Shown here piece after piece: positions 1-64,000 of a stretch of DNA of 64,000 nt. The translations under genes and the position numbers were made by a program. The stretch spans positions 1,581,961 through 1,645,960 of the forward strand of contig OZ244031.1 in the NCBI GenBank assembly GCA_965215045.1, read 5' to 3'. The notes below the pieces were generated by a model. It ran no database searches. It saw nothing but the letters and a program-made list of their open reading frames with translations, and was not told the origin of the DNA. This DNA is from Gammaproteobacteria bacterium. Lineage in GTDB: Bacteria; Pseudomonadota; Gammaproteobacteria; JABABF01. The first letter of the stretch is position 1, and each line of letters opens with the position of its first letter.

Positions 1-1
1 G

Positions 2-262
2 GCATACTCCCTGGAGGAGTTCCTGGAAGCCGCGCCCGGGCGCAGTACCCGGGCCGGGTTGCGGGCGGCGGTGCCGCTGATGATGGCCGGTCTGGTGGAA
101 CTGGCGTACCGGGAATGCGTGGCGCGGCACCCTGAGCTGCGCTCTCCCCCGGTACTGCTCTCCGGCGGTGGGCGGCGGGTTTTGCGGCCGCACTTGCAAC
201 TGGAGCGGGTCGAAGAGTGCCCCGCCCTGGTGTTGGATGGTTTGCGCCTTGCGACGCCGTGA
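2..262 (+). CDS. coaX: Type III pantothenate kinase, C-terminal fragment (gene starts left of the window)
   Basis: Frame-2 translation ...PVLLSGGGRRVLRPHLQLERVEECPALVLDGLRLATP* matches the conserved CoaX C-terminus (LTGGGA...PDLVL.GL). It sits directly upstream of a tRNA-Thr, as in many gammaproteobacteria. Confidence 0.6.
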   Translation, partial: AYSLEEFLEAAPGRSTRAGLRAAVPLMMAGLVELAYRECVARHPELRSPPVLLSGGGRRVLRPHLQLERVEECPALVLDGLRLATP

Positions 263-457
263 TGTCACCGCTCCTGCGGCGCACCGGGGGAGGGTGCGAC
301 AGGTCTCGCTCCCCGGGTATCCTTGGGGACGGGTGCGACAGGTCTTGCCTGCGGGGAAGTTGGGGGCTCGGGTCGGGAGCTCGGGTTGGGAGCAGGTGCG
401 GCGGGCAGGGCCTGCGGACTGCGGGGAAGCCGTCGAGGCCTGGGGTCGGGTGCGGGC

Positions 458-533
458 GCCGGAATAGCTCAATTGGCAGAGCAACGCATTTGTAATGCGT
501 AGGTTGTCAGTTCGACTCTGACTTCCGGCACCA
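458..533 (+). tRNA. tRNA-Thr (anticodon TGT)
   Basis: 76-nt cloverleaf GCCGGAA...TTCCGGC-ACCA. Anticodon arm ACGCA-TTTGTAA-TGCGT, T-loop TTCGACT. Confidence 0.9.
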
Positions 534-564
534 ACCCTCCCGCACACGGAAAACCTGTGAACCC

Positions 565-600
565 CGTAGAGGTGCGGGCCGGCAAACTGTATATAATTCT
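565..600 (+). promoter_or_regulatory. Putative sigma70-type promoter (TATAAT at 592..597) upstream of the first DUF3604-like gene
   Basis: AT-rich TATATAAT about 30 nt upstream of the ATG at 628. The -35 element is weak. Confidence 0.3.
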
Positions 601-627
601 CCCCTGTTATCTGATTGGGGAAACCAC

Positions 628-2616
628 ATGCACCTGTCCTGGCGTCTGCTCTGCGCCCTGTTACTTCTGGGTCCCGTTTTTCCCGCCGATGTCTTCGCCC
701 AGTATCCACCCCGTCCCTACCAGGTGACGGAGAAACGCGATCCCTGTCGCGACTACCAGGAGCAGAAGCAGCTGTTCTGGGGGGATACGCACGTGCACAC
801 GACTTTCTCCCTGGATGCCGGCATCCAGGATACCCGCAACCGGCCCGAAGATGCTTACCGTTATGCGCGGGGCGAGCGCCTGGGCCTGCAACCCTACGAT
901 GAACAGGGGCAACCGCTGCGTTTTTCGCAGTTGCGGGAGCCGTTGGACTTTAGCGTGATCAGCGATCACGCCGAGGCCCTGGGCATCGTCGGCGTTTGCA
1001 CCACGCCGGGGTACGAGGGCTATGACTCTTTTACCTGCAAGTCCTACAGGGATCGTCCCAGTCTCGCCTATTTCATGATGCTGCGCCTGCCGATCGGCAG
1101 CCGTTACCTGGCGAATCGTTACCCGTGGCTGGGTTTCCTGAGAAAACTGACGGACCGGGATGCGGGTCTGCCGTCCCTGTGCGGGGAGGGAGGCCGGGAT
1201 TGCCTGAAGATGGGCAGTGAGCGCTGGCAGCAGATCCAGGCGGCGGCGGAGGCGGCGTACGACCGCTCTTCCGCCTGCAACTTTACTTCTTTTGTCGGTT
1301 ACGAGTGGACCGGGGACACGGAGGTGAACCTGCACCGCAACGTGGTGTTCCGCAACCGCAATGTTCCGGCACACCCGGTCAGCTATGTCGATGTCGCCAC
1401 CCCCGAGGAGCTGTGGCAGACTTTCCAGCGCGACTGCCTGGATGCGGACAACGGCTGCGATGTGCTGGCCATCCCCCATAATTCCAACCTCAGTGACGGC
1501 CGGATGTTCCCGGACTGGAAGGGCGGGGCCGGGGATTACGGCCCGGAGCAGGCGCGCCTGCGCGCCCGGGTCGAGCCGGTATTTGAAATCATGCAGCACA
1601 AGGGAGATTCGGAATGCTGGTACGGAGAGGGCGTCCAAGATGAACTGTGCGCCTTTGAAAAACTGCCCTATAACCTGTTTGCCGGGAGATTTTTCTCCCG
1701 TTTCCAGGAGCCGACCGAGCCGGGGGATGGCTATGCGCGGGGCATCCTGGCCCAGGGCATGCGTTACTGGCGGGGCATGGGTATCGATCCCTACCTGATG
1801 GGGTTTATCGGCAGCAGCGACACGCACCTGGGCACGCCGGGGGCGGTGGAGGAGGCGGACCACCAGGGGCATGGCGGTGCCGGCCGGGTGGAATTCGGGG
1901 AATTGCCGCAGGGGCTGCCCGATGACCTGGAGTTCAACCCCGGCGGGCTGGCGGCGGTGTGGGCCGAGGAAAACACGCGCGATGCGTTGTTTTCCGCGAT
2001 GCAACGGCGCGAGACGTACGGCACCAGCGGGCCGCGCATCCGACTGCGCTTTTTTGGCGGTTGGAATTATGATCCGTACTTGTGCAACCGGGGAATGCGC
2101 GACATAGTGGGCCAGGGCTATGCGCGCGGTGCGCCGATGGGCGGTGTCCTGGAGGAGAAACCCGGCGGCCGGCTGGGCTTCGTGATCGATGCCTGGCGCG
2201 CCTCCCGGAGCGCGCGCCTGCAGCAGGTGCAAATCATCAAGGGCTGGGTTGACGGGCGGGGCAATACCCGCGAAAAAATCTACCTGGCGGCGGGCGACCC
2301 CGAGAATGGTGCCAGCGTGGACCCGGTGAGCTGCCAGACGCAGGGCAGCGGCTATGACCGCCTGTGCAAGGTGTGGCAGGACCCGGATTTCAAGCGCGGG
2401 CAACAGGCGTATTACTATGCGCGGGTGGTGGAGAACCCGAGTTGCCGCTGGAGTGCGCGCGTATGCAGTGCGCACCAGGTCGACTGCGAGCAGCCCGGGA
2501 CCATCCCCGAGGGGCTTGCGGGCTGCTGTGCGCCGGAACACCGGCCGGTGGTCCAGGAGCGGGCCTGGAGTTCGCCGATCTGGTATCGTCCCGCCGCCGC
2601 CCGGGCGCAGCCTTGA
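628..2616 (+). CDS. Secreted DUF3604-like protein (PHP-type metal-dependent hydrolase fold), paralog 1 of 4
   Basis: 662 aa with an N-terminal signal-like segment (LLCALLLLGPVFPADVFAQ). Shares motifs FWGDTHVHTTFS.D, DFSVISDHAE, IPHNSNLSDG, MQHKGDSECWYG, RETYGTSGPRIRLRFFGGW and a C-terminal Cys-rich CRWSARVC...VDC...GCCAPEHRPVVQERAWSSPIWY. Length and motifs fit DUF3604. Confidence 0.8.
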   Translation: MHLSWRLLCALLLLGPVFPADVFAQYPPRPYQVTEKRDPCRDYQEQKQLFWGDTHVHTTFSLDAGIQDTRNRPEDAYRYARGERLGLQPYDEQGQPLRFSQLREPLDFSVISDHAEALGIVGVCTTPGYEGYDSFTCKSYRDRPSLAYFMMLRLPIGSRYLANRYPWLGFLRKLTDRDAGLPSLCGEGGRDCLKMGSERWQQIQAAAEAAYDRSSACNFTSFVGYEWTGDTEVNLHRNVVFRNRNVPAHPVSYVDVATPEELWQTFQRDCLDADNGCDVLAIPHNSNLSDGRMFPDWKGGAGDYGPEQARLRARVEPVFEIMQHKGDSECWYGEGVQDELCAFEKLPYNLFAGRFFSRFQEPTEPGDGYARGILAQGMRYWRGMGIDPYLMGFIGSSDTHLGTPGAVEEADHQGHGGAGRVEFGELPQGLPDDLEFNPGGLAAVWAEENTRDALFSAMQRRETYGTSGPRIRLRFFGGWNYDPYLCNRGMRDIVGQGYARGAPMGGVLEEKPGGRLGFVIDAWRASRSARLQQVQIIKGWVDGRGNTREKIYLAAGDPENGASVDPVSCQTQGSGYDRLCKVWQDPDFKRGQQAYYYARVVENPSCRWSARVCSAHQVDCEQPGTIPEGLAGCCAPEHRPVVQERAWSSPIWYRPAAARAQP

Positions 2617-2633
2617 GAACCGCAGCGTATTGA

Positions 2634-4673
2634 ATGGGCGTGAGCGTCCATTGTCGTGCTGCGGTGTTCCGGCGTTATTGCCGGGGCCAGGGGGTACTGG
2701 TACTGCTGTTGGCAACCGGCACCTGGCTTCCCCTGCCGGTGGCGGCACAAGCGGCACCGGAGCGTCCCTACCGGGTCACCGAGGAGCGCGCCCCGTGCCG
2801 CGACTACCGTCCGCAAAAACAGCTGTTCTGGGGGGATACCCACGTGCACACGGCGTTCTCTGTCGATGCGGGCCTGCAGGACACCCGCAACCGGCCGGCA
2901 GATGCCTACCGCTATGCCCGGGGCGAGCGCCTGGGACTGCAACCGTACGATGAGCAGGGGCGCCCGCTGCGTTTTTCGCAGTTGCGGGAACCGCTGGATT
3001 TCACCGTCGTCAGCGACCATGCCGAAAATTTGGGCATGGTCGCCGTGTGCACGACACCGGGTTACAAGGGGTATGACTCCTTCACCTGTACCTCCTTCAG
3101 AAAACGACCGCGTCTGTCCTATTTTTTCAGTGCCGGCATGACGCTGGGCAGCCGCTACCTGGCCGAGCGTTACTCGTGGCTGGGTTTCCTGGGAAAACTG
3201 ACGGACCCGAACCGGCCACCGCCGGCCCTGTGCGGGGAGGACGGCCGGGACTGCCGGCAATTGCGCCGGGCCCGCTGGCGGCAGATCCAGGAAGCGGCGG
3301 AGGCGGCCTATGATCGCAGCCCCGCCTGCAGTTTCACTTCTTTTGTCGGTTACGAGTGGACCGGGAACGAGGCGGTGAACCTGCACCGCAACGTGATCTT
3401 CCGCAATCGCAATGTCACGGAGCGGCCGATCAGTTACATGGATGAGAGTACCCCGGAGAAGTTGTGGCAGGCCCTGCAAAGCGAGTGCCTGGAGGCGGGC
3501 AAGGGCTGTGACGTGCTGGCCATTCCGCATAACTCCAATCTCAGTGACGGCCAGATGTTCCGGCCCTGGACGGGCGGTGCCGGCGATTACAGCCCGGGGC
3601 AGGCGCGCCTGCGCGTGCGCATCGAACCGATGTTCGAGATCATGCAACACAAGGGCGATGCGGAATGCTGGTACGGGGTGGGAGTCCGGGATGAATTCTG
3701 CGCCTTTGAAAAGCTGCCCTACGATCGCTTCGTCGGCCGGTTTTTCCGCGGTCTGCGCGAGCATCCCGAACCCCGCGATGGCTATGCGCGGGACATCCTG
3801 GCCCAGGGCATGCGCTATTTTCGGGGCATCGGCGTCGATCCCTACCAGGTGGGTTTTATCGGCAGCAGCGATACGCACCTGGGCACGCCGGGGGCGGTGG
3901 AGGAGACCGGCCACCAGGGCCACGGCGGTGCCGGCAAGATGAGTTTTGGCGAAGTGCAGCCGGGTCTGCCGGATGACCTGGAGTACAACCCCGGCGGACT
4001 GGCGGCGGTGTGGGCGGAGGAGAATACGCGCGATTCGCTGTTTGCGGCACTGCGTCGGCGCGAGGCCTACGGCACCAGCGGGCCGCGCATCCGGCTGCGT
4101 TTTTTCGGCGGCTGGAACTATGACCCGCAGCTGTGCAGCCGTGAGCTGCGGGAACTGGTCGCCCAGGGCTATGCGCGGGGTGCGCCGATGGGCGGCGTCC
4201 TGGAGGCGGCAGCGGACGGTGCGCGCCCGGGTTTCGTGGTCGATGCCTGGCGCGCCGCCGGCGGGGAGGATGCACCGCTGCAGCAGCTGCAGATCATCAA
4301 GGGTTGGCTCGATGCCCGGGGCCGGGCGCAGGAAAAAATCTACACGGTGGCGGGCGATCCTGACAACGGGGCCGGCGTGGACCTGGCGACGTGTCGGAGA
4401 CGGGGCAGCGGCTATGACCGCCTGTGCCAGGTGTGGCAGGACCCCGATTTCGAGAGCGGGCAGCAGGCGTATTATTACGCGCGGGTGCTGCAGAACCCGG
4501 GCTGCCGCTGGAGTGCGCACATCTGCGCAGCGCATCAAGTTGACTGCAAACGGCCCCAGACCATCACCGAGGGCCTGGAGGGCTGCTGTGCACGGGAGCA
4601 CCGGCCGGTGATCCAGGAGCGGGCCTGGAGTTCGCCGATCTGGTATCGTCCCGCCGCCCGGGCCGCGCGCTGA
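2634..4673 (+). CDS. Secreted DUF3604-like protein, paralog 2
   Basis: 679 aa, same conserved blocks as paralog 1 (FWGDTHVHTAFSVD, DFTVVSDHAE, IPHNSNLSDG...). Signal-like N-terminus ends VAAQAA. Starts 18 nt after paralog 1. Confidence 0.8.
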   Translation: MGVSVHCRAAVFRRYCRGQGVLVLLLATGTWLPLPVAAQAAPERPYRVTEERAPCRDYRPQKQLFWGDTHVHTAFSVDAGLQDTRNRPADAYRYARGERLGLQPYDEQGRPLRFSQLREPLDFTVVSDHAENLGMVAVCTTPGYKGYDSFTCTSFRKRPRLSYFFSAGMTLGSRYLAERYSWLGFLGKLTDPNRPPPALCGEDGRDCRQLRRARWRQIQEAAEAAYDRSPACSFTSFVGYEWTGNEAVNLHRNVIFRNRNVTERPISYMDESTPEKLWQALQSECLEAGKGCDVLAIPHNSNLSDGQMFRPWTGGAGDYSPGQARLRVRIEPMFEIMQHKGDAECWYGVGVRDEFCAFEKLPYDRFVGRFFRGLREHPEPRDGYARDILAQGMRYFRGIGVDPYQVGFIGSSDTHLGTPGAVEETGHQGHGGAGKMSFGEVQPGLPDDLEYNPGGLAAVWAEENTRDSLFAALRRREAYGTSGPRIRLRFFGGWNYDPQLCSRELRELVAQGYARGAPMGGVLEAAADGARPGFVVDAWRAAGGEDAPLQQLQIIKGWLDARGRAQEKIYTVAGDPDNGAGVDLATCRRRGSGYDRLCQVWQDPDFESGQQAYYYARVLQNPGCRWSAHICAAHQVDCKRPQTITEGLEGCCAREHRPVIQERAWSSPIWYRPAARAAR

Positions 4674-4677
4674 GTCG

Positions 4678-6693
4678 ATGCGCCGGTCCCCGCAGCTCCT
4701 GCCGCAAGGGAGTGTCCTGGTACCGCTGTTGGCGGCCTGTGCCTGTGCCGTCCTGCCGGTTGCAGCGCAGTCACCGGAGCGGCCGTACGCGCTCACCGAG
4801 GCGCGCGAGCCCTGCCGCGATTACCGCCCGCAAAAACAGCTGTTCTGGGGCGATACCCACGTGCATACGGCTTTTTCCTTCGATGCCGGCATCTATGGAA
4901 CCCGCAACCGGCCGGAAGATGCCTACCGCTATGCCCGCGGCGAGCGCCTGGGATTGCAGCCCTACGATGCGCAGGGCCGGGCACTGCGTTTTTCGCAATT
5001 GCGGGAACCGCTGGATTTCACCGTGGTCAGCGACCATGCCGAAGGTCTGGGCATTGCGGGTGTTTGCGGCGTGCCGGGCTACGAGGGCTATGACTCCTTC
5101 ACCTGCACCTCCTACAGGGAACGGCCGCGTCTTGCGCGTTTCCTGATGTTGCAACTCCCGCTCATTCGCCGCCACCTGGCCGAGCGTTACTCGTGGCTGG
5201 GTTTTCTGAAAAGACCGGAGGTCCGGGTGCGAGAGCCGCCCGCCCTGTGCGGGGAGGGGGGCAGGGACTGCCTGCAGGGCGGCCGGGAAATCTGGCGGCA
5301 GATCCAGGAAGCGGCAGAGCGCGCCTACGACCGCACTTCCGCCTGCCGTTTCACTTCTTTTGTCGCTTATGAGTGGACCGGGGATACGCGGGTGAACCTG
5401 CACCGCAACGTGATCTTCCGCAACCGCGAGGTGCTGGCACGGCCGATCAGTTACCTGGATGCGCCTACCCCGGAGGAGTTGTGGCAGGGGCTCCAACGCG
5501 ATTGCCTGGATGCCGGCAACGGCTGTGACTTGTTGGCCATTCCCCACAATGCCAATCTCAGCGACGGCCAGATGTTCCGACCCTGGGAGGGCGATACAAG
5601 CGATGATGCCCTGGCCCGGGCGCAGCTGCGCGCCCGCATCGAACCGGTGTTGGAAATCATGCAGCGCAAGGGGGACTCGGAGTGCTGGTTCGGGGCGGGG
5701 GTAGAGGATGAATTCTGCGCCTTTGAGAAACTGCCCTACGATCGATTTGCCGGAAGAACCTTCCGCAGTCTCGGGGCAGCACCCGAACCCGGCGATGGCT
5801 ATGCGCGGGACATCCTGGCCCGGGGCATGCGCTATTTTCGGGGTCTCGGCGTCGACCCCTACCGGCTGGGTTTTATCGGCAGCACGGATACACACCTGGG
5901 CATTTCGGGGGCGGTGGAGGAGGGCGGCTACCAGGGGCATGGCGACCCCGGGAATACGATACTGGGAAAATTGCCGGCGGCGGGTCTGCCGGATGCCCTG
6001 GAGTACAACCCCGGGGGATTGGCGGCGGTGTGGGCGGAGGAGAATACGCGCGATTCGCTGTTTGCGGCACTGCGTCGGCGCGAGGCCTACGGCACCAGCG
6101 GGCCGCGCATCCGGCTGCGCTTTTTCGGCGGCTGGGACTATGATCCGCAGCTGTGCCAGCAAGGAGTGCAGCACCTGGTCGACCGGGGTTATGCGCAGGG
6201 TGTGCCGATGGGCGGTGTCCTGGAGCCGGCCATGGACGGTGCCCGCCCGGGTTTCGTGGTCGATGCCTGGCGGGCCGCCGGCGGGGAAAACGCACCGCTG
6301 CAGCAGCTGCAGATCATCAAGGGTTGGCTCGATACCCGGGGCCGGGCCCAAGAAAAAATCTACACCGTGGCGGGTGAGCCCCGAAACGGGGCCGGTGTGG
6401 ACCTGGCGACATGCCGGGGACGGGGCAGCGGCTATGACCGCCTGTGCCAGGTGTGGGAGGACCCCGATTTCGAGAGCGGCCAGCAGGCGTATTATTATGT
6501 GCGGGTGCTCCAGAACCCGAGCTGCCGCTGGAGTGCGCGCATCTGCAATGCGCACCGGGTCGACTGCCAGCGGCCCGGGACCATCACCGGGGGACTTGCG
6601 GGCTGCTGTGCACCGGAGCACCGGCCGGTGATCCAGGAGCGGGCCTGGAGTTCACCGATCTGGTATCGTCCCGTCGCCCGGGCACCACACTGA
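4678..6693 (+). CDS. Secreted DUF3604-like protein, paralog 3
   Basis: 671 aa, same blocks (FWGDTHVHTAFSFD, DFTVVSDHAE, IPHNANLSDG). Starts 5 nt after paralog 2. Confidence 0.8.
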   Translation: MRRSPQLLPQGSVLVPLLAACACAVLPVAAQSPERPYALTEAREPCRDYRPQKQLFWGDTHVHTAFSFDAGIYGTRNRPEDAYRYARGERLGLQPYDAQGRALRFSQLREPLDFTVVSDHAEGLGIAGVCGVPGYEGYDSFTCTSYRERPRLARFLMLQLPLIRRHLAERYSWLGFLKRPEVRVREPPALCGEGGRDCLQGGREIWRQIQEAAERAYDRTSACRFTSFVAYEWTGDTRVNLHRNVIFRNREVLARPISYLDAPTPEELWQGLQRDCLDAGNGCDLLAIPHNANLSDGQMFRPWEGDTSDDALARAQLRARIEPVLEIMQRKGDSECWFGAGVEDEFCAFEKLPYDRFAGRTFRSLGAAPEPGDGYARDILARGMRYFRGLGVDPYRLGFIGSTDTHLGISGAVEEGGYQGHGDPGNTILGKLPAAGLPDALEYNPGGLAAVWAEENTRDSLFAALRRREAYGTSGPRIRLRFFGGWDYDPQLCQQGVQHLVDRGYAQGVPMGGVLEPAMDGARPGFVVDAWRAAGGENAPLQQLQIIKGWLDTRGRAQEKIYTVAGEPRNGAGVDLATCRGRGSGYDRLCQVWEDPDFESGQQAYYYVRVLQNPSCRWSARICNAHRVDCQRPGTITGGLAGCCAPEHRPVIQERAWSSPIWYRPVARAPH

Positions 6694-6703
6694 GGATCAT
6701 GTA

Positions 6704-8725
6704 ATGATGAATCGACATTCGCATCCCCTGCCGCTGAGCGGTATCTCGGTACTGCTGCTGGGGGCGTTCGCCTGGGCCTCCCCGCCGCTTGCAGCACAGG
6801 CACCGGAGCGGCCGTACACGATCACCGAGGAGCGCGAGCCCTGCCGCGATTACCGTCCGGAAAAACAGGTGTTCTGGGGCGACACCCACGTGCACACCGC
6901 GTACTCTTTTGACGCCTCTATGTGGGACACGCGCAATGACCCGGACGACGCCTACCGCTTCGCCCGGGGCGAGCCGGCGGGCATCCTGCCGTATAGCGAA
7001 CAGGGCGAGGCACAGCGCTGGGTGCAATTGCCCCGGCCGCTGGATTTTGCCATGGTCTCCGACCATGCCGAGCACCTGGGGCGCATCGATATCTGCGCGC
7101 GCAAAGACCTGCTGGGGTACTATTCGATCAACTGCAGGATCTTTCGCGGCCGCCCGCAACTGAGCTTTTTCACCAACCTGGCGATGCCGCTGATTCTGAA
7201 GGAACTCACGCTGCAGAACGATAATTGGCGCTTCCTGAAAAAGTTGTTTCGCGCCGAACAACCGCCGCTGTTCTGCGGCCCTGACAACCGGCGCTGTTAC
7301 GAAGCCGCGCGGCCGGTCTGGAAGCGCATCCAGGCGGCGGCGGAGCGCGCTTACGATCGCAGCACCGCCTGCCGTTTTACTTCTTTTGTCGGCTATGAAT
7401 GGACCGCCTACACCGGCGGCAATATTCATCGCAACGTGGTGTTCCGCAATGAGCGGGTGCCGGCGGACCCGATCAGTGCCAACGAGGCCCCCGAGGCTCC
7501 CGGGCTGTGGCGGGCCTTGGATCGCGAGTGCATCCAGGGGGTTCCCGGTTGCGATGTGCTGGTCATCCCGCACAACAGTAACGTGAGCCGGGGGCTGATG
7601 TTCCCCGACCCGGGCGGGGAGCGCACCGCACCGCACAACCCGCGCACCGCGGTGCTGAGTGCCCGTTTTGATCGCCTGTTCGAGATCATGCAGCACAAGG
7701 GCGATTCCGAGTGCTGGTACGGACAGGGGATCGCCGATGAACTGTGCGCCTTTGAGAAGCTGAGTTACGACGCCCTGGGTGCCCAGATCAGCCCGCGCTT
7801 TGCCATCCCCAGTCATCCCAGCGATGGTTTCCTGCGCCCCGTGCTGTCGTCGGGCCTGGTCTACCAGCGGCAATTCGGCGTCAATCCCTACCGCCTGGGC
7901 GTGATCGCGAGCACGGACAATCACCTGGGCACGCCGGGTTCGGTCGAGGAATACAATTTTGTCGGGCACACGGGCATCTCTGCCAACAGGAATTTCCAGA
8001 ACATGAGTGCCGGTCTGCGCCTGCCGGATTCGCCGAACTTCAATCCCGGCGGGCTGGCGGCGGTGTGGGCGGAAGAGAATACGCGCGACTCGCTGTTTTC
8101 TGCGATGCGCCGCCGCGAGACGTACGGCACCAGCGGCCCGCGGCTCGAGGTGCGCTTTTTCGGCGGTTGGAACTATCCCGCAGACTTGTGTCGCAACCCC
8201 GACTGGGTGAAGGAGGCGTATGCGGGCGGGGTGCCGATGGGCGGTGTCCTGGCCGCGGATGCCGCACTCGGAACCGCCGCTGCACCGCGCTTTTTGCTGT
8301 ATGCGCGTCGCGACCCGGGTGTCGCCGGGCATCCGGGTCTGCCGCTGCAATACATGCAGCTTATCAAGGGCTGGGTAGATGAGCGGGGCACCGCACAGGA
8401 GAAGGTCTACGACGTCGCCGGCAACCCCGACAGCGAGGCCGGGGTGGACAGTGACTGTCGGCCGCACGGTGCGGGATACCAGCGGCTGTGCCAGGTGTGG
8501 AGCGACCCGGACTTTGATGCGGGGCGCGATGCCTGGTACTACGCGCGCGTGTTGCAGAATCCGAGCTGCCGCTGGAGTGCTCGCTGGTGCAGTGCGCAGG
8601 GGGTGAACTGCGAGGATCCGGCATCGGTTCCCGCGGGCATGGAAGCCTGTTGTGCAGCGGATCATCGCCGGGTGATCCGGGAGCGGGCCTGGACTTCGCC
8701 GATCTGGTACCAGGCGCAGCCGTGA
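6704..8725 (+). CDS. Secreted DUF3604-like protein, paralog 4 (most divergent)
   Basis: 673 aa with the same core motifs (FWGDTHVHTAYSFD, DFAMVSDHAE, IPHNSNVSRG, MQHKGDSECWYG, C-terminal CCAADHRRVIRERAWTSPIWY). Signal-like N-terminus. Confidence 0.8.
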   Translation: MMNRHSHPLPLSGISVLLLGAFAWASPPLAAQAPERPYTITEEREPCRDYRPEKQVFWGDTHVHTAYSFDASMWDTRNDPDDAYRFARGEPAGILPYSEQGEAQRWVQLPRPLDFAMVSDHAEHLGRIDICARKDLLGYYSINCRIFRGRPQLSFFTNLAMPLILKELTLQNDNWRFLKKLFRAEQPPLFCGPDNRRCYEAARPVWKRIQAAAERAYDRSTACRFTSFVGYEWTAYTGGNIHRNVVFRNERVPADPISANEAPEAPGLWRALDRECIQGVPGCDVLVIPHNSNVSRGLMFPDPGGERTAPHNPRTAVLSARFDRLFEIMQHKGDSECWYGQGIADELCAFEKLSYDALGAQISPRFAIPSHPSDGFLRPVLSSGLVYQRQFGVNPYRLGVIASTDNHLGTPGSVEEYNFVGHTGISANRNFQNMSAGLRLPDSPNFNPGGLAAVWAEENTRDSLFSAMRRRETYGTSGPRLEVRFFGGWNYPADLCRNPDWVKEAYAGGVPMGGVLAADAALGTAAAPRFLLYARRDPGVAGHPGLPLQYMQLIKGWVDERGTAQEKVYDVAGNPDSEAGVDSDCRPHGAGYQRLCQVWSDPDFDAGRDAWYYARVLQNPSCRWSARWCSAQGVNCEDPASVPAGMEACCAADHRRVIRERAWTSPIWYQAQP

Positions 8726-8829
8726 AGCCAGTCGGCACAATTTTTTCTTGTATTTCTCCGTCGCCAATGCCGAACCCCGGTCTCCAGGAGAGCGGCCCTA
8801 AGCGCTGCTGAGCCCGACTGCGTCCGGCG

Positions 8830-9744
8830 ATGCGCCCGTTTCTCAAACCGGGAAAAAGGTCCTGGCTGCATTTCCTGGCACTGGGCCTGCTGCTGTACCT
8901 GGCGACCCTGTTATGGCCCGAACACGAGCCGCCGCCGGAACCGGTGCGACTGGATGAGACCCGGGTACAGGAACTGCGCCTGGGCTGGTTGCGGCGCACC
9001 GGGACCTACCCGGATGCGCGGCAGATGGAGGCCCTGGTGGAAGACGCGATCGACCGGGAGTTGCTGTTCCAGGAGGGTTTGCGGCTGGGCCTGCACTTGG
9101 TCGACAACGTGGTCTGGCGGCGCCTGGTGCGGAACATGCGTTTTACCGGCATGGAGGGCAGCGACTGGAAATTACTGCGCCAGGCCCTGGATTTCGACAT
9201 GCACCGCAATGATATTGTCGTGCGCCGCCGGGTCATCCAGGTCATGGAGGAGCGGGCCCGCAGCCTGGTGGAGAAGCCTTCCGCGGCGGAATTGCGCGAG
9301 CAGTACCGGTTGCGCGAGGCGGAATTTCGCCGCCGCCTGACCAGTTTCCGGCACATTTTTTCAGGCTACCAGGAGCGCGGGTTGGAGCGGGCGCAGGCTG
9401 AAATCCAGGCCTTGCGGGCACAGTGCCGGGCCGCCCTGTTTGCCGGGCAGCGGGGCGACCCGCATCCCGCCGGTTTTGAATTGCTGCAGCGCACGGACCA
9501 CCAGGTCATGAAGTATTTCGGCGGTGATTTTGTGCAGGCATTGCAGGCGGCACCCGTGGGAGACTGTTTCGGACCGGTGGAGTCCGCCTACGGCGCACAC
9601 CTGGTGTGGGTGCTGGAGCGCAGCGACGAGACGCTGTCCTTTGCGCAGCTGCGGCCCCGCTTGCACGAAGACCTGGTGCGCCGCCGCAGCCGGACGATTC
9701 TCCGGGAACAGCTGCAGCAGCTGCGCCGGCAGCGCGGGATGTGA
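8830..9744 (+). CDS. Parvulin (PpiC)-type peptidyl-prolyl isomerase domain protein with SurA-like N-terminal region
   Basis: 304 aa with an N-terminal TM/signal segment. The C-terminal region (FRHIF...YFGGDFVQAL...GDCFGPVESAYGAHLVWVLER) resembles the parvulin fold (FG.H.I.V motif). Confidence 0.45.
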   Translation: MRPFLKPGKRSWLHFLALGLLLYLATLLWPEHEPPPEPVRLDETRVQELRLGWLRRTGTYPDARQMEALVEDAIDRELLFQEGLRLGLHLVDNVVWRRLVRNMRFTGMEGSDWKLLRQALDFDMHRNDIVVRRRVIQVMEERARSLVEKPSAAELREQYRLREAEFRRRLTSFRHIFSGYQERGLERAQAEIQALRAQCRAALFAGQRGDPHPAGFELLQRTDHQVMKYFGGDFVQALQAAPVGDCFGPVESAYGAHLVWVLERSDETLSFAQLRPRLHEDLVRRRSRTILREQLQQLRRQRGM

Positions 9745-10724
9745 CGGTGCGCATCCCGCTCCTGTTCCTGGCTTGCGCCCTGGCCACACCGGCGTCGGCG
9801 CATCGCCTGGCACCCTCCCTGCTCGAAGTCCGGGAACAGGGGGAGGGGCACTATCGCATGGCCTGGCAACAGCCGGCGGTGGTGCCCTCGGGCCGGGAGC
9901 GACCCGCCCCGCGCCTGCCGGCACATTGCACCGCACTGGGCGAGGCGCAACTGGAACCGCTGCAGACTCCGACCGGTGCCGCCCTGCGCACCGTGCAGGA
10001 GATCGATTGCGGCAGCCGCGGACTGGAGCGCATCGCGGTCGACCAGTTGCGCAGTGATTCCGTGGTACTGCTGCGCATCCTGTTCGCCAATGGACGCATC
10101 CTGACGCGCCTGCTCAGCCACTCTGCGGCGGAATTCGAAGTGCCGCAGAGAATCGGTTTCCTGGCCGCCAGTGCCCAGTACCTGCGCCTGGGCGTGCAAC
10201 ATATCCTGGGCGGCATCGATCACCTGCTGTTCGTCTTTGGCCTGCTGCTGCTGATACGCACCACGCGGTCCCTGGTCTACACCATCACCGCCTTCACGGT
10301 CGGCCACAGCATCACCCTGTCGCTGACCGTGCTGGGTTGGCTCTACCTGCCTACTTCCCTGGTGGAGTTTACGATCGCATTGAGTATTTTCTGGGTGGCG
10401 GTGCAACTGACCCGCCCGGAACAAGAGCGCGGTTTCAGCGGGCGGCGGCCGGGGCTGGTGGCGGTGCTGTTCGGTTTTTTACACGGCATGGGTTTTGCCG
10501 GTGCACTGGCGGAAACCGGCCTGCCGGTGCACGAATTGCCCGCGGCCCTGCTGAGCTTTAATATCGGCATCGAGATTGGCCAGCTGCTGTTCATCGCGGC
10601 AGTGCTGCTGTTGCGCCAGCTGCCGTTCGTCATGCGGCAGGCGCAACTGCGCCCGCTGCTGGTTTACGTGCTGGGCGTGGCCGCGGCCTTCTGGTGTTTT
10701 GAACGTTTCTTCCTGATGTTTTAG
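9741..10724 (+). CDS. HupE/UreJ-2 family membrane protein (putative Ni/Co-type metal permease)
   Basis: GTG at 9741 overlaps the upstream stop (GATGTGA). Signal peptide ...ATPASA|HRLAPS gives a mature N-terminal His as in HupE/UreJ. C-terminal multi-TM domain with HSITLSL and FNIGIEIGQLLF motifs. Confidence 0.6.
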   Translation: MTVRIPLLFLACALATPASAHRLAPSLLEVREQGEGHYRMAWQQPAVVPSGRERPAPRLPAHCTALGEAQLEPLQTPTGAALRTVQEIDCGSRGLERIAVDQLRSDSVVLLRILFANGRILTRLLSHSAAEFEVPQRIGFLAASAQYLRLGVQHILGGIDHLLFVFGLLLLIRTTRSLVYTITAFTVGHSITLSLTVLGWLYLPTSLVEFTIALSIFWVAVQLTRPEQERGFSGRRPGLVAVLFGFLHGMGFAGALAETGLPVHELPAALLSFNIGIEIGQLLFIAAVLLLRQLPFVMRQAQLRPLLVYVLGVAAAFWCFERFFLMF

Positions 10725-10734
10725 CGGCGGTTGA

Positions 10735-12543
10735 TTACCGCCGGGTCTGCTTCCACAGGATATCGATGGTTTTTGGATCGTAGGGCGGCAGCATCTTGAA
10801 CAGCTTGGCCGGGTTGGTAAAGCCCTGGCGCAGCATCGCGCGCTGGTGACTGAAGGTGCGAAAACCGTCGAAGCCGTGGTAATTGCCCATGCCGCTGTCC
10901 CCGATACCCCCGAAAGGCAGGTCGCTGCAGCTGGCGTGCATCATCACGTCGTTAATGGTCACCCCCCCGGAACAGGTGCTGTCCAGGATGCGCTCCTCCT
11001 CCTTGCGATCCTCGCCAAAATAATACAGTGCCAGGGGGCGTGGCCGGGCATTGATAAAGTCGATGACTTCATCGATATCATCGTAGTGGCGCAGTACCAT
11101 CACCGGTCCGAACAGCTCGTGTTGCATCACCAGTGCCTCATCGACGGGCTCCAGGACCAGGTGCAGGGGCAGCCTGTGGGAGCCGTCATCGGCGATCGCT
11201 TTCTGCAGTTCTTCGACGCGCGCGCCGCGTTTCCTGGCATCCTCGAGCCATTGGTTCAGGCGTTGTAAATGCTTTTCGTTGACGATCGAAGTGTAATCGG
11301 GATTGCCGGAGATCAGGGGATACAGGTTGCCGAAGACCAGCTTGGCGTAATGCAGGAACTCTTCCAGACTGTTGTTAAATTCCTCGGAGTTGAAAGTATC
11401 GCGCGGCAGGAACACGTAGTCCGGGGAGATGCAGGCCTGCCCGGAATTCATCATCTTGCCGCAGATGATTCTCTCCACCGCCTGCTGCAGGTTCGCCGAC
11501 TTGCCGATAATCACCGGCGATTTGCCTCCCAGTTCCAGGGTGACCGGGGTCAGGTTGGGTGCCGCTGCACTCAATACCTTGCGGCCGATTTCCGTGCCGC
11601 CGGTAAAGATCAGGTGATCAAATGGCAGGCTGCTGAAGATCGCCCCGACCTCGGGGCCGCCCGTGCAGACCGCGATCTCGGTGGGTTCAAAATAACGCGG
11701 AAACAATTCCGCCATCAGTTCCGCGGTGGCCGGGTTGACTTCGGAGGGTTTGATCATCGCCCGGTTGCCGGCACCCAGGATATTCGACAGGGGATTGAAA
11801 ATCATATTGACCGGGAAGTTCCACGGTGCCATGATGCCGACCACTCCCTTGGGTTCGTAGCGTACACAAGCCCGGGCGCCCAGGAGCAGCGACACCAAAC
11901 CCGGGTTGCGCCGTTCCGGCCGCACCCAGCGCCGCAGGTGTCTCTTGGTGTGCTTGAGCTGGGTCAGCGAATCGAGCACGTCGCTCATCAGGCTGAGTGG
12001 TCGCGCCCGGCCGCTGAAATCCGCATCCAGCGCCTCGATAATGAGTTTCCGATGATTGACCAGCAGGGTGATGCAACGGTCGATCCGGTCGAGCCTGACG
12101 CCCAGGTGCACCTTGCCCTCGGCGAGAAAAGCCCGACGCTGCTGTTTTAGGAGTTCCTCCATGAATGCGCGTGTCGCCGGGGGTCTGGAGGCGTCCCGGG
12201 GAGGTGCTCCCGGAACGGTCACCGCCGCTGCAGAAGCTTGCGCTTGCGGCTGCTCCCCAAGCGTTTCCATGCCCTGGAAGGCGGCCTGTTCTGCGGCCGG
12301 AGCCGGGGCAGCGGGTGCCGGGGCAGCGGGTGCCGGCGTCACTTGTATTTCCGGCGTCTCGGTTGCCACCGCCTTGGCCCGGGTGCGACTGCTGGCCGTG
12401 GATTTGGCGGCCGTTTTTTTGCGTGTGCCGGTGGTGGAGCGGCGCCGGGTGGCGGTCTTGGGTTTGTTCGCGGTTTTCTTGGCGGTGCTGGATGACTTGG
12501 CAGCGGGTTTCCGTTTTTTTGTGCCCGAGGCTTCAGCGTTCAT
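10735..12543 (-). CDS. Aldehyde dehydrogenase (coniferyl-aldehyde-DH-like ALDH family) with about 127-aa N-terminal Lys/Ala/Pro/Thr-rich histone-H1-like extension
   Basis: 602 aa. The residue 128-602 core has ALDH motifs (GVVGIMAPWNFP, ELGGKSPVII, cysteine region GQACISPDY). The N-terminus is low complexity (KKRKPAAKSSSTAKKTANKPKTATRRR...PAPAAPAPAAPAPAAE). Confidence 0.8.
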   Translation of the reverse strand: MNAEASGTKKRKPAAKSSSTAKKTANKPKTATRRRSTTGTRKKTAAKSTASSRTRAKAVATETPEIQVTPAPAAPAPAAPAPAAEQAAFQGMETLGEQPQAQASAAAVTVPGAPPRDASRPPATRAFMEELLKQQRRAFLAEGKVHLGVRLDRIDRCITLLVNHRKLIIEALDADFSGRARPLSLMSDVLDSLTQLKHTKRHLRRWVRPERRNPGLVSLLLGARACVRYEPKGVVGIMAPWNFPVNMIFNPLSNILGAGNRAMIKPSEVNPATAELMAELFPRYFEPTEIAVCTGGPEVGAIFSSLPFDHLIFTGGTEIGRKVLSAAAPNLTPVTLELGGKSPVIIGKSANLQQAVERIICGKMMNSGQACISPDYVFLPRDTFNSEEFNNSLEEFLHYAKLVFGNLYPLISGNPDYTSIVNEKHLQRLNQWLEDARKRGARVEELQKAIADDGSHRLPLHLVLEPVDEALVMQHELFGPVMVLRHYDDIDEVIDFINARPRPLALYYFGEDRKEEERILDSTCSGGVTINDVMMHASCSDLPFGGIGDSGMGNYHGFDGFRTFSHQRAMLRQGFTNPAKLFKMLPPYDPKTIDILWKQTRR

Positions 12544-12602
12544 GACAATTCTCCAAAAAACATGAGGTCATGGGGGGGCAAAAGTATAGCCTGTTCCCGG
12601 TC

Positions 12603-14231
12603 TCAGTGCGGTGCCGGGGAATCCAGCATCATCCTCGCGGCGCGTTCTGCGATCATGATGGCCGCGGCATGGGTGTTGCCGCTTAGAATCCGCGGCAGAA
12701 CCGATGTGTCGGCAACCCGCAAGCCCTGGAGCCCGCGCACCCGCAGCCGGCTGTCGACCACGGCCTCCGGGTCTTCTCCCATGCGGCAGGTGCCCACAGG
12801 ATGGTACACGGAGTTTGCCTCCCGGCGCACGAATTCCAGCGTCTCCTCCGCGGTTTTGCAATCCATGCCCGCCAGCCGGGTCTGTTCATCGCGCCACGGG
12901 CGGAAGGCCGGGGCGGCGAATATGTCACGCACCCGGCGATAAGCGGCGACGATCCTCTGCCGGTCTTCCGGGTGTTGCAGGTAATTGGCGATGATGCGCG
13001 GTGCTTGGGTGGCGTCCCCGGAGTGGATATGCACGGAACCGCGGCTCTGCGGACAGAGATTGCACACCGTGGCGGTGACGCCCGGGCACAACTTCATGTT
13101 GCCGTTTTCGTAGCGTGCGGTGGCGGGGGTAAAGTGTATCTGCGCATCGGGGCGGTCCAGGTCCTCCCGGGTTTTGAAAAAGGCACCGACTTCGGAGGCG
13201 GGGTGCGTGAGCAGGCCCTTGCGATGGAGGAGAAAATTCAGCAGGTTGCGCGCAAAAGCGCCGGGTCGCGTCTCCTCGTACAGGGTGTTGATCCCCTGCA
13301 GTCCCTGGTACACATTGATGGTCAGGTGATCCTGCAGGTTTTCCCCGACCTGGGGGCGATGCAGCAGCGGGCGGATGCCGGTGTTCGAAAGCTGCTTGCG
13401 ATCGCCGATACCGGATAATTCCAGCAGCTGCGGCGAGCCGATGCTGCCGGCACAGAGCACGATTTCCCGCCGCGCCCGGGCGGTGTGTCGCCGCTCCCCG
13501 TCCCGCTCCTGTGCACGGTATTGCACGCCGATGGCGGTCTCGTCCCGGAACAGGATTTTTTCCGCCAGGGCCAGGGGCCGGATGCAGAGGTTCGGGCGCC
13601 GGCGCACCGGCTTCAGGTAGGCCGCAGCGCAGCTGTGACGCAAGCCGTTGCGGAGGTTCAACTGGTAATAACCGATGCCCTCGTTATCCCCGGTATTGAA
13701 ATCACTGCTGAACGGGATGCCCACCTCCTGCCCGGCGTCGATGAATACCTCGCCCACCGGGTAGAGGTTGATCGGGTTGCTCACCCACAGCGGGCCGCCG
13801 ACGCCGTGGAATTCATCCTCCCCGTTGACATTGTTCTCGGAGAACCGGAACCATGGCAACACATCCCGCCACGACCAGCCCCGGCAGCCGGCCGCCTCCC
13901 AGTCATCGTAGTCCAGCCGATGGCCGCGGATATAGACCATGCCGTTAATGGAACTGCTGCCACCCAGCACCTTGCCGCGCGGAAAATCGATGCGCCGGCC
14001 GTGCATGTGCTCCTCTTCTTCGGTCTGGAAACACCAGTTGAGCGTCGTGTCCTGCATCATGCGGGTGAAACCGCCCGGGATGTGGATATTGGGATTGCGG
14101 TCCCGGCCGCCGGCCTCCAGCAGCAGGACCCGGTAACTCGCCTCCCGGCTCAGGCGGTTGGCGAGCACGCAGCCCGCCGAGCCCGCCCCGATAACGATGT
14201 AATCGTATTCTTCTGTGCCATTCCCGGGCAT
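12603..14231 (-). CDS. GMC-family oxidoreductase (choline dehydrogenase BetA-like)
   Basis: Start moved to the internal Met (MPGNGTEEYDYIVIGAGSAGCVLANRLS, Rossmann GxGxxG). The C-terminal GMC motifs match. The ORF-track N-terminal extension lacks homology. Confidence 0.85.
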   Translation of the reverse strand: MPGNGTEEYDYIVIGAGSAGCVLANRLSREASYRVLLLEAGGRDRNPNIHIPGGFTRMMQDTTLNWCFQTEEEEHMHGRRIDFPRGKVLGGSSSINGMVYIRGHRLDYDDWEAAGCRGWSWRDVLPWFRFSENNVNGEDEFHGVGGPLWVSNPINLYPVGEVFIDAGQEVGIPFSSDFNTGDNEGIGYYQLNLRNGLRHSCAAAYLKPVRRRPNLCIRPLALAEKILFRDETAIGVQYRAQERDGERRHTARARREIVLCAGSIGSPQLLELSGIGDRKQLSNTGIRPLLHRPQVGENLQDHLTINVYQGLQGINTLYEETRPGAFARNLLNFLLHRKGLLTHPASEVGAFFKTREDLDRPDAQIHFTPATARYENGNMKLCPGVTATVCNLCPQSRGSVHIHSGDATQAPRIIANYLQHPEDRQRIVAAYRRVRDIFAAPAFRPWRDEQTRLAGMDCKTAEETLEFVRREANSVYHPVGTCRMGEDPEAVVDSRLRVRGLQGLRVADTSVLPRILSGNTHAAAIMIAERAARMMLDSPAPH

Positions 14232-14241
14232 CAACCCAATC

Positions 14242-14640
14242 TCAGGCAGAATCCCTGGGGGTAATTCGCAGTGCGATTGCGGTGAGGATGAAAGTGACCC
14301 ATTCGTAGATGAGCACTGACTGGATGTACGGGTTGTCAAAGGTGTGGTCCAGCCAGGCACCGAAGGTGCGCGTGATTGCCAGGGCACCGATCAGGACCAG
14401 CAGGATCCACAGGAAAGCGTGCCGCCAGCCGCTGATAAAAGCGGCGAGGATGAGCAGTACGCCCAGGGACAGTTGCACGCCCCCGTACATGGCCCGGATT
14501 TCGGTCAATGCCTGGGCCGTCACCCCGGGCAGTTCCAGGGTTGTGCTGACATACTCCGGGTTAAACAGGCACCACAGGCCGTAGCCGGCAAATAAAATCC
14601 CCGTGATCAACAGTACGATGCGCCCGAACATATCTTGCAT
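14242..14640 (-). CDS. Small integral membrane protein (DUF4345-like, 4 TM)
   Basis: 132 aa, hydrophobic. Sits directly upstream of the GMC gene on the same strand with a 10-nt spacer. Confidence 0.5.
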   Translation of the reverse strand: MQDMFGRIVLLITGILFAGYGLWCLFNPEYVSTTLELPGVTAQALTEIRAMYGGVQLSLGVLLILAAFISGWRHAFLWILLVLIGALAITRTFGAWLDHTFDNPYIQSVLIYEWVTFILTAIALRITPRDSA

Positions 14641-14688
14641 TCCCCCCGGGAATCTTTCGCTGCCCTCATCATACCCCGGAAGAGGATT

Positions 14689-15999
14689 TTATGCAGGCAG
14701 GTGGACGCCGCTGTGGAGGGCGTCGGCAATGGCCCGGCCGATGCGCCGCAGGTCTTCCTCGCCGATGGGATAGGGGGGCATGGTGTAGACCAGCCGCCCG
14801 AAAGGACGCAGCCAGACCCCGCCCTCCACCAGCGCATTTTGCAGGGCTGCGGGGTGTGCCGGTGCCTGTTCCAGTTCGACCACGCCGACGGCACCCAGGC
14901 AGCGCACATCCGCCACCCCGGGCAACTCCCCGAGCGGCATCAGCTCTTCCCGGAGAATGGTTTCCACGTTCTGTACCCGCTGCCGCCAGGGACTTTGCAG
15001 CAGCAGTTCGATGCTGGCCGAGGCCACGCTGCAGGCCAGCGGGTTGGCCATGAAGGTCGGCCCGTGCATGAGCGGCTGGCCCTGCGGTCCGCACACTTCG
15101 GCGGCAATTTCATCGCTGCACAGCACCGCCGCCAGGCTCAAGTAGCCGCCGGTGAGCGCCTTGCCCACGCAGAGAATATCGGGGCTGACCCCGGCGTGCT
15201 CGGCGGCGAACAGGGTGCCGGTGCGCCCGAAGCCGGTGGCGATCTCATCGAGAATCAGCGGCGTCTCGCAGCGGGTGCAGAGTGAGCGCACCCGCTGCAG
15301 GTATTCCGCGGAATAGGTCCACATACCGCCGGCCCCCTGCAGGATCGGTTCCAGCACCACCGCGGCGATCTCTTCCCGATGCGCAAGGAGCAGGCCTTGC
15401 AACTCTCGAATGTGCGCGTCCGTGCAGGACAGGCCGAAACGCGGGGCGGGTCGCGGTGCAAACAGGTGCCCGGCGACGACCCCGGGAAACAGTGCGTGCC
15501 CGCCCTGTTCCGGGTCCGAGATCGCCAGGGCACCGAAGGTGTCGCCGTGATAGGCACCGCGCACGCTGAGCAGGCGTCCGGGGCGGCCGTCTTGCGGCCG
15601 GCGATGCCGGTGGCGCTGCAAGACCATCTTGATCGCCACTTCCATGGCCACCGAACCGGAATCACAGAAAAACACCTTTTGCAGTGCCGCGGGACACACG
15701 GACAGCAATTGTTCGGCGAGCCGCACCGCCGGCTCGTGCGTCAGGCCGCCGAACATCAGGTGCGCCATGGAACGCAGCTGTTCATGCACGGCCGCATCCA
15801 ACTGCGGCACCGCGTACCCATGGATGGCCGCCCACCAGGAGGACATGCCGTCCACCAGTTCGCGTCCATCGGCGAGTTGCAGGCGCACGCCGGAGGCCGA
15901 AACTACCGGCAGGGCGTCGGCCCCGCCCATGCTTGCGTAGGGATGCCAGAGATGGCGACGGTCGAAGGCGAGCAGGGCCTCGCGGTCCGCTTGGGGCAT
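14689..15999 (-). CDS. bioA: Adenosylmethionine-8-amino-7-oxononanoate aminotransferase
   Basis: 436 aa. The N-terminus LAFDRRHLWHPYASM...VDGMSSWWAAIHGY is typical of BioA. Class-III aminotransferase motifs present. Confidence 0.85.
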   Translation of the reverse strand: MPQADREALLAFDRRHLWHPYASMGGADALPVVSASGVRLQLADGRELVDGMSSWWAAIHGYAVPQLDAAVHEQLRSMAHLMFGGLTHEPAVRLAEQLLSVCPAALQKVFFCDSGSVAMEVAIKMVLQRHRHRRPQDGRPGRLLSVRGAYHGDTFGALAISDPEQGGHALFPGVVAGHLFAPRPAPRFGLSCTDAHIRELQGLLLAHREEIAAVVLEPILQGAGGMWTYSAEYLQRVRSLCTRCETPLILDEIATGFGRTGTLFAAEHAGVSPDILCVGKALTGGYLSLAAVLCSDEIAAEVCGPQGQPLMHGPTFMANPLACSVASASIELLLQSPWRQRVQNVETILREELMPLGELPGVADVRCLGAVGVVELEQAPAHPAALQNALVEGGVWLRPFGRLVYTMPPYPIGEEDLRRIGRAIADALHSGVHLPA

Positions 16000-16010
16000 C
16001 GGGGATGGCT

Positions 16011-17003
16011 TCAGCCCGGGAGAAGCCTCTGCATCGTGTCGCGCTCCGCAGTCAGTTCGGCGACGCTCTGTTCCAACATCCGGCGACTGAATTCATTGAT
16101 TTCCAGTCCCTGGACAATCTCCCATTCACCGGCGTGACAGCGCACGGGAAAAGAACAGACCAGGCCTTCCTCCACCCCGTAACTGCCGTCGCTGACCACT
16201 CCCATGCTGACCCAGTCGTCCTCTTGCGTGCCCTGCATCCAGTCCCGTATATGATCGATGGCCGCATTGGCCGCAGAGGCGGCACTCGATGCACCGCGTG
16301 CTGCAATCACCCGTGCCCCCCGCTGTTGTACCTGGGGGATCATGGTGTCGCGGTACCAGTCTTCCTCCACCTGGGACAGGGCGGGTTGCCCGCGCACCCG
16401 GGCGTGATGCAGATCGGGGAATTGCGTCGAGGAATGGTTGCCCCATATAGTGAGGCGGTGTACGTCCTGCACCCGGGCACCGCTGTGTGCTGCCAGCATG
16501 GCAGCGGCCCGGTTATGGTCCAGGCGCGTCATGGCGGTGAATTGCCGGGGTGAAATGCCCGATGCGTGTGTGTAGGCGGCAAAGGTGTTGCTGTTGGCGG
16601 GATTGCCGATCACCAGGACCCGCACAGAAGGCGAAGCCGCGGCGGCGATGGCGCGTCCCTGTTGGATGAAAATCTGCGCATTTTTCTCCAGGAGTTCACT
16701 GCGTTCCATCCCCGGGCCGCGGGGAAAAGCACCCGGGAGAAGGATGTACTGGCTGTTGTCGAAGGCCTCTTCGGCGTCGCTGCTGTAATGGACACTGTGC
16801 AACAGGGGGAAGGCGCAATCGACCAACTCCATGCAGACGCCTTCCAGGCTTTCCATGGCCTGGGGGATTTCCAGTAATTGCAGGGCGACGGGTTGCTCCT
16901 CGCCCAGCATGTCCCCGGCGGCGATGCGAAACAGCAGGCTGTAACTGATCTGCCCGGCGGCACCGCTGACGGCGACGCGGGCGACTTCAGGGTTCTCCCC
17001 CAT
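16011..17003 (-). CDS. mdh: Malate dehydrogenase (LDH-like MDH family)
   Basis: 330 aa with N-terminal [24 protein letters not shown]-binding and MDH signature regions. Confidence 0.85.
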
Positions 17004-17042
17004 ACAGCCGTCTGCTGCAGACCCCGGGAAGAGGGGTGTGGG

Positions 17043-17477
17043 TCAGCGTTGTGCTTCTTCGGGAGCGACGCCGACGATCAGCGTGGAAACGCCCAGCCTG
17101 GCGTCCAAGCGCGCCTTGGTACGTTGCGCTTCCCGGGGGCTCATGTCCCTGCCCACGTAGAGGGCGAAGGAATCGGGATTGAGCCGTTCTATGTAAGCCT
17201 CATAGCCCGAAGTGCTGAGATCTTGACGCACCTTGCGGGCGACATCGCGTCCCGCCCGCGAATAAGTGCTGACGCGTACCCGGATATTTTGCAGGTTCTC
17301 CAGCGATTGCTCTTGCGTTGCCGACCGTGTGGGTCCGGCAGCGCGTTCGCTCGCAGGCGACAGACCGGGCATCTGGAAGTCCTCCAGTATGGCGCAGGCA
17401 CCCAGGGACGCCGCTCCCAGGAGAATTACAGATGCCGACAGTATGCGAACGCCGGATACGGAACTCTGATTCTTCAT
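17043..17477 (-). CDS. Lipoprotein with C-terminal SPOR-like domain
   Basis: 144 aa. Lipobox LGAC and a C-terminal RVRVSTYSRAGRDVARKV...ALYVGRDMSPREAQRTKARL resembling SPOR peptidoglycan-binding repeats. Confidence 0.45.
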   Translation of the reverse strand: MKNQSSVSGVRILSASVILLGAASLGACAILEDFQMPGLSPASERAAGPTRSATQEQSLENLQNIRVRVSTYSRAGRDVARKVRQDLSTSGYEAYIERLNPDSFALYVGRDMSPREAQRTKARLDARLGVSTLIVGVAPEEAQR

Positions 17478-17561
17478 AACTCTGCTCCTATGGTGATATT
17501 GCAGAAAAAACCTTCTTAATCATAGCAAAATAAAAACTTTTTGACATCCCCCTGAAAATAC

Positions 17562-17790
17562 GCCCATCGTGGCCCCCGCGTACGGGGGCGATGAATGCTT
17601 GGGAGCAGCGCGCACCGGGGCCGCCCATCGTGGCCCCTGCGTACGGGGGCGATGAATGCTTGGGAGCAGCGCGCACCGGGGCCGCCCATCGTGGCCCCTG
17701 CGTACGGGGGCGATGAATGCTTGGAAGCAGCGCGCACCGGGGCCGCCCATCGTGCGCCCCCGCGTACGGGGCACGGGCGACCCGGTACCG
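17562..17790. repeat. 61-bp tandem direct repeat, 3 full copies plus 1 partial
   Basis: Unit GCCCATCGTGGCCCC(C/T)GCGTACGGGGGCGATGAATGCTTGGGAGCAGCGCGCACCGGGGCC starts at 17562, 17623, 17684 and 17745. Each unit holds the hairpin GCCCCCG-CGTA-CGGGGGC. Confidence 0.9.
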
Positions 17791-17924
17791 CAGGATGCGC
17801 TTGCCGGCCCGGCTCTGCAGGTGGGTGCGGTGCGTGGCAGATGACACCCGGGGAGCTTGCACATTGCCCGCCATCCCGGCGGGCGGGCTTGCTAAAATAA
17901 ACATTTTTGCCACTTGCGCCCATG

Positions 17925-18449
17925 TATCACGGCGACGATGAATCCTGGATGCGCCGCGCCCTGCAACTGGCGGAGCGTGCCGCCACCGCCGGCCAGGTGC
18001 CGGTCGGTGCCGTGGTGGTGCGGGACGGCGAGGCGGTCGGGGAGGGCTGGAACCGCCCGGTCCAGGCCACGGACCCGACCGGGCATGCGGAAATTATCGC
18101 CCTGCGCGCCGCCGGTCGGCGTCTGCGGAACTACAGGTTGCCCGGCTGCATTCTCTACGTGACGGTGGAACCTTGTGCGATGTGTGCCGGTGCCCTGGTG
18201 CACGCGCGCATCGCCCGCCTGGTATTCGGCACCCGGGAACCGCGCGCCGGTGCAGTCGCAAGCCGCTTGCAACTGTTGGACCAGGAGCACCTGAATCATC
18301 GCGTACCGTGGGAGGAGGGTCTGCTGGCACAGAGGGCGGCCGGACTGATGCGCGACTTTTTTCGCCTGCGGCGCCGGGATGCCCGGGATGCCCGTCACAC
18401 GGGGGGGCCTGCCGCACTGGGTCTGGATTGTTCCGGGGCACCGACGTGA
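17925..18449 (+). CDS. tadA: tRNA-specific adenosine deaminase
   Basis: CDA-fold motifs HAEIIAL and TVEPCAMCAGAL. Start chosen at MYHGDDESWMRRALQLA. Confidence 0.85.
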   Translation, partial: YHGDDESWMRRALQLAERAATAGQVPVGAVVVRDGEAVGEGWNRPVQATDPTGHAEIIALRAAGRRLRNYRLPGCILYVTVEPCAMCAGALVHARIARLVFGTREPRAGAVASRLQLLDQEHLNHRVPWEEGLLAQRAAGLMRDFFRLRRRDARDARHTGGPAALGLDCSGAPT

Positions 18450-21400
18450 CAACCGGGGGGCGGACCCTGTTGTGTTTCAGGGGCGCCGCTGCACGGTCCG
18501 ACTTTCGTCTGCGCCGCTTGTTGGAAGCCCCGGAAGCCGCCGCCGTCGGCCTGGAGACCCTGGAGGCGCACTACCTGTACTTCGCCCTGTTCTACACGCC
18601 GCCGTCGGCAGAGCAGCGGCAGCAGCTCATCGAATGCCTGGGAGGGACGACGTCCGGAGACGCTGAAGAGGCGGAAGCCCGGGCGCGGGAAGATGAGTTT
18701 TTTTTCCTGGTCACTCCCCGGGCCGGAACCGTGTCTCCCTGGTCGAGCAAGGCACGGGATATCCTGCACAATTGCGGTCTGTACGAGATTTTGCGCTTGG
18801 AACAGGGCGTGGCCTGGCGCGGGCGCTGTGCTGCGAACGCGGACTGTGAGACGCTCTGGCCCCTGCTGCACGATCGCATGGTGGAGACGGTGCACCGCGG
18901 CCTCGCCGAGGCGGAATCCCTGTTCACCGAGTCTGCGCCCCGTCCGCTGCGGCACATCCCGGTCCTGGAGGGCGGGAAGGAGGCCCTGGATGCCATCGAT
19001 GCAGAGCTGGGGCTGGCCCTGAGTGAGGCGGAGCGGGCCTACCTGTTGCAGGCCTTCGGCGAACTGGGACGCGAGCCCACGGATGCGGAGTTAATGAGTT
19101 TTGCCCAGGTGAATTCCGAACACTGCCGGCACAAGATCTTCAATGCGCGCTGGAAGCGCAACGGCACCCTGGAGCCCCGTTCCCTGTTTGCGATGATTCG
19201 CAACACCATGGATTGTTCGGGCGCGGGGGTGCTGAGTGCCTACGAAGACAATGCGGCGGTGTTCGAGGGCAACCGCGCCCTGCGTTTTTTCCCGGGGGTG
19301 GAAGGGGAGTATCGCAGCGTCCGGGAAGCAGCACCGTTGTTGATCAAGGCGGAGACGCACAATCATCCCACTGCCATTGCGCCTTTCCCGGGCGCCGGTA
19401 CCGGCATCGGCGGGGAACTGCGCGATGAGGCGGCGGTTGGACAGGGTGCCCGCTTCAAGATGGGTCTCTGCGGTTTCAGTGTCTCCCATCTGCGCATTCC
19501 CGGCTATCCGCAGCCCTGGGAGGGGGCCCCGCGCCACCCCCCGCATATCGCCTCCCCGCTGGAGATCATGTTGCAAGGGCCCATTGGCGGTGCCGCCTTC
19601 GGCAATGAATTCGGACGCCCGAACCTGTGCGGCTATTTTCGCAGCTTCGAAATGGAGCGCGATGGCAAGCATTACGGCTACCATAAGCCGATCATGCTGG
19701 CCGGCGGGCTGGGTGCAGTGCGCCCGCAGCACCTGCGTTCCCGGGCACTGCCGGAGAACAGCGAGGTGGTGGTGCTGGGCGGCCCGGCATTGATGCTGGG
19801 ACTGGGTGGCGGGGCGGCCTCTTCACTCGCTTCCGGTGCTGAGCGTCGGGAATTGGATTTCATGTCGGTGCAGCGCCAGAACCCGGAAATGCAACGCCGC
19901 TGCCAGGAGGTGATCGATCGCTGCTGCGCCCTGGGAGCAAACAGCCCGATCGGGCTGCTGCACGATGTCGGTGCCGGCGGCCTGGCCAATGCGCTGTCGG
20001 AACTGGCGCGCGAGGTCGGCGGCGTGCGCGTGGAATTGCGCGCACTCCCCAGCGATGACCCGGCGATGTCGCCACTGGAATTGTTGTGCAACGAGTCCCA
20101 GGAACGCTTCGTGTTGGTACTGAAACCGGGGGGGCGTGCGGCATTCAGCAGGATCTGCGACCGGGAGTGCTGTCCCTGGGCCATCATCGGCAAGACCGGG
20201 GGCGACGCTTTTCATGTGCGGGATGCATTGTTTGACCAGGTTCCGGTCGATCTGCCGCTGTCCCTGCTGTTCGACACCCCGCCCATCCCCGCGCGGACAC
20301 TGGTTGAAACCACCGTCCCCGCACCCGGGGCCCGTTCTGAAACCGGGCCCGATTTGCGCGTGGCGGTGGAGCGGGTGCTGCGCTTTCCCGCCGTGGCCGC
20401 CAAGGACTTCCTGGTCACGATCACCGACCGCAGCGTGGGCGGTATGGTCTGCCGCGACCAAATGGTCGGCCCCTGGCAGACGGCGGTGGCGGATGCGGCC
20501 CTGTGTTGCGACGATTTCACCGGCTTTGGCGGTGCCGCGATGGCGATGGGCGAACGCAGTCCGCTGGCGGTGTACGATGCACCCGCGGCAGCGCGCATGG
20601 CAGTGGGCGAGGCACTGACCAACCTGGCCGGGGTGGAGATCGGCTCCCTGGGGGAGGTGCGCCTGTCGGCGAACTGGATGGCGGCGGCGGGCGACGCCCG
20701 GGAGGAGGAAAATCTGTTTCGCGCCGTGCACAGCCTGGGCATGGAATTGTGTCCGCCACTGAAGATCGCCATCCCGGTCGGCAAGGACTCCCTGTCCATG
20801 CGCACGGCGTGGCGACAGGGAGACGAGGAGTGCGAGGTGATTGCGCCGCTGTCCGTGGTGATCTCCGCCTTCGCCCGGGTGCGCGAGTTGCGTACCGCCC
20901 TGACGCCGCAACTTCTGCCCGCCGGCGGCGACTTGTTCCTGCTCGACCTGGGAGGGGGGCAGGATCGCCTGGGCGGTTCCTGCCTGGCGCAGGTTTTCGG
21001 CGGCGAATGGGGGCCGCCGCCCGACCTGGACTCCGCAGCGCGTCTGCGCGGGGCCTGGGAGGCAATACAGGCATGCGTGGCCCGGGGCCTGCTCAGTGCC
21101 TGTCATGATCGCTCAGACGGCGGCTTGCTGGTCGCTGCCCTGGAGATGGCTTTTGCCGGACGCTGTGGTTTGGAACTGGAGTTGCCCGCAGACAGGGAAG
21201 TGATGCCGGGCCTGTTCAGCGAAGAACTGGGCCTGTTGTTGCAGGTGCCGGCGGTGCACGAGCGGGCGGTGCGTGATCATTTCATCACTGCCGGCCTGGG
21301 AGACTGGCTGCAGCGCATCGGTGGCTGCACCGGGGAAAATACAGTGCAGATCCGGCATCGGGGCGAGCTGCTGTTCCGGGAATCGCGCAGCGTGTTGCAG

Positions 21401-22327
21401 ACTTGGTGGCGGGAGACCAGTTATCGGCTGCAATCCCTGCGGGACCATCCCGGGTGCGCCGCAGAGGAGTACGCGGCCCTGGCGGATGAAGAGGACCCGG
21501 GCCTGCAGTGGCAGCCGGGTTTTAGTCCCCAGGCTCCCGCCCTGGGCGGTGCCCGTCCCCCCTTGGCGATCCTGCGCGAGCAGGGCGTCAACGGGCAGTA
21601 CGAGATGGCGGCGGCCTTTGATCGCGCGGGATTTCGCTGTATCGACGTGCATACCAGTGAACTGCTCTACGGCAAAAGACACATCAGGGATTTTTGTGGA
21701 CTGGCGGTGTGCGGTGGATTTTCCTACGGCGACGTGTTCGGTGCCGGGCGGGGCTGGGCACAGACCATTCTCGCGCATGAGCGGCTGCGCGAGGAATTCC
21801 GCGACTTTTTTCATGACCCCGGGACCTTCAGCTTCGGCGTCTGCAACGGCTGCCAGATGCTCTCGCTGTTGCGCGAACTGATCCCCGGCAGTGCGGGGTG
21901 GCCGCTGTTCACCGGCAATCGCTCCGAGCAGTTTGAAGCGCGCCTGGTGATGGTCGAAGTCCCGGATTCCTCTTCTGTATTGCTGGCGGGCATGGCCGGT
22001 GCCCGCCTGCCGGTCCCGGTGGCGCACGCCGAGGGCCGGGTGCAATTCGGTGCGGGCGATAGCCTGGAGGAACTTGCGCGCAGTCGCCGGGTCGCACTGC
22101 GTTACGTGGACAACCGGGGGGCGGTTACCGAGCACTACCCCTGTAATCCCAACGGTTCGGAAGGCGGGTTGACCGGCGTCAGCAGTGCCGATGGCCGGGT
22201 CACCCTGATGATGCCGCATCCCGAACGCGCTTTCCGGTGCCTGCAATTTTCCTGGGCACCGCCCGCTGCGGAAGAGGAGAGCCCGTGGATGCAGCTGTTT
22301 TACAACGCCCGGCGTTTTGTCGCTTGA
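18446..22327 (+). CDS. purL: Phosphoribosylformylglycinamidine synthase (single-chain large PurL)
   Basis: About 1293 aa from GTG 18446, which overlaps the tadA stop (GTGA). N-terminal PurS-like region, FGAM synthetase domains and C-terminal glutaminase (GVCNGCQM). The ORF-track upstream extension has no homology. Confidence 0.9.
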   Translation: MTTGGRTLLCFRGAAARSDFRLRRLLEAPEAAAVGLETLEAHYLYFALFYTPPSAEQRQQLIECLGGTTSGDAEEAEARAREDEFFFLVTPRAGTVSPWSSKARDILHNCGLYEILRLEQGVAWRGRCAANADCETLWPLLHDRMVETVHRGLAEAESLFTESAPRPLRHIPVLEGGKEALDAIDAELGLALSEAERAYLLQAFGELGREPTDAELMSFAQVNSEHCRHKIFNARWKRNGTLEPRSLFAMIRNTMDCSGAGVLSAYEDNAAVFEGNRALRFFPGVEGEYRSVREAAPLLIKAETHNHPTAIAPFPGAGTGIGGELRDEAAVGQGARFKMGLCGFSVSHLRIPGYPQPWEGAPRHPPHIASPLEIMLQGPIGGAAFGNEFGRPNLCGYFRSFEMERDGKHYGYHKPIMLAGGLGAVRPQHLRSRALPENSEVVVLGGPALMLGLGGGAASSLASGAERRELDFMSVQRQNPEMQRRCQEVIDRCCALGANSPIGLLHDVGAGGLANALSELAREVGGVRVELRALPSDDPAMSPLELLCNESQERFVLVLKPGGRAAFSRICDRECCPWAIIGKTGGDAFHVRDALFDQVPVDLPLSLLFDTPPIPARTLVETTVPAPGARSETGPDLRVAVERVLRFPAVAAKDFLVTITDRSVGGMVCRDQMVGPWQTAVADAALCCDDFTGFGGAAMAMGERSPLAVYDAPAAARMAVGEALTNLAGVEIGSLGEVRLSANWMAAAGDAREEENLFRAVHSLGMELCPPLKIAIPVGKDSLSMRTAWRQGDEECEVIAPLSVVISAFARVRELRTALTPQLLPAGGDLFLLDLGGGQDRLGGSCLAQVFGGEWGPPPDLDSAARLRGAWEAIQACVARGLLSACHDRSDGGLLVAALEMAFAGRCGLELELPADREVMPGLFSEELGLLLQVPAVHERAVRDHFITAGLGDWLQRIGGCTGENTVQIRHRGELLFRESRSVLQTWWRETSYRLQSLRDHPGCAAEEYAALADEEDPGLQWQPGFSPQAPALGGARPPLAILREQGVNGQYEMAAAFDRAGFRCIDVHTSELLYGKRHIRDFCGLAVCGGFSYGDVFGAGRGWAQTILAHERLREEFRDFFHDPGTFSFGVCNGCQMLSLLRELIPGSAGWPLFTGNRSEQFEARLVMVEVPDSSSVLLAGMAGARLPVPVAHAEGRVQFGAGDSLEELARSRRVALRYVDNRGAVTEHYPCNPNGSEGGLTGVSSADGRVTLMMPHPERAFRCLQFSWAPPAAEEESPWMQLFYNARRFVA

Positions 22328-22356
22328 GCACCCGGGTCTGAGGGGGCGGGACGGCA

Positions 22357-23172
22357 GTGCCGGAACTGCCTGAAGTCGAGACCACCCGGCGCGGGATTGC
22401 GCCGCATCTCCTGGGCCAGCGGGTCGAAGCCGTGCACCTGCGCTGCCCGCGCCTGCGGCGCCCGGTGACCCGCGGCTTGCGGGGGATGCTCACCGGCCAG
22501 ACCATCGAGGCCGTGCACAGGCGCGCCAAGTACCTGCTGCTGCGCATGGAACGGGGCACCTTGTTGTTGCACCTGGGCATGTCCGGCACGCTGCGTATCC
22601 TGCTGCAGACCGGGGAACCCGGGCCGCACGACCACCTGGACCTGCGACTGGAAAACGGCAGCATCCTGCGTTTCAAGGACCCGCGACGCTTCGGCATCGT
22701 GCTGTGGCTCAAGAGTGACCCGCTGCGCCACCCGCTGCTGCGCTCCCTGGGGCCGGAGCCCCTGTCCCGGGATTTTGACGGTGAATACCTGTACCAGCGT
22801 TCCCGGGGACGCCGGCAGGCGGTCAAGCCTTTTCTCATGGACTCCCGCGTGGTGGCGGGGGTGGGCAATATCTATGCGGGTGAGGCACTGTTTGCCGCGG
22901 GCATTCATCCGGCCCGGGCCGCCGGGCGCATCAGCCGCCGGCGTTACCTGCGCCTGGCGCGGGCACTGCAAGGCGTTTTACAGCGCGCCATCGATGCGGG
23001 GGGCACCACCCTGCGCGATTTTGTCGGCGGTGACGGTCGCCCCGGTTACTTTCGCATCGCCCTGCAGGTGTACGGCAGGGAGGGACAGGCTTGTGCCAGC
23101 TGCGCCACTTCCCTGCGCACCCTGCGCTTGGGTCAGCGTTCCACGGTCTTCTGTCCCGTGTGCCAGAGATAG
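22357..23172 (+). CDS. mutM: Formamidopyrimidine-DNA glycosylase
   Basis: N-terminal [12 protein letters not shown] and C-terminal zinc finger [25 protein letters not shown]. Confidence 0.9.
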
Positions 23173-23282
23173 GAGCGGAACCGGCACCCCGGTCGGGACT
23201 TCGGTGTGCCCCGTGTGCCGGGGGCGGCGGCGAGACACCGCAGCTGGATTAGCGATTACAATAGCCACTCTCCACCGGAGGT

Positions 23283-23648
23283 TTGAACATGCGGTCCGTG
23301 GTTCGTAGTTTTGTGTTGGGCGTCGCGCTGTTTTGCAGTGCGGTTTTTTCTCCGTCGGGCCTGGCCCAGGAGGCACCGGAGCAATATAAATCGCCCGCTG
23401 CCGCCGAGATGGCACTGGACCTGGTGCTGTTGCGCCCGCTGTTGCTGGGGGCCACGGTGGTCGGGTCGGGGCTGTTTGTCGCCGCCCTGCCTTTTACCCT
23501 GCCCAGCGGCAGCACCGGGGACGCCGCCCGGGAATTGGTGGCTGTGCCTTTTCACTCCACCTTCCTGCGCTGCCTGGGCTGCACCAGGGTGGACCTGGCG
23601 CGGCGGGAAGAACAGCGGCGGCAACAGCAGCAGCAACAGCAGGAATAA
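23283..23648 (+). CDS. Hypothetical small secreted/membrane protein with C-terminal poly-Gln tail
   Basis: 121 aa with a signal-like N-terminus, a second hydrophobic segment, and a C-terminal REEQRRQQQQQQQE. Confidence 0.35.
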   Translation: MNMRSVVRSFVLGVALFCSAVFSPSGLAQEAPEQYKSPAAAEMALDLVLLRPLLLGATVVGSGLFVAALPFTLPSGSTGDAARELVAVPFHSTFLRCLGCTRVDLARREEQRRQQQQQQQE

Positions 23649-23659
23649 TCCCGCCGGGT

Positions 23660-25411
23660 TCAGAGCCCGGCAGCAGTACCTTCGCGCCGCGGGTCCGCCA
23701 CACCGAGCAGGGCCCCGGTGCGGATCTCGATCGCGTGCACTCCGCTGGAATGCCGCCGTTCCACGACCGTATGTCCCAGCCCCTGCAAGCCGGCCTGCAG
23801 GGCGGCCGGGTAGCGTCCCTGTTCGAGTTCCAGCCGGGCTCCATTGCGGTGCACCACGTGTCCCGATTGCAGGGCTTCGGCCAGGCTGGCGCGTCCTTCC
23901 AGGTACAGCCACAGGATGCGCGCCACGTAATCGATAATGCGCGCTCCCCCGGGAGAACCGATCAGCAACACCGGTCGCCCCTCCTGCAACACGATGGTCG
24001 GTGCCATGGAACTGCGCGGTCGTTTACCGGCCTGCGGGCGATTGGCGATCGCCTCTCCCTGTGCCGATGCGGGGATGAAGCTGAAGTCCGTCAGCTGCTG
24101 GTTTAGCAGGAAGCCCCGTACCAGGATGCGCGAGCCGAAGGCGCCCTCGATGGAACTGGTCATGCTGATCGCATTGCCGTGGCGATCGATAAGGGAGAGG
24201 TGCGTGGTGGAAGGGCTGTCCCGCTCTGCGCTGGACGCCTGGCGCGAAAACGGCGGGGCGTCGCCGGGAGATGCTTGCTGCATTGCCTGTTGCGCTTTGA
24301 TCTGTGCAGCCCGCCGCCGCAGGTATTCCCGGTTCAGCAGGCTCGCCGTCGGCACGGCGACAAAGTCGGGGTCGGCGAGGTAGGTGTTGCGATCGGCGAA
24401 GGCGAGGCGGGAGGCCTCGGCAAACAGGTGCAGGCCGGCGAACGAATCGGGGGACAGTTTGCGGGTGTCAAAGTTCTGCAGAATGCCGAGAATTGCGAGC
24501 ACGGTACTGCCTCCGGAAGAGGGCGGCGGCATGCCGCAAACCCGGTAGTCGCGGAATTCCCGGCACAGCGGTTCCGCCTCCAGCACCCGGTAGTCGGCCA
24601 GGTCTTGCGCCTGCAGCAGGCCGGGACGCAGCGGGTCTTCGCGCACCGCCCGCACGATGTCGGCGGCAATTTCGCCGCGGTAAAAAGTCTCGGCACCGTG
24701 CCGGGCGAATTCGCGCAGGGTGTCCGCGTATTCCGGGTTTTTGAGCATGGTGCCGACCGCCAGTGCCTGGCCATCGGCGTCCAGGAGATAATTGCGCAGC
24801 GAGGGATGGGCGCCGATCTGCGGGACATAGCGCAGCAGCAGGTTCAGGCGGGGAGAGACGGGGAAGCCCTGCCGGGCCAGGCGAATGGCGGGGGTAAAAA
24901 GAGAGCGCCAGCCCAGGCGACCGTGCCGCTGATGCAATTGTTCCAGCAGTGCCGGCACGCCGGGCACGCCGACGGAATGACCGCCGATAGCGGCCTCCCG
25001 GAAGGACATGGCCTTGCCGGCTGCATCGAGAAAATGCTTTTCCCGCAGGGCGGCGGGAGCGGTCTCGCGGCCGTTGTACGCGTACAGTCTTTTCTGTTGC
25101 GCGTCCCAGTAGAGCACGAAAGCACCGCCGCCCAGGCCCGAGGACTGGGGCTCCACCAGGCCCAGGACCAGCTGCGCCGCAATGGCGGCGTCGGCGGCAC
25201 TGCCGCCTCTTTTCAGGATGGCAAACGCCGCCTGCGTGGCATGCGGATTGGCGGTCGCCGCCATGAATTCCCGGCCGCGTGCAACGGACAGCTCTGCCCG
25301 GGAGGGGCTGGCGGCCTCCGGTGCCCGCTGTTCATCCGCTGCAAAGGCCGGTGAGAGGGGAAGCAGGCAGGGGAGAAGAACGTAGGCGAGTGCTCGCAGG
25401 CTGCGGTTCAT
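23660..25411 (-). CDS. ggt: Gamma-glutamyltranspeptidase
   Basis: Start at the internal Met (MNRSLRALAYVLL...AFA signal). GGT family motifs including the autoprocessing Thr region. The ATG overlaps the coaD stop by 4 nt. Confidence 0.85.
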   Translation of the reverse strand: MNRSLRALAYVLLPCLLPLSPAFAADEQRAPEAASPSRAELSVARGREFMAATANPHATQAAFAILKRGGSAADAAIAAQLVLGLVEPQSSGLGGGAFVLYWDAQQKRLYAYNGRETAPAALREKHFLDAAGKAMSFREAAIGGHSVGVPGVPALLEQLHQRHGRLGWRSLFTPAIRLARQGFPVSPRLNLLLRYVPQIGAHPSLRNYLLDADGQALAVGTMLKNPEYADTLREFARHGAETFYRGEIAADIVRAVREDPLRPGLLQAQDLADYRVLEAEPLCREFRDYRVCGMPPPSSGGSTVLAILGILQNFDTRKLSPDSFAGLHLFAEASRLAFADRNTYLADPDFVAVPTASLLNREYLRRRAAQIKAQQAMQQASPGDAPPFSRQASSAERDSPSTTHLSLIDRHGNAISMTSSIEGAFGSRILVRGFLLNQQLTDFSFIPASAQGEAIANRPQAGKRPRSSMAPTIVLQEGRPVLLIGSPGGARIIDYVARILWLYLEGRASLAEALQSGHVVHRNGARLELEQGRYPAALQAGLQGLGHTVVERRHSSGVHAIEIRTGALLGVADPRREGTAAGL

Positions 25412-25896
25412 CGAGCTTGTTTTTTTTGCAGGGCCGCGTGTACTGCCTGGGGCACGAAAGCACTGATGTCGCCATCCAGGAAGGCGATCTCCCGCACCAG
25501 GGTGGAAGAGAGGTCGGCAAATTGCGGGGCGGGCGTCATAAACACGGTATCGAATTCGGCGAACAGGGTGCGGTTCATGTTTGCCATTTGCATTTCGTAG
25601 GTAAAGTCCGTCGTGTTGCGCACGCCGCGCAGCACGGTATGGATGCCCTGTTCCCTGGCGAATTGTGTGATCAGTCCACGGCACTCTTTGACTTCGACCG
25701 CGTCCAGGTGGGCGAGTGAGTCGCGCGTGATCTGCACCCGCTCCTCCGGGCTGAACAGTACGTGTTTGCCGGTATTGTGCGCCACTGCCACCAGGACGCG
25801 GTCAAAGAGCCGGGTGGCGCGTTCCACCAGGTTCACGTGGCCGGAGGTCAGCGGGTCAAAACTGCCCGGGTAAATAATGTCGCCCATGTTTTTCAT
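25408..25896 (-). CDS. coaD: Phosphopantetheine adenylyltransferase
   Basis: MKNMGDIIYPGSFDPLTSGHVNLVERA is the canonical CoaD N-terminus (T/HxGH). Confidence 0.9.
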   Translation of the reverse strand: MKNMGDIIYPGSFDPLTSGHVNLVERATRLFDRVLVAVAHNTGKHVLFSPEERVQITRDSLAHLDAVEVKECRGLITQFAREQGIHTVLRGVRNTTDFTYEMQMANMNRTLFAEFDTVFMTPAPQFADLSSTLVREIAFLDGDISAFVPQAVHAALQKKQAR

Positions 25897-25897
25897 T

Positions 25898-26470
25898 TTA
25901 GCAGTCCGTTCGGCGGTAGAGTACACCCTGCACCTCGCCGCTGTAAGCCCGGCGTTGTCGCCGCCACTCCCGCGGCACGGGCAGGGCCTCGCCGCGCGGG
26001 CCTTCCAAGTAGATCAGAGCATTTTCACCCAGCAGTTCCGAGCCCTGCAGCAGGGTGCAGTACCGCGCCCGGTCGGGATCATCAAAAGGGGGGTCCAAGA
26101 AAACGATCTGGAAGGCGGGCTGGGCTGCCGGGTGCCGCAGCCAGCGCTCCGCCGGGGCGCAGTGCAGGCTGGCCTCTGCGCCCAGGGCTTGCAGTTGCCG
26201 CTCCAGGTGTCGTACCGTGGCAAGCCGGGCGTCGACCATGGTCAGCGCGTCGGCACCGCGCGAGAGAGCTTCCAGTCCCAGGGCACCGCTGCCGGCAAAC
26301 AGGTCCAGGCAGCGGCTGCCAACGATTTCCGGTGCCAGCCAGTTGAACAGGGTTTCACGCAGCCTGGCCGGCGTGGGGCGCAGTGTGCCGTGCGTCGGCA
26401 CGGGGATGTTGCGTCCGCGCCATTTGCCGGCGATGATCCTGATTTTTCCGGGTGGCGGCGCGGGTGGCAT
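25898..26470 (-). CDS. rsmD: 16S rRNA (guanine966-N2)-methyltransferase
   Basis: IRIIAGKWRGRNIPV...LDLFAGSGALGLEALSRGA is RsmD-like SAM-MTase. Conserved rsmD-coaD pairing. Confidence 0.8.
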   Translation of the reverse strand: MPPAPPPGKIRIIAGKWRGRNIPVPTHGTLRPTPARLRETLFNWLAPEIVGSRCLDLFAGSGALGLEALSRGADALTMVDARLATVRHLERQLQALGAEASLHCAPAERWLRHPAAQPAFQIVFLDPPFDDPDRARYCTLLQGSELLGENALIYLEGPRGEALPVPREWRRQRRAYSGEVQGVLYRRTDC

Positions 26471-26595
26471 GGGTGGGCGGGGATGCGGGGAGTCGGCGGT
26501 CCGCGGGCGGAGTTTTACAGTATGCGCTCCGCGGCTTTGGTGAATGCACTATTATTATGTGCGATGCGAGACATGCTAAACCCGGGCGGGATGGA

Positions 26596-27291
26596 ATGAT
26601 GGATGGAACGGGATCAGAGGTTCGCTTTGAAAAAGTGAGCAAGCGCTACGGCAGGCGCGATGCACTCTGCGAGGTGAACCTTTGCATCGGTGCCGGGGAG
26701 ATGTTTTTTCTGACCGGGCATTCCGGGGCGGGCAAGAGCACGCTGATGCGGCTGATCGCGCTGATCGAACAGCCGACCGGGGGCCGGGTACTGGTCGGCG
26801 GCAAGAACCTGGGCCGCATCGGGGGCCGGGGCGTACCGGCGTTTCGCCGCAGCATCGGCCTGGTCTTCCAGAATCACCACCTGCTCCCCGAGCACAGCGT
26901 CTTCGACAACGTGGCCCTGCCGTTGCTGGTGGCGGGACACAGTGCCCGAAAAACCCGCCAGCGGGTGCTGGCCATCCTGGACCAGGTCGGCCTGCTGGAC
27001 CGGAGCAAACAACTCCCGGCCTCCCTTTCGGCCGGAGAGCAACAGCGCGTCGGCATCGCCCGCGCCGTGATCGCCCGGCCAAAAATTATCCTGGCGGATG
27101 AACCGACCGGAAACCTGGATGCGGAGTTGTCGCGCGATATCCTGCACCTGTTTGAGCGGTTTCACCAGGCGGGCGCCACGGTGCTGGTCGCCACCCATGA
27201 TATGTCGCTGGTGCAGGATCTGCCGCACGCGGTGTTGCAGTTGGAACACGGCGTCTTGGTAGACGGGCAAGAGGGCACCGCAGGGAACTGA
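26596..27291 (+). CDS. ftsE: Cell division ATP-binding protein FtsE
   Basis: Start at [19 protein letters not shown]. Walker [13 protein letters not shown] signature [14 protein letters not shown]. Confidence 0.9.
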
Positions 27292-27292
27292 G

Positions 27293-28399
27293 ATGGCGCG
27301 GCGGACCGGCAAGGATTCTTTTTTTCGCTTCCTGGCGGGCGGCGCGCGGAAAAAAAGAAGGGCACACGGTGCGCGGCAGTCCCGCGCAAGCGCGGCCGCC
27401 AAGCGCGTCTCTGCGCGGCGTCGCCAGGTCCGTCGCGCACATACCCGGGTCTCCGTCCCGGGTTTTTCCTCCAGGTTCCTGGCCTGGCTGCGACATCATA
27501 GTGCTTCGCTGGGCGATGGCCTGTACCGCCTGGGAAGCCAGCCCGTACCCACCCTGTTGAATTGCCTGGGGATCGGTATTGCACTCGCCCTGCCGCTGCT
27601 GCTCTACCTGGGCTTGGACAACCTGCAGAGGTTGAGTCATGACTGGGACCAGGGGGGTGGCATTTCCGTGTTTTTGCGTTCCGATATCGATGCGGATGCC
27701 GGTGAGCGGCTGGCGGAACGGGTTCGTTCCTGGAGGGGTGTGGGTGCCGTGCGCTACCAGGGCCGGTCGGAGTCCCTGGCGGAATTCCGCAGCTGGTCGG
27801 GTCTGGGGGATGTCCTGGATGGTCTCAGGGAAAATCCGCTGCCGCCGCTGCTGATCGTTCTGGCTGCAGATGTGGCACCGGAAGCCAACGTACTGGAACG
27901 CCTGCGCTTGGAACTGGATGCCCTGCCGGAGGCCGACAGTGCCCGCGCCGACCTGGAATGGGTGCGCCGGCTGCATGAGTTCACCGTGCTGGCACAGCGC
28001 ATGGTTTTTGCCCTGGCGGCCCTGCTGGGATTCGGTGCCCTGCTGGCGGTGGTCAACAATACCCGCCTGATGATCGTCGGTCGCCGCGAAGAGATCGTGG
28101 TAGTCAAGCTGGTGGGCGGCACCGTCGCCTACGTGCGGCGTCCTTTTCTCTATTGCGGGCTGCTGTACGGACTGGGAGGTGCCGCCATGGCCTGGTTGCT
28201 CAGCACGGCCGGCATTGCCTGGCTGAAACAGCCGGTGCAGAACCTGGCGGACTTGTATGGCAGTGATTTCGTGATTGAGGGATTATCCTGGCGCTATGTG
28301 CTGTTGTTGTTCGGCGGTATGGCACTGCTGGGTCTGTCCGGTGCATGGCTGGCGGTGGTGCGCTACATCGAGAGCATTGAAATCGACTTCGATCACTGA
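27293..28399 (+). CDS. ftsX: Cell division permease FtsX (Arg-rich N-terminal extension)
   Basis: Four C-terminal TM helices with a periplasmic loop. Immediately follows ftsE. Confidence 0.8.
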   Translation: MARRTGKDSFFRFLAGGARKKRRAHGARQSRASAAAKRVSARRRQVRRAHTRVSVPGFSSRFLAWLRHHSASLGDGLYRLGSQPVPTLLNCLGIGIALALPLLLYLGLDNLQRLSHDWDQGGGISVFLRSDIDADAGERLAERVRSWRGVGAVRYQGRSESLAEFRSWSGLGDVLDGLRENPLPPLLIVLAADVAPEANVLERLRLELDALPEADSARADLEWVRRLHEFTVLAQRMVFALAALLGFGALLAVVNNTRLMIVGRREEIVVVKLVGGTVAYVRRPFLYCGLLYGLGGAAMAWLLSTAGIAWLKQPVQNLADLYGSDFVIEGLSWRYVLLLFGGMALLGLSGAWLAVVRYIESIEIDFDH

Positions 28400-28585
28400 G
28401 GGAACTTGAGCGAGGCCGCGGGGGAGCGCGCGGTGATTTGACGGCACTGTTTTCTTGGGGAACTGCGGGGGAGCACGCGGTGATTTGACGGCACTGCTTT
28501 CTTGGGGAACTGCGGAGGAGTGCGCGGTGATTTGACGACTGCCTCCCTGGGAAACTGCGGGGGAGCGCACTGCCGGAGGGGGGTG
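28400..28585. repeat. About 47-bp imperfect tandem repeat, 3 copies plus 1 partial, between ftsX and comEC
   Basis: Copies start near 28400, 28457, 28504 and 28549. Shared core GGGAACTGCGGGGGAGCRCGCGGTGATTTGACGRCACTG. Confidence 0.8.
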
Positions 28586-28645
28586 CTAAAGTACTGGCAA
28601 GCACGGTTCTGAGGAGAGAGTTTTTCCCCGCCAGGGAGGGGATGG

Positions 28646-31027
28646 ATGCGCATCTTGTTTTTTACCGCGGCACTGGGCGTTTTTTGCGTCTCCTTTCTGC
28701 CGTACCTGCCTTCGCCGTGGTGGTTGACGTCGCTGCCGGCGGTCTTGTGGCTGGCCTGGTGCCGCCGCACTCCCGCAACGCGCGCCTTGGCGGGGCTGGC
28801 CCTGGGACTGGGCTGGGGCACTGTCGCCGGTCACTGGCTGTTGACGGGCATCCTGTCGCCTGCATGGGAGCGCGAGGACCTGCAGCTTCGAGGATGTATC
28901 AGCGGCTTGCCGGCGTATTACGGGGAGGGTCGGCAGTATCGCGGTCGCTTTGTCTTCCTCGTCCATCACGCCCACCCGCTGGCCGCTCCCGCGACCCGCT
29001 TGCCATTGCGTCGCCTGCGTCTGTCCTGGTACGGGCCGCCGCCATTGCAGACCGGGCAGTGCTGGGAATTGCAGGTGCGTCTGCGAGCACCGCGCGGCTT
29101 TGCCAACCCCGGCGGCAGCGACTACGGGGCCTGGCTGTTGGCCCAGGGCATCGGTGCCACGGGTTATGTGCGCGCTCCCGAACGCGCCCGCCGGCTTGCA
29201 GACCGTGACTGGCGCACCGTCCACCACCGGTTGCGCGCCGTGTTGGCGCGGCGCATGGAGGGTCGCCCGCAGGGCGAATTCACGGGCTTTGTCAGTGCCC
29301 TGGCTTTCGGCGATCGGCGCGCTCTTGCACCTGAACTGCGGCGCATCCTGCAGCACAGCGGGACGGCGCACCTGTTGGCCATTTCCGGGCTGCATGTCGG
29401 TTTTATCGCCTTGTTGTGCCAACTGCTGTGCAAGCTGCTGACGCGCCTGGTGCCGCCATGCCTGCGCCTGATGCCGGCGCAGTGCTGGGGTGCTGCCGGG
29501 GGGCTGCTGGGTGCTTTTTGTTATGCCATGCTGGCGGGTTTTTCCCTGCCGACCCGCCGCGCCCTGGTCATGGTGGCCGTGGTGATGCTTGCCCTGCTGT
29601 TGCGGCGCCGGGTCAGTTTCGCCGGTGGGTTTTGCCTGGCCCTGTTCCTGGTGGCACTCCAGGATCCCCTGGCACCGCACACGGCCGGGTTCTGGTTGTC
29701 TTTTGTCGCGGTCGGTGTCCTGCTCTACGCCTTTCAGCGCACGCCCGACATGCTGCAACAGGCGCGCGCACCGCGCACCCCATGGCGAGCCCCGTGGCGC
29801 ATCCTGCGGCATTTCCTGTACGCGCAACTGGCGGTCAGCCTGGGACTCGTGCTGCCGCTGGGCCTGTTCCTGCACGGGGTGCCGCTGCTCTCGGTGCCGG
29901 CCAATCTTTTTGCCATTCCCTGGGTCAGCCTGCTGGTGGCGCCCGCCGCCCTGGCGGGGACCCTGGGCCTGGCGGTCTCGCCCCTGGGAGAGTACGGGGT
30001 GCGTTTGGCCGAATGGGGCCTGGCAGTGTTGTTTGCCGTCCTGCACGGCATGATGGAACTGCTGGAGCTGCCGGTGTGGCATCCGCCGCGCTGGCCGGTG
30101 CTGAGCATGATCGCGGCCATAGCGGGGACCCTGCTGCTGTTACGCGCCCGGCACCTGTACATTGCTGCTGCCGGCTTGGCACTGCTGTTGCCATTGACCT
30201 GGAGCGGTGGCAACGCCCCGGCGGCGGGTGCCCTGCAGGTTCTGGTGCTCGACGTGGGCCAGGGTCTTTCCGTGTTGTTGCGCACCCGCAATCACGGGCT
30301 GCTGTACGACACGGGTCCCGTGATGGGCCAGACAGACGCCGCCCGCCTGGCGGTTCTTCCCACCCTGCGTTCGTTGGGGGTGCGCTCCCTGGACGTCCTG
30401 GTGCTGAGTCACGGGGACCTGGACCACGTCGGTGGCACGGTCTCGGTGCTGGAAGAGCTGCCGGTGGATACTATTTTCAGCGGCGAGCCCTGGCGCAGCC
30501 AAGAGGACCTGGCACCGGGCATCCGGCGCCAACTGGAGACGGCAGAGCCCTGCAGGGCCGGTCAACACTGGCGGTGGGACGGAGTGGATTTTCGTATCCT
30601 GCATCCCCCGGAAAGTTTTGCCACGCGCAATGCCAACGATCTTTCCTGCGTGCTGCTGGTCGAGGTGGGCGGGCGGCGGGTGCTGCTGCCGGGGGATATC
30701 TCCAGGCGGGTGGAACGGCGGCTTGCCGGCACCTGGAGCGGGGCACCGGTCAGCGTGTTGCTGGCCTCGCATCACGGCAGTAACAGCTCGTCGGCGATGG
30801 ATTGGATTGCGGCCTTGCGCCCGCGCCACGTGGTGTACTCCAGCGGGCATCTGAACCATTTTTCGCATCCGCATCCCGCGGTCGTCCGGCGTTACCTGCG
30901 GGCCGGGGCGTCCGGCATTCACACCGGGCGCAGTGGGGCGGTGCAATTTCACATTGATGCGAACGGCACCGTGCAGGGGCCCGGCCTGTATCGCACCCGG
31001 CATCGCCGCTATTGGCACCGTCCTTAG
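28646..31027 (+). CDS. comEC: DNA internalization competence protein ComEC/Rec2
   Basis: 793 aa polytopic membrane protein with a C-terminal metallo-beta-lactamase domain (VLVLSHGDLDHVGG). Confidence 0.85.
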   Translation: MRILFFTAALGVFCVSFLPYLPSPWWLTSLPAVLWLAWCRRTPATRALAGLALGLGWGTVAGHWLLTGILSPAWEREDLQLRGCISGLPAYYGEGRQYRGRFVFLVHHAHPLAAPATRLPLRRLRLSWYGPPPLQTGQCWELQVRLRAPRGFANPGGSDYGAWLLAQGIGATGYVRAPERARRLADRDWRTVHHRLRAVLARRMEGRPQGEFTGFVSALAFGDRRALAPELRRILQHSGTAHLLAISGLHVGFIALLCQLLCKLLTRLVPPCLRLMPAQCWGAAGGLLGAFCYAMLAGFSLPTRRALVMVAVVMLALLLRRRVSFAGGFCLALFLVALQDPLAPHTAGFWLSFVAVGVLLYAFQRTPDMLQQARAPRTPWRAPWRILRHFLYAQLAVSLGLVLPLGLFLHGVPLLSVPANLFAIPWVSLLVAPAALAGTLGLAVSPLGEYGVRLAEWGLAVLFAVLHGMMELLELPVWHPPRWPVLSMIAAIAGTLLLLRARHLYIAAAGLALLLPLTWSGGNAPAAGALQVLVLDVGQGLSVLLRTRNHGLLYDTGPVMGQTDAARLAVLPTLRSLGVRSLDVLVLSHGDLDHVGGTVSVLEELPVDTIFSGEPWRSQEDLAPGIRRQLETAEPCRAGQHWRWDGVDFRILHPPESFATRNANDLSCVLLVEVGGRRVLLPGDISRRVERRLAGTWSGAPVSVLLASHHGSNSSSAMDWIAALRPRHVVYSSGHLNHFSHPHPAVVRRYLRAGASGIHTGRSGAVQFHIDANGTVQGPGLYRTRHRRYWHRP

Positions 31028-31145
31028 AGAGATCTGCGGGTTTGCGCAGTGCTGCCCGGCCATCCAGGTACTGAGCGGGCGGGCGGACGACGGCGGGGGT
31101 AGTACAATCGCCGGTCGCATGAAGCCCGGCACGCCCGCCTCCTGA

Positions 31146-32954
31146 ATGACACCTGCAACCAGCGATTCCCGCATTTACCTGCGCTTGCTGCATTGCGCCG
31201 CTCCCTACACGGCGATGCTGGTCCTGGCGCTGTTCGGTTACGCGGTTTTTTCATTGGCGGTGATGCTGCTGGCGGATGTCATGCAGTTTATTCTCGACTC
31301 CTTGAATAACCGCACCCAGAGCGGGCGCGGCCTGGTTTCGGGCCTGGTGGTCTCGCTGTTTGGCGCGGAGGCACTGGGCCGCAACGATTTTGTTCGCCTG
31401 GCGGCACCGCTCAGCATTGTGCTGATTGTCCTGTTGCGGGGCCTGGGTTTTGTCGCCGGGGTCTTCGGTATGACCCGCACTTCCCGCGGCATGGTGCATG
31501 ACTTGCGACGCAATCTTTTTGACCAACTGCTGGTCACGCCCGGCCAGATGATCGCCCGGGAGGGCGTCGGCTATACGCTGGCTAATTTTGGTTTCAAGAT
31601 CGAGCAGATGGTCATGATCATCCAAGGGGCCCTGAACATATTGTTGCGCGAAGGGCTGACGGTTTGCGCATTGCTGGGCTACATGTTCTACCTGCAATGG
31701 AAACTGGCACTCATCATGCTGGCGATTATGCCGCTGATCGTGCTCCTGGTCAGGTACGCCGCAAATTTCGTTCGTCGCTACGCGCACCGCATCCAGGATT
31801 CCACCGGTGAGATCAACCACGTGGTCAACGAGGCGGTGCAGCACTTCCGGGAAATCCGCCTGTTCGGCGGCGAGGAATACGAGAGCAGGCGTTTTGCCGA
31901 GGCCAGCGAATACAACCGTCACCAGTCACTGAAAATCAAGATGGTGCGCGCCCTGCTGCAGCCGGTAGTGCAACTGCTGCTGGCGGCGACGCTGGCCCTG
32001 CTGGTGTGGATGATTTTGGGCGAGTTCGCAGCGGTGGATTTCAGCCCCGGGGAATTTGTCGCTTTCCTGACTGCCGCGGGCCTGCTCGCCAAGCCGATGC
32101 GACAACTGACCGGCCTGGTGGACACCGTGCAACAGGGCTTGGTCGCCGCCCGCGATGTGTTCGAGCTGCAGGATGCGGAACCGGAACCGGATACGGGCAC
32201 GTACGAGGTGCAGCGGGTGCGCGGGGAGATTCATGTCGAGAATCTCAGCTTCCGCTATCACCCCGAAGACGAGCCGGCACTGCAAGACATCAGCTTTGCG
32301 CTGTCGCCCGGCCAGATGGTGGCACTGGTCGGACGCAACGGCAGCGGCAAGAGTACCCTGTTGCGCTTGTTGACGCGCATGCACGTGCATCTGCAGGGAC
32401 GCATTCTGCTCGACGGCGTCGATGTCAACGAGTACCGCCTGCGCTCCCTGCGGGCGCAGTTTTCCGTAGTTCCGCAACAGCCGGTATTGTTTGATGACAC
32501 GGTGTACCACAACATTGCCTACGGCGACATGGCGCGCGCGAGTCGCTCTGAAGTACTGTGGGCGGCAGAGGCGGCCTCGGCCCGCGAGTTCATCGAACAA
32601 CTGCCACAGGGACTGGATACACGCCTGGGCAGAATGGGGGTGCAACTGTCCGGTGGACAGATGCAGTGCATCGCCATTGCCCGCGCACTGCTCAAAAATG
32701 CGCCGGTGCTGCTGTTGGATGAGGCGACCGCGGCACTCGACCGGGAAACGGAACGCCAGGTACAGAGAGCCCTGCACACGCTGACGGCCAACTGCAGCTG
32801 CATCGCCATCGCCCATCGCCTGGACACGGTGCAGCACGCGCACATGATCCTGGTGCTCGATGCGGGGCGCATCGTCGAACGCGGCAGGCACGAAGAATTA
32901 CTGGCCGCCGGCGGCGAATACGCGCGCCTCTACCAGCGGAGCTTCGAAGGGTGA
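31146..32954 (+). CDS. msbA: Lipid A export ABC transporter (fused permease/ATPase), MsbA-like
   Basis: 602 aa with an N-terminal 6-TM domain, Walker A GRNGSGKST, signature LSGGQMQCIAIARA. Lies upstream of lpxK as in E. coli. Confidence 0.8.
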   Translation: MTPATSDSRIYLRLLHCAAPYTAMLVLALFGYAVFSLAVMLLADVMQFILDSLNNRTQSGRGLVSGLVVSLFGAEALGRNDFVRLAAPLSIVLIVLLRGLGFVAGVFGMTRTSRGMVHDLRRNLFDQLLVTPGQMIAREGVGYTLANFGFKIEQMVMIIQGALNILLREGLTVCALLGYMFYLQWKLALIMLAIMPLIVLLVRYAANFVRRYAHRIQDSTGEINHVVNEAVQHFREIRLFGGEEYESRRFAEASEYNRHQSLKIKMVRALLQPVVQLLLAATLALLVWMILGEFAAVDFSPGEFVAFLTAAGLLAKPMRQLTGLVDTVQQGLVAARDVFELQDAEPEPDTGTYEVQRVRGEIHVENLSFRYHPEDEPALQDISFALSPGQMVALVGRNGSGKSTLLRLLTRMHVHLQGRILLDGVDVNEYRLRSLRAQFSVVPQQPVLFDDTVYHNIAYGDMARASRSEVLWAAEAASAREFIEQLPQGLDTRLGRMGVQLSGGQMQCIAIARALLKNAPVLLLDEATAALDRETERQVQRALHTLTANCSCIAIAHRLDTVQHAHMILVLDAGRIVERGRHEELLAAGGEYARLYQRSFEG

Positions 32955-33982
32955 ATTCCAGACGTTTGCGTTGGCACCGCCACTTGCTGGACTCCTGGGA
33001 ACAATCCCGGCTGCTGGGATTCCTGCTGGCCTGGGCGGCCTGGATATTTCGCGGTCTCGCCTACTGGCGCCGGCACCGCTGCCTGGCGCAGGCACAGCCA
33101 TTGCCAATACCGGTGGTGGTGGTCGGCAATCTGCACTTGGGCGGTACAGGTAAAACGCCGCTGGTCTGTCGCTTGGCCGGCATCCTGCGCGAAGCCGGTT
33201 ACCGCCCGGGCATTGTCAGTCGCGGTTGGGGCGGTCGCCAGGCAGCCGTGCACATCGTGCGGGAAGACGATGATCCCGCGCAGGTCGGCGACGAGGCCCT
33301 GTTGCTGGCGGCGGTCGCACCGACCGCGATCGGCCGGGACCGGCCCGCTGCCGCACGGTGCTTGCTGGACCGGGGTTGCGACCTGCTGCTCAGTGATGAC
33401 GGCTTGCAACATTACCGGTTACCGCGCGATATAGAAATTGTCGTGGTGGATGGCGCGCGCGGCATGGGCAACGGTCGCTGCCTGCCCGCCGGTCCACTGC
33501 GCGAGCCGCCACACCGCCTGCGGGAAGCGGATTTTGTCGTCTGCAACGGCCCCCGGGGTCCGGGCGTCCCGGCGGGCGAGAAGATGGAAATGCGCGCAGT
33601 GGAACTGTTGCGCCTGGACCAGGCCGAGCGCTGTGCACCGGGGGAGCGCGATTTCGGTGCCCGGGCGCATGCCGTTGCCGGCATCGGTGCCCCGGAACGT
33701 TTTTTTGCCCTGTTGCGCCCCTGGGTTGCCACGCTCATCGAGCATCCCTTTCCCGACCATTACGGCTATCGTGCGGGAGACCTGCAGTTCGCAGACGAGG
33801 TGCCGGTACTGATGACGGAAAAAGATGCGGTGAAGTGCCGCGCACTGCCGGAGTGCAGGGCCGCCCCGGAACGCTTCTGGGTCTTGCGGGCACGGGCAGA
33901 ACTGGAAGAGGATTTCGTGCGCCGCCTGCTGCACCGCCTGCGGGAATGCGCTCCCATGCGCGAGGTGCCGGTGCCGGCATGA
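32951..33982 (+). CDS. lpxK: Tetraacyldisaccharide 4'-kinase
   Basis: VVVGNLHLGGTGKTPLV P-loop. GTG overlaps the msbA stop (GTGA). Confidence 0.85.
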   Translation: MNSRRLRWHRHLLDSWEQSRLLGFLLAWAAWIFRGLAYWRRHRCLAQAQPLPIPVVVVGNLHLGGTGKTPLVCRLAGILREAGYRPGIVSRGWGGRQAAVHIVREDDDPAQVGDEALLLAAVAPTAIGRDRPAAARCLLDRGCDLLLSDDGLQHYRLPRDIEIVVVDGARGMGNGRCLPAGPLREPPHRLREADFVVCNGPRGPGVPAGEKMEMRAVELLRLDQAERCAPGERDFGARAHAVAGIGAPERFFALLRPWVATLIEHPFPDHYGYRAGDLQFADEVPVLMTEKDAVKCRALPECRAAPERFWVLRARAELEEDFVRRLLHRLRECAPMREVPVPA

Positions 33983-34767
33983 GTAGTGGCGGCGGCTTCC
34001 AGGTGCTGATCCCGGCGCGCTACCAGGCGCATCGCCTGCCGGGCAAACTGCTGCTGGAGATCGAGGGGAAAACGATCCTGCAGCGCACCTGGGAACGCGC
34101 CTGTCGCAGCACCGCAGAGCAGGTTCGGATCGTCACCGACGATCCGCGCATTTACACGGCCGCGACCGGTTTCGGTGCACAGGTGCTGCAGAGTGTCCAG
34201 GCGCATGCCTCCGGCACCGAGCGGCTGTCCGAGGCGGTGCAGCTCCTGGAACTGCCGGCGAACGCCCTGGTGGTCAACGTGCAGGGGGATGAGCCTTTGA
34301 TTCCACCCGCGGTCATCGACCAGGCGGCGGCCTGCCTGGAGGCTTCCCCGGAGGCGGAGATCGCCACCGCCTGGACGCCCATTGCGACCGTGGAGGAGCT
34401 CTTGTCTCCCGACGTGGTCAAGCTGATGGCCGATGCCCGGGAGTGCGCCGCGTATTTCTCCCGGGCGCCGATTCCCTGGGCCCGGGAGGCGTTTGCGGAT
34501 GGCATGCCCCGCACCCTGCCGCCGCAGTTTTCGTGGCGGCGGCACCTGGGAATTTATGCGTATCGCGTGCGGGTGTTACAGGGCTGGCGGCAGATGCCGC
34601 CGTCTCCGTGGGAGCAGGCGGAACGCCTGGAACAGTTGCGCGCGCTGTGGCACGGGATGACGGTGCAACTGTTCGAAGTTTGTGAGCCCGCACCGCCCGG
34701 GGTGGACACGGAAGAGGACTTGGAAGCACTGCGTGCGCAAGTGCGCATTGCAGATGCCGGCGGATGA
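33979..34767 (+). CDS. kdsB: 3-deoxy-manno-octulosonate cytidylyltransferase
   Basis: Start at MSSGGGFQVLIPARYQAHRLPGK (ATGA overlap with lpxK). KdsB motifs. Confidence 0.85.
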   Translation: MSSGGGFQVLIPARYQAHRLPGKLLLEIEGKTILQRTWERACRSTAEQVRIVTDDPRIYTAATGFGAQVLQSVQAHASGTERLSEAVQLLELPANALVVNVQGDEPLIPPAVIDQAAACLEASPEAEIATAWTPIATVEELLSPDVVKLMADARECAAYFSRAPIPWAREAFADGMPRTLPPQFSWRRHLGIYAYRVRVLQGWRQMPPSPWEQAERLEQLRALWHGMTVQLFEVCEPAPPGVDTEEDLEALRAQVRIADAGG

Positions 34768-35777
34768 AGATCGCCGAGGAATTTTCCCTGCAGGAGCACA
34801 ATACACTGCGACTGCCTTCCGTGGCGCAGTACCGGGTTTGCCCCCGCAACCGGGACGAGTTGCACAGTGCCCTGTCATTTGCGCGCGAACGCAATGTGCC
34901 GCTGTGCATCCTGGGCGGCGGCAGCAACGTGGTCCTGCCCGGGCGTCTGCCGGGACTGGTGCTGCATCCGCAGTTGCGCGGCATAGACATATTGCGCGAA
35001 GACGATGCCGGACTGCTGCTGCGCGTCGGTGCCGGTGAATCGTGGCCCGCCCTGGTCGATCTGTGCCTGGAGCGGTGCTGGTACGGGCTGGAGAACCTGG
35101 CCTTGATCCCGGGCAGCGTCGGTGCCGCACCGGTGCAGAATATCGGTGCCTACGGCGTGGAATTGGCGGAACTCCTGCACGGCGTGGAGACGCTCGATAC
35201 GCAAACGGGCGAGCAGCGCCTGCTCGCGGTCCGGGATTGCGGCTTCGCCTATCGCGACAGCGCATTCCGGGACCGCTGGCGCGACCGGCTGTTAATCTGC
35301 GCCCTGCAGTTGCGGCTGTCAAAGATTCCGCGGGCGCGCTGCGAGTACCCGCCATTGCGCGAGGCACTTGCGCGCGCCGGTTGCACGTCGCCGACCCCGG
35401 AAGATGTACACCGGGAAGTGACGGCCCTGCGGCGGCGTCTGCCGGACCCCGCACAGACGCCAAACGCGGGCAGCTTTTTCCGGAACCCGGAGCTCGACGC
35501 CGCGCACTACCGGCGCCTGCTCAGCGAACACCCCGGGCTCCGCGCATTCCTACAGCCCAGCGGCTGTTATAGAATTGCAGCAGGCTGGTTGCTGGAACAG
35601 GCGGGCTGGCGCGGGCGCGCCCGCGGGGCGGTGGCCGTGCACCATCGGCACGCACTGGTGTTAATCAACCGGGGCGGGGCGGCGGCCGCGGAAGTGCTGG
35701 ACTGCGCCCGGGCGATGCAGGAATCGGTGCGCGATCGTTTTGGCATTGTGTTGGAGATCGAACCGCGTGTCTTCTGA
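34764..35777 (+). CDS. murB: UDP-N-acetylenolpyruvoylglucosamine reductase
   Basis: FAD-binding ILGGGSNVV. ATGA overlap with kdsB. Confidence 0.85.
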   Translation: MKIAEEFSLQEHNTLRLPSVAQYRVCPRNRDELHSALSFARERNVPLCILGGGSNVVLPGRLPGLVLHPQLRGIDILREDDAGLLLRVGAGESWPALVDLCLERCWYGLENLALIPGSVGAAPVQNIGAYGVELAELLHGVETLDTQTGEQRLLAVRDCGFAYRDSAFRDRWRDRLLICALQLRLSKIPRARCEYPPLREALARAGCTSPTPEDVHREVTALRRRLPDPAQTPNAGSFFRNPELDAAHYRRLLSEHPGLRAFLQPSGCYRIAAGWLLEQAGWRGRARGAVAVHHRHALVLINRGGAAAAEVLDCARAMQESVRDRFGIVLEIEPRVF

Positions 35778-36363
35778 GAAACAACGCGTCCTCTTGCCAG
35801 GCGGTGAGTTGTGGAGCTATCCCGGGGCCTTCGCCCGGCAGGCGGATGACTGGCTGCGCGCCTTGCTGGACAAGGTCGCCTGGCGCAGTGAGAAACTGCA
35901 TCTCTTCGGGCGCTGGGTCGAAGCACCGCGGCGCATCGCCTGGTACGGCGACCCGGGTGCCGAGTACTGTTATTCGGGACGCCGTCATGCGCCCCGCCCC
36001 TGGATCGTCCCGCTGCAGGAAATGCGTACCGCGGTCCAAAAGCTGCTGGGGGCTTCTTTCAACAGTGCCCTGCTTAACCTGTACCGCGATGGCAATGACG
36101 CCATGGGCTGGCACAGCGATGATGAGCCGGAACTGCAACCGCGGCCCCTGATCGCCTCGCTGAGTTTCGGTGCCACCCGGCGTTTTGATCTGCGTCCGCG
36201 CGGCGGCGGCGCAATCGTCTCCCTGCAACTGGAACACGGTTCCCTGCTGGTGATGGGCGGCGATACGCAGCGTCACTGGCGGCACCGCGTACCGCGCAGT
36301 GCCCGCTGCCAGGCACCGCGGGTGAACGTGACGTTCCGGCGGGTGCGCGGGGTGCGTGCATGA
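35740..36363 (+). CDS. AlkB-like Fe(II)/2-oxoglutarate-dependent dioxygenase (alternative GTG start at 35767)
   Basis: LYRDGNDAMGWHSDDE...SLSFGATRRFDLR...LEHGSLLVMGGDTQRHWRHRVP matches the HxD...H motifs of AlkB/2OG-FeII oxygenases. Confidence 0.7.
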   Translation: MALCWRSNRVSSEKQRVLLPGGELWSYPGAFARQADDWLRALLDKVAWRSEKLHLFGRWVEAPRRIAWYGDPGAEYCYSGRRHAPRPWIVPLQEMRTAVQKLLGASFNSALLNLYRDGNDAMGWHSDDEPELQPRPLIASLSFGATRRFDLRPRGGGAIVSLQLEHGSLLVMGGDTQRHWRHRVPRSARCQAPRVNVTFRRVRGVRA

Positions 36364-38192
36364 TGCCGGCCGCGGACCGGGACTTCGACTCGCGCCGGCT
36401 GATCGGCGGCCTGCAGGAGCACCCCGGGATCTACCAGATGCTGGACCGCGAGGGCGAAGTGCTGTACGTGGGCAAGGCGCGCAATCTCAAGAAGCGCGTC
36501 GCCAGCTACTTTCAAAAGCGCGCACTGAACCGCCGCACGCTGGCGATGCTGGCGCGCGTGCGGGAGGTACAGGTCACGGTGACCGCCAGTGAGACGGAAG
36601 CACTGTTGCTGGAGCAAAACCTGATCAAGGAATACCATCCGCCGTACAACATCCTGTTGCGAGACGACAAGTCTTATCCCTGCATTCGCCTGTCAGAAGA
36701 GGAGTTTCCGCGGCTGTCTTTTTACCGCGGCGCGCGGCGCAGTGGTGCGCGCTATTTCGGCCCGTATCCCGGCGCGTCGGCGGTGCGCGACAGTTTGAAT
36801 TTTCTCTACCGCACCTTTCGCATACGGCAGTGTGAAAACAGCGTGTTTCGCAATCGTTCCCGCCCCTGCCTGCAATACGAGATCAAACGTTGCAGCGCCC
36901 CTTGCGTCGGTTTGATCAGTGCTGCGGAGTACGCCGAGAGTGTCGCGGATGCCGAAATGTTTCTGCAGGGCAACAACCGCGAGCTGCTCACGGGTCTCAG
37001 CGAGCGCATGGAGTCCGCTGCTGCGGCCGAGCACTACGAACGCGCCGCCGAGTTGCGCGACCAGGTCGCCGCGCTGAACCAGCTTCAGGAAAAGCAGTAC
37101 ATCGAGGGCGAGAAGGGCGATGTCGATATTCTCGCGGCGGCGGCGGCACCGGACTGTGTCTCGGTGCAGATGCTCTACGTGCGCGCCGGCCGTGTCATCG
37201 GCTCGCGCGGCTATTTCCCGCGCCTGCCCCTGGCGGAAAATCCGGGCGAGGCGCTGGCGGCATTTATTCCCGGCTTTTACCTGCGTGCGGCGGCCGAGAT
37301 CCCGCGCAAGATCCTGTTGAGTCACCCGGTGGCCGGCACCCGTGCGCTGGAGGAAGCCCTGGAGCGCCGCGCCAGTCACAAGGTACGCCTGCAATCCCGC
37401 GTGCAGGGTGCCCGACTGCGCTGGTTGCGCCTGGCCCGGGAGACCGCCGAACAGAACTTGCAGGGACGCATGGCGGGCGAGAGGCAGACCATTGCCCAGT
37501 TGCAGGAATTGCGCGAGGCCTTGCAACTGGAAGAGACGCCGCGCCGCCTGGAATGCTTTGATATCAGTCACAGCGGCGGCATAGAGACCGTGGCTTCCTG
37601 CGTGGCTTTTGACCAGGAAGGGGCGCGCAAAAGCGATTACCGCCGTTATATCATCCGCGGTATTGCGCCGGGAGACGATTATGCCGCCCTGCGCCAGGCC
37701 CTGTTGCGGCGCTACCGGCGGGTGCAGACGGGGCAGGGGGGCGCCCTGCCCGACGTGTTGCTGGTCGACGGCGGACCGGGGCAATTGCGCCAGGCGCGCG
37801 AAGTGTGGGACGAGCTGGGACTCGGCGCGGCGGCATTGCTGGGCGTCGCCAAGGGGCGCAGTCGCCGCCCGGGGCGGGAACGCTTGTGGACCGGCTCCGG
37901 GAAGGAGCTCCGGCTGGCACCGGACTCCGGTGCACTGCACCTGGTACAGCGTATCCGCGATGAGGCCCACCGTTTTGCCATCCAAGGGCACCGCCGCCGG
38001 CGCAGTGCCCGCAGTGGGGCCTCGCCGCTGGCGGAAGTCCCCGGCATCGGCCCCAAGCGCCGCCGCATGCTGTTGCGTTCTTTCGGGGGTTTGCAGGGCA
38101 TTCGCAAGGCGGCCCCGGAAGAGATTGCACGCACGCCGGGTATCAGCCTTAAAATGGCCGAAGATATTCTCGCGCACTTGCGGCGCAATTGA
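36360..38192 (+). CDS. uvrC: Excinuclease ABC subunit C
   Basis: N-terminal GIY-YIG (GIYQMLDREGEVLYVGKARNLKKR), UvrBC domain, C-terminal HhH. Confidence 0.9.
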   Translation: MMPAADRDFDSRRLIGGLQEHPGIYQMLDREGEVLYVGKARNLKKRVASYFQKRALNRRTLAMLARVREVQVTVTASETEALLLEQNLIKEYHPPYNILLRDDKSYPCIRLSEEEFPRLSFYRGARRSGARYFGPYPGASAVRDSLNFLYRTFRIRQCENSVFRNRSRPCLQYEIKRCSAPCVGLISAAEYAESVADAEMFLQGNNRELLTGLSERMESAAAAEHYERAAELRDQVAALNQLQEKQYIEGEKGDVDILAAAAAPDCVSVQMLYVRAGRVIGSRGYFPRLPLAENPGEALAAFIPGFYLRAAAEIPRKILLSHPVAGTRALEEALERRASHKVRLQSRVQGARLRWLRLARETAEQNLQGRMAGERQTIAQLQELREALQLEETPRRLECFDISHSGGIETVASCVAFDQEGARKSDYRRYIIRGIAPGDDYAALRQALLRRYRRVQTGQGGALPDVLLVDGGPGQLRQAREVWDELGLGAAALLGVAKGRSRRPGRERLWTGSGKELRLAPDSGALHLVQRIRDEAHRFAIQGHRRRRSARSGASPLAEVPGIGPKRRRMLLRSFGGLQGIRKAAPEEIARTPGISLKMAEDILAHLRRN

Positions 38193-38214
38193 GTCTGGCA
38201 GCGGAGCGATCAAC

Positions 38215-38772
38215 ATGAATTTGCCGATGTGGTTCACGGTATTGCGCATTGCCCTGGTGCCGCTGATCGTGCTGGCGATGCTGCTGTTGCCCGGCTACTG
38301 GGCGGCACTGTTATTCGTATGCGCTGCGCTCAGCGATTGGTTGGACGGCTGGCTGGCCCGGCGTTATGCGCAAGTCAGCCGCTTCGGTGCCTTCTTGGAC
38401 CCGGTGGCGGACAAGCTGGTGATCATCAGTGTGCTGATACTGTTGACGGCGTTTCACCAGACACTGTGGTTTTCACTGCCGGCACTGTGCATTATCAGCC
38501 GGGAAGTGCTGGTGCTGGCATTGCGGGAGTGGATGGTCGAAGTGGGCCGGCGCGCCCCGGTCTCCGTCTCGCGCCTGGGCAAGTGGAAGACCACGCTGCA
38601 ATTTGTCGCGCTGTTGCTATTCCTGCTCCTGGGCCGGGGCGACGAACTGCTGTTATTGCTGACGGCTTACCTGCTGTTGTACGTGTCACTGGTGCTGACC
38701 CTGTGGTCCATGGTCAACTACCTGCGCGCGGCGTGGTCAGAATTGGATTGGAGAGGCGAGCGCAAGCACTGA
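38215..38772 (+). CDS. pgsA: CDP-diacylglycerol--glycerol-3-phosphate 3-phosphatidyltransferase
   Basis: Start at MNLPMWFTVLRIALVP. CDP-alcohol phosphatidyltransferase motif DG.LAR......G...D...DK. Confidence 0.85.
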   Translation: MNLPMWFTVLRIALVPLIVLAMLLLPGYWAALLFVCAALSDWLDGWLARRYAQVSRFGAFLDPVADKLVIISVLILLTAFHQTLWFSLPALCIISREVLVLALREWMVEVGRRAPVSVSRLGKWKTTLQFVALLLFLLLGRGDELLLLLTAYLLLYVSLVLTLWSMVNYLRAAWSELDWRGERKH

Positions 38773-38778
38773 GGAGTT

Positions 38779-40167
38779 TCAATCCGATCGGGCACCCGGT
38801 GTCGTCGCCGCCGGCGATGCTGTAGCGGTGGCGGCAGGGGCTGTATCCAGGTGCCGGCGGTCCCAGCAGTTTTCGTGGTAATGCCGGCTGCCCCGGTAAT
38901 AAAAGAATATGCCGACCAGGTAGCTGAAGAAGGCGGCAGCCAGGCCCCAGCGTATGGAGTTCTTGCCGAAGACAGGATGCGTGAGGTCACTGACCCAGCC
39001 GACCAGGAACGGCCCCAGGCTCAGGCCGATCAGGCTCATGAACAGCATCAAGATGGCGCAGGCCAGGGTGCGTTGCGTGGGTGCCACCAACGCTTGGGCG
39101 GCGACATAAGAGGGGGCGGCCCACCAGGTGCCGACGACACCGGACAGGATGGCGAACAAGGCTGCGACCGGCAGCTGGAACTGGCCGAAAAACAAGTTCT
39201 GCCCCTCCGGCCACAGCAGGAACAGCAGCAGCAGGGGCAGCGACAGTATCAGGCTCAGCATCGGCACGAGCATTTGCCAGGCGCGGTCCCTCATCACCAT
39301 CCGGTCGCAGAGTAAGCCGCCCAGCAGGGAGCCGGCCAGGGCGCTGACCGTGCCCAGCAGACCGACGACAATGCTGGCGTGAAACAGGCTCATTTCATGC
39401 ACGCGGATTAAGAAACTGACCTGCCAGTGCCCGAGTCCGTAACCGGCCAGCGAGGCAAAACCAGCACCCAGCAACAGGGCGCGCATCGCCGGGATATTCC
39501 ACATCTCGCGGAAAGTGCGAAAGGCACCTTGTTGTTCATCGTCTGCCGTCGTCGTTTGCTCATCCCAGTACCCCTTGGCCGGCTCGCGCAGGGTGAAACG
39601 GATCAGCAGGGCGAGCACCAGCCCGGGGGCACCCAGGACCAGGAAGGCCCTGCGCCAGCCGTAATTTTCCGCGATCCAACCGCCGCCGCCGAAAGCGAGC
39701 ATCATGCCGATAAAAGTGCCGCAGGCAAAAATCGACATCGCCGTGGAACGGTCCTTGGGCGGATAATAATCGGCGACCAGGGATTGGGAGGGCGGAGTAC
39801 CGCCGGCCTGGCCGATGCCGACGCCGATGCGGAACAACAGCAGGTGCCAGTAGTTTCCAGCGACCGCGCAGAGCACGGTCATCAGGCTCCATACGCCCGC
39901 CGCCCATGCCAGCACATTGCGGCGCACGCCCCGGTCCGCCCACATGGCCGCCGGAATACTGAGCGTGACATAGAACACGGCGAAGACCAGGCCGTACAGA
40001 ATGCCCATTTGTGTATCGCTGGCCTGGAATTCCTCTTTCATAGGCTCCACGAGCACGGAAAGAAGTTGCCGGTGGAGGAAATTAAAGACGTACGTCAGTG
40101 TCAGGATGCCCAGTGCATAATGCGCATGGGCGCGGGAAATTTCAGTTAAAGATGAATCTGTGCGCAC
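38779..40167 (-). CDS. MFS transporter
   Basis: 462 aa, 12 TM, with MFS signature regions (GRRNVLAWAAGVWSLMTV..., second half repeat). Confidence 0.75.
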   Translation of the reverse strand: MRTDSSLTEISRAHAHYALGILTLTYVFNFLHRQLLSVLVEPMKEEFQASDTQMGILYGLVFAVFYVTLSIPAAMWADRGVRRNVLAWAAGVWSLMTVLCAVAGNYWHLLLFRIGVGIGQAGGTPPSQSLVADYYPPKDRSTAMSIFACGTFIGMMLAFGGGGWIAENYGWRRAFLVLGAPGLVLALLIRFTLREPAKGYWDEQTTTADDEQQGAFRTFREMWNIPAMRALLLGAGFASLAGYGLGHWQVSFLIRVHEMSLFHASIVVGLLGTVSALAGSLLGGLLCDRMVMRDRAWQMLVPMLSLILSLPLLLLFLLWPEGQNLFFGQFQLPVAALFAILSGVVGTWWAAPSYVAAQALVAPTQRTLACAILMLFMSLIGLSLGPFLVGWVSDLTHPVFGKNSIRWGLAAAFFSYLVGIFFYYRGSRHYHENCWDRRHLDTAPAATATASPAATTPGARSD

Positions 40168-40234
40168 AAGAGCTCCCGGAAAACAAGTCTGCAGACTGCT
40201 AAAATAACACGTTATGTGATGCGGTGCTTTCCCG

Positions 40235-40308
40235 GGCTGGATGGCAGAGTGGTTATGCAGCGGACTGCAACTCCGTGTACGCCGGTTCGATTCCGACTCC
40301 AGCCTCCA
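40235..40308 (+). tRNA. tRNA-Cys (anticodon GCA)
   Basis: Acceptor GGCTGGA/TCCAGCC plus TCCA. Anticodon arm GCGGA-CTGCAAC-TCCGT, T-loop TTCGATT. One C-A mismatch in the T stem. Confidence 0.8.
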
Positions 40309-40328
40309 TATTTGCCGCGCTCTCTAAG

Positions 40329-40512
40329 CAGGGGGGAGTGGAAAGCAGAGGGGGAGTGGAAAGCAGAGGGGGAGTGGAGAGCAGGGGGGGAGTGGAGAGC
40401 AGGGGGGAGTGGAGAGCAGAGGGGGAGTGGAAAGCAGAGGGGGAGTGGAGAGCAGAGGGGGAGTGGAAAGCAGAGGGGGAGTGGAAAGCAGAGGGGGAGT
40501 GGAGAGCAGGGG
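40329..40512. repeat. 18-bp G-rich tandem repeat, about 11 copies, between tRNA-Cys and tRNA-Leu
   Basis: Unit GGGGGAGTGGA(A/G)AGCAGA, with occasional 17/19-bp variants. The G5-7 runs recur every 18 nt on the + strand. Confidence 0.9.
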
Positions 40513-40596
40513 GAGCATGAAAACAGCATGCCGGGCGGGTGGTTTGATTTTCCTGGCACCGGTGATGAGAGGCACAAGAGTAGCCTGGCAGTGAAC

Positions 40597-40683
40597 GCCC
40601 GGGTGGCGAAATTGGTAGACGCAGGGGACTTAAAATCCCCGGACTTGCAAGTCATGTCGGTTCGAGTCCGGCCCCGGGCACCA
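40597..40683 (+). tRNA. tRNA-Leu (anticodon TAA), long variable arm
   Basis: 87 nt, GCCCGGG...CCCGGGC-ACCA. Anticodon arm GGGGA-CTTAAAA-TCCCC. Same cysT-leuZ order after pgsA as in E. coli. Confidence 0.9.
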
Positions 40684-40741
40684 GGAACGGGCGGGGAATG
40701 CTCCCCGGCTCGCAAGACCCCGGCTATATGATGCTGGCGTT

Positions 40742-41000
40742 GAGTATAGGGCTTGGGATTGGTTTATATATACGCTGTCGTTTAGTATAGGGCTAGGGAT
40801 TGGTTTATATATACGCTGTCGTTTAGTATAGGGCTAGGGATTGGTTTATATATACGCTGTCGTTTAGTATAGGGCTAGGAATTGGTTTATATTATTCTAT
40901 CGTTTAGTATAGGGCTAGGGGTTGGTTTATATTATTCTATCATTTAGTATAGGGCTTGGAATTGGTTTATATATACGCTATCGTTTAGTATAGATATTGA
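40742..41000. repeat. 41-bp AT-rich tandem repeat, about 6.5 copies
   Basis: Unit GTTTAGTATAGGGCTAGGGATTGGTTTATATATACGCTGTC at 40742, 40780, 40821, 40862, 40902 and 40942, with a partial copy to about 41000. Copies 4-5 carry the variant TATTATTCTATC. Confidence 0.9.
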
Positions 41001-41060
41001 AATTTTATGCTATTATGTGTTATCTACAATCATTTTCCTCCAAACACGGGTCTGAGCAAA

Positions 41061-42254
41061 ATGGCAGAGCATCCACAAGCAAGCTCTCCCGATCGGGAAC
41101 GCACCGGCCGCTATGTACAGCAGCCACAGGGATACCGCGCTTTTATCCCCAGGGCATTGCCTCCCGATCCCCCCTTGCGGCTCAGCCCGGGGATGCAGCA
41201 ACTGCTCTCCCAAGCGGACCGTGCCCTGGGGCGGCTGAGTGGTTCCGCGGGGGTATTGCCCAGCCTGGGTTTGTTTGTCTACGAGATGCACGTGCGCAAG
41301 GAGGCGGTGTTATCCAGCCGGATCGAGGGAACCCGGAGTTCCCTGCAGGATTTGCTGATTGCCGAGGCCGGCGTGCTCCCATCCGGGCGTCCCGATGATG
41401 TCGCCGAAGTCACCAATTATGTGCGGGCTTTCAACTATGGTCTGTATCGACTGGAGGAGCTTCCCGTGTGTGTTCGGCTATTATGCGAAATGCACGAGCT
41501 CTTGCTGCAGGGGGTGCGGGGGGCCCCGGCCCGGCCCGGGCTGCTGCGCGAGTCTCAAAATTGGCTCGGGCCCGCCGGGTGCGATCGGAGCGAAGCCACT
41601 TTTATACCTCCTCCTCCCGCCGAGGTGCCTGCCGCCCTGGGGGAGCTGGAAAAGTTTCTGAATGCCCCAGGCGGCTTACCCCCACTGGTCTGGATTGGCC
41701 TGGCGCATGCCCAATTTGAAACCATTCATCCCTTCCTGGATGGCAATGGGCGCCTGGGCCGCCTGCTGATTAGCTTGCTGCTGGCGCAACAGCAGATCTT
41801 GCAAAAGCCGGTTCTCTACCTGTCGGATTATTTTTATCGCCACCGCTTGGAGTACTACGATCGTCTCCAGGCCGTACATGAGCAGGGCGACTGGGAAGGA
41901 TGGATCGAATTCTTTCTGCAGGGGGTCGCCGATGTGAGTCAGGATGCGGCCGAAACCATTCAGCACATCTATGCTCTGCGTGAAAAACATCGTGCTGAGA
42001 TTAATATGGCATTGGGGCGGGCTGCCGGCAACGGGCTGCGTATCCTGGAGTTCCTTTACTCGCAGCCGCTGTTCACCGTGCCCCGGGTGCAGGGACACCT
42101 GGGTGTCAGTTATGCATCGGCCAATCAACTGGTATCGCGCCTGGAAAAATTGGGGATCCTGGAGGAAATCAGTGGCCGTAAACGCAATCGCGTGTACCGC
42201 TATTCCTCTTACCTGGAACTCTTTGAAAAAAATCCTCCGCCGAACCAGGCCTGA
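41061..42254 (+). CDS. Fic family protein (class-II-like; putative AMPylating toxin-type enzyme) with C-terminal winged-helix region
   Basis: Start at MAEHPQ. Fic_N-type N-terminus (YVQQPQGYRAFIPRALPP), inhibitory-helix motif SSRIEG (S/TxxxE(G/N)), catalytic motif HPFLDGNGRLGR. Confidence 0.8.
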   Translation: MAEHPQASSPDRERTGRYVQQPQGYRAFIPRALPPDPPLRLSPGMQQLLSQADRALGRLSGSAGVLPSLGLFVYEMHVRKEAVLSSRIEGTRSSLQDLLIAEAGVLPSGRPDDVAEVTNYVRAFNYGLYRLEELPVCVRLLCEMHELLLQGVRGAPARPGLLRESQNWLGPAGCDRSEATFIPPPPAEVPAALGELEKFLNAPGGLPPLVWIGLAHAQFETIHPFLDGNGRLGRLLISLLLAQQQILQKPVLYLSDYFYRHRLEYYDRLQAVHEQGDWEGWIEFFLQGVADVSQDAAETIQHIYALREKHRAEINMALGRAAGNGLRILEFLYSQPLFTVPRVQGHLGVSYASANQLVSRLEKLGILEEISGRKRNRVYRYSSYLELFEKNPPPNQA

Positions 42255-42272
42255 AGGCCGGGGGTGCTGTGC

Positions 42273-42824
42273 TTATTGGCCCGCCGGGCATCCCTCTGCG
42301 TCACAATCGTCGGCCGGGTGCTCCGGTGCCAGGTTTTCCGTCTGCTCCTGTGCCGGTTCTTCTCGCAGCAGTGCCATGATCTCTGCGCCCAGTTCCATGT
42401 CCTGCACGGCACCGAATTTCTGTTTCCTGCATCTTCCCTGGCGGTCGACCAGGATTTGCGTCGGCGTGCCCTGCATCCCGTAAGCGGCCATGGTTTGCGG
42501 GATGCCGCCTCCTTGGGCGGGTGCATCGATGCCGACCGGAAAGAAAATGCGGTATTCGTGCAGGAAGGCCTCCAGGGCTTGGCGGCTGCCCTGGGCGGCG
42601 TGGTGTTCGAATACCGTGTGCAAGCCGATGACCGTGACTTCGTCCTGGCGGAAGGTCTGGGCGACGCGCCCCGCCTGGGGCAGGGCATGCGATACGCAGC
42701 CCGGGCAGAGCATCTGGAAAGCCTCGATCAAAACGACCCGGCCGCGCAGTTCCCGCAGGGTGCAGGGGCGATCGGTATTCAGCCATTCGCTGGTTTGCAG
42801 TTCCGGGGCGGGTTTGAATGCCAT
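42273..42824 (-). CDS. TlpA/ResA-like thiol-disulfide oxidoreductase (thioredoxin fold, CPGC)
   Basis: 183 aa with a redoxin-like VVLIEAFQMLCPGCVSHALP CxxC motif. Confidence 0.65.
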   Translation of the reverse strand: MAFKPAPELQTSEWLNTDRPCTLRELRGRVVLIEAFQMLCPGCVSHALPQAGRVAQTFRQDEVTVIGLHTVFEHHAAQGSRQALEAFLHEYRIFFPVGIDAPAQGGGIPQTMAAYGMQGTPTQILVDRQGRCRKQKFGAVQDMELGAEIMALLREEPAQEQTENLAPEHPADDCDAEGCPAGQ

Positions 42825-42956
42825 GGCGGTATTTCCAAGGGCGCGGTTCGTGTCTCGCGGGGACGGGCGTTGCCGGGGGACCCAGGGGCTGTTTTGCCGC
42901 CTCCCGGGGCCCCCGAATTATAAGCCCGGAACCCCCGTTTCCGATGCCGGGGAAAA

Positions 42957-42984
42957 TTGACATTGATTCTTTCCCTGTTATAAA
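42957..42984 (+). promoter_or_regulatory. S10 operon sigma70 promoter (TTGACA-16 nt-TATAAA)
   Basis: TTGACA at 42957..42962 and TATAAA at 42979..42984, upstream of rpsJ. Confidence 0.55.
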
Positions 42985-42996
42985 CTATTTCACCTT

Positions 42997-43052
42997 TTGC
43001 CCCGCCAGCCTGACCTCCAGACAGGGGAGGTCGGGGCGGGGCTGTATACATT
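42997..43052 (+). promoter_or_regulatory. S10 leader GC-rich hairpin followed by a T-run (putative L4-responsive attenuator)
   Basis: GCCCCGCCAGCCTGACCTCC-AGACA-GGGGAGGTCGGGGCGGGGC then TGTATACATTTTTAAAC, immediately before rpsJ. Confidence 0.4.
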
Positions 43053-43072
43053 TTTAAACCCGGAGCTCCCCC

Positions 43073-43399
43073 GTGGAAGGAGAACAGCGGATACGCATAC
43101 GGTTGAAGTCGTTCGACCACCGTATCATCGATGCCTCGACGCGCGAGATCGTCGAGGCGGCGCGGCGTACCGGTGCCCGGGTCCGCGGGCCGATTCCCCT
43201 GCCGACGCGCAAGGAGCACTACACCGTGCTGATCTCCCCGCACGCGGACAAGGATGCGCGCGACCAGTATGAAATACGCACTCACAAGCGTCTGCTCGAA
43301 ATCGACGTGACGCCGCAGACCATTGACGCGCTGGCGCAACTGGCCCTGCCGGCCGGTGTAGACACGCAGATCAAAACTTTTGGCAAGGACGAGAAATAA
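43073..43399 (+). CDS. rpsJ: 30S ribosomal protein S10
   Basis: [52 protein letters not shown]. Confidence 0.95.
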
Positions 43400-43413
43400 G
43401 CGGGGAGTCGGCG

Positions 43414-44109
43414 ATGGCAATCGGTTTACTGGGACGCAAGCTGGGAATGACCCGCGTGTTCAACGAGGACGGAGTCTCGGTGCCCGTCACCGTGATTGAA
43501 GTGGCGCCCAATCGCGTCGTGCGCCTGCTGGACAAGGAGCGCGAGGGCTACCGCGCGGTGCAACTCAGCAGCGGGGAGGCCAGGACCAAGCACTTGTCCC
43601 GCGCCGAGGCGGGGCATTTCACCCGGCATAACACGCCTCCCGGTGCCCGGCTGCGGGAGTTTCGCCTGGAGGAGACGGAAGAGGTACCCGCCGAAGACGG
43701 CATGCTGACCGTCGATTGGTTTCGAGTTGGCCAGCAGGTGAACGTGACCGGCGTCTCCCGCGGCAAGGGTTTCCAGAGCGGCATTCGCCGCTGGAATTTT
43801 CGCAGCCAGGACCACAGTCATGGCAATTCCAAGGCGCACCGTTCCAACGGTGCCATCGGTCAATGCCAGACCCCTGGACGGGTCTGGAAGGGTAAGAAAA
43901 TGTCGGGTCGCATGGGAAATATGCAGGTGACTGCGCGCAACCTGGGTGTGGTGCGCGTCGACACCGAACGCAATCTTCTGCTGGTTCGGGGCGCGGTGCC
44001 CGGGGCACCGGATGCCGAGTTGCTGGTGCGTCCCTCCCGCGGATGCCTGACGCCGCCGGCACCGCCCGCGGCAACGGAAGCCGCCGCGGCAGAGGCTGCT
44101 GCCGAATAA
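43414..44109 (+). CDS. rplC: 50S ribosomal protein L3
   Basis: MAIGLLGRKLGMTRVFNEDG... Confidence 0.95.
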   Translation: MAIGLLGRKLGMTRVFNEDGVSVPVTVIEVAPNRVVRLLDKEREGYRAVQLSSGEARTKHLSRAEAGHFTRHNTPPGARLREFRLEETEEVPAEDGMLTVDWFRVGQQVNVTGVSRGKGFQSGIRRWNFRSQDHSHGNSKAHRSNGAIGQCQTPGRVWKGKKMSGRMGNMQVTARNLGVVRVDTERNLLLVRGAVPGAPDAELLVRPSRGCLTPPAPPAATEAAAAEAAAE

Positions 44110-44125
44110 GGTGCGGGGGGCGGCG

Positions 44126-44746
44126 ATGGAACTCAGCGTGGTTGGATGGCAGGGGGAGGGAGGCACCCAGGTGGAAGTTTCCGACCGGGTGTTTGCCTGT
44201 CGCTACAATTCCGGGCTGGTGCACCAGGTGGTCACGGCATTCATGGCGCGGGGCCGGCAGAACAGCCGCGCGCTCAAGTCGCGTTCCGATGTTCGCGGCA
44301 GCGGGCGCAAACCCTGGCGTCAGAAGGGCACCGGCCGCTCGCGCGCCGGCACGATCGGCTCTCCGTTGTGGCGCGGCGGCGGCGTCAGCTTCCCCAACAA
44401 CGATCGCAACTTCTCACAAAAAATCAATCGCAAGATGTACCGCGGCGCAATGCGCGTGCTCCTGTCTGAATTGTTGCGCCATCGGCGTCTCGTGGTGGCG
44501 GACGAGATCAGCGTGCCTGAGGCCAAGACCCGCGCCCTGCACAAGCTGCTCGATGCGCGCGAGTGGCGCGACGTGTTGCTGGTGACCCTGGAGGCGGATG
44601 AGGCCCTGGAGCGCGCGGCGGGCAACTTGCCGCGCGTCGAAGTGCGAACGGCGGCGCGTGTCGACCCGTTGTGTCTGCTGGGGCGCGAACGCACCGTGTT
44701 TTCGCTGTCGGCATTGCAATACCTGGAACAGAGGTTGTCGGCATGA
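44126..44746 (+). CDS. rplD: 50S ribosomal protein L4
   Basis: Start at MELSVV. Has GSGRKPWRQKGTGRSRAG. Confidence 0.9.
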   Translation: MELSVVGWQGEGGTQVEVSDRVFACRYNSGLVHQVVTAFMARGRQNSRALKSRSDVRGSGRKPWRQKGTGRSRAGTIGSPLWRGGGVSFPNNDRNFSQKINRKMYRGAMRVLLSELLRHRRLVVADEISVPEAKTRALHKLLDAREWRDVLLVTLEADEALERAAGNLPRVEVRTAARVDPLCLLGRERTVFSLSALQYLEQRLSA

Positions 44747-45042
44747 ACCGCGAGAGAATGTTCCAGGTGTTGCGCCAGCCGCGCGTCTCTGAGAAGGCGG
44801 CACTCCTGAGCCAGCAGCACAACCAGTACGTGTTTAACGTCTCCATCGATGCGACTAAGCCGGAGATCCGCGCGGCGATCGAAAACATTTACGACGTGCG
44901 CGTGCTGGGCGTGCAGGTGCTGCGCGGCAAGAAAAGAACCCGGCGCTTGCGCTTTGGCAGCGGACGGTTAAAACAGCGGAAGAAAGCCTACGTGCGCCTG
45001 GTTCCGGGGCATCGCATCGACTTCTCGACGAAGGTGGAATGA
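44743..45042 (+). CDS. rplW: 50S ribosomal protein L23
   Basis: Start at [19 protein letters not shown] (ATGA overlap with rplD). Confidence 0.9.
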
Positions 45043-45052
45043 GGACGCGCTG

Positions 45053-45877
45053 ATGGCTATCGTACCTGCCAAGCCCACCTCTCCCGGGCGTCGCTTCGCC
45101 ACCCGCAGGGTGAACCCGGAACTGCACCGGGGTGCGCCGTACAAACCCCTGTTAGCGTCCAAGACCAAGAGCGGGGGGCGCAATAACCAGGGCCGGATCA
45201 CCACCCGTCATATCGGCGGCGGGCACAAGCAGCGCTACCGGCGCATCGATTTTCGGCGCGACAAGGATGGTGTGCCCGGTCGCGTGGAACGCCTGGAGTA
45301 CGATCCCAATCGCAGTGCGCACATCGCCCTGGTGTTGTACGCGGACGGGGAGCGCCGCTACATCATTGCCAGTGCCAATCTTAAGCAGGGCGATGAAATC
45401 CTGTCCGGTAGCGATGCACCGCTGCGTGAAGGCAGTGCCATGGCCCTGGCGGACATGCCCCTGGGCAGCGTGGTGCATTGCGTGGAATTGAAGCCGGGCA
45501 AGGGTGCCCAACTGGCGCGCAGTGCCGGTGCCTCGGCGCAACTGGCAGCGCGGGAAGGCGGTTACGCCACCTTGCGCCTGCGCTCCGGGGAGGTGCGCAA
45601 GGTGCTGGAGGGATGTCGCGCCGTGCTCGGGGCGGTCTCCAACAGTGAACACAACCAGCGGCGCCTGGGCAAGGCGGGGGCCGCGCGTTGGCGCGGCCGG
45701 CGTCCCACGGTGCGCGGGGTGGCGATGAACCCGGTGGACCATCCGCACGGCGGCGGCGAGGGACGCACCTCCGGCGGCCGCCACCCGGTGAGTCCGCAAG
45801 GTCTGCCGACCAAGGGATACAGAACACGGCGGCGCAAGAATTCACTGATTGTGCGGCGCCGGCAGAGGAACAGGTGA
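45053..45877 (+). CDS. rplB: 50S ribosomal protein L2
   Basis: 274 aa with conserved GGGHKQRYR and HPHGGGEG. Confidence 0.95.
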
Positions 45878-45879
45878 TC

Positions 45880-46176
45880 ATGCCGCGCTCACTGAAAAAA
45901 AGTTATTTTGTCGATATCCACCTGATGCAAAAGGTGCAGGAGGCGCAGGACAAGAAAGACAAGCGTCCGATTCGCACGTGGTCGCGTCGTTCCATGGTCG
46001 TGCCGACCATGGTCGGCTTGACGATCGCGGTGCACAATGGCCGTGACCACGTGCCGATCTTCATCACCGAGGAGATGGTGGGACACAAGCTGGGAGAGTT
46101 TGCACCGACCCGCACCTTTCGCATGCATTCCGGTGACCGCCAGGCCAAGGGTGTCGTCGAGAAGAGGAAGCAGTGA
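45880..46176 (+). CDS. rpsS: 30S ribosomal protein S19
   Basis: Start at [19 protein letters not shown]. Confidence 0.9.
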
Positions 46177-46514
46177 TGGAAGAAGTGACGGCGAAATTAA
46201 AGGGGGCGCGCACTTCGCCGCAGAAGATGCGCCTGGTTGCCGACAGCATACGCGGCAAGCCGGTCGGCCAGGCCCTGGATATCCTGCGCTTCAGCCCGCG
46301 CAAGGCGGCGGCCATTCTCTGGAAACTGCTGCAATCGGCACTTGCCAATGCCGAACATAACCGGAACTGGGACGTGGATGCGCTGTACGTCTCGGCGGTG
46401 CAGGTCGATGAAGGACCGATGATGAAACGCATGAAGCCGCGCGCGCGGGGCCGCGCCGACCGCATTCACAAGCGCACCAGTCACGTCATCCTGAAACTCG
46501 GGAGGGTCGCCTGA
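46173..46514 (+). CDS. rplV: 50S ribosomal protein L22
   Basis: 113 aa. ATGA overlap with rpsS. Confidence 0.9.
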
Positions 46515-47194
46515 TGGGACAGAAAGTGCACCCGGTGGGCATGCGCCTGGGAATTATCCGTCAGCATGCGTCGGTGTGGTACGCCGAGCGCGACCAGTAC
46601 CGCAAGCAGCTGCTGATCGACATGATGGTGCGCGAGTACCTGGAAAAAGAACTCTCCGGTGCCTCGCTCAGCAAGATCGCCATCGAGCGGCCCGCCGGTG
46701 CCGCCAAGATCACCATTTATACCGCGCGCCCGGGTATCGTGATCGGGAAAAACCATGAGAACATCGACAAGCTGATCAAGGAATTGAAATCATCGCGCTA
46801 CATGGACATGGAAAACCTGGACGTCCAGGTCGAGGAGGTGCGGGAGCCGGATGCGGATGCGCGCCTGGTCGCCAACCATGTCGCCCGCCAGTTGGAAAAC
46901 CGTGTGATGTTCCGGCGGGTGCTGAAAAAGGCGGTGCAGAACACGATGGCGCAAAAGGTGGAGGGCGTGCGCGTGCAGGTCAGCGGACGCTTGGGCGGCG
47001 CGGATATCGCCCGCACGGAATGGAGCCACGAGGGCAGGCTGCCGCTGCATACATTGCGGGCGGATATCGATTATGCGACCGTGCGCGCTTCCACCACGTA
47101 CGGAGTCATCGGCGTCAAGGTGTGGATTTGCAAGGGCGAGGTGTTTGAAACCCCGACGCCCGAGACGCAGGAACCCTCCGCTGCGACGAACTGA
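46514..47194 (+). CDS. rpsC: 30S ribosomal protein S3
   Basis: [14 protein letters not shown]... KH domain. Confidence 0.95.
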
Positions 47195-47205
47195 GATTTG
47201 CCGTC

Positions 47206-47622
47206 ATGTTACAGCCCCGCAAAACCCGTTACCGCAAGCAGCAAAAGGGCCGCAACCGCGGTCAGGCCCACGTCGGCAACGCGGTCAGCTTCGGCGAGTA
47301 CGGTCTCAAGGCGACCGGGCGCGGCCGTCTGACCGCGCGTCAGATCGAGGCCGGGCGCCGGGCGATGGCGCGTCACATCAAGCGCGGCGGCAAGATCTGG
47401 ATTCGCGTGTTTCCCGACAAGCCGGTCACCAGGAAACCCCTGGAAGTTCGCCAGGGCAAGGGCAAGGGCAACGTGGAATTCTGGGTGGCCCCGGTGCAAC
47501 CGGGGCGCGTGGTGTACGAGGTGGACGGTATCTCCGAAGAGTTGGCGCGCGAGGCTTTCAAACGTGCGGCGGCCAAGCTCTCCGTGCCGACCGTGTTTAC
47601 CAGGCGGGAGGTGCGGCTGTGA
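47206..47622 (+). CDS. rplP: 50S ribosomal protein L16
   Basis: [16 protein letters not shown]... Confidence 0.95.
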
Positions 47623-47891
47623 AGATGTCGGAATTGCGTTCCCAGACCGACGTGGAACTGCAGCTGGAACTGGCGCGCCTGGCGCGGGAGAGCTTTGAAT
47701 TGCGGATGGTCCAGGTCTCCTCCCAGGAGAAGCGCACGCATCGTGCCAGTGCCATGCGGCGGGACGTGGCGCGGATCCGGACCATCTTGCGCGAACGGCA
47801 AATTGCCGCCTCCTTGGAGATAGAGGAGGAGGAGGAGGCACCGTCCGCGGACGAACCGCGGCAGGGCCGGGAAGCGGAGACGGAGAGCTGA
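47619..47891 (+). CDS. rpmC: 50S ribosomal protein L29 with acidic C-terminal extension
   Basis: GTG 47619 overlaps the rplP stop (alternative ATG at 47625). Core [27 protein letters not shown]. Tail [24 protein letters not shown]. Confidence 0.85.
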
Positions 47892-47892
47892 G

Positions 47893-48189
47893 ATGAAAGG
47901 CGAACCCGTGATCAATGAGCGGGGCCGGCGGCTGACCGGGCGCGTGGTCAGTGACAAGATGGACAAGACCATCGTCGTGCTGATCCGGCGCCGGGTGCGT
48001 CACCCGATCTACAAGAAATACATTTTTCGCTCCACCAGGCTGCAGGCGCACGATGAGCAAAACCAGTGCAGCGTCGGCGACCGGGTGACGATCGGTGAGA
48101 CTCGTCCCCTGTCGCGCAAGAAATCCTGGGCACTGGTGCGCATCGAGGAGCGGGCCATCGTGCAGGGCGCGGAGGGTGCGGCATCATGA
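47893..48189 (+). CDS. rpsQ: 30S ribosomal protein S17
   Basis: [29 protein letters not shown]... Confidence 0.9.
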
Positions 48190-48554
48190 TCCAGGCGGAA
48201 ACCGCGCTGAATGCAGCTGACAACAGCGGCGCCCGGCGCCTGGTGTGCATCAAGGTGCTGGGCGGTTCCCGGCGTCGCTACGCGCACATCGGCGACCTGA
48301 TCAAGGTCACCGTCAAGGACGCCGCGCCCGGGGGACGGGTGAAAAAGGGCGAGGTAATGACCGCCGTGGTGGTGCGCACCCGCAAGGGTGTGCGCCGGAT
48401 GGACGGCTCCGTGATCCGCTTTGATGACAATGCCGCGGTGTTGCTGAACAGCCAACTGGCCCCGGTGGGCACGCGGATTTTCGGACCGGTCACGCGCGAA
48501 TTGCGCGCCGAGAACTTCATGCGCATTGTCTCCCTGGCACCGGAAGTTCTGTGA
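48186..48554 (+). CDS. rplN: 50S ribosomal protein L14
   Basis: [28 protein letters not shown]... Confidence 0.95.
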
Positions 48555-48564
48555 GGACGGTGCG

Positions 48565-48879
48565 ATGAAAAAGATCAGGCGCAATGACGAGGTACTGGTA
48601 CTCAAGGGGCGCGATCGCGGCAAGCGCGGCCGGGTGAGCCGGGTGTTGCCGGACGGGCGCCTGATTGTCGCCAATGTCAACATGGTGAAGCGGCATACCA
48701 AGCCCAACCCCGGGCAGAACCGCCCGGGAGGCATTGTCGAGAAAGAGGCACCGATCGACGTCTCCAACGTGGCGATTTTCAACACCGGGACGGAGCGCGC
48801 CGATCGCGTCGGCTTCGCGGTCGATGAGCAGGGCGTGCGTTACCGGGTGTTCAAGTCCAGCGGGGAACGAATCGGCTGA
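48565..48879 (+). CDS. rplX: 50S ribosomal protein L24
   Basis: Start at [22 protein letters not shown]. Confidence 0.9.
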
Positions 48880-48887
48880 GGCTGTTT

Positions 48888-49436
48888 ATGATGGCGAGGC
48901 TCAAAGAACTGTACGACAAGGAGATTGCCCCGGCGCTGTTGCAGGAACTGGGATACAAGAATCCCATGCAGGCGCCGCGGCTGGAAAAAGTCGTGATCAA
49001 CATGGGTGTGGGCGAGGCACTCGCGGATAAAAATGCGCTGGAGCATGCGCTCAATGACCTGCAATTGATCAGCGGTCAGAAGCCGGCACTCACCCGGGCG
49101 CGAAAATCCGTTGCCGGTTTCAAACTGCGCGCCGGCTGGGCGGTGGGTTGCAAGGTCACCCTGCGCCGGCAGCGCATGTACGAATTCTTCGATCGCCTGG
49201 TCAACGTGGCGATTCCCAGGGTGCGGGACTTCCGCGGCATCAGTCCGCGTTCGATGGACCGGGCCGGGAACTGCAGCATCGGCATCGCCGAGCAGATTAT
49301 TTTCCCGGAAATCGATTATGACAAGACCGACAAGTTGCGCGGCATGGACATCAGCATCGTGATTCGCGCCCTGAAAAAGGAAGATGCGTATGCCCTGCTG
49401 CGCGCCTTTAAATTTCCTTTCCGGGAAACGCACTGA
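48888..49436 (+). CDS. rplE: 50S ribosomal protein L5
   Basis: [23 protein letters not shown]... Confidence 0.95.
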
Positions 49437-49449
49437 GGCACGCTGTTCC

Positions 49450-49755
49450 ATGGCCAAGAAATCCGTAATTGCACGCAATGAAAAGCGTCAGCGCACCGTG
49501 CACAAGTATGCCGAGCGCCGCGCTGAGCTCAAGGCAGCACTGCGCAATCCCCGCGCCACCGATGAAGAGCGCTGGGAGGCGCAGCAGGCGTTGCAGAAAC
49601 TGCCGCGCAATGCCAGCCCGGTGCGCCTGCGCAACCGCTGCCATTTCACCGGCCGCGGCCAATCGGTGTATCGCAAGTTCGGCCTGGCCAGGAACAAGCT
49701 GCGCGAGGCGGCCATGGAAGGCAATATCCCGGGACTGGTCAAGTCCAGCTGGTGA
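49450..49755 (+). CDS. rpsN: 30S ribosomal protein S14
   Basis: Start at [15 protein letters not shown]. Confidence 0.9.
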
Positions 49756-49783
49756 GCCGGGGCGCGGAGAGAAGGGGCAGACG

Positions 49784-50182
49784 ATGAGCATACAGGACCC
49801 GTTGGCGGACATGTTTACCGTCATTCGCAATGCGCAAATGGTCGCCCATCCCCGGGTGAGCGTGGGTGCCTCCCGTTTGAAGATCGCGATCTGCGAGGTC
49901 TTGCAACAGGAGGGATACATCGACCGCTACCAGGTGGAGGAAAAGGAAGGCAACAAGCGCGTATTGCACATCGACCTGCGCTACCGTGAGGGACGGCCGG
50001 TGATCCGGGAGATCAAGAGAGTCAGTCGCCCGGGACTGCGTCTCTACACGCGGGGCGATGCGCTGCCGCAGGTGCGCAACGGCCTGGGCGTGGCGATCGT
50101 CTCCACCAGCCGGGGATTGATGACGGACCGCACCGCGCGCCGTGCCCGTTGCGGTGGCGAAGTGTTGTGCACGGTTTTTTGA
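49784..50182 (+). CDS. rpsH: 30S ribosomal protein S8
   Basis: Start at [18 protein letters not shown]. Confidence 0.9.
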
Positions 50183-50195
50183 GCACCTGCTGATC

Positions 50196-50738
50196 ATGTC
50201 CCGCATCGCCAGGATCCCGGTGCCCGTGCCACGGGGAGTGGAAGTTCGCCTGGAGACGGACCGGGTGCAGGCCAAGGGCGGGAAAGGCGACTTGGAGATG
50301 AAGTTGCACCGCTTGGTCGCGGTGCGGCAGGAGGGCGATGTCCTGCGCGTGGAGGCGCGTGAAGACGTCGCGAAGGCCAGGGAATTGAGCGAGATCATGG
50401 GTTCCACCCGCGCCCTGCTGAACAACATGGTGCAGGGTGTCAGCCAAGGTTTCGAGAGGCGCCTGTTGTTGAACGGCGTTGGTTACCGGGCGGCACTGTC
50501 CGGTAAAACCCTGAACCTGACGCTGGGGTTTTCCCACCCGGTGCGGTATTCGCTGCCGGAGGGAATCAGCGCCGAGTTGCCGTCGCAAACCGAGATCATT
50601 TTGCGCGGTGCCGACAAGCAGTTGCTGGGACAGACGGCCGCGGAAATCCGTGCATTCCGTCCGCCCGAGCCCTACAAGGGCAAGGGCATTCGCCATGCCG
50701 ATGAGCAACTGCGGCTCAAGGAAGCCAAGAAGAAATAA
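50196..50738 (+). CDS. rplF: 50S ribosomal protein L6
   Basis: Start at [17 protein letters not shown]. Confidence 0.9.
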
Positions 50739-50749
50739 GGCGGGAGACG

Positions 50750-51103
50750 ATGAAAATTGCCAAGAGAACAGCCCGTTTGCGCCGCGCCCGCCGCGCGCGC
50801 ATGCGCATCCGCGAACGGGAACTGCCCCGGCTCAGCGTTTTTCGTTCGCCGCGGCACATCTACGCGCAGATTTTCAATGCCGACGGCGGCCGGGTGCTGG
50901 TCAGTGCTTCGACCACGGAGCGGGAGTTGCGCCAGGCGGCGACCGGCAACGTCGAGGCGGCGCGACGCGTGGGCGTGTTGATCGCCGAACGCGCCCGGAA
51001 TGCCGGCATCGAAAAGGTCGCTTTCGATCGCGGCGGTTTCAAGTATCACGGGCGCATCGCGGCACTGGCCGAAGCGGCGCGCGGCGGCGGTTTACATTTT
51101 TGA
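50750..51103 (+). CDS. rplR: 50S ribosomal protein L18
   Basis: 117 aa, L18 family. Confidence 0.9.
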
Positions 51104-51126
51104 TTCGCGGAAGAGGTTGATCGATC

Positions 51127-51639
51127 ATGGCGCTTCGCTTGCAAGAAGAGGGTGCAAACCAGGAAGGATTACAAGAAAAACTGGTCGGCGTCCGGCGCGT
51201 GACCAAGGCGGTCAAGGGCGGTCGCCTGTTCGGCTTTGCCGCGCTCTCGGTGGTCGGGGACGGCAAGGGCAAGGTGGGATACGGACGCGGCAAGGCGCGC
51301 GAGGCGCAATCCGCGATTCAAAAATCCCAGGAAGTGGCGCGCCGCAACATGGTCCAGGTGTATCTCAACGGTGTGACCCTGCAGTACCCGATCAAGGCGC
51401 GGCACGGTGCCTCCCTGGTGTACATGCAGCCGGCTTCTCCCGGCACCGGGGTGATCGCCGGCGGGGCGATGCGCGCCGTGCTGGAACTGGCCGGCGTGCA
51501 GGACGTGCTCGCCAAGTGCTACGGTTCCACCAACCCGGTGAATGTCGTGCGCGCGACCATCAAGGGCCTGCGTGAAATGCAGCATCCGCGCCAAGTCGCC
51601 GAAAGGCGCGGCAAAACCGTGGAGGAGATCCGCTCCTGA
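51127..51639 (+). CDS. rpsE: 30S ribosomal protein S5
   Basis: ...[42 protein letters not shown]. Confidence 0.95.
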
Positions 51640-51653
51640 GCGGGGTCGGGGCC

Positions 51654-51881
51654 ATGAGCGAGGGCAAGGCGACTTTGCGGGTTACGCAGCTGCGCAGCGT
51701 CAACCGGCGCCGCAAATCACACCGGGACTGTGTCGTCGGCCTGGGTCTGCGCCGCATCGGGCAGACGGTGGAGGTGGAAGACACGCCCGCGGTGCGGGGC
51801 ATGATCGCCAAGGCGCATTACCTGCTGCGTGTGGAAACGCCGGCACCGGCAGCGGAGTCGCGGGAGCAGCGCGATGCCTGA
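51654..51881 (+). CDS. rpmD: 50S ribosomal protein L30 (short C-terminal extension)
   Basis: [34 protein letters not shown]. Confidence 0.85.
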
Positions 51882-52353
51882 GACCCCCGGCCCCCGCATC
51901 AACAGCCTCTCGCCGGCACCGGGCAGCCGCCGCCTGCGCACGCGCATCGGGCGCGGTGTGGGCTGCGGCTCTGACAAGACCGCCGGCCGCGGACACAAGG
52001 GCCAGAAATCGCGCGCCGGCAGTGGCCCCAAGGCGCGTTTCGAAGGGGGGCAGATGCCACTGCATCGGCGCCTGCCCAAGTTCGGTTTCCGTTCCCGCAT
52101 CGCGCGGGTGACCGCCCGGGTGCGCCTCTCTGAGATCGACCGCATGAGCGAGGAGATCATCGACCTGGAGGCCCTCAAGCGCGCCGGGGTGGTCAAGCGC
52201 AATGCCCGGCGCGCGCGGGTCTTCCTGTCCGGCACGATCAGCCGCAGCGTGCAGCTGCGGGGTCTCGCGGTGAGCCGGGGCGCGCGTGCGGCAATTGAAG
52301 AGGCCGGCGGCAGCGTGCTGGATGATGCCGCCCGGAGTGGCGAGGCGGGCTGA
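51874..52353 (+). CDS. rplO: 50S ribosomal protein L15
   Basis: Start at [18 protein letters not shown], overlapping rpmD by 8 nt. Has [19 protein letters not shown]. Confidence 0.85.
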
Positions 52354-52361
52354 GGAGAGTC

Positions 52362-53699
52362 ATGGCACAGGCGGACAACGCACAGGGTGGTCTGCTGGGC
52401 GAGCGCCCGGGCATGCGCGAGCTGTTCATACGGCTGCGTTTCCTGTTGCTGGCGATCCTGGTGTATCGCATCGGCACGCATATACCCCTGCCGGGCATCG
52501 ACCCGCAGCGCCTGCAGTTGTTGTTCTCGGAAAACCAGGGCACCCTGCTGGGGCTGTTCAACATGTTCTCCGGGGGCGCACTGGAGCGCATGAGCATCCT
52601 CGCCCTGGGCGTGGTGCCCTACATCACGGCTTCGATCATCATGCAGATGGCGTCGGCGGTGCACCCGCACCTGGAGCAACTGCGCAAGGAGGGAGCACTG
52701 GGCCGGCGCACGATCTCCCAGTACACCCGCTACCTGACGGTCGCTCTCGCCGCCCTGCAGGCTTTCGGCATGTCCGGTGCCCTGGCGGGGCAGGGATTGG
52801 TCTACGAACCCGATGCCTCGTTTTACACGATCGCGATCATGTCATTGATCACCGGCTCGGTGTTCATGATGTGGCTCGGCGAACAAATTACCGAACGCGG
52901 CATCGGCAACGGTATCTCGATGTTGATTTTTGCCGGCATTGTCGCCGGGCTCCCCGGTGCCATCGGGCAGTCCCTGGAGCAGACGCGCCAGGGACAGTTG
53001 AGTGCCCTGCTGTTGCTGGTGCTGCTGGCACTGGCACTGGCACTGATGTACATCATCGTGCGTATCGAACGCGGACAACGGCGGGTGAGTTTGAATTACG
53101 CGCGGCAGATGCAGGGCGGGATGCAGCCGCCGGGGCACCTGCCGCTGAAAATTAACATGGCGGGCGTGGTGCCGGCGATCTTTGCCAGCAGCATCCTGTT
53201 GTTTCCCAGTTCGATCGCCCAGTGGTTTGGCCAGAGCAGTGCCACGGAATGGCTGCAGGATATCTCCTTTGCCATCGCCCCGGGGCAGCCGTTGAACATG
53301 CTGCTGTTCGGGATGTTGATTATTTTCTTTTGCTTTTTTTACACGGCCCTGGTGTTCAATCCGCGCGACGTGGCGGAAAACCTCAAGCGCAGCGGTGCTT
53401 TTGTTCCCGGGATTCGCCCGGGAGAACATACCGCGGATTACATCGATGACGTGTTGACCCGCCTGACCCTGTTCGGTTCGATTTACATTACCGCGGTATG
53501 CCTGCTGCCGCAGTTTCTCATCTCGACGTGGAACGTGCCCTTTTACCTGGGCGGGACCTCCCTGTTAATTGTCGTGGTGGTCACCATCGATTTTCTCTCG
53601 CAACTGCAATCACACCTGATGAGCCACCAGTACCAGTCGCTGATGAAAAAGGCGCGCCTGGTCGGCGATGGCGCCGGCGGTATGCCGCGCATGCGTTGA
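52362..53699 (+). CDS. secY: Preprotein translocase subunit SecY
   Basis: 445 aa, 10 TM, SecY signatures. Confidence 0.95.
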
Positions 53700-53728
53700 G
53701 CAGTGATGATCGAAGCGGAGCCAGCAAC

Positions 53729-53842
53729 ATGAAAGTCAGAACCTCGGTTAAAAAAATTTGCCGCAACTGCAAGGTAGTGCGCCGCCGCCGGGTGGTGCGG
53801 GTGATCTGCCGCGAGCCCCGGCACAAGCAGCGCCAGGGCTGA
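53729..53842 (+). CDS. rpmJ: 50S ribosomal protein L36
   Basis: [37 protein letters not shown]. Confidence 0.9.
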
Positions 53843-53923
53843 GGGACGATCCGGGATGCTGTCTGCGAAGCTCGGTATACAGGGCGTCCGGGCCGGGGAG
53901 TGGGTCTGGATGTCCCCGCTATG

Positions 53924-53952
53924 CTTGCTTTTCCCCCTGAAGGGCGTCATAA
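53924..53952 (+). promoter_or_regulatory. Putative alpha-operon promoter (TTGCTT-17 nt-CATAAT)
   Basis: TTGCTT at 53924..53929 and CATAAT at 53947..53952, about 55 nt upstream of rpsM. Confidence 0.45.
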
Positions 53953-54005
53953 TGCCTTGTTCGGCAAAATTTCACCCCTCCCCCTCCAATAAGGATTGAA
54001 CCGCC

Positions 54006-54362
54006 ATGGCGAGAATTGTCGGTGTCAACGTCCCTGACAATAAGCATCTCTGCATCGCATTGACCCATATTTACGGCATCGGCCGCAGCCTTGCGCTGCG
54101 GATTTGCCAAACCACGGGGCTGCCCCCGGGGCAGCGGGTCTCCGAGTTGGCCGAGCCACAACTGGACCTGTTGCGGCGCGAAGTTTCCCGTCTCAAGGTG
54201 GAAGGAGACCTGCGCCGGGAAGTGAGCATGAACATCAAACGCATGGTCGACCTGGGTTGCATGAGCGGCATTCGCCATCGCCGGGGTCTGCCGGTGCGCG
54301 GACAGCGCACCCGCACCAACGCCCGCACCCGCAAGGGTCCGCGGCGCCTGATCAAGAAGTAA
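54006..54362 (+). CDS. rpsM: 30S ribosomal protein S13
   Basis: [14 protein letters not shown]... Confidence 0.95.
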
Positions 54363-54377
54363 GGCGGGGCGACGGAC

Positions 54378-54773
54378 ATGACAAAACCGCGCGGCAAATC
54401 CAGGTCCAGGACCGGGGCGCAACGGACGGTCGTGGACGGCATCGCCCATATCCAGGCGACTTTCAATAACACGATCATTACGATTACCGATACCCGCGGC
54501 AACACGCTGACCTGGGCGACTGCCGGCGATTCGGGTTTCAAGGGTTCGCGCAAGAGCACGCCTTTTGCCGCGCAGGTGGCGGCCGAACGTGTCGGGCGCA
54601 ACGCACTGGAGCGCGGCGTGCGCAACCTGGATATACGTGTGCAGGGTCCGGGTCCGGGGCGCGATTCGGCGGTTCGCACCCTGGGCAATCTCGACTTCAG
54701 CGTGCGCTCCATCTCGGACGTGACGCCCCTGCCGCACAACGGTTGCCGGCCGCGCAAGCTGCGGCGTCCCTGA
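54378..54773 (+). CDS. rpsK: 30S ribosomal protein S11
   Basis: ...[18 protein letters not shown]. Confidence 0.95.
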
Positions 54774-54779
54774 GGATTT

Positions 54780-55406
54780 GTGACCATGGCCAGGTACCGG
54801 GGACCGACTTGCAAGCTGGCGCGCCGCGAAGGCGTGGACCTGATGCTCAAAAGCGGCGTGCGCGCACTGGCGGAGAAGTGCAATCTCGAAACGCCCCCGG
54901 GCATTCATGGCATGCGCCGCGTACGCCCGGGCGATTACCGGATGCAACTGCGTGAAAAACAGAAGGTGCGGCGCATTTACGGGGTGCTGGAGAAGCCGTT
55001 TCGCAATTATTACGCCAAGGCGGCGCGCCAGAAGGGCGACACCAGTGAGAACCTGCTGCGTTTCTTGGAGCGACGCCTGGATAACGTGGTCTACCGCATG
55101 GGTTTTGGTGCCACCCGGGCGGAGAGCCGGCAGTTGGTTTCACACCGCCTGATCCAGGTGAACGGCAGGACGGTGAACATTCCCTCCTACCTGTTGTCGC
55201 CCAATGACACGGTTTCCGTGCGTTCGCGCGCGCACAAGCAGGAGCGGATTAAAAGTGCCCTGCAGCTGGCCTCGCAACTCCCTGACCAGGAGTGGCTGTC
55301 CGTGGATAACGAGAAGTTGGAAGGCGTGTTCAAACGTTTCCCGGAGCGTTCCGAGTTGTCTGCAGACATCAACGAGAGCCTCATCGTCGAACTGTATTCC
55401 AAGTAA
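54780..55406 (+). CDS. rpsD: 30S ribosomal protein S4
   Basis: [16 protein letters not shown]... Confidence 0.95.
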
Positions 55407-55449
55407 GAGTGGGTTTTTCCAAGACGGGTTTCCAGGAGCCTTAAAAAAG

Positions 55450-56433
55450 ATGCAAGATTTGACCAAAGAATTTTCCATTCCCGAAGAGCTGCAGGTAGAG
55501 CAGGTCTCGGACACGGAGGCACGGGTGACGCTGGAACCGCTGGAGCGCGGTTTTGGCCATACCCTGGGCAACGCGTTGCGCCGGATCCTGTTGTCTTCCA
55601 TGCCGGGCAGTGCAGTCACCGAGGTGCACATCGAGGGCATCATGCACGAATACGCCACCCGGGAGGGGGTGCGCGAGGACGTGGTGGATATTCTTCTCAA
55701 TCTCAAGCAACTGGCACTCAGGCTGGAGGAAGGGGAGAGTGCCGAACTGCAGCTGCAGGCCAAGGGACCGGGCGAGGTCAAGGCCGGGGACGTTCGCAAG
55801 CCGGCCAACGTCGAAGTGGCGAACCCCGATTACGTGATCGCGCACTTGGCCGAAGGTGCCAGTTTGAACATGAACATGCTGGTGGAACGCGGCCGCGGCT
55901 ACGTCCCCGCCGAACAGAAACTCGATGACCTGGACTTCGAGACCGAGACCATCGGCAAGTTGCGCCTGGATGCTTCCTTCAGCCCGATCAAGCGGGTTTC
56001 CTACACGGTGGACAGCACCCGTAAGGGGCAGCGCACGGACCTGGACAAGCTGGTGCTGGAACTGGAAACCAACGGCACGATCACCGCCGATGAGGCGGTG
56101 CGCCGGGCGGCCACTATTCTCCAGGAGCACCTGGCGCCGATCACGGAGCCGGAAGCCCGGCAGAGACCGGGAGCGGCCTCGCAGGTGGTGATGACCGATC
56201 CCTTTTTCAACCAGCGCCTGGAAGAACTGAAAAACCTGGGTAAGAGCACGCGCAACAAGCTGGAAAAAGAGGGCGTCTTCTACATCGGGGAACTGGTGCG
56301 CATGACGGAACTGGACCTGCTGAAAATGCCAAATATCGGCAAGAAATCCCTCGATGAAATCGTCATGGCACTGGCCGAAGAGGATATGCAGCTGGGCCTG
56401 GATATCGATCCCTGGGAGGCACCGGCGGCCTGA
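55450..56433 (+). CDS. rpoA: DNA-directed RNA polymerase subunit alpha
   Basis: Start at MQDLTKEF. Has [28 protein letters not shown]. Confidence 0.95.
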
Positions 56434-56464
56434 GCGGTTTGCCGGGTGCCGGGGAGAAGACGGG

Positions 56465-57058
56465 ATGCGACACCGGAATAGCGGACGGCGGCTGAACCGC
56501 AACAGCGCGCACCGCAAGGCGATGTTTCGCAACATGACCGCCTCGCTGGTAGCACATGAGATGATCCGCACCACCGTGCCCAAGGCGAAATCGCTGCGCG
56601 GCTTCGCTGAACCCCTGATCACGCTGGCCAAGAAAGATACGGCGGCAAACCGCCGCCTGGCCTTTGCGCGACTGCGCAACCACGATGCGGTGGGCAAGAT
56701 ATTTTCCGTCTTGGGCAAACGCTACCGGGACCGCCCGGGAGGCTACCTGCGCATTCTCAAGGCCGGCTTTCGCCCGGGCGACCGGGCACCGATGGCCGTG
56801 GTGGAATTGATCGGGCGCCCGGAACATGCCCTGTCGCCGGTGATCGAAAGAGAGCAGAGGCTGGATGAATGGCGCCAGCGGGTAGAGACGGAAAAGATGG
56901 AACCCGCGGTGGAGAGAGCACCCGCCGCCGCTCCTGCCGCAGCCGCCGACCCTGCCGCAGCCTCCGACCAGCCGCCGCAAGAGGAGCGGGCACCGAAAAA
57001 AAGAGGCTGGTTCTCGCGCTTGTTGGGCGGTCGTCGGGACACGGACCCGGAAAAGTGA
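56465..57058 (+). CDS. rplQ: 50S ribosomal protein L17 with about 70-aa Ala/Pro/Glu-rich C-terminal extension
   Basis: Start at [25 protein letters not shown]17 core to about residue 125. Tail ...[40 protein letters not shown]. Confidence 0.9.
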
Positions 57059-57286
57059 GTGCCTCCCGCGCGGGTCTGTATGGCAGGGCGGCATTGCCGC
57101 CCGGTTCCAGGCCGCGGAGAAAAATTTTGGGCACGCAGAAATTTTTGTGCGTCTGCGCCGGTTGTTTGCCCTGCAAACCAAGTTTGCAAATTTCTGCTGG
57201 TTGTGATTGACTGTAGCCTGCAGATGCCGCAGTATTGCACGCATTATTATCGCCATCTCGATCTCACATACGGGGGAACCTAAATC

Positions 57287-57703
57287 ATGGCAGCAAAGAA
57301 AAAGACCGCTCGTAAACCAGCCAAAAGCAAGGCCCGGGCTCCGGCGCGCCGCAAAAAGGCTGCCGCCAAGCCAGTCTCGCCCGGTGCGCCGATCCGCAGC
57401 CGGCTGACCAAGTCTGGCATTGTCGGTGCCATTGCGGAGAGTCGCGACTTGAGACGCGCAGACGTGAGTGCCGTGCTCGAGGAGCTGGAGCTTTTGATCG
57501 GACGCAGCGTTCGTCGGGGCAGCGTGGGAGAATTCCAGCTGCCGGGCCTGATGAAGGTGGTTGCGGTGAAAGTCGCGGCGCGCAAGGCGCGTCCGGGGGT
57601 CAACCCGTTCACCGGCGAAAAAATCATGATCAAGGCGCGTCCGGCAAGCCGCAGTGCCCGCGTGCGGGTGCTGAAGAAGCTCAAAGAATACGCTTCCAGC
57701 TGA
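57287..57703 (+). CDS. HU-family nucleoid DNA-binding protein with N-terminal Lys/Ala-rich histone-H1-like tail
   Basis: N-terminus MAAKKKTARKPAKSKARAPARRKKAAAKP. C-terminal HU/IHF fold (GIVGAIAES...LEELELLIGRSVRRGSVGEFQLPGLMKVVAV...RPGVNPFTGEKIMIKARP). Confidence 0.75.
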   Translation: MAAKKKTARKPAKSKARAPARRKKAAAKPVSPGAPIRSRLTKSGIVGAIAESRDLRRADVSAVLEELELLIGRSVRRGSVGEFQLPGLMKVVAVKVAARKARPGVNPFTGEKIMIKARPASRSARVRVLKKLKEYASS

Positions 57704-57736
57704 ACGTTCCTGCGGGAAAGTCGCACCCGCAATTTT

Positions 57737-57790
57737 CCACCTGCGGGGGAACTTGGTTTCCCCTGCAGGTGCTTTTTTTTATCTGGCGCA
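57737..57790 (+). terminator. Rho-independent terminator after the HU-like gene
   Basis: CACCTGCGGGGGAA-CTTGGT-TTCCCCTGCAGGTG followed by TTTTTTTT. Confidence 0.75.
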
Positions 57791-57841
57791 GTGCGGCCAG
57801 GAGCTGCAACGGGCGTCAGTTTGCCCCGTATAATAAATAAG

Positions 57842-57875
57842 TGCCCCGCCCGGTTGCGGGGCATTTTTGCCTCGA
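57842..57875 (+). terminator. Second hairpin plus T-run (tandem terminator or 5'-UTR attenuator of the FmdB gene)
   Basis: TGCCCCGC-CCGGTT-GCGGGGCA followed by TTTTTG, 23 nt upstream of the ATG at 57898. Confidence 0.55.
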
Positions 57876-57897
57876 ACTAGCGCGCGGATGCCCTGCC

Positions 57898-58593
57898 ATG
57901 CCAATTTACGAATACAGCTGTTCACACTGCGCCCATGAGCTGGAAGCCCTGCAGGCGATGGGTGAACCGCTGCTGGTTAAATGTCCCGCCTGCGGTGAGA
58001 GGAAGCTGCAGAAAAAACTGAGTGCCGCCGCCTTTCATCTCAAGGGGCAGGGGTGGTACAAGACGGATTTCCAGGACCAGGGGAAAAAGAACGCCGCAGA
58101 AGGCGCGGATGCCGCCGGCACCGGGGATGCAAAAGAAGATGCCGCACGGTCTGCGGCCGCCCAAGCCGGTGAGCGCGGCGATGGTGCCTCTAGGGCTGGT
58201 GAGCGCGGCGATGGTGCCTCTAGGGCTGGTGAGCGCGGCGACGGCAACTCTCGGGCAGGCGAGCGCGGCGATGGTGCCTCTAGGGCCGGTGAGCGCGGCG
58301 ATGGTGCCTCCCGGGCCGGCGAGCGCGGCGATGGCAGCTCTCGGGCCGGTGAGCGCGGGGATGGTGCCTCTAGGGCCGGCGAGCGCGGCGATGGGGCCTC
58401 TAGGGCCGGTGAGCGCGGGGATGGCAGCTCTAGGGCCGGTGAGCGCGGCGATGGCAGCTCTCGGGCCGGTGAGCGCGGGGATGGTGCCTCTAGGGCCGGC
58501 GAGCGCGGCGATGGCACCGCGACTGTAAACAACAGCACCCGGGAGACGTCCTCCCGCTCCTCCGGAAGCGACTCCCAGGGCGCCTCCGCCTGA
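57898..58593 (+). CDS. FmdB-family zinc-ribbon protein with 12x decapeptide (AGERGDGASR) C-terminal repeat tail
   Basis: MPIYEYSCSHCAHELEALQAMGEPLLVKCPACGERKL is the FmdB CxxC...CxxC zinc ribbon. This is followed by 30-bp in-frame DNA repeats across 58165..58525. Confidence 0.75.
   Translation: MPIYEYSCSHCAHELEALQAMGEPLLVKCPACGERKLQKKLSAAAFHLKGQGWYKTDFQDQGKKNAAEGADAAGTGDAKEDAARSAAAQAGERGDGASRAGERGDGASRAGERGDGNSRAGERGDGASRAGERGDGASRAGERGDGSSRAGERGDGASRAGERGDGASRAGERGDGSSRAGERGDGSSRAGERGDGASRAGERGDGTATVNNSTRETSSRSSGSDSQGASA
58165..58525 (+). repeat. 30-bp near-perfect tandem repeat x12 (in-frame, inside the FmdB-family CDS)
   Basis: Unit GGTGAGCGCGGCGATGGTGCCTCTAGGGC(T/C), with minor variants (GGCAGCTCT, GGCAACTCT). 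Confidence 0.9.
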
Positions 58594-60371
58594 TGTTCAC
58601 GCGCAGTCGCTATTGCGGCGATTTGCGCCCCGAACATACAGGCGAGCGGGTGCGCCTGTGCGGTTGGGTCGACCGCCGGCGCGACCACGGGGGCGTGATC
58701 TTTCTCGACCTGCGCGACCGTTCCGGGGTCGTGCAACTGGTATTTGACCCCGATGCAGGGGAGCATTTTCACCGCGCCGAACAGGTGCGCGGTGAATTTG
58801 TTCTCTGGGCGGAGGGCACCGTGCGCCTCCGCAGTGAAGACACCCGCAACCCCAAGATGCCGACCGGCGAGGTGGAGGTGCTGGGTGCTTCCCTGGAAAT
58901 TCTCAACACCGCGGAAACCCCACCTTTTCAACTCGATGAATATATTGAAGCCGGCGAGGAACTGCGTCTTCGGCACCGCTACCTGGACCTGCGGCGTCCG
59001 GCCATGCAAGGCGGGCTGCTGCTGCGCGCGCGCTTGTTGTCCTTGTTGCGCAAGGCCTTGGAACGGGAGGGTTTCTGGGAGGTGGAGACGCCGGCGCTGA
59101 CCCGTGCCACGCCCGAAGGGGCGCGGGATTACCTGGTGCCCAGCCGCCTGGATCCCGGCACCTTCTACGCGCTGCCGCAGTCGCCGCAGCTGTTCAAACA
59201 ATTGCTGATGATCGGCGGCATCGACCGCTACTTCCAGGCGGCGCGCTGTTTTCGCGACGAGGATTTGCGCGCTGACCGGCAGCCGGAATTTACCCAGATC
59301 GATATCGAGGCCTCCTTTGTCGACGAGGAGGCGATCATGGAAATCACCGAGCGTATCTTGCGCGAGGCTTTCAGCGAGTTGCTGGGCGAGGAACTGCCGG
59401 CCTTCCCGCGCATGGAATACGCCGAGGCGATGCGCCGTTTCGGCAGTGACTGCCCGGATTTGCGCAATCCCCTGGAACTGGTCGAGATCTCAGAGCTGAT
59501 GCGCGAGGTGGAATTCAATATTTTTCGTCAAGCGGCGCGGGATGCAGATTCCCGCCTGGCGGTATTGCGCGTGCCGGGCGGCGGTGCCATGAGTCGTGCG
59601 GAGATCGACGCCTGCACCGAATTCGTGGCGGAATTCGGCGCCGGGGGTCTGGCCTGGATTCGCGTCAATGATCGTTCTGCCGGCATCCGGGGTCTGCAGT
59701 CACCTATTTTGAAATTCATTCCCGCGGAGCAGACGTTGGCGCTGCTTGCGTGTTGTGCCGCAGAGAGCGGCGACCTGCTCTTCTTCGGTGCGGGTCCGAT
59801 CGCCACGGTCAACCAGTCGCTGGGGGCCCTGCGCGACCGGCTGGGTGCCGAGCGCGGGCTTTTGCGCGCGGGCTGGGCACCGCTCTGGGTGCATTCCTTC
59901 CCGATGTTCGAGCGTGACGAGGCGGGCGGTTTTATGGCCCTGCACCATCCCTTCACCGCGCCGCAAACCGAAGATCCGCAAGCGGTGCAACAGGATCCCG
60001 GGGCGCAACTGTCGCGCGCTTATGACGTGGTTTTGAACGGCCACGAGATCGGCGGTGGTTCAGTGCGTATCCACAAACCGGAGATGCAGCGGACGGTGCT
60101 CCAGGTCCTGGGTTTTGAACGCGCCGAGGCGGAGCAGCGTTTTGGTTTCCTGTTGGAAGCCCTGCGTTACGGGGCACCGCCCCACGGTGGCATCGCCCTG
60201 GGACTGGACCGCCTGGCGATGTTGTTCAGCGGTGCCGGGTCGATTCGCGAGGTGATCGCTTTTCCCAAGACGCAGAGCGGCTCCTGTCCCCTGACGGGAG
60301 CGCCCCGGGAAGTGGAAGCCGAACGTCTGCGCGAATTGCGACTGCGCCTGCAAGCGCGCGGGGCACGTTGA
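58593..60371 (+). CDS. aspS: Aspartate--tRNA ligase
   Basis: 592 aa with an N-terminal OB fold and class-II motifs (FRDEDLRADRQPEFTQID, GGGSVRIH, GLDRL). Confidence 0.95.
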   Translation: MFTRSRYCGDLRPEHTGERVRLCGWVDRRRDHGGVIFLDLRDRSGVVQLVFDPDAGEHFHRAEQVRGEFVLWAEGTVRLRSEDTRNPKMPTGEVEVLGASLEILNTAETPPFQLDEYIEAGEELRLRHRYLDLRRPAMQGGLLLRARLLSLLRKALEREGFWEVETPALTRATPEGARDYLVPSRLDPGTFYALPQSPQLFKQLLMIGGIDRYFQAARCFRDEDLRADRQPEFTQIDIEASFVDEEAIMEITERILREAFSELLGEELPAFPRMEYAEAMRRFGSDCPDLRNPLELVEISELMREVEFNIFRQAARDADSRLAVLRVPGGGAMSRAEIDACTEFVAEFGAGGLAWIRVNDRSAGIRGLQSPILKFIPAEQTLALLACCAAESGDLLFFGAGPIATVNQSLGALRDRLGAERGLLRAGWAPLWVHSFPMFERDEAGGFMALHHPFTAPQTEDPQAVQQDPGAQLSRAYDVVLNGHEIGGGSVRIHKPEMQRTVLQVLGFERAEAEQRFGFLLEALRYGAPPHGGIALGLDRLAMLFSGAGSIREVIAFPKTQSGSCPLTGAPREVEAERLRELRLRLQARGAR

Positions 60372-60380
60372 GAACAGGCC

Positions 60381-61100
60381 ATGGCGGGGCACAGCAAGTG
60401 GGCGAATGTCCGGCACCGCAAGGCGGCACAGGACGCCAAGCGGGGCAAGTTGTTTACGAAGATTATCCGTGAACTGACGGTCGCCGCCAGCGGCGGTGGC
60501 AACCCGGCGGACAACCCGCGCCTGCGCGCCGCGGTGGAAAAAGCCAACTTGGCGAACATGAACCGCGACACCATTCAAAGAGCGATTAACCGGGGCAGCG
60601 GCGAGGGTGATGCCGAGAGCCTGCAAGAAGTGCGCTACGAGGGCTATGCGCCCGGGGGCGTGGCACTGTTGGTGGAGACCATGACCGACAACCGGAATCG
60701 CACGGTCTCGGAAGTGCGGAACACCTTCAACCGGGTGGGCGGCAACCTGGGCAACGACGGCTCGGTGGCCTGGCAGTTCGCGCGCAAGGGAGAGATCCGG
60801 ATGGGGGAGGGAGTGCGCGAGGAACATGCGCTGGATATCGCCATCGAGGCGGGCGCCGAAGACGTCTTGGAGGAGGATGGCAGTCTGCGTATCCTGACGG
60901 CACCCGACAACTTTTACGAGGTGCTCAAGGCCCTGCAGCAGAAGAATCTTGCGATCGAGAACAGTGAACTGGCGATGGTTGCCGAAACCCTGGTGGAAGT
61001 GCAGGAGGACATGGCGGAAAAAGTACTGGAATTAATCGCCGCCCTGGAGGATCTCGATGACGTGCAAAACGTGTACGACAATGCCAAGCTGCCCGGTTGA
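60381..61100 (+). CDS. yebC: YebC/PmpR family DNA-binding transcriptional regulator
   Basis: MAGHSKWANVRHRKAAQDAKRGKLFTKIIRELTVAA... Confidence 0.9.
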   Translation: MAGHSKWANVRHRKAAQDAKRGKLFTKIIRELTVAASGGGNPADNPRLRAAVEKANLANMNRDTIQRAINRGSGEGDAESLQEVRYEGYAPGGVALLVETMTDNRNRTVSEVRNTFNRVGGNLGNDGSVAWQFARKGEIRMGEGVREEHALDIAIEAGAEDVLEEDGSLRILTAPDNFYEVLKALQQKNLAIENSELAMVAETLVEVQEDMAEKVLELIAALEDLDDVQNVYDNAKLPG

Positions 61101-61139
61101 CGATCTTTCTGCACCGGCCCCGGCCGCCGGGACGAGGGC

Positions 61140-61670
61140 ATGAACACGAGAGCCGCCCGGGTGGTGCTGGGGGTGGACCCGGGGTGGCGCACGGTCGGCT
61201 ACGGGGTGATCCGCTCAGACGGCACGCGCAGTGAACACATCGCTTGCGGCTGTATCCATGTGCACCGTTACGAGGGCGTGCAGCGCCTGTCATATATTTT
61301 CAAAGGGGTGTCCGAACTGGTGGAAAAATTTACCCCGGAGGCCCTGGCCATCGAGCAGGTGTTCTTAGCGCGCAACCCGGTGGTCGCCCTGAAGCTGGGG
61401 CAGGCACGCGGTGCCGCGGTGGCGGCCGCAGGGCAGACGCCAGTCGCCGAGTATTCGGCGCGGCACATCAAGCTGGCATTGACCGGCGTCGGTACGGCGG
61501 ACAAGGAACAGGTGTCGTACATGGTGCAGCGCTTGCTGGGTATCCGTGGTGAATTCCCCGCCGACGCCACGGATGCGCTGGCGGCGGCCTTGTGCCATGC
61601 GCACAGCAGCGTCGGACAGGTCGCAGCGCATGCGCCGGCGCAACAACAGGATGCCGGGGGGCGGGGATGA
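61140..61670 (+). CDS. ruvC: Crossover junction endodeoxyribonuclease RuvC
   Basis: VLGVDPGWRTVGYGVI... The start may lie a few codons downstream. Confidence 0.85.
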   Translation: MNTRAARVVLGVDPGWRTVGYGVIRSDGTRSEHIACGCIHVHRYEGVQRLSYIFKGVSELVEKFTPEALAIEQVFLARNPVVALKLGQARGAAVAAAGQTPVAEYSARHIKLALTGVGTADKEQVSYMVQRLLGIRGEFPADATDALAAALCHAHSSVGQVAAHAPAQQQDAGGRG

Positions 61671-62254
61671 TCGGTGCCATTCGCGGCAAGCTGGTGCTGC
61701 GTCAGCCGCCGGACCTGCTGGTCGAAGCGGGCGGCCTCTGTTATGAGCTGCAGGTACCGCTGAGCATTTTTGACAGCCTGCCGGAGCAGGGTGCCGAGGT
61801 GTTCTTGTTTACGCACCTGGTCAGCCGCGAGGACAGTACCAGTCTTTACGCCTTTGCCTCGCAGCGGGAGCGCGACCTCTTCCGCATGCTCATCCGAGTC
61901 AGCGGCGTGGGCCCGCGCCTGGGACTCGCCGTCCTGTCGGGCATGAGCATCGACGAACTGGTGCATTGCCTGCTGGAAAACGAAGTGCAGCGCCTGGTCC
62001 GGGTGCCCGGCATCGGTCGCCGCACGGCGGAGCGGCTGGTACTGGAAATGCGCGGCAAGCTGGAGGGCAGTGAACTGCTGCCGGTGGCCGTTTCTGCGAG
62101 TGATGCAGCGCAACGCGATGCGGTGCGCGCCCTGGAAACCTTGGGATATTCACGGCGGGAAGCCACGAAGGCGGCGGCCGATGCGGCCCGGGAGCTCCCG
62201 GAAGGGAACAGCGAACAACTGATCCGCGAGGCCTTGCGCCGCTTAGCCCGGTGA
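61667..62254 (+). CDS. ruvA: Holliday junction helicase subunit RuvA
   Basis: Start at MIGAIRGKLV (ATGA overlap with ruvC). HhH motifs VPGIGRRTAERL. Confidence 0.9.
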   Translation: MIGAIRGKLVLRQPPDLLVEAGGLCYELQVPLSIFDSLPEQGAEVFLFTHLVSREDSTSLYAFASQRERDLFRMLIRVSGVGPRLGLAVLSGMSIDELVHCLLENEVQRLVRVPGIGRRTAERLVLEMRGKLEGSELLPVAVSASDAAQRDAVRALETLGYSRREATKAAADAARELPEGNSEQLIREALRRLAR

Positions 62255-62330
62255 GCGCGTTCGGGGGCATCGTGGCGTGCGGGTAAAATGACGCGGCGTC
62301 CTCCACCTGTGATCCTTATGGTCCGCGGCA

Positions 62331-63398
62331 ATGAATTCTGCCTCTACTGAGCGCCTGGTCTCTCCCTTCGAACTCGCCGAGGAGGTGGAGCAGGGCACCG
62401 ATGCGCCTTCCTTGCGGCCGCGCTTGCTGCGTGAGTATATCGGGCAGAACCAGGTGCGCGAGCAGATGCAGATGTTTATCCAGGCGGCCCGCGCCCGTGG
62501 AGAACCGGTTGACCACGCCCTGCTGTTCGGTCCGCCGGGACTCGGCAAAACCACCCTGGCGCACATTATCGCCAACGAGATGGGCGCACACCTGCGCGCC
62601 ACTTCCGGTCCGGTGCTGGAAAAACCGGGCGACCTGGCCGGTATGCTGACCAGCCTGGAAGAGGGCGACGTGCTGTTCATCGATGAAATTCATCGACTGC
62701 GCCCACCCATCGAAGAGATCCTCTACCCGGCGATGGAAGACCGGCAGATCGATATCCTGGTCGGTGAAGGACCCGCGGCGCGTTCGATCAAACTCGACCT
62801 GCCGCCTTTTACGCTGGTCGGTGCCACCACCCGGGCCGGCCTTCTGACTTCACCGCTGCGCGATCGTTTTGGCATTTTCCAGCGCCTGGAGTTTTACGAC
62901 ATCCCCGACCTGCAGAGCATCTGCCAGCGTTCCGCCAGTCTGCTGGAGGTGCCGATCGAGGAACAGGGAGCGGCGGAGGTCGCCCGCCGTGCGCGCGGCA
63001 CCCCGCGCATCGTCAATCGCCTGCTGCGTCGGGTGCGCGATTACGTGGAGGTTCGGGCAGACGGGCGCATTACCCCGGATTCTGCCGCTGCCGCCCTGGA
63101 CATGTTCCAGGTCGACCGCCAGGGCCTGGACCAACTGGACCGGCGCATGTTGAAAATCCTGCTGGAGACCTTCGGTGGCGGCCCGGTGGGCATCGACAGC
63201 CTGGCCGCCTCCCTGGGCGAGGAACGCGACACGCTGGAAGACGTGCTGGAGCCTTTTCTGCTGCAGCAGGGCTACATCGCCCGCACCGCCCGGGGCCGGG
63301 TGGCGACCGCCCTGTGTTACCAGTTGTTCGGCCTGCAGGCACCTGCCGGCGCAGCGCAGCCGGGATTATTGCCGGAGCAGGAGGAGCCGGCATCCTGA
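62331..63398 (+). CDS. ruvB: Holliday junction helicase subunit RuvB
   Basis: AAA+ Walker [12 protein letters not shown]. Confidence 0.95.
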
Positions 63399-63496
63399 GA
63401 CTTTCACATATAATTACAAGGCTGTCGCGTCCTGCACACAAGTACCGGTGCAATTTCAGGACGGCGCCTGGCGCACACCTTGCAAGCCGAATGGCC

Positions 63497-64000
63497 ATGA
63501 ACAGAATCGTCTTTTCCCTGCGCATTGCCGGCAGCCGCCGCCATTGCGTGCGCACCGCCCTGTACCTGGCGTTCCTGCTTTGGATACCCGCGACGCAGTC
63601 ACAGACCGGGGCGATCGATGAGACTGCACAATTGCCGCTACAGGAACAGATGCGTTACCTGCGGCAGGAAATCCGGCGCCTGCAATCGGACTTGGAGCAA
63701 AGCCGCGAACTGCTCAACCAGCTGCGGCAACAACAGCTGAACCAGTACTTGGAATTGGAACGCCGCCTGTTGCAGGTGGAAGCCGAGCGCGAGGCGGCCG
63801 CCACCCCCGCGGCCGATGCGGCCCGGGCGTCGCCGGCGCAGGGGCAGGCGGAGGCATACCGGAAATACCAGGAGGCGCGCAGCCTGTTGCAAAAGGGACT
63901 CCACGCACAGGCACTGGCCGCTTTCAGTGAATTTCTCTCGCGCTGGCCGCAAGGAGATTACACGGCGGATGCCTGGTTTTGGACCGGCGAGTTGTACCTG
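63497..64000 (+). CDS. cpoB: CpoB/YbgF-like periplasmic protein (coiled-coil plus TPR), 3'-truncated by the window end
   Basis: Signal-like N-terminus, Gln/Leu-rich coiled coil (LRQEIRRLQSDLEQSRELLNQLRQQQLNQYLELERRL), then a TPR-like region (YRKYQEARSLLQKGLHAQALAAFSEFLSRWPQGDYTADAWFWTGELYL). Confidence 0.6.
   Translation, partial: MNRIVFSLRIAGSRRHCVRTALYLAFLLWIPATQSQTGAIDETAQLPLQEQMRYLRQEIRRLQSDLEQSRELLNQLRQQQLNQYLELERRLLQVEAEREAAATPAADAARASPAQGQAEAYRKYQEARSLLQKGLHAQALAAFSEFLSRWPQGDYTADAWFWTGELYL

Follow-up and report, generated by a model that had tools for sequence, protein, structure and literature searches.

Near the start of the 64,000-nt stretch of gammaproteobacterial DNA analyzed here (the window) lies an operon-like unit of six plus-strand genes: four DUF3604 paralogs, a chaperone gene, and a permease gene. 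The paralogs occupy positions 628–2616 (662 aa), 2634–4673 (679 aa), 4678–6693 (671 aa), and 6704–8725 (673 aa), with a tandem period of 2017–2060 nt. These are the four co-oriented reading frames described in a first-pass annotation of the sequence, which also had the small spacing right, although the exact gaps are 17, 4, and 10 nt and not the 5–18 nt it gave. Two further genes of the unit, missed by that annotation, follow on the same strand: one for a predicted membrane-anchored SurA-like chaperone, or parvulin-type PPIase-like protein, of 304 aa (8830–9744), and one for a HupE/UreJ-type membrane permease of 327 aa (9741–10724, GTG start at 9741).

A tRNA-Thr gene with anticodon UGU (458–533, plus strand; ARAGORN, and 73 bits against the Rfam tRNA model) ends 94 nt before the first paralog and marks the 5′ boundary, where the gene order common with relatives stops. 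Outside the operon, the window opens with the 3′ end of another plus-strand reading frame (2–262; 86 codons plus stop), possibly coaX, encoding type III pantothenate kinase. The earlier coaX label survives as a weak resemblance to that enzyme (best E 0.0035; its 17 bits fall well short of the cut-off) and has no Pfam match behind it, even at E 10; the frame's NCBIfam matches are three pantothenate-kinase models and no others, aligned at the model C termini.

All four tandem proteins match Pfam PF12228 (DUF3604), which we take to be InterPro IPR022028, from end to end, and the proposed family membership is thereby confirmed. Scores are 525–541 bits over profile positions 2–591 of 591, against a gathering score of 20.4 bits, with E values of 2.6e-157 to 3.5e-162 (2.6e-157, 3e-160, and 2e-158 for copies 1, 3, and 4). 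None of the four has any NCBIfam match at E ≤ 0.01, the model of the CehA/McbA family metallohydrolase (presumably NF038032) included. RefSeq labels PF12228 proteins “DUF3604 domain-containing protein,” and our literature search returned only a gene-table mention, with no enzymatic activity, metal, or substrate: The Chlamydia protein CT425 carries a DUF3604 annotation in a published gene table. The locus adds members to a known, uncharacterized family.

Each protein is built from a PHP-type barrel, a helical “lid” insertion, a C-terminal β-sandwich, and a Cys-rich tail, and every motif block quoted in the first-pass annotation, including the C-terminal Cys-rich block, is present in the alignment. 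A structure model of copy 2 (pLDDT 92.5, low at residues 1–40) has the distorted (β/α)7 barrel of solved PHP structures, as expected of the PHP superfamily fold. Nine ligand-type residues, H70, H72, D78, H129, E241, H251, H299, D413, and H415 in copy 2 numbering, are present in all four copies and invariant in 120 relatives, and also in distant rhizobial, myxococcal, and Endozoicomonas members; in the model most of them coincide with the ends of predicted strands or follow them directly, a placement known from PHP barrels and the one indirect sign that they may cluster around a bi- or trinuclear metal site. The PHP ligand set comprises an HxH and a D/H that follow strand 1, an H that follows strand 2, an E, two His residues, and a DxH near the C-terminal strand. 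The conservation supports a complete PHP-type ligand pattern, and a nine-residue set of this kind reportedly fits the trinuclear hydrolase pattern in the PHP motifs that Aravind and Koonin are said to have described in 1998. The fold suggested at first pass is upheld by the copy 2 model, and the ligand pattern by the conservation. Direct sequence comparison gave no link to PHP proteins: phmmer and profile searches of the PDB were empty at E ≤ 10, and hhalign against E. coli YcdX aligned VSDHAE to ITDHGP but at a probability of 1.2%.

The proteins are likely exported, as had been proposed. By heuristic criteria, all four N termini have a charged n-region and a hydrophobic core, together with a signal peptidase I-like site (VFA↓Q, VAA↓Q, VAA↓Q, and LAA↓Q, respectively), and the signal-peptide heuristic is positive for 99 of 117 DUF3604 family members. 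Copy 3 contains, in addition, the lipobox-like sequence LAAC. Eighteen cysteines are conserved in the subfamily to which the window proteins belong, and all 18 are absent from rhizobial homologues, a distribution that fits structural disulfides better than catalysis. Between two conserved cysteines, the lid measures 47–49 residues in all four copies vs. 27–31 in 96 of 120 relatives, and by this length all four belong to a long-lid DUF3604 subclass. Copy 3 further carries Arg (CGC) in EIMQ-H/R-KGD, at a position occupied by His in 118 of 120 relatives; the substitution is reproduced in two independent assemblies (L107 and L108), and the position is variable (I/T/V) in distant DUF3604 members.

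The product of the gene at 8830–9744 qualifies, by homology, as a putative SurA-like chaperone. Its residues 57–271 align to residues 37–260 of E. coli SurA (1m5y; phmmer E 6.9e-8), a region comprising the N-domain and P1, the first parvulin domain. It scores 33.6 bits against PF13145 (Rotamase_2; cut-off 27, E 7.6e-8) and has one N-terminal hydrophobic segment. The permease matches PF13795 (HupE_UreJ_2) at 152 bits (E 1.1e-44), and many of its homologues also match the classical HupE_UreJ model PF04955. Its layout combines a signal peptide with a ~125-aa periplasmic domain and six predicted hydrophobic segments; the translation contains GVQHILGGIDHLLF and FGFLHGMGFAG, corresponding to the His-containing motifs HxxxGxDH and FGxxHGxGF. 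The permease gene overlaps the preceding stop codon by 4 nt, an arrangement also seen in L025 and L113–L116, and gene calls in L108 and L109 agree with the GTG start. The two genes form a translationally coupled pair.

The combination of DUF3604 genes (one to four), chaperone, and permease recurs in Gammaproteobacteria, Alphaproteobacteria, and Myxococcota. Among 34 unrelated loci with enough flank, the DUF3604–chaperone–permease triad occurs in 12, in either gene order; it is also found in Myxococcota, Rhizobium, and Sinorhizobium, and the chaperone gene adjoins DUF3604 and HupE genes in many loci. About two thirds of DUF3604 loci have no chaperone–permease pair nearby, and in Halieaceae the pair is also found where no DUF3604 gene adjoins it. 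DUF3604 is single copy in 33 of the 34 loci, so a fourfold tandem array is rare, as the first-pass annotation had it. It is not unique to this genome, however: The closest relatives (L001–L003) carry arrays of 4, 4, and 2 copies with common downstream genes.

The array is not an assembly artefact. Window positions 406–11350, tRNA-Thr included, are matched at 99.4–99.6% identity by three contigs from two other assemblies, and the junction between tRNA-Thr and array is also present in the independent assembly L107. From the array onward, gene order (chaperone, permease, Aldedh, GMC, aminotransferase, Mdh) is collinear with relatives. Upstream it differs: Relatives have tRNA-Pro(GGG) before the array, after thrS...pheT-ihfA-merR, where the window has tRNA-Thr. 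A different tRNA gene before an array with the same downstream position indicates a rearrangement breakpoint and not an inserted island, which partly supports the earlier view of the site as a rearrangement point.

Protein identity among copies 1–3 is 73, 70, and 76%, and 53–55% between these copies and copy 4, the older and more divergent paralog. At the DNA level, copies 1–3 are 76–82% identical overall and 80–83.5% identical in BLASTN HSPs of 1.4–2.4 kb, so the figure first reported, 80–90% over long stretches, was slightly generous. Identity of 90–97% is limited to patches of at most 300 nt; between copies 2 and 3 there is one patch of 97% identity and a 100-nt exact run at 4000/6020. Fourfold degenerate sites among copies 1–3 are 0.70–0.77 identical, and dS is 0.37–0.61 among these copies and 1.0–1.2 to copy 4. 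The ratio dN/dS is 0.29–0.42 between copies vs. 0.12–0.18 between orthologues, and the differences among copies 1–3 fall mainly in lid and loop segments. This pattern is compatible with the substrate diversification that had been suggested.

We assign a probability of roughly 0.6 to the reading that best joins these observations: exported DUF3604 metal hydrolases with a dedicated chaperone and a metal permease, in an older lineage-specific expansion. Sec would export the four enzymes unfolded, and they would form about nine disulfides as they fold in the periplasm, aided by the dedicated SurA-like chaperone. Two or three divalent metal ions would be loaded there, and the HupE-like permease would handle the same metal, for supply or balance. 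The enzymes would hydrolyze ester bonds, most probably phosphoester, in periplasmic substrates, and the four copies, diverged in lid and loop segments, may act on different substrate ranges. Several points count against this account, among them the empty sequence comparison with PHP proteins, the occurrence of DUF3604 genes and of the chaperone–permease pair apart from each other, and the weak support for deep branches of the paralog tree. Characterized HupE/UreJ proteins import Ni/Co into the cytoplasm, so the permease suggests no obvious loading of a periplasmic enzyme; and one close structural neighbor, PsfC, is a di-iron enzyme that catalyzes an oxidative reaction, not a hydrolysis. The DUF3604 proteins could instead have a metal-dependent chemistry of another kind, for example an oxidative one like that of PsfC, or bind metals or ligands in the periplasm, in which version the permease would take up the product or ligand. 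We regard such a non-hydrolytic role as unlikely: Most characterized PHP members and most structural matches are phosphoesterases or nucleases (EndoQ, RNase AM, YcdX, HisK, and polymerase PHP domains), and the full nine-residue set, with its reported trinuclear hydrolase fit, points the same way.

As for the array itself, a known family has expanded here in a lineage-specific way, and not recently. Copies 1, 2, and 3 form one clade with 100% bootstrap in a neighbor-joining tree and have derived indels in common; deep branches of the tree are weakly supported (25–74%), and signature-site counts failed to resolve orthology among array copies. A “GHT” motif and features of the lid are common to copy 4 and the last array copy of L001 and L002. 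These relationships would be explained by a triplication within the window's lineage beside an older paralog, copy 4. The short-lid copies that head the closest relatives' arrays are absent from the window array, an absence that would coincide with the rearrangement placing tRNA-Thr, instead of tRNA-Pro, before the array.

Alternatively, the array could be an ancestral four-copy set homogenized by gene conversion, its genes being positional orthologues of the relatives' copies a–d and the monophyly of copies 1–3 only apparent, through concerted evolution. L001 and L002 indeed have the same copy number (4) and the same placement with respect to the chaperone and permease genes, the deeper tree nodes group copies by genome and not by position, and the 97% patch between copies 2 and 3 fits local exchange. 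Yet a permutation test on fourfold sites found no significant conversion tract (P = 0.12–0.88). The relatives' copies a and b are short-lid, unlike all window copies, and a 20-aa lid transfer would also be needed. Moreover, the four copies of L001 and L002 have remained 1:1 orthologous at dS of about 1, which argues that conversion is not pervasive in such arrays. Homogenization is decidedly unlikely.

The recent duplication burst favored by the first-pass annotation, in which young, near-redundant copies would raise expression of one enzyme, draws on the fully supported clade of copies 1–3 and on the patches of high DNA identity. It is largely refuted by dS, and we consider it very improbable: Fourfold-site identity and protein identity are too low for young copies, lid and loop segments have diverged with dN/dS raised relative to orthologues, copies 1–3 have derived indels in common, the sister assembly has the same array, and a test for gene conversion was not significant (P = 0.12) for the 100-nt stretch in which copies 2 and 3 are identical. 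The same annotation's accessory insertion, a genomic island integrated at tRNA-Thr, is scarcely credible: A tRNA gene does lie directly upstream, upstream gene order is unlike that of relatives, and their permease-to-aldehyde dehydrogenase interval is variable (0–4 GT10 glycosyltransferase genes), but the 64-kb window has no repeat of the tRNA 3′ end (att-like) and no integrase or transposase among the genes annotated in this analysis, the array's GC (0.65–0.67) and GC3 (0.77–0.79) are no different from those of core genes such as purL, uvrC, and ruvB, and array and downstream genes are syntenic in relatives.

Returning to the preferred reading of exported metal hydrolases, the window proteins compare most directly with other PF12228 members from Gammaproteobacteria, Alphaproteobacteria, and Myxococcota, which have the same length (~620–680 aa), the nine ligand-type residues, and the same domain order; the window proteins differ in being long-lid and in lying on a Cys-rich branch, whose 18 cysteines rhizobial members do not have. 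The putative chaperone is shorter than SurA, contains one parvulin-like domain, and has a predicted membrane anchor at its N terminus. The permease gene adjoins neither hydrogenase nor urease genes, and its product has an extra ~125-aa periplasmic N-domain relative to HupE/UreJ Ni/Co permeases.

Outside the family, BVU_3505 (PDB 3e38) and TM0559 (PDB 2anu) are structural-genomics “predicted PHP-like metal-dependent phosphoesterases” with 14–15% identity to the window protein and no sequence-level match to it in PDB searches. The window proteins are twice as long and differ in a helical insertion of ~95 residues, in their Cys-rich tail, and in a predicted signal peptide. PsfC (PDB 7rty) is a dinuclear non-heme iron enzyme of fosfomycin biosynthesis that converts 2-phosphonomethylmalate to 3-oxo-4-phosphonobutanoate (3-OBPn) and is encoded in a phosphonate gene cluster, whereas the window array has no flanking phosphonate genes and its products are predicted to be exported. 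The characterized PHP enzymes compared were EndoQ (5zb8), RNase AM/TrpH (9etk), YcdX (1m65), the histidinol-phosphate phosphatase HisK (3dcp, 4gc3, and 2yxo), and the PHP domains of PolC, DnaE, and PolX. These work in the cytoplasm, and their substrates are nucleic acids, nucleotides, or histidinol phosphate. For the window proteins, a periplasmic location and a high disulfide content are predicted, and their substrate is therefore probably unlike that of the characterized enzymes.

The plus strand downstream of a tRNA-Thr(UGU) gene (458–533) carries four tandem open reading frames, copies 1–4, encoding DUF3604 proteins of 662 aa (628–2616), 679 aa (2634–4673), 671 aa (4678–6693), and 673 aa (6704–8725), with gaps of 17, 4, and 10 nt between them. 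The first-pass annotation had recognized them as DUF3604-like, and rightly so: A Pfam search returned matches covering the entire PF12228 (DUF3604) model for all four (E 2.6e-157 to 3.5e-162), and every motif block it had quoted is found in their alignment. No NCBIfam model matches copies 1–4. DUF3604 as a whole matches 11,127 clusters (50% identity) at E ≤ 1e-3, of which 1,684 still match at E ≤ 1e-30; literature searches with family names and homologues found functional information for none of its members. The best matches among GTDB species-representative genomes, from Halieaceae and Pseudomonadales MAGs, share 45–49% identity at most.

Copies 1–3 share 73, 70, and 76% protein identity with one another and 53–55% with copy 4. 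Their DNA identity is 76–82% overall, with values of 90–97% confined to short patches, and the array repeats with a period of 2.02–2.06 kb. The array is not an assembly artifact: Segments 406–5699, 5630–11350, and 6081–10962, including the tRNA-Thr junction, are matched at 99.4–99.6% identity by independent contigs from the short-read MAG GCA_964348175.1 and another ENA sample. The short-read assembly breaks within copy 3, as expected of a repeat.

The unit is larger than the four-gene array first described, since two further plus-strand genes extend it. The first (8830–9744) encodes a 304-aa SurA-like protein with a Rotamase_2 domain and one N-terminal hydrophobic anchor, homologous to the N-domain and first parvulin domain of Escherichia coli SurA (E 6.9e-8). 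The second (9741–10724) encodes a 327-aa HupE_UreJ_2 protein (E 1e-44) with a predicted signal peptide, a periplasmic domain of ~125 aa, and six hydrophobic segments. Its GTG start at 9741 overlaps the preceding stop by 4 nt, and gene calling on two other contigs (L108 and L109) likewise gives a 327-aa product.

This triad of DUF3604, SurA-like, and HupE-like genes recurs well outside the window. It is present in the three loci of the closest relatives, L001, L002, and L003, with four, four, and two DUF3604 copies, respectively. With a single DUF3604 copy, it occurs at 8 of 20 loci from species-representative genomes, at 8 of the 24 metagenomic loci that have 2.5 kb or more of flank on each side (either gene order), in a Myxococcota MAG, in Pseudomonadales MAGs, and on a Rhizobium megaplasmid (RefSeq) and a Sinorhizobium megaplasmid (GenBank), where the rhizobial genes are annotated [quoted passage not shown] Two tandem DUF3604 copies precede the PPIase-like and HupE-like genes on pSymA of Sinorhizobium meliloti M270 (L112 3819–10457). 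In the same operon on p_1 of S. meliloti RCAM1115 (L111 3511–9720), DUF3604 fragments lie upstream of an intact copy and are likely a pseudogene.

The two accessory genes also travel without their DUF3604 neighbor. In Halioglobus sp. and Seongchinamella unica (Halieaceae; L113 6072–8002 and L114 6072–8002), the Rotamase_2 and HupE_UreJ_2 genes form a pair with the same 4-nt overlap and no adjoining DUF3604 gene, and in such genomes solitary DUF3604 genes are found at other sites. Because the pair and lone DUF3604 genes also occur apart, linkage within the triad is frequent and phylogenetically broad, but not obligatory. The coupled chaperone–permease pair is itself a fixed two-gene unit, conserved across phyla. 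In L114, an Aldedh and GMC oxidoreductase gene pair lies ~3 kb from the chaperone–permease pair, as in the window.

To place the enzyme structurally, we modeled copy 2 from a 120-sequence alignment, which replaced a single-sequence AlphaFold prediction (pLDDT 33.7) and reached a pLDDT of 92.5 and a pTM of 0.92. Structural matches of the model comprised PolC/DnaE PHP (polymerase and histidinol phosphatase) domains (8.1–6.4), RNase AM (7.3), YcdX (7.0), PolX (6.7), and HisK (6.5–6.0); in Foldseek, the sole match passing E ≤ 0.001 was 3e38 (E 1.7e-6). Sequence-based and profile-based searches of the PDB gave no match, and an hhalign comparison of the family profile with E. coli YcdX was not significant. 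The predicted structure thus assigns the window proteins a PHP-type fold, a relationship invisible to sequence methods.

The ligand-type residues point the same way. Nine positions (H70, H72, D78, H129, E241, H251, H299, D413, and H415 in copy 2 numbering) do not vary across 120 relatives or among distant homologues (Rhizobium, Sinorhizobium, a myxococcal MAG, and Endozoicomonas), and are all retained in each of copies 1–4. Most lie at or just past predicted strand ends in the copy 2 model. These positions and the residue order (HxH-x5-D, DH, E, H, H, DxH) match the pattern of the trinuclear PHP site. Judged by residue conservation, the set of putative metal ligands is complete in the window proteins.

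One substitution in copy 3 seemed at first to bear on this site. Codon 330 (5665–5667) encodes Arg (CGC) within EIMQ-R-KGD; copies 1, 2, and 4 and 118 of the 120 relatives have His (CAC). The Arg codon is reproduced in two contigs of an independent assembly. We rejected loss of a metal ligand as a firm claim, because the position also varies in distant homologues, being I, T, or V in rhizobial members and one metagenomic member, in contrast to the nine ligand-type residues, which do not. The residue probably belongs to the second shell or contacts substrate and is not a core ligand.

Features of the N termini and cysteines are consistent with an extracytoplasmic location. In each of copies 1–4, the N terminus has a charged segment followed by a hydrophobic core and an A-x-A|Q site; residues 1–40 of the copy 2 model have low confidence, and a simple heuristic finds a signal-peptide-like N terminus in 99 of 117 relatives. 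In copy 3, the signal region contains LAAC (residues 18–21; 4729–4740), which fits a lipobox ([LVI][ASTVI][GAS]C), so that this copy, unlike the other three, might be a lipoprotein. Eighteen cysteines are conserved across the window branch of DUF3604. All 18 are replaced in rhizobial homologues, and since these keep the nine ligand-type residues, the Cys-rich module would most simply be explained as disulfides that stabilize an extracytoplasmic protein and not as a metal center.

How the array arose can be read from its relatives. In a neighbor-joining tree (600 columns, 200 bootstraps), copies 1–3 form one clade (100%), with copies 2 and 3 grouped at 91%, and each of the four L001 copies groups with its L002 counterpart (100% each); support falls to 25–74% at deeper nodes. 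A helical lid insertion sorts the proteins further. Its segment of ~20 residues (about 165–185 in copy 2) is present in copies 1–4, in the third and fourth L001 and L002 copies (c and d), and in the second L003 copy, and is missing from L001/L002 copies a and b, the first L003 copy, and all single-copy outgroups; the 120-sequence alignment contains 23 long-lid and 96 short-lid proteins. Copy 4 resembles the d copies in a GHT motif and in lid residues, and copies 1–3 share two derived indels found in no other sequence. Counting signature sites for copy 4 orthology yielded too few sites. We infer an ancestor with both short-lid and long-lid copies; in the window lineage, a d-like copy would survive as copy 4, a c-like copy would have been triplicated into copies 1–3, and the short-lid copies are absent.

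Divergence estimates set the timescale. Among copies 1–3, dS is 0.37–0.61 (dN/dS 0.29–0.42), compared with 1.0–1.2 between them and copy 4 (dN/dS 0.35–0.40) and 0.9–1.2 for L001/L002 orthologue pairs (dN/dS 0.12–0.18). Given these dS values and the tree position, the triplication is lineage-specific but not recent, and the duplication burst proposed in the first-pass annotation finds no support. The dN/dS values place the copies under purifying selection, relaxed or partly diversifying. Despite their lower dS, paralogues diverge more than orthologues mainly in blocks 121–210, 361–390, and 421–450, a pattern that fits lid and loop specialization. Gene conversion, suggested by a 100-nt exact run, was dropped, as a permutation test on fourfold degenerate sites was nonsignificant for every pair. 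The array is a lineage-specific expansion of the long-lid subclass within a conserved operon, an ordinary paralogue expansion. A 735-kb metagenomic contig carries an independent multicopy locus outside the window clade (L066 4533–11878), with two tandem same-strand DUF3604 genes and one divergent; one of its copies has Val at the His339 position and is missing one conserved Cys.

The 5′ edge of the array also differs from that of its relatives. There, thrS-infC-rpmI-rplT-pheS-pheT-ihfA-merR is followed by tRNA-Pro(GGG) (L001 6090–6166, L002 5993–6069, L003 8022–8098) directly before the first DUF3604 gene; the first L001 gene call (start 6078) overlaps this tRNA and thus probably begins too early. 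In the window, by comparison, the end of an open reading frame weakly resembling type III pantothenate kinase (E 0.0035; no Pfam match) is followed by a G-rich repeat region and tRNA-Thr. This difference in upstream order marks the edge as a rearrangement breakpoint beside a tRNA gene, as had been proposed, and is consistent with the missing short-lid copies. An accessory insertion, the other possibility raised there, does not hold up: The array matches purL, uvrC, aspS, and ruvB in GC and GC3, a search for an att-like repeat of the tRNA-Thr 3′ end found none, and no integrase is among the annotated window genes. The wider window is core chromosome (purL, comEC, msbA, lpxK, murB, uvrC, secY, aspS, ruvB).

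The G-rich spacer (284–453) holds two imperfect direct-repeat families, 32-nt units with the core GGGTGCGACAGGTCT and 22-nt GTxGGGAGCTCGGGT units, and is also present from position 406 onward in the independent assembly L107. The array leader contains no riboswitch or known RNA, and a sigma-70 promoter and terminator scan gave nothing convincing there or past copy 4, with terminator-like matches falling within coding repeats. Pho-box-like CTGTxAT repeats in the leader were rejected, as their spacing is wrong (17 nt) and relatives lack them. Elsewhere in the window, tRNA-Cys and tRNA-Leu(UAA) precede a Fic/DOC-family gene with a Fic_N domain (41007–42254), and this region (40235–42254) could be a small accessory element beside tRNA genes.

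Downstream of the unit, on the minus strand, lie genes for an aldehyde dehydrogenase, a GMC oxidoreductase, a class III aminotransferase, and an Ldh/Mdh-family protein, in an order kept in L003 and partly in L002. The aldehyde dehydrogenase (10735–12543) has a low-complexity N-terminal extension of ~120 residues, rich in Lys, Arg, Ala, Thr, and Pro (KKRKPAAKSSSTAKKTANKPK..., then APAAP repeats), with the Aldedh domain starting at residue 121; those of relatives are 482–489 aa long and lack it. Between the HupE-like and aldehyde dehydrogenase genes, a second variable tandem family is found at the same locus: GT10-family glycosyltransferase genes, four in L001 (16496–21579), two in L002 (16305–18581), and none in L003 or the window.

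As the synteny of the neighboring metabolic genes is limited to close relatives, they permit no valid inference of substrate. At an Endozoicomonas arenosclerae locus that lacks the chaperone–permease pair (L024 5137–11907), the DUF3604 gene lies among a 5′-nucleotidase-type gene (Metallophos and 5_nucleotid_C), a TauE-family permease gene, and a gene for a 643-aa protein with no Pfam match; the phosphoesterase neighbor is a weak hint of nucleotide or phosphoester metabolism.

In the mechanism that we favor as more likely than not, the DUF3604 enzymes would be exported by Sec, undergo oxidative folding aided by the SurA-like protein, receive two or three divalent metals in the periplasm with the participation of the HupE-like protein, and hydrolyze (phospho)ester substrates with copy-specific preferences. 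Weak points of this scheme are that HupE/UreJ transport is usually inward and that the PHP-type fold, as in PsfC, is also capable of oxidative chemistry. A bolder reading, to which we give a probability of roughly one in four, is that the triad is an undescribed maturation system dedicated to a trinuclear PHP metalloenzyme of the periplasm. The disulfide-rich apo-enzyme would be folded by its own membrane-anchored chaperone and supplied with a specific metal, such as Ni or Co, by a HupE-type permease that works outward or serves as a membrane metallochaperone; the long-lid copies multiplied in this small-genome, high-GC lineage would form a substrate-diversified battery scavenging organic (phospho)esters. 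The same operon is found on megaplasmids of rhizobia that can be cultured, which makes these hypotheses genetically testable.

For a large, widespread, orphan family, the locus offers a tractable route to function, combining a confidently modeled PHP barrel with a complete conserved ligand-type set, a predicted periplasmic location, two conserved partner genes suggesting how the enzyme is folded and metallated, and four naturally diverged copies whose lid and loop segments have changed fastest. Set against known systems, the window proteins are bona fide DUF3604 members of the PHP superfamily, whose closest solved relatives are two structural-genomics proteins without assigned function; the locus adds a further member to a known but uncharacterized family and nothing categorically new.

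Follow-up and report, generated by a model that had tools for sequence, protein, structure and literature searches.

An extended aldehyde dehydrogenase in a compact operon

The window, a stretch of 64,000 nucleotides of gammaproteobacterial DNA, contains on the minus strand at 10735-12543 the complete coding sequence of an extended class 3, coniferyl-aldehyde-dehydrogenase-like aldehyde dehydrogenase (ALDH) of 602 amino acids, identified from the list of open reading frames and by Pfam. Its catalytic core of the ALDH3 type, delimited by Pfam, alignment, structure search and AlphaFold, extends from M128 to the stop codon (10735-12162, minus strand), and the segment 12163-12543 corresponds exactly to codons 1-127. 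Pfam Aldedh (PF00171), covered from position 24 to position 459 of its 461, matched residues 121-568 with an E-value of 4e-73, and the first predicted helix spans residues 125-142, so the recognisable ALDH begins around MEELLK. An earlier note, made from the sequence alone, had placed the start of the ALDH near this motif and a low-complexity N-terminus of 127 residues ahead of it; both points were borne out, and the peptide quoted there was correct.

The closest solved relative was the proteobacterial steroid aldehyde dehydrogenase Sad (9nxl), which matched residues 123-590 with an E-value of 3e-133. The top solved relatives were all ALDH3 enzymes (Sad; human fatty aldehyde dehydrogenase, FALDH or ALDH3A2, 4qgk, E 2e-81; 1ad3 and 3sza, class 3), and the matches to ALDH1 and ALDH2 structures were more than 40 orders of magnitude weaker. 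By its sequence, the protein is a member of class 3 of the ALDH superfamily, and its catalytic core is homologous to those of Sad and ALDH3A2. In an alignment of 35 homologs, N242 (in WNFP), E337 (LELGGKSP) and C371 (GQACISPDY) were invariant; from the ALDH motifs, we take C371 to be the catalytic cysteine, E337 the general-base glutamate and N242 the oxyanion asparagine. As to a named substrate (coniferyl aldehyde, benzaldehyde, a steroid or a fatty aldehyde), all NCBIfam equivalogs matched far under their cutoffs (MdlD with 293 against 550). The ALDH3 family prefers hydrophobic aldehydes. [quoted passage not shown] With 476 residues it has no extension, unlike the ALDH of the window.

Upstream of the ALDH, ending 59 nt before its start, lies the gene of an AlkJ/choline-dehydrogenase-like GMC flavin oxidoreductase (12603-14231, minus strand; 542 amino acids from M53 of a long ORF), which was recognised by Pfam GMC_oxred_N and GMC_oxred_C and scored 584 bits against the NCBIfam choline dehydrogenase subfamily, where the cutoff is 605. 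It is preceded by the gene of a small hydrophobic, probably membrane, protein with a DUF4345 domain (14242-14640, minus strand; Pfam, 4.5e-13), located 10 nt upstream of the GMC start. The order GMC-ALDH was the same in the related loci L001 and L039-L044, with the end of DUF4345 and the start of GMC sharing 4 nt in L039, L041, L043 and L044. The conserved block comprises mdh, an aminotransferase, DUF4345, GMC, ALDH, HupE/UreJ, a rotamase and DUF3604. The GMC oxidoreductase is the upstream operon partner of the ALDH in a compact operon. An apparent DUF4345-GMC fusion in L042 (702 amino acids) was discounted as a probable frameshift, since the contig had 2.8x coverage and the junction consists of out-of-frame Arg-rich sequence.

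Composition and start codon of the N-terminal extension

The extension adds about 115 residues to the normal N-terminus, and its initial part is strongly positively charged. The 127 residues had been described as one histone-H1-like extension, but only residues 8-58 are basic; residues 59-127 form a neutral to slightly acidic linker rich in Pro, Ala and Gln. The polycationic block of residues 8-58 (12370-12522, minus strand) was delimited by composition, shuffles, codon usage and AlphaFold pLDDT. Its 51 residues include 19 Lys and Arg, no Asp or Glu and no hydrophobic residue, which gives a net charge of +19 and a pI of 12 (K 24%, T 22%, A 20%, R 14%, S 14%, P 4%). It is followed by a Pro/Ala-rich linker, residues 59-85 (12289-12369, minus strand), with 37% Ala, 26% Pro and a net charge of -3. 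Here Tandem Repeats Finder detected a perfect tandem repeat at 12302-12336 with the 15-nt unit GCCGGGGCAGCGGGT in 2.3 copies of 100% identity, which encodes (PAPAA)n and translates in frame to PAPAAPAPAAPAPAA. The short DNA repeat reported before is thus real, but its unit is 15 nt and not the 19-mer quoted. A period that is a multiple of 3 is expected of a recent slippage expansion within coding DNA. The third part, defined by composition and AlphaFold, is a neutral Ala/Pro/Gln-rich spacer of residues 86-127 (12163-12288, minus strand) that runs into the helix 125-142. Its final 12 or so residues represent the ordinary short N-terminus of the family, because most homologs have 20 residues ahead of the QRxAF motif. 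AlphaFold gave pLDDT values below 40 and no secondary structure in the basic block, values below 50 for residues 1-105 and the earliest secondary structure at residue 125; the tail is predicted to be intrinsically disordered.

The basic block was randomised by 20,000 nucleotide shuffles. The observed 19 basic, 0 acidic, 0 hydrophobic and 1 Asn/Gln/His residues compare with shuffle means of 9.6, 3.7, 2.6 and 9.6, respectively. At least 19 basic residues occurred in 0.07% of the shuffles (p = 0.0007) and at most one Asn, Gln or His in 0.005% (p = 5e-5). The block is far more cationic than its nucleotide composition predicts, which suggests that the composition is under selection. In a six-frame scan of the 64 kb, Lys-rich 40-mers also rich in Ala, Pro, Thr or Ser appeared at only two places, both N-termini of real genes, the ALDH and an HU-like gene. 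Ala/Pro-rich tails are also present on L17 and L3 in the window.

Searches with the tail by itself returned no homolog at E-values up to 10 (1679 word-sharing candidates from 5.8 billion proteins) and no Pfam family at E-values up to 10, including HC2 and H1, which leaves the tail without a family assignment. The label histone-H1-like fits loosely, for charge and disorder, but the tail is rich in Thr, Ser and Arg, with 4% Pro, no Pfam H1 or HC2 match and a single KPAA motif at residues 12-15; the sole tandem repeat is that of the uncharged PAPAA linker. A Sec or Tat signal peptide and a transmembrane anchor were rejected, since residues 8-58 contain no hydrophobic residue and residues 1-127 contain only 10, which are not clustered.

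No other start codon of the ORF precedes the ATG at 12543, which follows an in-frame TGA at 12568-12570 by 9 codons. The Shine-Dalgarno sequence GGAG, read from the sequence at 12551-12554 (minus strand), precedes the ATG 12543-12541 with a 7-nt spacer, which is an ideal distance. Further in-frame ATGs occur at codons 92 and 128. If translation began at one of these, 12163-12543 would be an untranslated leader or an intergenic spacer that is open by chance. We estimated from the base composition that at the local G+C 127 codons lack a stop with a chance of about 6%, and three antisense frames are also open, so the open frame by itself is weak evidence. The antisense ORFs 12056-12565, 12165-12545 and 12238-12495 were rejected as genes for want of codon-usage support. 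An internal start would also fit the lack of the extension in the nearest homologs, the recurrence of a Met equivalent to M128 in several clade members and the weak codon-usage support over the linker and spacer. Over the entire extension, the reading frame scored 0.08 bit per codon, whereas one alternative frame reached 0.21.

Several observations argue against an internal start. Inspection of the sequence before the internal ATGs at 12270 and 12162 revealed no Shine-Dalgarno-like site, including at the internal Met (around 12160), where the earlier note had proposed to look for one. With an internal start, the gap between GMC and ALDH would widen from 59 to 440 nt in an otherwise compact operon, compared with 13-92 nt in relatives. 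A protein starting at M128 would have 7 residues ahead of QRxAF, fewer than in all of 120 homologs (mode 20, minimum 12), and would be cut within the helix 125-142. The L039 ortholog has no ATG, GTG or TTG in codons 2-92 and hence no alternative start there. The amino acid composition of the basic block is highly non-random in this frame, and its synonymous codon usage is typical of the genome (0.36 bit per codon; the core has 0.40), the block being the only part of the extension to score well. A promoter scan found no promoter-like site on the coding strand within the extension. Terminator-like matches on the plus strand were dismissed as by-products of poly-A runs in Lys codons; they were no commoner than in shuffles.

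The 127 N-terminal residues are thus very probably translated as part of the ALDH, as judged from the sequence, and an exclusive internal start is very improbable. Of the two readings offered before, a fused tail or a start at MEELLK, the former is favoured by the Shine-Dalgarno site, the orthologs, L039 and the QRxAF spacing. The evidence named beforehand as speaking against the fusion, orthologs without the extension together with an internal ribosome-binding site, was found in its first half, in the two nearest homologs, but not in its second. Isoforms with different localisation made from two starts occur in bacteria, and the ATGs at codons 92 and 128 could in principle yield a short soluble form beside a long tethered one. 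As neither has a ribosome-binding site and the ortholog P0005 lacks the internal start codon, this is just as improbable as an internal start alone.

Extensions and basic tails in relatives

The positional orthologs carry extensions of their own. Those with 14, 32, 50 and 72 extra residues each stand behind their own good ribosome-binding site; overall, the length varies from 14 to 114 extra residues with a patchy distribution on the tree. The two nearest homologs, 60-61% identical and with the same GMC-ALDH pair, have none, so a check on whether orthologs share the extension gave a divided answer. No closer relatives were found: the nearest proteins were 60-61% identical, and matches in genome contigs and metagenome contigs reached at most 55% and 52%, respectively. 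A tblastn extension to residue 33 in L001 was a low-complexity artefact, the ALDH there starting 13 nt past the GMC stop. The net charge of the orthologous tails ranges from -2 to +15, so a polycation is not a conserved requirement.

Two close pairs allowed substitutions to be counted. In one, the extension had 2 synonymous and 5 non-synonymous changes in 85 codons, against 15 and 2 in 470 codons of the core; in the other, 1 synonymous and 4 non-synonymous changes fell in 45 codons of the extension and 10 and 4, respectively, in the core. In both pairs, the extension changes at about the synonymous rate and without codon-position bias. The orthologous tails evolve nearly neutrally. In the pair P0005/P0121, the extension varies on either side of residues 19-58, whereas this segment, with its short basic stretch, is identical in both. 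BLASTP and shuffle tests detected no positional similarity among the orthologous tails above shuffles. A common ancestry of these tails was not accepted, since the MAFFT alignment was co-linear but BLASTP and the shuffles traced the signal to composition only.

Among more distant ALDH3-like proteins, of which there are roughly 35,000 homologs, P0368, from an AT-rich organism (37% identity, other neighbours), has a basic Lys/Asn/Ser-rich N-terminal tail of about 100 residues. The z-score of 4.4 between this tail and that of the window ALDH does not indicate homology but reflects a blockiness lost on shuffling. In the ALDH3-like protein P0292, the same N-terminal position is taken by a multi-span hydrophobic anchor, which was tested as a DUF4345 fusion and found to be unrelated to DUF4345.

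The HU-like gene of the window (57287-57703, plus strand) codes for an HU/IHF-family protein with a basic N-terminal tail of 39 residues (net +15), in which MAAKKKTARKPAKSKARAPARRKKAAAKP stands ahead of the Bac_DNA_binding domain (PF00216, residues 40-134). The claim that this tail is very similar to that of the ALDH holds for composition but not for DNA or peptide sequence. A recent copy was rejected because blastn-short against the window gave only chance matches of at most 19 nt, and the peptide similarity of the two tails did not exceed that of shuffles. Tailed HU proteins are a widespread family of 130-187 amino acids, some with a Pfam HC2 match. Basic N-terminal tails were present in all eight homologs inspected (142-183 amino acids), and several among the 120 listed match PF07382. 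The HU-like protein thus resembles the ALDH in having, in the same genome, an N-terminal basic tail of similar charge density, but its tail extends a domain that already binds DNA, and its family is widespread and conserved across Cellvibrionales-like genomes. Long HU tails are present even in relatives with a tailless ALDH; P0131 from the L001 genome is one case.

A possible tether and the alternatives

Cationic tails have been characterised in other bacteria. AlgP and PhaF of Pseudomonas, also Gammaproteobacteria, resemble the ALDH in carrying a Lys/Ala-rich, disordered, strongly cationic appendage on an unrelated folded domain. The KPAA tail of AlgP binds DNA and localises to polyphosphate granules (PMC9239181) and that of PhaF binds RNA (PMC12818456); such tails are sequence-independent binders of DNA, RNA or polyphosphate granules that position their cargo (PMC9239181, PMC12818456). 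They are C-terminal, comprise dozens of KPAA repeats with net charges of +35 to +55 and sit on structural or regulatory proteins, whereas the ALDH tail is N-terminal, Thr/Ser/Arg-rich with one KPAA and 4% Pro, has no detectable homology to anything and sits on a catabolic enzyme. PhaM of Ralstonia eutropha has a basic low-complexity tail through which the PHB synthase and granule, a metabolic machine, are connected with the nucleoid (PMC3556143); it is the nearest precedent for anchoring metabolism spatially in this way. PhaM, however, is an activator and adaptor rather than an enzyme, its Lys-rich tail is C-terminal with PAKKA motifs, and storage-granule genes are absent near the ALDH.

Localisation modules are also found on ALDHs. 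FALDH carries a terminal one, a C-terminal membrane anchor, which is a hydrophobic helix and not a polycationic, N-terminal disordered region as in the window ALDH. The microcompartment enzymes PduP and EutE have an N-terminal encapsulation peptide and a poorly conserved linker and are similar in that a targeting add-on is joined N-terminally through a linker to an aldehyde dehydrogenase. Those enzymes are CoA-acylating ALDHs encoded in shell-gene operons, and their peptide is an amphipathic helix some 18 residues long. In the ALDH studied here no helix is predicted before residue 125, the head has no hydrophobic residues and the identified neighbours include no shell gene, and an encapsulation peptide was rejected. 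Nothing relevant was found in the literature on an ALDH with a Lys-rich tail, and the fusion of an ALDH to a basic tail seems to be undescribed.

We propose that the 127-residue N-terminus may be a disordered modular appendage in three parts. The polycationic head (residues 8-58, net +19) would hold the enzyme on a polyanion of the cell as an electrostatic, sequence-independent tether. The stiff Pro/Ala spacer that follows, about 27 residues long and grown at least partly through in-frame replication slippage, would let the catalytic dimer reach away from the bound surface, and a neutral spacer of about 40 residues would connect to the first helix of a normal, presumed dimeric ALDH3-type core. 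The enzyme would perform the second step of a two-gene module from alcohol to aldehyde to acid, after the GMC oxidoreductase. By analogy with the characterised tails, binding to the nucleoid or another polyanion may reasonably be inferred, and if the tail is translated, we lean slightly towards a tether of some kind. A translated, disordered tail that tethers the ALDH to a polyanion is the best explanation overall, and we regard the chances for and against it as balanced. Nucleic acid or polyphosphate (nucleoid DNA, ribosomal or messenger RNA, polyphosphate granules) is a tentative candidate for the partner; it is ranked above the membrane because the characterised bacterial Lys-rich disordered tails bind these polyanions.

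Instead, the head might be a peripheral tether to the anionic (PG/cardiolipin) inner leaflet of the inner membrane, where GMC probably works, and place the ALDH beside GMC and DUF4345, where it would capture hydrophobic aldehydes at their site of production. AlkJ-type GMC enzymes are membrane-associated. They reduce ubiquinone (PMC5404194), and the ALDH3 relatives Sad (9nxl) and human FALDH (4qgk) act on hydrophobic aldehydes (PMC12410373). The conserved DUF4345-GMC-ALDH operon, with its 10-nt spacing and the 4-nt overlap in relatives, is in line with such a site, as is the anchor of P0292 exactly where the tail sits, although this anchor is not related to DUF4345. Known bacterial membrane-targeting sequences normally need hydrophobic or aromatic residues or an amphipathic helix, and the basic block has no such residue and no predicted amphipathic helix. 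The tails of orthologs from the same operon are close to neutral or acidic, and in E. coli it is the ribosomes, not the membranes, that attract unspecific polycations, as found for the in vivo ribosome binding of supercharged GFP (PMC5726854). We consider a membrane partner unlikely.

A serious rival to any tether is that the extension is translated yet has no specific function. It would then be a tolerated low-complexity expansion, at most a generic solubility-enhancing 'entropic bristle', in a high-G+C genome that readily acquires such tails, and would have arisen when the start codon migrated and replication slipped. This agrees with the near-neutral substitution in the close pairs, the variable length and charge of the orthologous tails, their patchy occurrence and lack of mutual sequence similarity, the tailless nearest homologs, the perfect in-frame 15-nt repeat as a sign of ongoing slippage and the Ala/Pro-rich tails of L17 and L3 in the same window. 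The basic block itself fits less well, being far more cationic and far poorer in Asn/Gln/His, acidic and hydrophobic residues than expected from its nucleotide composition (p of about 1e-3 to 5e-5) with a genome-typical codon usage. Likewise, the stretch 19-58 is kept in P0005/P0121, and P0368 gained a basic N-terminal tail independently. A +19 tail should also be costly in a cytoplasm filled with ribosomes (PMC5726854), so its retention suggests a benefit. We rate the functionless expansion as possible, with about the same tentative standing as nucleic acid or polyphosphate as the partner.

If the tethering of the ALDH to a polyanion is real, it might go further: the enzyme might be anchored deliberately to the nucleoid, ribosomes or polyphosphate granules, or held in a condensate, so that oxidation is spatially organised, for example to clear genotoxic aldehydes beside the DNA or to partition the enzyme at division. 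We think this improbable. Such anchoring would have arisen more than once in ALDH3, in the clade of the window ALDH and in P0368, with a hydrophobic anchor in other members instead.

For annotation, the long upstream start is probably right for this ALDH and its orthologs, which gene callers or curators might trim to the internal Met. If the tail proves functionless, it would be a clean case of low-complexity N-termini that appear fast, grow by slippage and drift in high-G+C genomes. Lys-rich bacterial tails are so far known from HU, AlgP, PhaF and PhaM, and a true tether would add an ordinary catabolic enzyme to the nucleoid proteins and granule adaptors that carry them, with a simple and portable design of charge tag plus Pro/Ala spacer for enzyme placement in bacteria. 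Should deliberate anchoring also hold, the N-terminus of ALDH3 enzymes would be a general 'address label' site, and this ALDH a bacterial enzyme localised by an H1-like disordered region.

Architecture of the aldehyde dehydrogenase

The aldehyde dehydrogenase (ALDH) gene appeared in the ORF listing as a single ORF of 602 codons on the minus strand (10735-12543). Its codons 1-127 correspond exactly to the interval 12163-12543 and the Pfam aldehyde dehydrogenase domain covers the residues 121-568, confirming the earlier note that the ORF runs on into an N-terminal extension of 127 residues. The catalytic part is an ordinary ALDH3-type core. Among solved structures, the steroid aldehyde dehydrogenase Sad (9nxl) matched the residues 123-590 (E 3e-133), and class-3 enzymes, including the human fatty aldehyde dehydrogenase 4qgk, were the best relatives. 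Aligning 35 homologs showed no variation at Asn242, Glu337 and Cys371, the candidate catalytic residues.

In an AlphaFold2 model built with a 35-sequence alignment, the core was folded confidently, the residues 1-105 had a pLDDT <50 and the first secondary structure was a helix at 125-142. The ALDH carries a disordered N-terminal appendage in which a polycationic head is followed first by a Pro/Ala spacer and then by a neutral one. The head (residues 8-58; K 24%, T 22%, A 20%, R 14%, S 14%, P 4%) has 19 Lys and Arg but neither acidic nor hydrophobic residues, with a net charge of +19 and a pI of 12. The extension had been described as basic, which holds for the head but not for the Pro/Ala linker at 59-85 (A 37%, P 26%, net −3) or the neutral Ala/Pro/Gln spacer at 86-127. 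The short tandem DNA repeat seen earlier is real and lies in the linker as a perfect 15-nt unit in 2.3 copies (12302-12336), in frame and encoding PAPAAPAPAAPAPAA. A signal peptide, a membrane anchor and an amphipathic encapsulation helix were rejected, as no hydrophobic stretch is present to form one.

Translation start and gene neighbourhood

The translation of ALDH very probably starts at the upstream ATG 12543. This is the first start codon of the ORF, with an in-frame TGA 9 codons before it and a GGAG placed 7 nt upstream. The earlier note had left the choice between a fused basic tail and a start at the internal Met (MEELLK, ATG 12162), which would leave 12163-12543 outside the protein. 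At 65-70% G+C an open frame is weak evidence by itself, three antisense frames being open too, and the codon usage gives weak support across the linker and spacer. However, no SD-like sequence was found before the internal ATGs 12270 and 12162, and no promoter-like site on the coding strand inside the extension. The gene for the GMC oxidoreductase ends at 12603, 59 nt before the ALDH start; the internal start would widen this gap to 440 nt, compared with 13-92 nt in relatives (13 nt at locus L001). In 76 of 120 close homologs, the distance from the N-terminus to the conserved QRxAF motif is 20 residues, and in none is it below 12, whereas a start at M128 would leave 7 residues before it and clip helix 1. 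The composition was compared with frame-blind nucleotide shuffles of the basic block, which average 9.6 basic, 3.7 acidic, 2.6 hydrophobic and 9.6 Asn/Gln/His residues. The block itself contains 19, 0, 0 and 1 (p = 0.0007 for the basic excess, p = 5e-5 for the Asn/Gln/His deficit), and its choice among synonymous codons is typical of the genome (0.36 bit per codon versus 0.40 in the core). A six-frame scan of the whole 64-kb window found Lys-rich 40-mers of this kind at just two places, the N-termini of ALDH and of an HU-like gene. Together with the orthologs described below, this favours the fused tail, and an internal start is very unlikely; dual isoforms from the one gene are hardly to be expected either.

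The ALDH gene belongs to a conserved block of malate dehydrogenase, class-III aminotransferase, DUF4345, GMC oxidoreductase, ALDH, HupE/UreJ, rotamase and DUF3604, which was found again in the metagenome-assembled relatives L039-L044. Their ALDHs have 496, 514, 534 and 554 residues, with low-complexity N-terminal extensions adding 14, 32, 50 and 72 residues, and in every extended ortholog a good ribosome-binding site immediately precedes the ATG of the long form. Since the L039 gene has no ATG, GTG or TTG in codons 2-92, its ALDH cannot be complete without translating the extension. Positional orthologs have extensions of their own, but the two homologs closest in sequence (60-61% identity), which are encoded in the same GMC-ALDH pair, have an ordinary short N-terminus. 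No relative closer than 61% was present in the collections searched.

The GMC oxidoreductase ORF was called mechanically at 12603-14387 (minus) from a GTG overlapping DUF4345. Its true start is probably M53 (ATG at 14231), giving 542 residues, near the 544-558 of the orthologs. The DUF4345 gene for a small hydrophobic protein (14242-14640, minus; L039 2914-3315, L041 2860-3288) is always immediately upstream, 10 nt apart here and with a 4-nt overlap in relatives; this constant adjacency suggests a membrane partner of the flavoenzyme. A 702-aa 'GMC' call in L042 (2869-4977) resembles a DUF4345-GMC fusion, but is probably an assembly frameshift because the junction is out-of-frame and Arg-rich in a contig of 2.8x coverage. 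Four tandem DUF3604 paralogs (628-8725, plus; 662, 679, 671 and 673 aa, two confirmed by Pfam) have similar Cys-rich motifs at their C-termini, CCAxEHRPV(I/V)QERAWSSPIWY, the fourth copy being more diverged. This family also flanks the block in L039-L043.

Evolution of the tail and its likeness to histone H1

When the cores were placed in a neighbour-joining tree, extended forms were scattered inside the syntenic clade. The net charge of the tails is −2 in P0004, 0 in P0005 (including a +10 central patch), +7 in P0015 and +15 in the window ALDH, and they have only composition in common, with no positional similarity above shuffles. Two near-identical pairs of relatives differed in the tail by 2 synonymous and 5 non-synonymous changes per 85 codons and by 1 and 4 per 45, and in the 470 codons of the core by 15 and 2 and by 10 and 4. 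The tail changes show no codon-position bias. By these counts, the tail drifts about as fast as synonymous sites change, and its perfect 15-nt repeat indicates continuing growth by slippage. Such a pattern would be expected for a disordered region constrained, if at all, in composition only. It keeps alive the reading as tolerated junk, in which the extension is translated yet functionless; we regard this as possible but doubtful. Mildly in favour of function is the ALDH3-like protein P0368 (L045 846-2570; 37% identity) from an AT-rich organism in a JGI metagenome. With its basic Lys/Asn/Ser-rich N-tail of ~100 residues, it appears to be an independent case of such a fusion, and its gene has different neighbours, a PEP-utilising enzyme and a glutamate-synthase-like gene. 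Among 150 cluster representatives of the ALDH3-like family, 5, including P0368, had N-terminal add-ons of >45 residues. At the tail position, P0292 has a multi-span hydrophobic anchor (~100 residues) and P0332 an acidic Glu/Asp/Gln/Ser-rich tail (~60 residues).

The description of the extension as histone-H1-like applies only loosely. The bacterial H1-like tails of AlgP and PhaF are long KPAA-repeat arrays rich in Lys, Ala and Pro (PMC9239181, PMC12818456), whereas the ALDH tail is basic but contains KPAA just once, with 4% Pro and 36% Thr+Ser. No Pfam family matched it even at E = 10, and a search of 5.8 billion proteins gave no homolog at E up to 10. The tail falls outside the KPAA/H1-like family, although it may function in a similar way. 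The HU-like gene (57287-57703, plus), said to carry a very similar tail, does encode a basic tail of 39 residues (net +15) at the N-terminus, before its Bac_DNA_binding domain, but shares no DNA or peptide similarity with the ALDH tail. Tailed HU proteins form a widespread conserved family of Cellvibrionales-like Gammaproteobacteria (130-187 aa, some matching Pfam HC2). They occur in Halioglobus, Litorivivens, Microbulbifer, Dasania, Zhongshania and similar genera, vary greatly in tail length and are named 'viral histone-like protein' in UniRef. Relatives with an untailed ALDH keep long HU tails (P0131 in the L001 genome), and therefore the two tails are not coupled.

Proteins with a low-complexity tail at one terminus seem to be frequent in this genome. 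Ribosomal protein L17 (56465-57058, plus; 197 aa, Pfam domain to residue 116) has an Ala/Pro/Glu-rich C-terminal extension of 81 residues, and L3 (43414-44109, plus) ends in PPAPPAATEAAAAEAAAE. A 121-aa ORF (23283-23648, plus) without a Pfam match has coding-like GC3 and a hydrophobic, signal-like stretch at the N-terminus, and terminates in the poly-Gln run RREEQRRQQQQQQQE.

Putative role of the basic head

The head would tether the ALDH to a cellular polyanion by electrostatic attraction, irrespective of sequence, and the spacer would give the tethered enzyme reach. Nucleic acid or polyphosphate is ranked as the first candidate partner, because KPAA tails bind DNA, RNA and polyP granules (PMC9239181, PMC12818456), PhaM connects PHB granules with the nucleoid (PMC3556143) and supercharged GFP binds ribosomes in vivo (PMC5726854). 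The anionic inner membrane is ranked second. A specific tether to the inner membrane would fit an operon that opens with the hydrophobic DUF4345 protein and contains an AlkJ-type GMC enzyme; enzymes of this type reduce ubiquinone (PMC5404194). It would also fit the handling of hydrophobic aldehydes by ALDH3 enzymes and the anchor of P0292 at exactly the tail position. The head, however, has no hydrophobic residue at all, and we consider this option unlikely.

No description of an ALDH with such a tail was found in literature searches, and to our knowledge none has been published. In conclusion, the tailed ALDH joins parts that are all of known kinds, with a tail that evolves almost neutrally and has a putative function.

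Follow-up and report, generated by a model that had tools for sequence, protein, structure and literature searches.

A 61-bp tandem array between divergent genes of an uncultured gammaproteobacterium is probably a young, lineage-specific intergenic minisatellite

In the 64-kb stretch of gammaproteobacterial DNA analysed in this study (referred to below as the window, representing ~3% of a ~2.08-Mb genome), positions 17561-17771 are occupied by tandem copies of a 61-bp unit, lying between a lipoprotein-like gene on the minus strand and tadA-purL on the plus strand. In our judgement the array is probably a young, lineage-specific intergenic minisatellite of the VNTR type, for which we infer an origin by slippage or unequal recombination and which is likely to be neutral and to have no dedicated function. 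A sequence-only reading of the same DNA had suggested a REP-like or iteron-like element and kept a neutral VNTR as its fallback, and it is the fallback that the evidence favours.

Results

The 61-bp tandem repeat is real, as the sequence-only reading had proposed, and is confirmed by two kinds of search. TRF reports a single array with a period of 61, 3.4 copies, 97% matches, no indels and a score of 392, while an internal repeat search of the window places the unit starts at 17561, 17622 and 17683, with 99% and 95% identity over 77 nt. A pattern search located each half of the unit at three places in the window, where shuffles gave an expectation of 0.00, which puts the array far beyond chance. 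The unit length falls in the 10–100 bp range of minisatellites, the copies being arranged head to tail and highly identical; the GC content of the array is 75%.

Three full units, to which no strand is assigned, are present at 17561-17621, 17622-17682 and 17683-17743, followed by a 28-nt partial unit at 17744-17771, giving 3.4–3.5 copies that are contiguous, without any spacer and all in direct orientation. An earlier estimate of 3.7 copies extending to 17790, with three perfect or near-perfect units and a degenerate fourth, was therefore right about the repetition and the three full units but not about the extent, since repeat homology stops at 17771 and the fourth copy consists solely of an A segment with one inserted nucleotide and a stem of 5 bp, after which the unique right flank begins. 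Each full unit is made up of a half named A or A' (28–29 nt), which carries a GC hairpin, and a half named B (32–33 nt, CGATGAATGCTTGGRAGCAGCGCGCACCGGGGC), which includes GATGAATGCTTGGGAGCAGCGCGCACC and neighbouring bases and whose first bases, GCGATGA, extend the palindrome of A. In unit 1, delimited by TRF and by the repeat and pattern searches, A' covers 17561-17589 and B 17589-17621.

The full units differ from each other at two positions, reading C/T/T at 17577, 17638 and 17699 and G/G/A at 17603, 17664 and 17725. A perfect hairpin, GCCCCCG-CGTA-CGGGGGC at 17572-17589, with its 7-bp stem GCCCCCG/CGGGGGC and a 4-bp extension, is found in unit 1 only; relative to it, units 2 and 3 have a C>T change and read GCCCCTG, which introduces a G.T position into the stem (17638 and 17699), so that two of the three full-unit stems carry a mismatch. 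The expectation of a 7-bp GC stem in every unit thus holds for the first unit and fails for the second, the third and the partial copy. GATGAATGCTTGGGAGCAGCGCGCACC, which had likewise been ascribed to every unit, occurs unchanged in units 1 and 2, with one mismatch in unit 3 (A at 17725) and not at all in the partial copy. Folding of the unit was no better than that of dinucleotide shuffles (z between -1.2 and +0.6), and folding of the whole spacer was unexceptional for its composition (z of -1.9 and -1.6).

The divergent intergenic location is borne out by the flanking open reading frames, 17043-17477 on the minus strand and tadA at 17922-18449 on the plus strand. The former encodes a 144-aa lipoprotein-like protein with a signal peptide, a lipobox (LGAC) and a weak SPOR-like C-terminus, and its previous description as a SPOR lipoprotein is upheld as far as the lipobox is concerned, the Pfam match to SPOR being sub-threshold (15.1 bits against a cut-off of 21; 20.7 bits for the orthologue P0003). 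Only three homologue clusters (P0001-P0003) were found among 5.8 billion proteins, all from the same small lineage, and the gene adjoining the array is almost an orphan. It is followed on the minus strand by mdh (16011-17003) and a class-III aminotransferase gene (14689-15999). On the other side, tadA was identified as a tRNA adenosine(34) deaminase gene by Pfam (PF14437/PF00383) and by the names of its homologue sources, its start being backed by an alignment showing N-terminal conservation with a 70% relative (L083), and it is overlapped at its stop codon by purL (18446-22327, plus strand), which encodes a 1293-aa FGAR amidotransferase according to Pfam and to the gene call in a second strain.

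The 444-bp spacer between the lipoprotein-like gene and tadA has three parts, namely an 83-bp stretch adjoining the lipoprotein-like gene (17478-17560, with 32% GC in a window of 64% GC), the array, which makes the spacer 183 bp longer, and a unique GC-rich sequence ending in TGCTAAAAT, 23 nt before the tadA start. A two-hexamer scan of 17300-18100 with the sigma-70 consensus found one promoter-like site, a putative sigma-70 promoter of the lipoprotein-like gene (17519-17547, minus strand), with a -35 hexamer ATGTCA (17547-17542), a 17-nt spacer and a TG-extended -10 hexamer TATGAT ending at 17519. Alignment shows that the positions of these hexamers are conserved in two relatives, as GTGTCA/TATGCT in L082 and ATGTAA/TATATT in L083. 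The array begins 14 bp upstream of this putative -35, and the units themselves contain no promoter-like hexamer pair detectable in the same scan, in which the sigma-70 consensus alone was used.

For tadA, a putative extended -10, TGCTAAAAT at 17890-17898 on the plus strand, is suggested by positional conservation ~120 bp downstream of the array; it was not called by the two-hexamer scan of 17300-18100. In L083 the block CTTGCTAAAATAAAC has a conserved counterpart, CTTGTTACAATAAAC, the remainder of the spacer being unalignable. Since both promoter-like blocks keep their positions in relatives and the rest of the spacer does not, the array would lie between two divergent core promoters. A separate 7-bp GC hairpin, GCCCGCC-ATCCC-GGCGGGC at 17866-17884, closely precedes the putative tadA -10; no T run follows it, and its sole Rfam match (CRISPR-DR28, E = 5.2) is noise.

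The source organism has rarely been sampled: only two contigs encode an identical TadA, and identity falls to 71–75% for the next-best homologue. Synteny of tadA and purL is common to Pseudomonadales-type Gammaproteobacteria, and the order mdh-lipoprotein-tadA was found in this small lineage only. Among GTDB species representatives tadA reaches at most 61–68% identity, and in none of them is it preceded by mdh and the lipoprotein gene, while the tadA homologues P0027 and P0005 are flanked by other genes or lie on contigs too short for the spacers to be compared.

The second strain of the same species (L001, GCA_964348175.1), with flank DNA 99.4–99.7% identical to that of the window, has an array with the same unit-specific variants, C in unit 1 and T in unit 2, and differs by a G in its last full unit where unit 3 of the window has an A. 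Sharing of the unit-specific variants indicates that the array is older than the split between the strains, and it has not been homogenised since; as these variants have been kept over ~0.5% strain divergence, the array is not obviously hypervariable. The short-read assembly of this strain is broken at the array by a scaffold gap of 100 N, and its flanks fit either the same copy number as in the window or a different one.

Three further relatives bear on the history of the locus. In L084, whose lipoprotein is 98% identical, the 534-bp contig stops just before the array. In L082 (lipoprotein 92% and Mdh 93% identical) the left flank leads into a single A-like segment, CGTCCATCGGCCGCCCCCGCAAACGGGG, and from there directly into a homologue of the right flank, without a B half and without an array; this is the only relative of the kind, its contig ends 66 nt after the A segment, and the tadA-side contig of its lineage was not found by a degenerate scan of metagenomes with a conserved 30-mer. 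The tail of the L082 contig aligns without gaps to the left flank joined to 17744 onward, scoring 36 as opposed to 17 for the window as it is, and, judging from this alignment, the partial fourth copy is orthologous to the lone A segment of L082. There is consequently a length polymorphism between lineages, with at least three units in the window and L001 versus a single A without B in L082. A locus that two strains share, that consists of one A segment in a 92% relative and that disrupts short-read assembly is VNTR-like, much as had been anticipated.

L083 has a complete lipoprotein-tadA spacer containing neither A nor B, and no component of the array seems to be conserved beyond the species. 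At the position of the array this relative has a 24-bp duplication of its own, in two copies 79% identical and unrelated to the 61-bp unit (363-410 in plus-strand coordinates of the locus), just upstream of the lipoprotein -35, though two matching copies of such length could arise by chance. On the tadA strand each of its copies contains a DnaA-box-like word (AATCCACAT and TTTCCACAT).

Neither the complete unit nor A or B alone recurs elsewhere in the 64-kb window, even with three mismatches allowed, and a blastn-short search of the unit against the window returned only 12-mers with E of at least 0.07; within these 64 kb (~3% of the genome) the repeat is specific to its locus, as expected of a minisatellite. 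The hairpin motif is found upstream of no other gene in the window, and when its loop is left free there is one extra match (23208), where chance alone would give 1.4. Genome, metagenome and viral contig collections, scanned for exact words, gave no match to the unit, these public collections containing no data from this species and hence being uninformative as to its dispersal in its own genome. By blastn there was no match to plasmids or phages, and Rfam gave none at gathering thresholds, the best sub-threshold E of at least 3.7 being noise.

Several possible sources of the unit were considered and rejected. A resemblance to the 5' end of tadA (ACGGCGACGATGAATCCT at 17929, 83% similar) is attributable to chance, as 1.8% of the 100-nt segments of the window score as well when all of them are compared by Smith-Waterman alignment. 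Comparison of B with the right flank, of which it might be a diverged copy, gave a score within the bulk of the null distribution, and in other parts of the window nothing beyond the 12-mers already mentioned resembles B.

Discussion

According to the minisatellite explanation, the ancestral spacer would have contained a single 28-nt GC-rich quasi-palindromic A segment just upstream of the lipoprotein promoter. An A-B-A arrangement would then have arisen in the lineage of this species, and the 61-bp A+B unit may have been amplified to three copies through unequal recombination of sister chromosomes or through slippage in replication; slippage would be favoured by the GC hairpin of each unit, at which the nascent strand could stall or become misaligned. 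Plain tandem duplication of the ancestral sequence fails to account for the first A-B-A step, because B is not derivable from the flanks or from the window. Extension of the A palindrome by GCGATGA would be compatible with a template switch at the quasi-palindrome, which is speculation. The state of L082 fits a gain in the lineage of the window or a collapse by A-A recombination in that of L082, both of which are ordinary minisatellite dynamics. The 14 bp separating the array from the putative -35 were counted against neutrality, an effect on expression being plausible at this distance.

The main rival, which we consider unlikely, is an effect of copy number on the lipoprotein promoter. As a regulatory repeat upstream of promoters, the array would tune or phase-vary the SPOR-like lipoprotein gene or tadA-purL through its number of units, either because the units carry binding sites, for instance the inverted repeat GCCCCNG-N4-CGGGGGC for a dimeric regulator, or because they alter spacing or curvature upstream of the lipoprotein promoter. 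The MIRU-VNTR loci of Mycobacterium tuberculosis are comparable intergenic tandem repeats. For the promoter tandem repeats (PTRs) of the same species, which have units of 54–58 bp containing the promoter and lie 12–29 bp from the gene, copy-number variation, phase variation and effects on expression have been documented (PMC12817950). Our array resembles both in having intergenic head-to-tail units of ~50–60 bp close upstream of genes in a GC-rich genome, in being hard for short-read assembly and in being present or absent, or variable in length, between related lineages. Proximity to the putative -35, an inverted repeat in each unit, retention of unit order in two strains and the independent duplication at the same spot in L083 would also be in keeping with regulation. 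The likeness to PTRs ends with the units, since those of M. tuberculosis are themselves promoter sequence and those described here have no promoter-like hexamers, lie upstream of the core promoter and show no sequence similarity to PTRs. It also counts against a regulatory role that the 92% and 70% relatives have retained these genes and core promoters but have no array, that no other gene in the window has the hairpin motif upstream, that the comparison of L001 with the window, given the gap within the L001 array, demonstrates no difference in copy number, and that the putative tadA -10 is as far as ~120 bp away.

A wider version of the same idea concerns the minisatellites of the genome as a whole. 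With TRF (minimum period 15, minimum copy number 2.5, minimum score 150), five minisatellites were counted in the 64 kb of the window, four of them non-coding, whereas tadA-centred loci from 80 other species (L002-L081), 632 kb in all and analysed with the same settings, had none, a difference that points to a genome-wide mutational tendency rather than to a design specific to this locus. Young minisatellites might accordingly be unusually frequent throughout the genome and some of them might act as contingency loci, the unit number making expression of the envelope lipoprotein heritably switchable in the present case, a proposal that we regard as rather improbable. Were it true, the number of units would set the distance or the dosage of binding sites upstream of the lipoprotein promoter.

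The other arrays of the window are varied in composition and setting. At 28418-28568 there is a non-coding minisatellite with a 47-bp unit (GCGGGGGAGCGCGCGGTGATTTGACGGCACTGCTTTCTTGGGGAACT, 3.3 copies, 87% identity), which begins 19 bp past the stop of the open reading frame 27293-28399, ends ~78 bp before an ATG at 28646 and contains the word TTGACG in each unit. Two non-coding arrays, at 40326-40513 and 40725-40993, are situated around the tRNAs 40235-40305 and 40597-40680 in a region of 59% GC, one with a G-rich 18-bp unit (AAGCAGAGGGGGAGTGGA, 10.6 copies) and the other with an AT-rich 41-bp unit (6.6 copies). A coding 30-bp repeat of ~12 copies (58165-58514) specifies the 10-aa repeat RAGERGDGAS in a 250-aa protein (57841-58593, plus strand), which has an N-terminal CxxC...CxxC zinc-ribbon-like motif and is encoded directly upstream of an aspartyl-tRNA-synthetase-like open reading frame (58593-60371). 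On a different scale, four tandem segments of ~2.02–2.06 kb, 64–90% identical, occupy ~697-8700 just after a tRNA (458-530) and look like a tandem array of paralogous genes.

Membership in a dispersed family of REP/BIME-like or MITE-like palindromes that happens to be clustered here is very unlikely. REPs occur in tens to hundreds of dispersed copies, in clusters alternating in orientation and mostly between convergent or co-directional genes. The GC-rich imperfect palindrome in each unit and the intergenic position are reminiscent of REP/BIME elements of enterobacteria and pseudomonads, which are sometimes clustered, and unit 1 has a stem-loop of the REP type with its 7-bp GC stem, whose fold is not above shuffles. 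The lack of a local source for B would fit imported sequence, and the search for further copies covered 3% of the genome, leaving room for a low-copy family. The REP-like label of the sequence-only reading is nevertheless not supported: the unit is unique in the 64 kb even with three mismatches, where blastn-short returned only 12-mers and the free-loop hairpin was no more frequent than by chance, it has no exact match in the public genome, metagenome and viral collections, and its copies are strictly tandem, direct and exactly contiguous, unlike BIME clusters, whose members alternate in orientation and are separated by linker motifs, and placed between divergent promoters instead of at the 3' ends of genes. 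BrickBuilt, a MITE of Porphyromonas gingivalis, has a 23-nt unit, a leader and a tail with inverted-repeat ends, 19 copies per genome and promoter activity of its own (PMC4596501). Like BrickBuilt, the present array is a species-specific intergenic minisatellite without spacers near promoters, but neither its unit length nor its leader and tail, multiple copies or promoter features were seen here, and terminal inverted repeats and other MITE-type ends are absent, the array being bounded directly by sequence orthologous to L082.

It is highly improbable that the array is part of a structured RNA, such as a tadA-purL leader or a small RNA, or of a small repeat protein. Stop-free frames of 101–141 aa do cross it in several frames, and with the T variant of units 2 and 3 a G.U pair is preserved in RNA of the plus strand only; these frames are however expected at 75% GC, have no Pfam match and would be shifted in each unit, 61 not being a multiple of 3, while Rfam offered nothing better than E = 3.7, the folding z-scores were not significant, the sequence is not conserved in relatives and the conserved putative tadA -10 lies downstream of the array.

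Iterons, to which the sequence-only reading had also likened the array, are 17–22 bp long, bind a Rep protein encoded nearby and are accompanied by DnaA boxes. An interpretation of the array as iterons of a replication origin (of a plasmid or secondary chromosome) or of a plasmid remnant, which its direct repeats beside the AT-rich stretch 17478-17560 might recall, is effectively refuted by a unit about three times too long, neighbours (mdh, the lipoprotein gene, tadA and purL) that include no rep or par genes, the absence of DnaA boxes (TTWTNCACA) from the window, a GC skew that is positive throughout it with no switch near 17.5 kb, the lack of any plasmid match, and the fact that the AT-rich stretch corresponds to the conserved lipoprotein promoter and 5' leader in relatives that have no repeats.

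Conclusions

As it stands, the array has little significance beyond that of a lineage-specific marker, which could be used to type strains of this uncultured organism and which explains why short-read assemblies break at this point. If the number of units does control the promoters of the lipoprotein gene or of tadA-purL, it would represent a promoter VNTR with long units outside the mycobacteria, and the density of minisatellites would matter if it reflects a specific defect or mechanism of replication or repair.

Follow-up and report, generated by a model that had tools for sequence, protein, structure and literature searches.

A G-rich 18-bp tandem array in the tRNA-Cys–tRNA-Leu spacer of a gammaproteobacterium, probably a noncoding minisatellite

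We describe an array of G-rich 18-bp units that is repeated head to tail in the spacer between the tRNA-Cys and tRNA-Leu genes of a gammaproteobacterium. The array is present in a second strain, is absent from the other Cys–Leu spacers surveyed, carries no coding, Rfam or secondary-structure signal and lies in a window (the whole stretch of DNA analyzed, 64,000 nucleotides) with a high density of tandem arrays. We think it reasonably probable that the array is a neutral or near-neutral noncoding minisatellite in a cotranscribed spacer that is cut out during tRNA processing. Taken at face value, it is an ordinary kind of sequence in an unusual place. A functional, copy-number-variable element of the operon, acting either as a quadruplex (G4)/R-loop rheostat for tRNA-Leu(UAA) or as a nuclease-resistant decoy spacer RNA, is in our judgment unlikely. 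The positions of the array and the surrounding features are given in Table 1.

Table 1. Features of the tRNA locus and other tandem arrays in the window
Feature	Position	Strand	Evidence or context
uvrC	36360-38192		Upstream of the tRNAs
pgsA			Upstream of the tRNAs, with uvrC
MFS transporter gene	38779-40167	minus	Upstream of the tRNAs
Candidate extended -10 promoter element TGCTAAAAT	40197..40205	+	Conserved block in L038; putatively for the tRNA-Cys/tRNA-Leu transcript
tRNA-Cys (anticodon GCA)	40235..40308	+	ARAGORN; Rfam RF00005, 57.5 bits
Pyrimidine-rich unique 3' trailer of tRNA-Cys, TATTTGCCGCGCTCTCT, 17 nt	40309..40325	+	Sequence
18-bp G-rich tandem array	40326..40513	+	TRF, pattern search, unit parse, repeat-family search
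Unique 83-nt 5' leader of tRNA-Leu	40514..40596	+	Sequence
Small hairpin GCATG...CATGC in the tRNA-Leu leader	40515-40531	+	Sequence
tRNA-Leu (anticodon TAA)	40597..40683	+	ARAGORN; Rfam, 55.5 bits
AT-rich tandem array of a 41-bp unit, 6.6 copies, unrelated to the G-rich array; lies 3' of tRNA-Leu, before the Fic gene	40725..40993	.	TRF score 403; units parsed in L036, L037, L162 and the window
Fic-family gene	41007-42254		Downstream, after the 41-bp array
Redoxin-like gene	42273-42824	minus	Downstream of the Fic gene
S10 ribosomal-protein operon			Downstream of the redoxin-like gene
61-bp array, 3.4 copies	17561		TRF score >=200
47-bp array, 3.3 copies	28418		TRF score >=200
Coding 30-bp array	58165		TRF score >=200

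Results

Anatomy of the Array

TRF called a single array at this place, with a period of 18, 10.6 copies, 94% matches, a score of 313 and the consensus AAGCAGAGGGGGAGTGGA. Parsed into units, the plus strand contains ten full copies and one partial copy of GGGGGAGTGGA(A/G)AGCAG(A/G). The pattern GGGGGAGTGGARAGCAGA, searched with up to three mismatches allowed, matched ten times in succession (40332-40510), each time with at most one mismatch, and nowhere else in the 64-kb window; chance expectation was 0.17 matches, and none of 100 dinucleotide-preserving shuffles reached ten. Units start 18 nt apart with the single exception of a 17-nt unit at 40390, and besides this 1-nt length variant the variation is confined to A/G at unit positions 12 and 18, giving three unit types (A..A five times, G..A twice and G..G three times). 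The 188 nt of the array are 60% G, 29% A, 6% C and 5% T on the plus strand, or 89% purine. All of the variation seen within the array keeps it purine-rich and leaves the G runs in place, a point that we count against a neutral reading.

An earlier reading of the same DNA, made from the letters alone (the sequence-only reading), had reported about 11 copies of a G-rich repeat between tRNA-Cys and tRNA-Leu, with G runs of 5–7 nt. The unit parse gave the same run lengths, ARAGORN and Rfam agreed on the position, and the repeat itself stands, with the count now put at ten full units plus a partial one (10.6 by TRF). The remark that the unit length is a multiple of three holds for the dominant 18-nt unit but not for the 17-nt unit, nor for the last unit of the sister strain, which has an extra G.

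Head-to-tail direct repeats of 10–100 bp are the form of bacterial minisatellites, or VNTRs, and the array has this form. A CRISPR array is rejected, as the units abut (18 nt from start to start) and there are no unique spacers between them. Ten near-identical units at regular spacing could also form an iteron-like series of protein-binding sites for a regulator or nucleoid protein acting on the tRNA operon or its neighbors, and a second array does lie 40 nt 3' of tRNA-Leu, beside a Fic gene whose C terminus gives weak HTH matches. We nevertheless hold such a role to be very improbable: the 18-bp period is out of helix phase, the unit is without dyad symmetry, neither the unit nor any of its sub-words is enriched elsewhere in the window (a check that also covered Chi-like and dispersed motifs), and there is no candidate binding protein.

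The tRNA Operon

Both tRNA genes are on the plus strand, so the G-rich strand is the transcribed-sense strand, as the sequence-only reading had proposed. The 288-nt spacer is made up of the 17-nt trailer of tRNA-Cys, the 188-nt array and the 83-nt leader of tRNA-Leu. The tRNA-Cys sequence is identical at 74 of 74 bases in most of 120 metagenomic loci. In relatives, the gene order uvrC-pgsA-(tRNA-Gly)-tRNA-Cys-tRNA-Leu is found, which is widespread in gammaproteobacteria and which we take to be the arrangement of the Escherichia coli glyW-cysT-leuZ operon; in the window, tRNA-Gly is absent at this place and the MFS gene is there instead.

Upstream of tRNA-Cys, the block CTGC(A/G)GACTG(C/A)TAAAATAACACG is common to the window and a lineage of ~76% nucleotide identity (L038), while the intergenic bases around it differ, and TGnTAAAAT is kept. 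We read TGCTAAAAT as a putative extended -10 promoter; the consensus promoter scan missed it because its -35 element is weak. Within the Cys–Leu spacer, the same scan found no promoter-like and no terminator-like site, and the 7–50 nt Cys–Leu spacers of relatives allow nothing but cotranscription. Since the spacer scan found neither promoter nor terminator, the simplest reading is that tRNA-Leu would be cotranscribed with tRNA-Cys through the array.

The opposite strand allows another reading. There the array reads (UCUGCUYUCCACUCCCCC)n, with 60% C, 29% U, 6% G and 5% A over 188 nt; such an unstructured RNA would suit the loading of Rho ideally and could end antisense transcripts from the redoxin/Fic side before these reach the tRNAs and the MFS gene. 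The MFS and redoxin genes, which flank the tRNAs, are indeed both on the minus strand. We consider an insulator of this kind, which is proposed from composition, very unlikely, as relatives do without the array.

Two other origins connected with the tRNA genes are rejected. The last 24 nt of tRNA-Leu occur once in the window, with up to three mismatches allowed, and no integrase is found between tRNA-Leu and rpsJ, which speaks against the boundary of a tRNA-targeted island. Derivation from a tRNA 3' end, as in the tRNA-linked repeats (TLRs) of E. coli, would leave a shared sequence; the longest strings shared with the array are 6 nt for tRNA-Cys and 7 nt for tRNA-Leu, which is chance level, and 13% of shuffled-unit arrays also reach a 7-nt string shared with a tRNA.

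Occurrence in a Sister Strain

A strain that is 97–99% identical to the window at the nucleotide level is represented by an independent Illumina MAG (GCA_964348175.1) and its underlying ENA assembly. One contig of this MAG (L036) enters the array from the tRNA-Leu side through the same 3' junction and ends 2.5 units in. Its part of the array has the variant units GGGTGAGTGGCAAGCAGA, with one extra G at the last junction or unit. Because the units vary while the adjacent 83-nt leader and tRNA-Leu look identical to those of the window by eye, change between the strains appears to be concentrated in the repeat. Two short-read contigs of the sister strain (L039 and L040) cover the tRNA-Cys side instead and both end at 40318, 8 nt short of the array; the sequence of L040 past this position is presumably Illumina adapter. 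Contig breaks on both sides are what is expected of a true long tandem array in short-read assembly.

The sequence-only reading had named a sequencing or assembly artifact as a possible source of the repeat, and an Illumina contig of a second strain has it too. As this contig runs into the same array, the presence of the array does not depend on one assembly and is established; the exact copy number and the G-run lengths rest on a single assembly, in which homopolymer errors could affect the G-run lengths. It is true that the runs of 5, 6 and 7 G are prone to long-read homopolymer error and that short-read assemblies do not cross the array. However, coming from the tRNA-Leu side, the assembly of the other strain has the same junction together with at least 2.5 units, and the two-sided breaks fit a genuine array, making misassembly an exceedingly unlikely source of the array or of its length.

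Rarity among Cys–Leu Spacers

For comparison, we used 120 JGI metagenome loci that have the identical 5' half of tRNA-Cys. In 91 of the 120, the next gene is tRNA-Leu(TAA) on the same strand, and these loci provide 68 distinct spacer sequences. The 91 Cys–Leu spacers have a median length of 39 nt, a 90th percentile of 129 nt and a maximum of 253 nt, compared with 288 nt here, and their strongest tandem feature is 2.6 copies of a 12-bp unit. Among GTDB relatives found via UvrC, Cys–Leu spacers span 23–188 nt; the 188-nt spacer (L001) is C-rich and nonrepetitive, and the array is absent from L001, L004, L005, L007 and L008. The UvrC scan of GTDB genomes found no close relative, the best being a Thiohalobacter MAG with 55% amino acid identity. 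The nearest other lineages are those of ~85–91% (L162 and L041) and ~76% (L038) nucleotide identity, and their contigs end early: inside the 41-bp array (L162), before the tRNA (L041) and inside tRNA-Cys (L038).

Wider searches gave the same picture. The unit is absent from the 1.49 Mb of fetched loci except for the sister-strain contig, and scans of JGI metagenomes and IMG/VR for a 26-nt pattern of 1.5 units gave no match. A blastn search of plasmids and phages with the whole spacer gave no match, with a low-complexity filter that may mask part of the query. The repeat peptide was not found among the called ORFs of a 5.8-billion-protein collection: the search returned 31 matches, and the 15 whose sequences were inspected were all spurious ORFs over the tRNA-Cys/tRNA-Leu of other bacteria, none with the repeat. 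Among the papers listed in our literature search, we found no bacterial G-rich array inside a tRNA operon spacer, which is a weak negative.

With the array absent from the other spacers and the databases searched, we conclude that the repeat is specific to the lineage and not general to the tRNA spacers of its clade. The sequence-only reading had called this a highly unusual tRNA spacer, and in both length and copy number it exceeds all 91 of the comparison set; the alternative that it had allowed for, a repeat present generally in such spacers of the clade, is at odds with the lack of the array from all 91.

Predicted Quadruplexes and RNA Folding

The array has the top G4Hunter score of the window (mean 1.55, peak 2.32) and by far its longest supra-threshold tract. 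With G4 energies included, ViennaRNA lowered the minimum free energy of the spacer from -48.9 to -111.3 kcal/mol and predicted two five-layer quadruplexes, each built from four consecutive G5 runs; by score (G4Hunter of at least 1.5 together with a quadruplex in the thermodynamic model) the array is thus G4-prone. The gain of 62 kcal/mol is the largest on the plus strand. The next array-free scan window gains 19 kcal/mol, and a scan window at 40177, half overlapping the first part of the array, gains 26 kcal/mol. The canonical G3+N1-7 motif is absent because the loops are 13 nt long: a regular-expression search found no instance in the array, and matches need loops of up to 12–15 nt. Mononucleotide shuffles of the array composition also score well with G4 energies (mean -87, SD 17, compared with -111 kcal/mol). 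As shuffles also gain much G4 energy, the signal reflects composition more than designed spacing. The G4 potential proposed in the sequence-only reading therefore stands as a prediction, with the top score and fold gain of the window, but it lacks the canonical motif and is largely a matter of composition.

A sense-strand tract of this kind upstream of tRNA-Leu could act as a rheostat, with a G4/R-loop ("G-loop") on the nontemplate strand or in the nascent RNA slowing or aborting transcription and the length of the array tuning the level of tRNA-Leu(UAA). The G4Hunter maximum, the two five-layer quadruplexes with their energy gain and the location of the G-rich strand agree with such a role. 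So do the scan that found no independent promoter for tRNA-Leu, the breaks of short-read contigs at the array and the low use of TTA, the codon read by tRNA-Leu(UAA), which makes up 17 of 1139 Leu codons (1.5%) in 18 genes of the window. Set against these are the noncanonical motif with its 13-nt loops, the gain of G4 energy in composition-matched shuffles and the room for a weak promoter in the 83-nt leader, and on balance we find the rheostat unlikely.

Watson–Crick folding gave the opposite of a structured RNA: the spacer at -48.9 kcal/mol is less structured than its shuffles (-54.9 ± 3.0 kcal/mol, z = +2.0). No known RNA family was matched in the spacer by Rfam even at E<=10. The array has 20 GGA triplets in 188 nt, but they are not in hairpin loops, and with no Rfam match at that threshold, membership in a Csr/Rsm sponge RNA family is rejected.

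A looser version of the sponge idea is that the processed, purine-rich spacer RNA of ~280 nt persists as a decoy and sequesters a CsrA/RsmA-type GGA-binding protein, Hfq or pyrimidine-rich sRNAs. The operon is of the same type as the one that, by the accounts in PMC8144298 and PMC7154689, is the source of the E. coli 3'ETS-leuZ sponge; the GGA triplets are predicted to be single-stranded, and a quadruplex could shield the spacer RNA from exonucleases. This proposal is also unlikely, since there is no match to a CsrB or RsmX/Y/Z-type model, Watson–Crick structure is near zero and the GGA motifs lie outside hairpin loops, the near-identity of the units points to recent expansion and not to a selected RNA, and all other surveyed Cys–Leu spacers are without the array.

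Coding Potential

Several frames have ORFs of 61–171 aa across the array, and 18 nt, the length of most units, is divisible by three, so the array could be read as a coding repeat: an 83-aa minus-strand ORF of (LLSTPP)n or plus-strand ORFs of (GEWKAE)n or (GSGKQR)n. The sequence-only reading had stated that the ORFs overlap the tRNAs, which is incomplete: the 83-aa ORF (40324-40575) lies entirely in the spacer, although it has no Pfam match and no SD-like sequence. The same two gaps extend to the other candidates, with no Pfam family for ORFs over the repeat and no SD-like sequence before candidate starts by eye. The frame is shifted in every ORF by the 17-nt unit and in the sister strain by its extra G, no gene is called there in the sister-strain contig, and the repeat peptide is missing from those matches in the protein collection that were inspected (15 of 31). 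The probability of a coding role is in our view close to negligible.

Tandem Arrays Elsewhere in the Genome

The window has five tandem arrays with a TRF score of at least 200 per 64 kb, and the comparison loci have one in 1.46 Mb. This corresponds to ~78 and 0.7 arrays per Mb, a ~100-fold difference in density, with the reservation that the comparison loci are mostly short-read metagenome contigs, which underrepresent tandem repeats. The 41-bp array downstream of tRNA-Leu has six copies in the window, three in the sister strain (L036) and at least three diverged units in the ~85% identical relative (L162). Tandem arrays in this lineage thus form readily and vary in copy number. They are not necessarily short-lived, because the 41-bp array has been held in place across ~15% divergence. 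The ~100-fold density of tandem arrays, together with an array upstream of the Fic gene that is kept across species, may be a more interesting lead than the G-rich array itself.

Discussion

Our preferred explanation, the minisatellite, would work as follows. Slippage during replication, or unequal recombination, would create and lengthen the array within the internal transcribed spacer of a cysT-leuZ-type operon, in a host lineage with a genome unusually permissive of tandem arrays. Transcription would probably start from the promoter upstream of tRNA-Cys and make the array part of the tRNA-Cys/tRNA-Leu precursor. Processing in E. coli serves as the model for the maturation of such a precursor: an RNase E-type enzyme would cleave the AU-rich trailer at UAUUUG, directly after CCA, and RNase P would generate the 5' end of tRNA-Leu. 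With the spacer discarded in tRNA maturation, the array would be tolerated, and it would carry no sequence-specific function. On the G-rich nontemplate strand, quadruplexes or R-loops would be a likely side effect, which may promote further copy-number change and may explain the breaks of short-read assemblies at the array. The 94% matches, the two variable purine positions and the single 1-nt length variant suggest that the expansion is recent. The argument for neutrality, which we regard as the likely state of the array, is one from an absence of evidence for function.

For strain typing, the array is a marker of practical use, and for short-read assembly it is a known pitfall. If it were functional, it would offer a natural bacterial test of how a G4-prone sense-strand tract affects a polycistronic tRNA precursor, both in its transcription and in its processing. 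Such a case could show whether repeat length can tune the supply of a rare-codon tRNA, or whether internal tRNA spacers can evolve into regulatory RNAs, as the 3' spacer of the same operon has in E. coli. Were the decoy version true, the array would parallel, in repeat form, the 3'ETS-leuZ sponge from that operon.

Comparison with Known Systems

Several known systems share some features with the array. The TLRs of E. coli have a much larger unit, ~178 bp at the tyrT locus, far above 18 bp. [quoted passage not shown] The array differs from them in its 18-bp unit and in lacking identity to a tRNA 3' end, with 6–7 nt shared at most. The E. coli glyW-cysT-leuZ transcript yields the sRNA sponge 3'ETS-leuZ (Lalaouna et al. 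2015, as described in PMC8144298 and PMC7154689). Going by these descriptions, the likeness to the array lies in the order of cysT and leuZ by uvrC-pgsA and in a spacer released by tRNA processing as a candidate RNA, whereas the array is in the internal Cys–Leu spacer and not in the 3' trailer, and is a tandem repeat in place of a unique pairing site. To the extent that the cited accounts describe them, the array thus resembles 3'ETS-leuZ and the TLRs in where it lies, with no likeness in sequence or in demonstrated function.

In the tRNA arrays of Entamoeba, too, complex short tandem repeats separate adjacent tRNA genes; isolates differ in the number of repeats, each species has its own repeat sequence, and the function of the repeats is unknown (PMC2652664). 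Those are highly reiterated array units of a eukaryote; here, the repeat is in a single bacterial operon and there is no relation by descent. The Csr/Rsm sponges (CsrB, RsmY and RsmZ) likewise have many GGA motifs in a few hundred nucleotides, comparable to the 20 in 188 nt here, but in the array the motifs are outside loops, no Rfam model applies, no promoter or terminator belongs to the array itself, and its nearly identical units stand in tandem. G-rich minisatellites that owe their instability to quadruplexes are known in eukaryotes, an example being human CEB1 as presented in PMC2673046. In the terms of that account, CEB1 and our array are both G-rich tandem arrays, and the predicted quadruplex potential of ours would promote instability in the same way; CEB1 is eukaryotic, and the quadruplexes of our array have 13-nt loops and are predicted only.

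The bacterial intergenic minisatellites or VNTRs of the kind used for MLVA typing are the class to which we assign the array, favoring an ordinary mechanism over a dedicated function. Like them, it consists of head-to-tail, near-identical noncoding units within the range of 10–100 bp and breaks short-read assemblies; the 2.5 units seen in the sister strain include variant units and a 1-nt difference. Compared with the usual VNTR, it is set apart by its place inside a tRNA operon spacer and by its extreme richness in purines and in G.

Arrest of short-read contigs beside the G-rich array

Both sister-strain contigs that approach the G-rich 18-bp array from the tRNA-Cys side (L039 and L040) end at the identical base, 40318, which lies 8 nt before the first repeat unit, and one of them runs on from there into Illumina adapter. 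This shared stop suggests that coverage is lost systematically at the G-rich tract, either in sequencing or in the library. Five relatives (L001, L002, L005, L008 and L009) carry tRNA-Gly(GCC) between pgsA and tRNA-Cys; in the window, this tRNA is missing at its place before tRNA-Cys (38779-40234), where a divergently oriented MFS transporter gene is found, as it is in the 76% relative (L038). Elsewhere in the window, four tandem paralogous genes encode proteins of 662-679 aa, each matching the whole of DUF3604 with an E-value between about 1e-157 and 1e-162.

A second array and the divergence of the Fic gene

The AT-rich 41-bp array has six copies in the window versus three in the sister strain, and a relative at 84.7% nucleotide identity has at least three diverged 40-bp units, about 70% identical, at the same site. 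The position of the array is maintained between species, with units homogenised lineage by lineage. As the Fic protein shows weak HTH matches at its C-terminus, the array may be the operator or promoter region of the Fic gene. The Fic protein is 88% identical between the window and the L036 strain, while the adjoining redoxin protein is 100% and the flanking DNA 97-99% identical, marking the Fic gene as a local hotspot in which divergence is concentrated.

Abundance and context of tandem arrays

The 64-kb window contains five arrays with a TRF score of at least 200 (about 78 per Mb), and the other fetched loci one across 1.46 Mb; minisatellites appear unusually abundant in this genome, with the comparison set being biased by short-read assembly.

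Coordinates of arrays and associated features
Feature	Window	Other contigs	Context
Paralogous genes	628-8725 (+)		
61-bp x3.4 array	17561-17771		TRF >=200; 1.1-kb intergenic region 5' of tadA-like/purL reading frame
Array	28418-28568		TRF >=200
tRNA-Cys-side break	40309-40318	L039 1-10; L040 1-59	
G-rich 18-bp array	40326-40513		TRF >=200
AT-rich 41-bp array	40725-40993	L036 about 5056-5240; L037 4935-5087; L162 2050-2241	TRF >=200; directly 5' of Fic gene start
Fic gene	41007-42254	L036 3812-5056	
Zn_ribbon_8 (FmdB-like) gene	57841-58593 (+)		
30-bp x11.7 array	58165-58514		TRF >=200; within Zn_ribbon_8 gene
592-aa ORF	58593-60371		immediately 3' of Zn_ribbon_8 gene

The 30-bp array is coding and gives the Zn_ribbon_8 protein a C-terminal (AGERGDGASR)n tail; the 592-aa ORF that follows looks like aspS. 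The unit of the 61-bp array contains a strong palindrome, CATCGTGGCCCCCGCGTACGGGGGCGATG, and the array resembles what a REP/BIME-like element would look like after tandem amplification.
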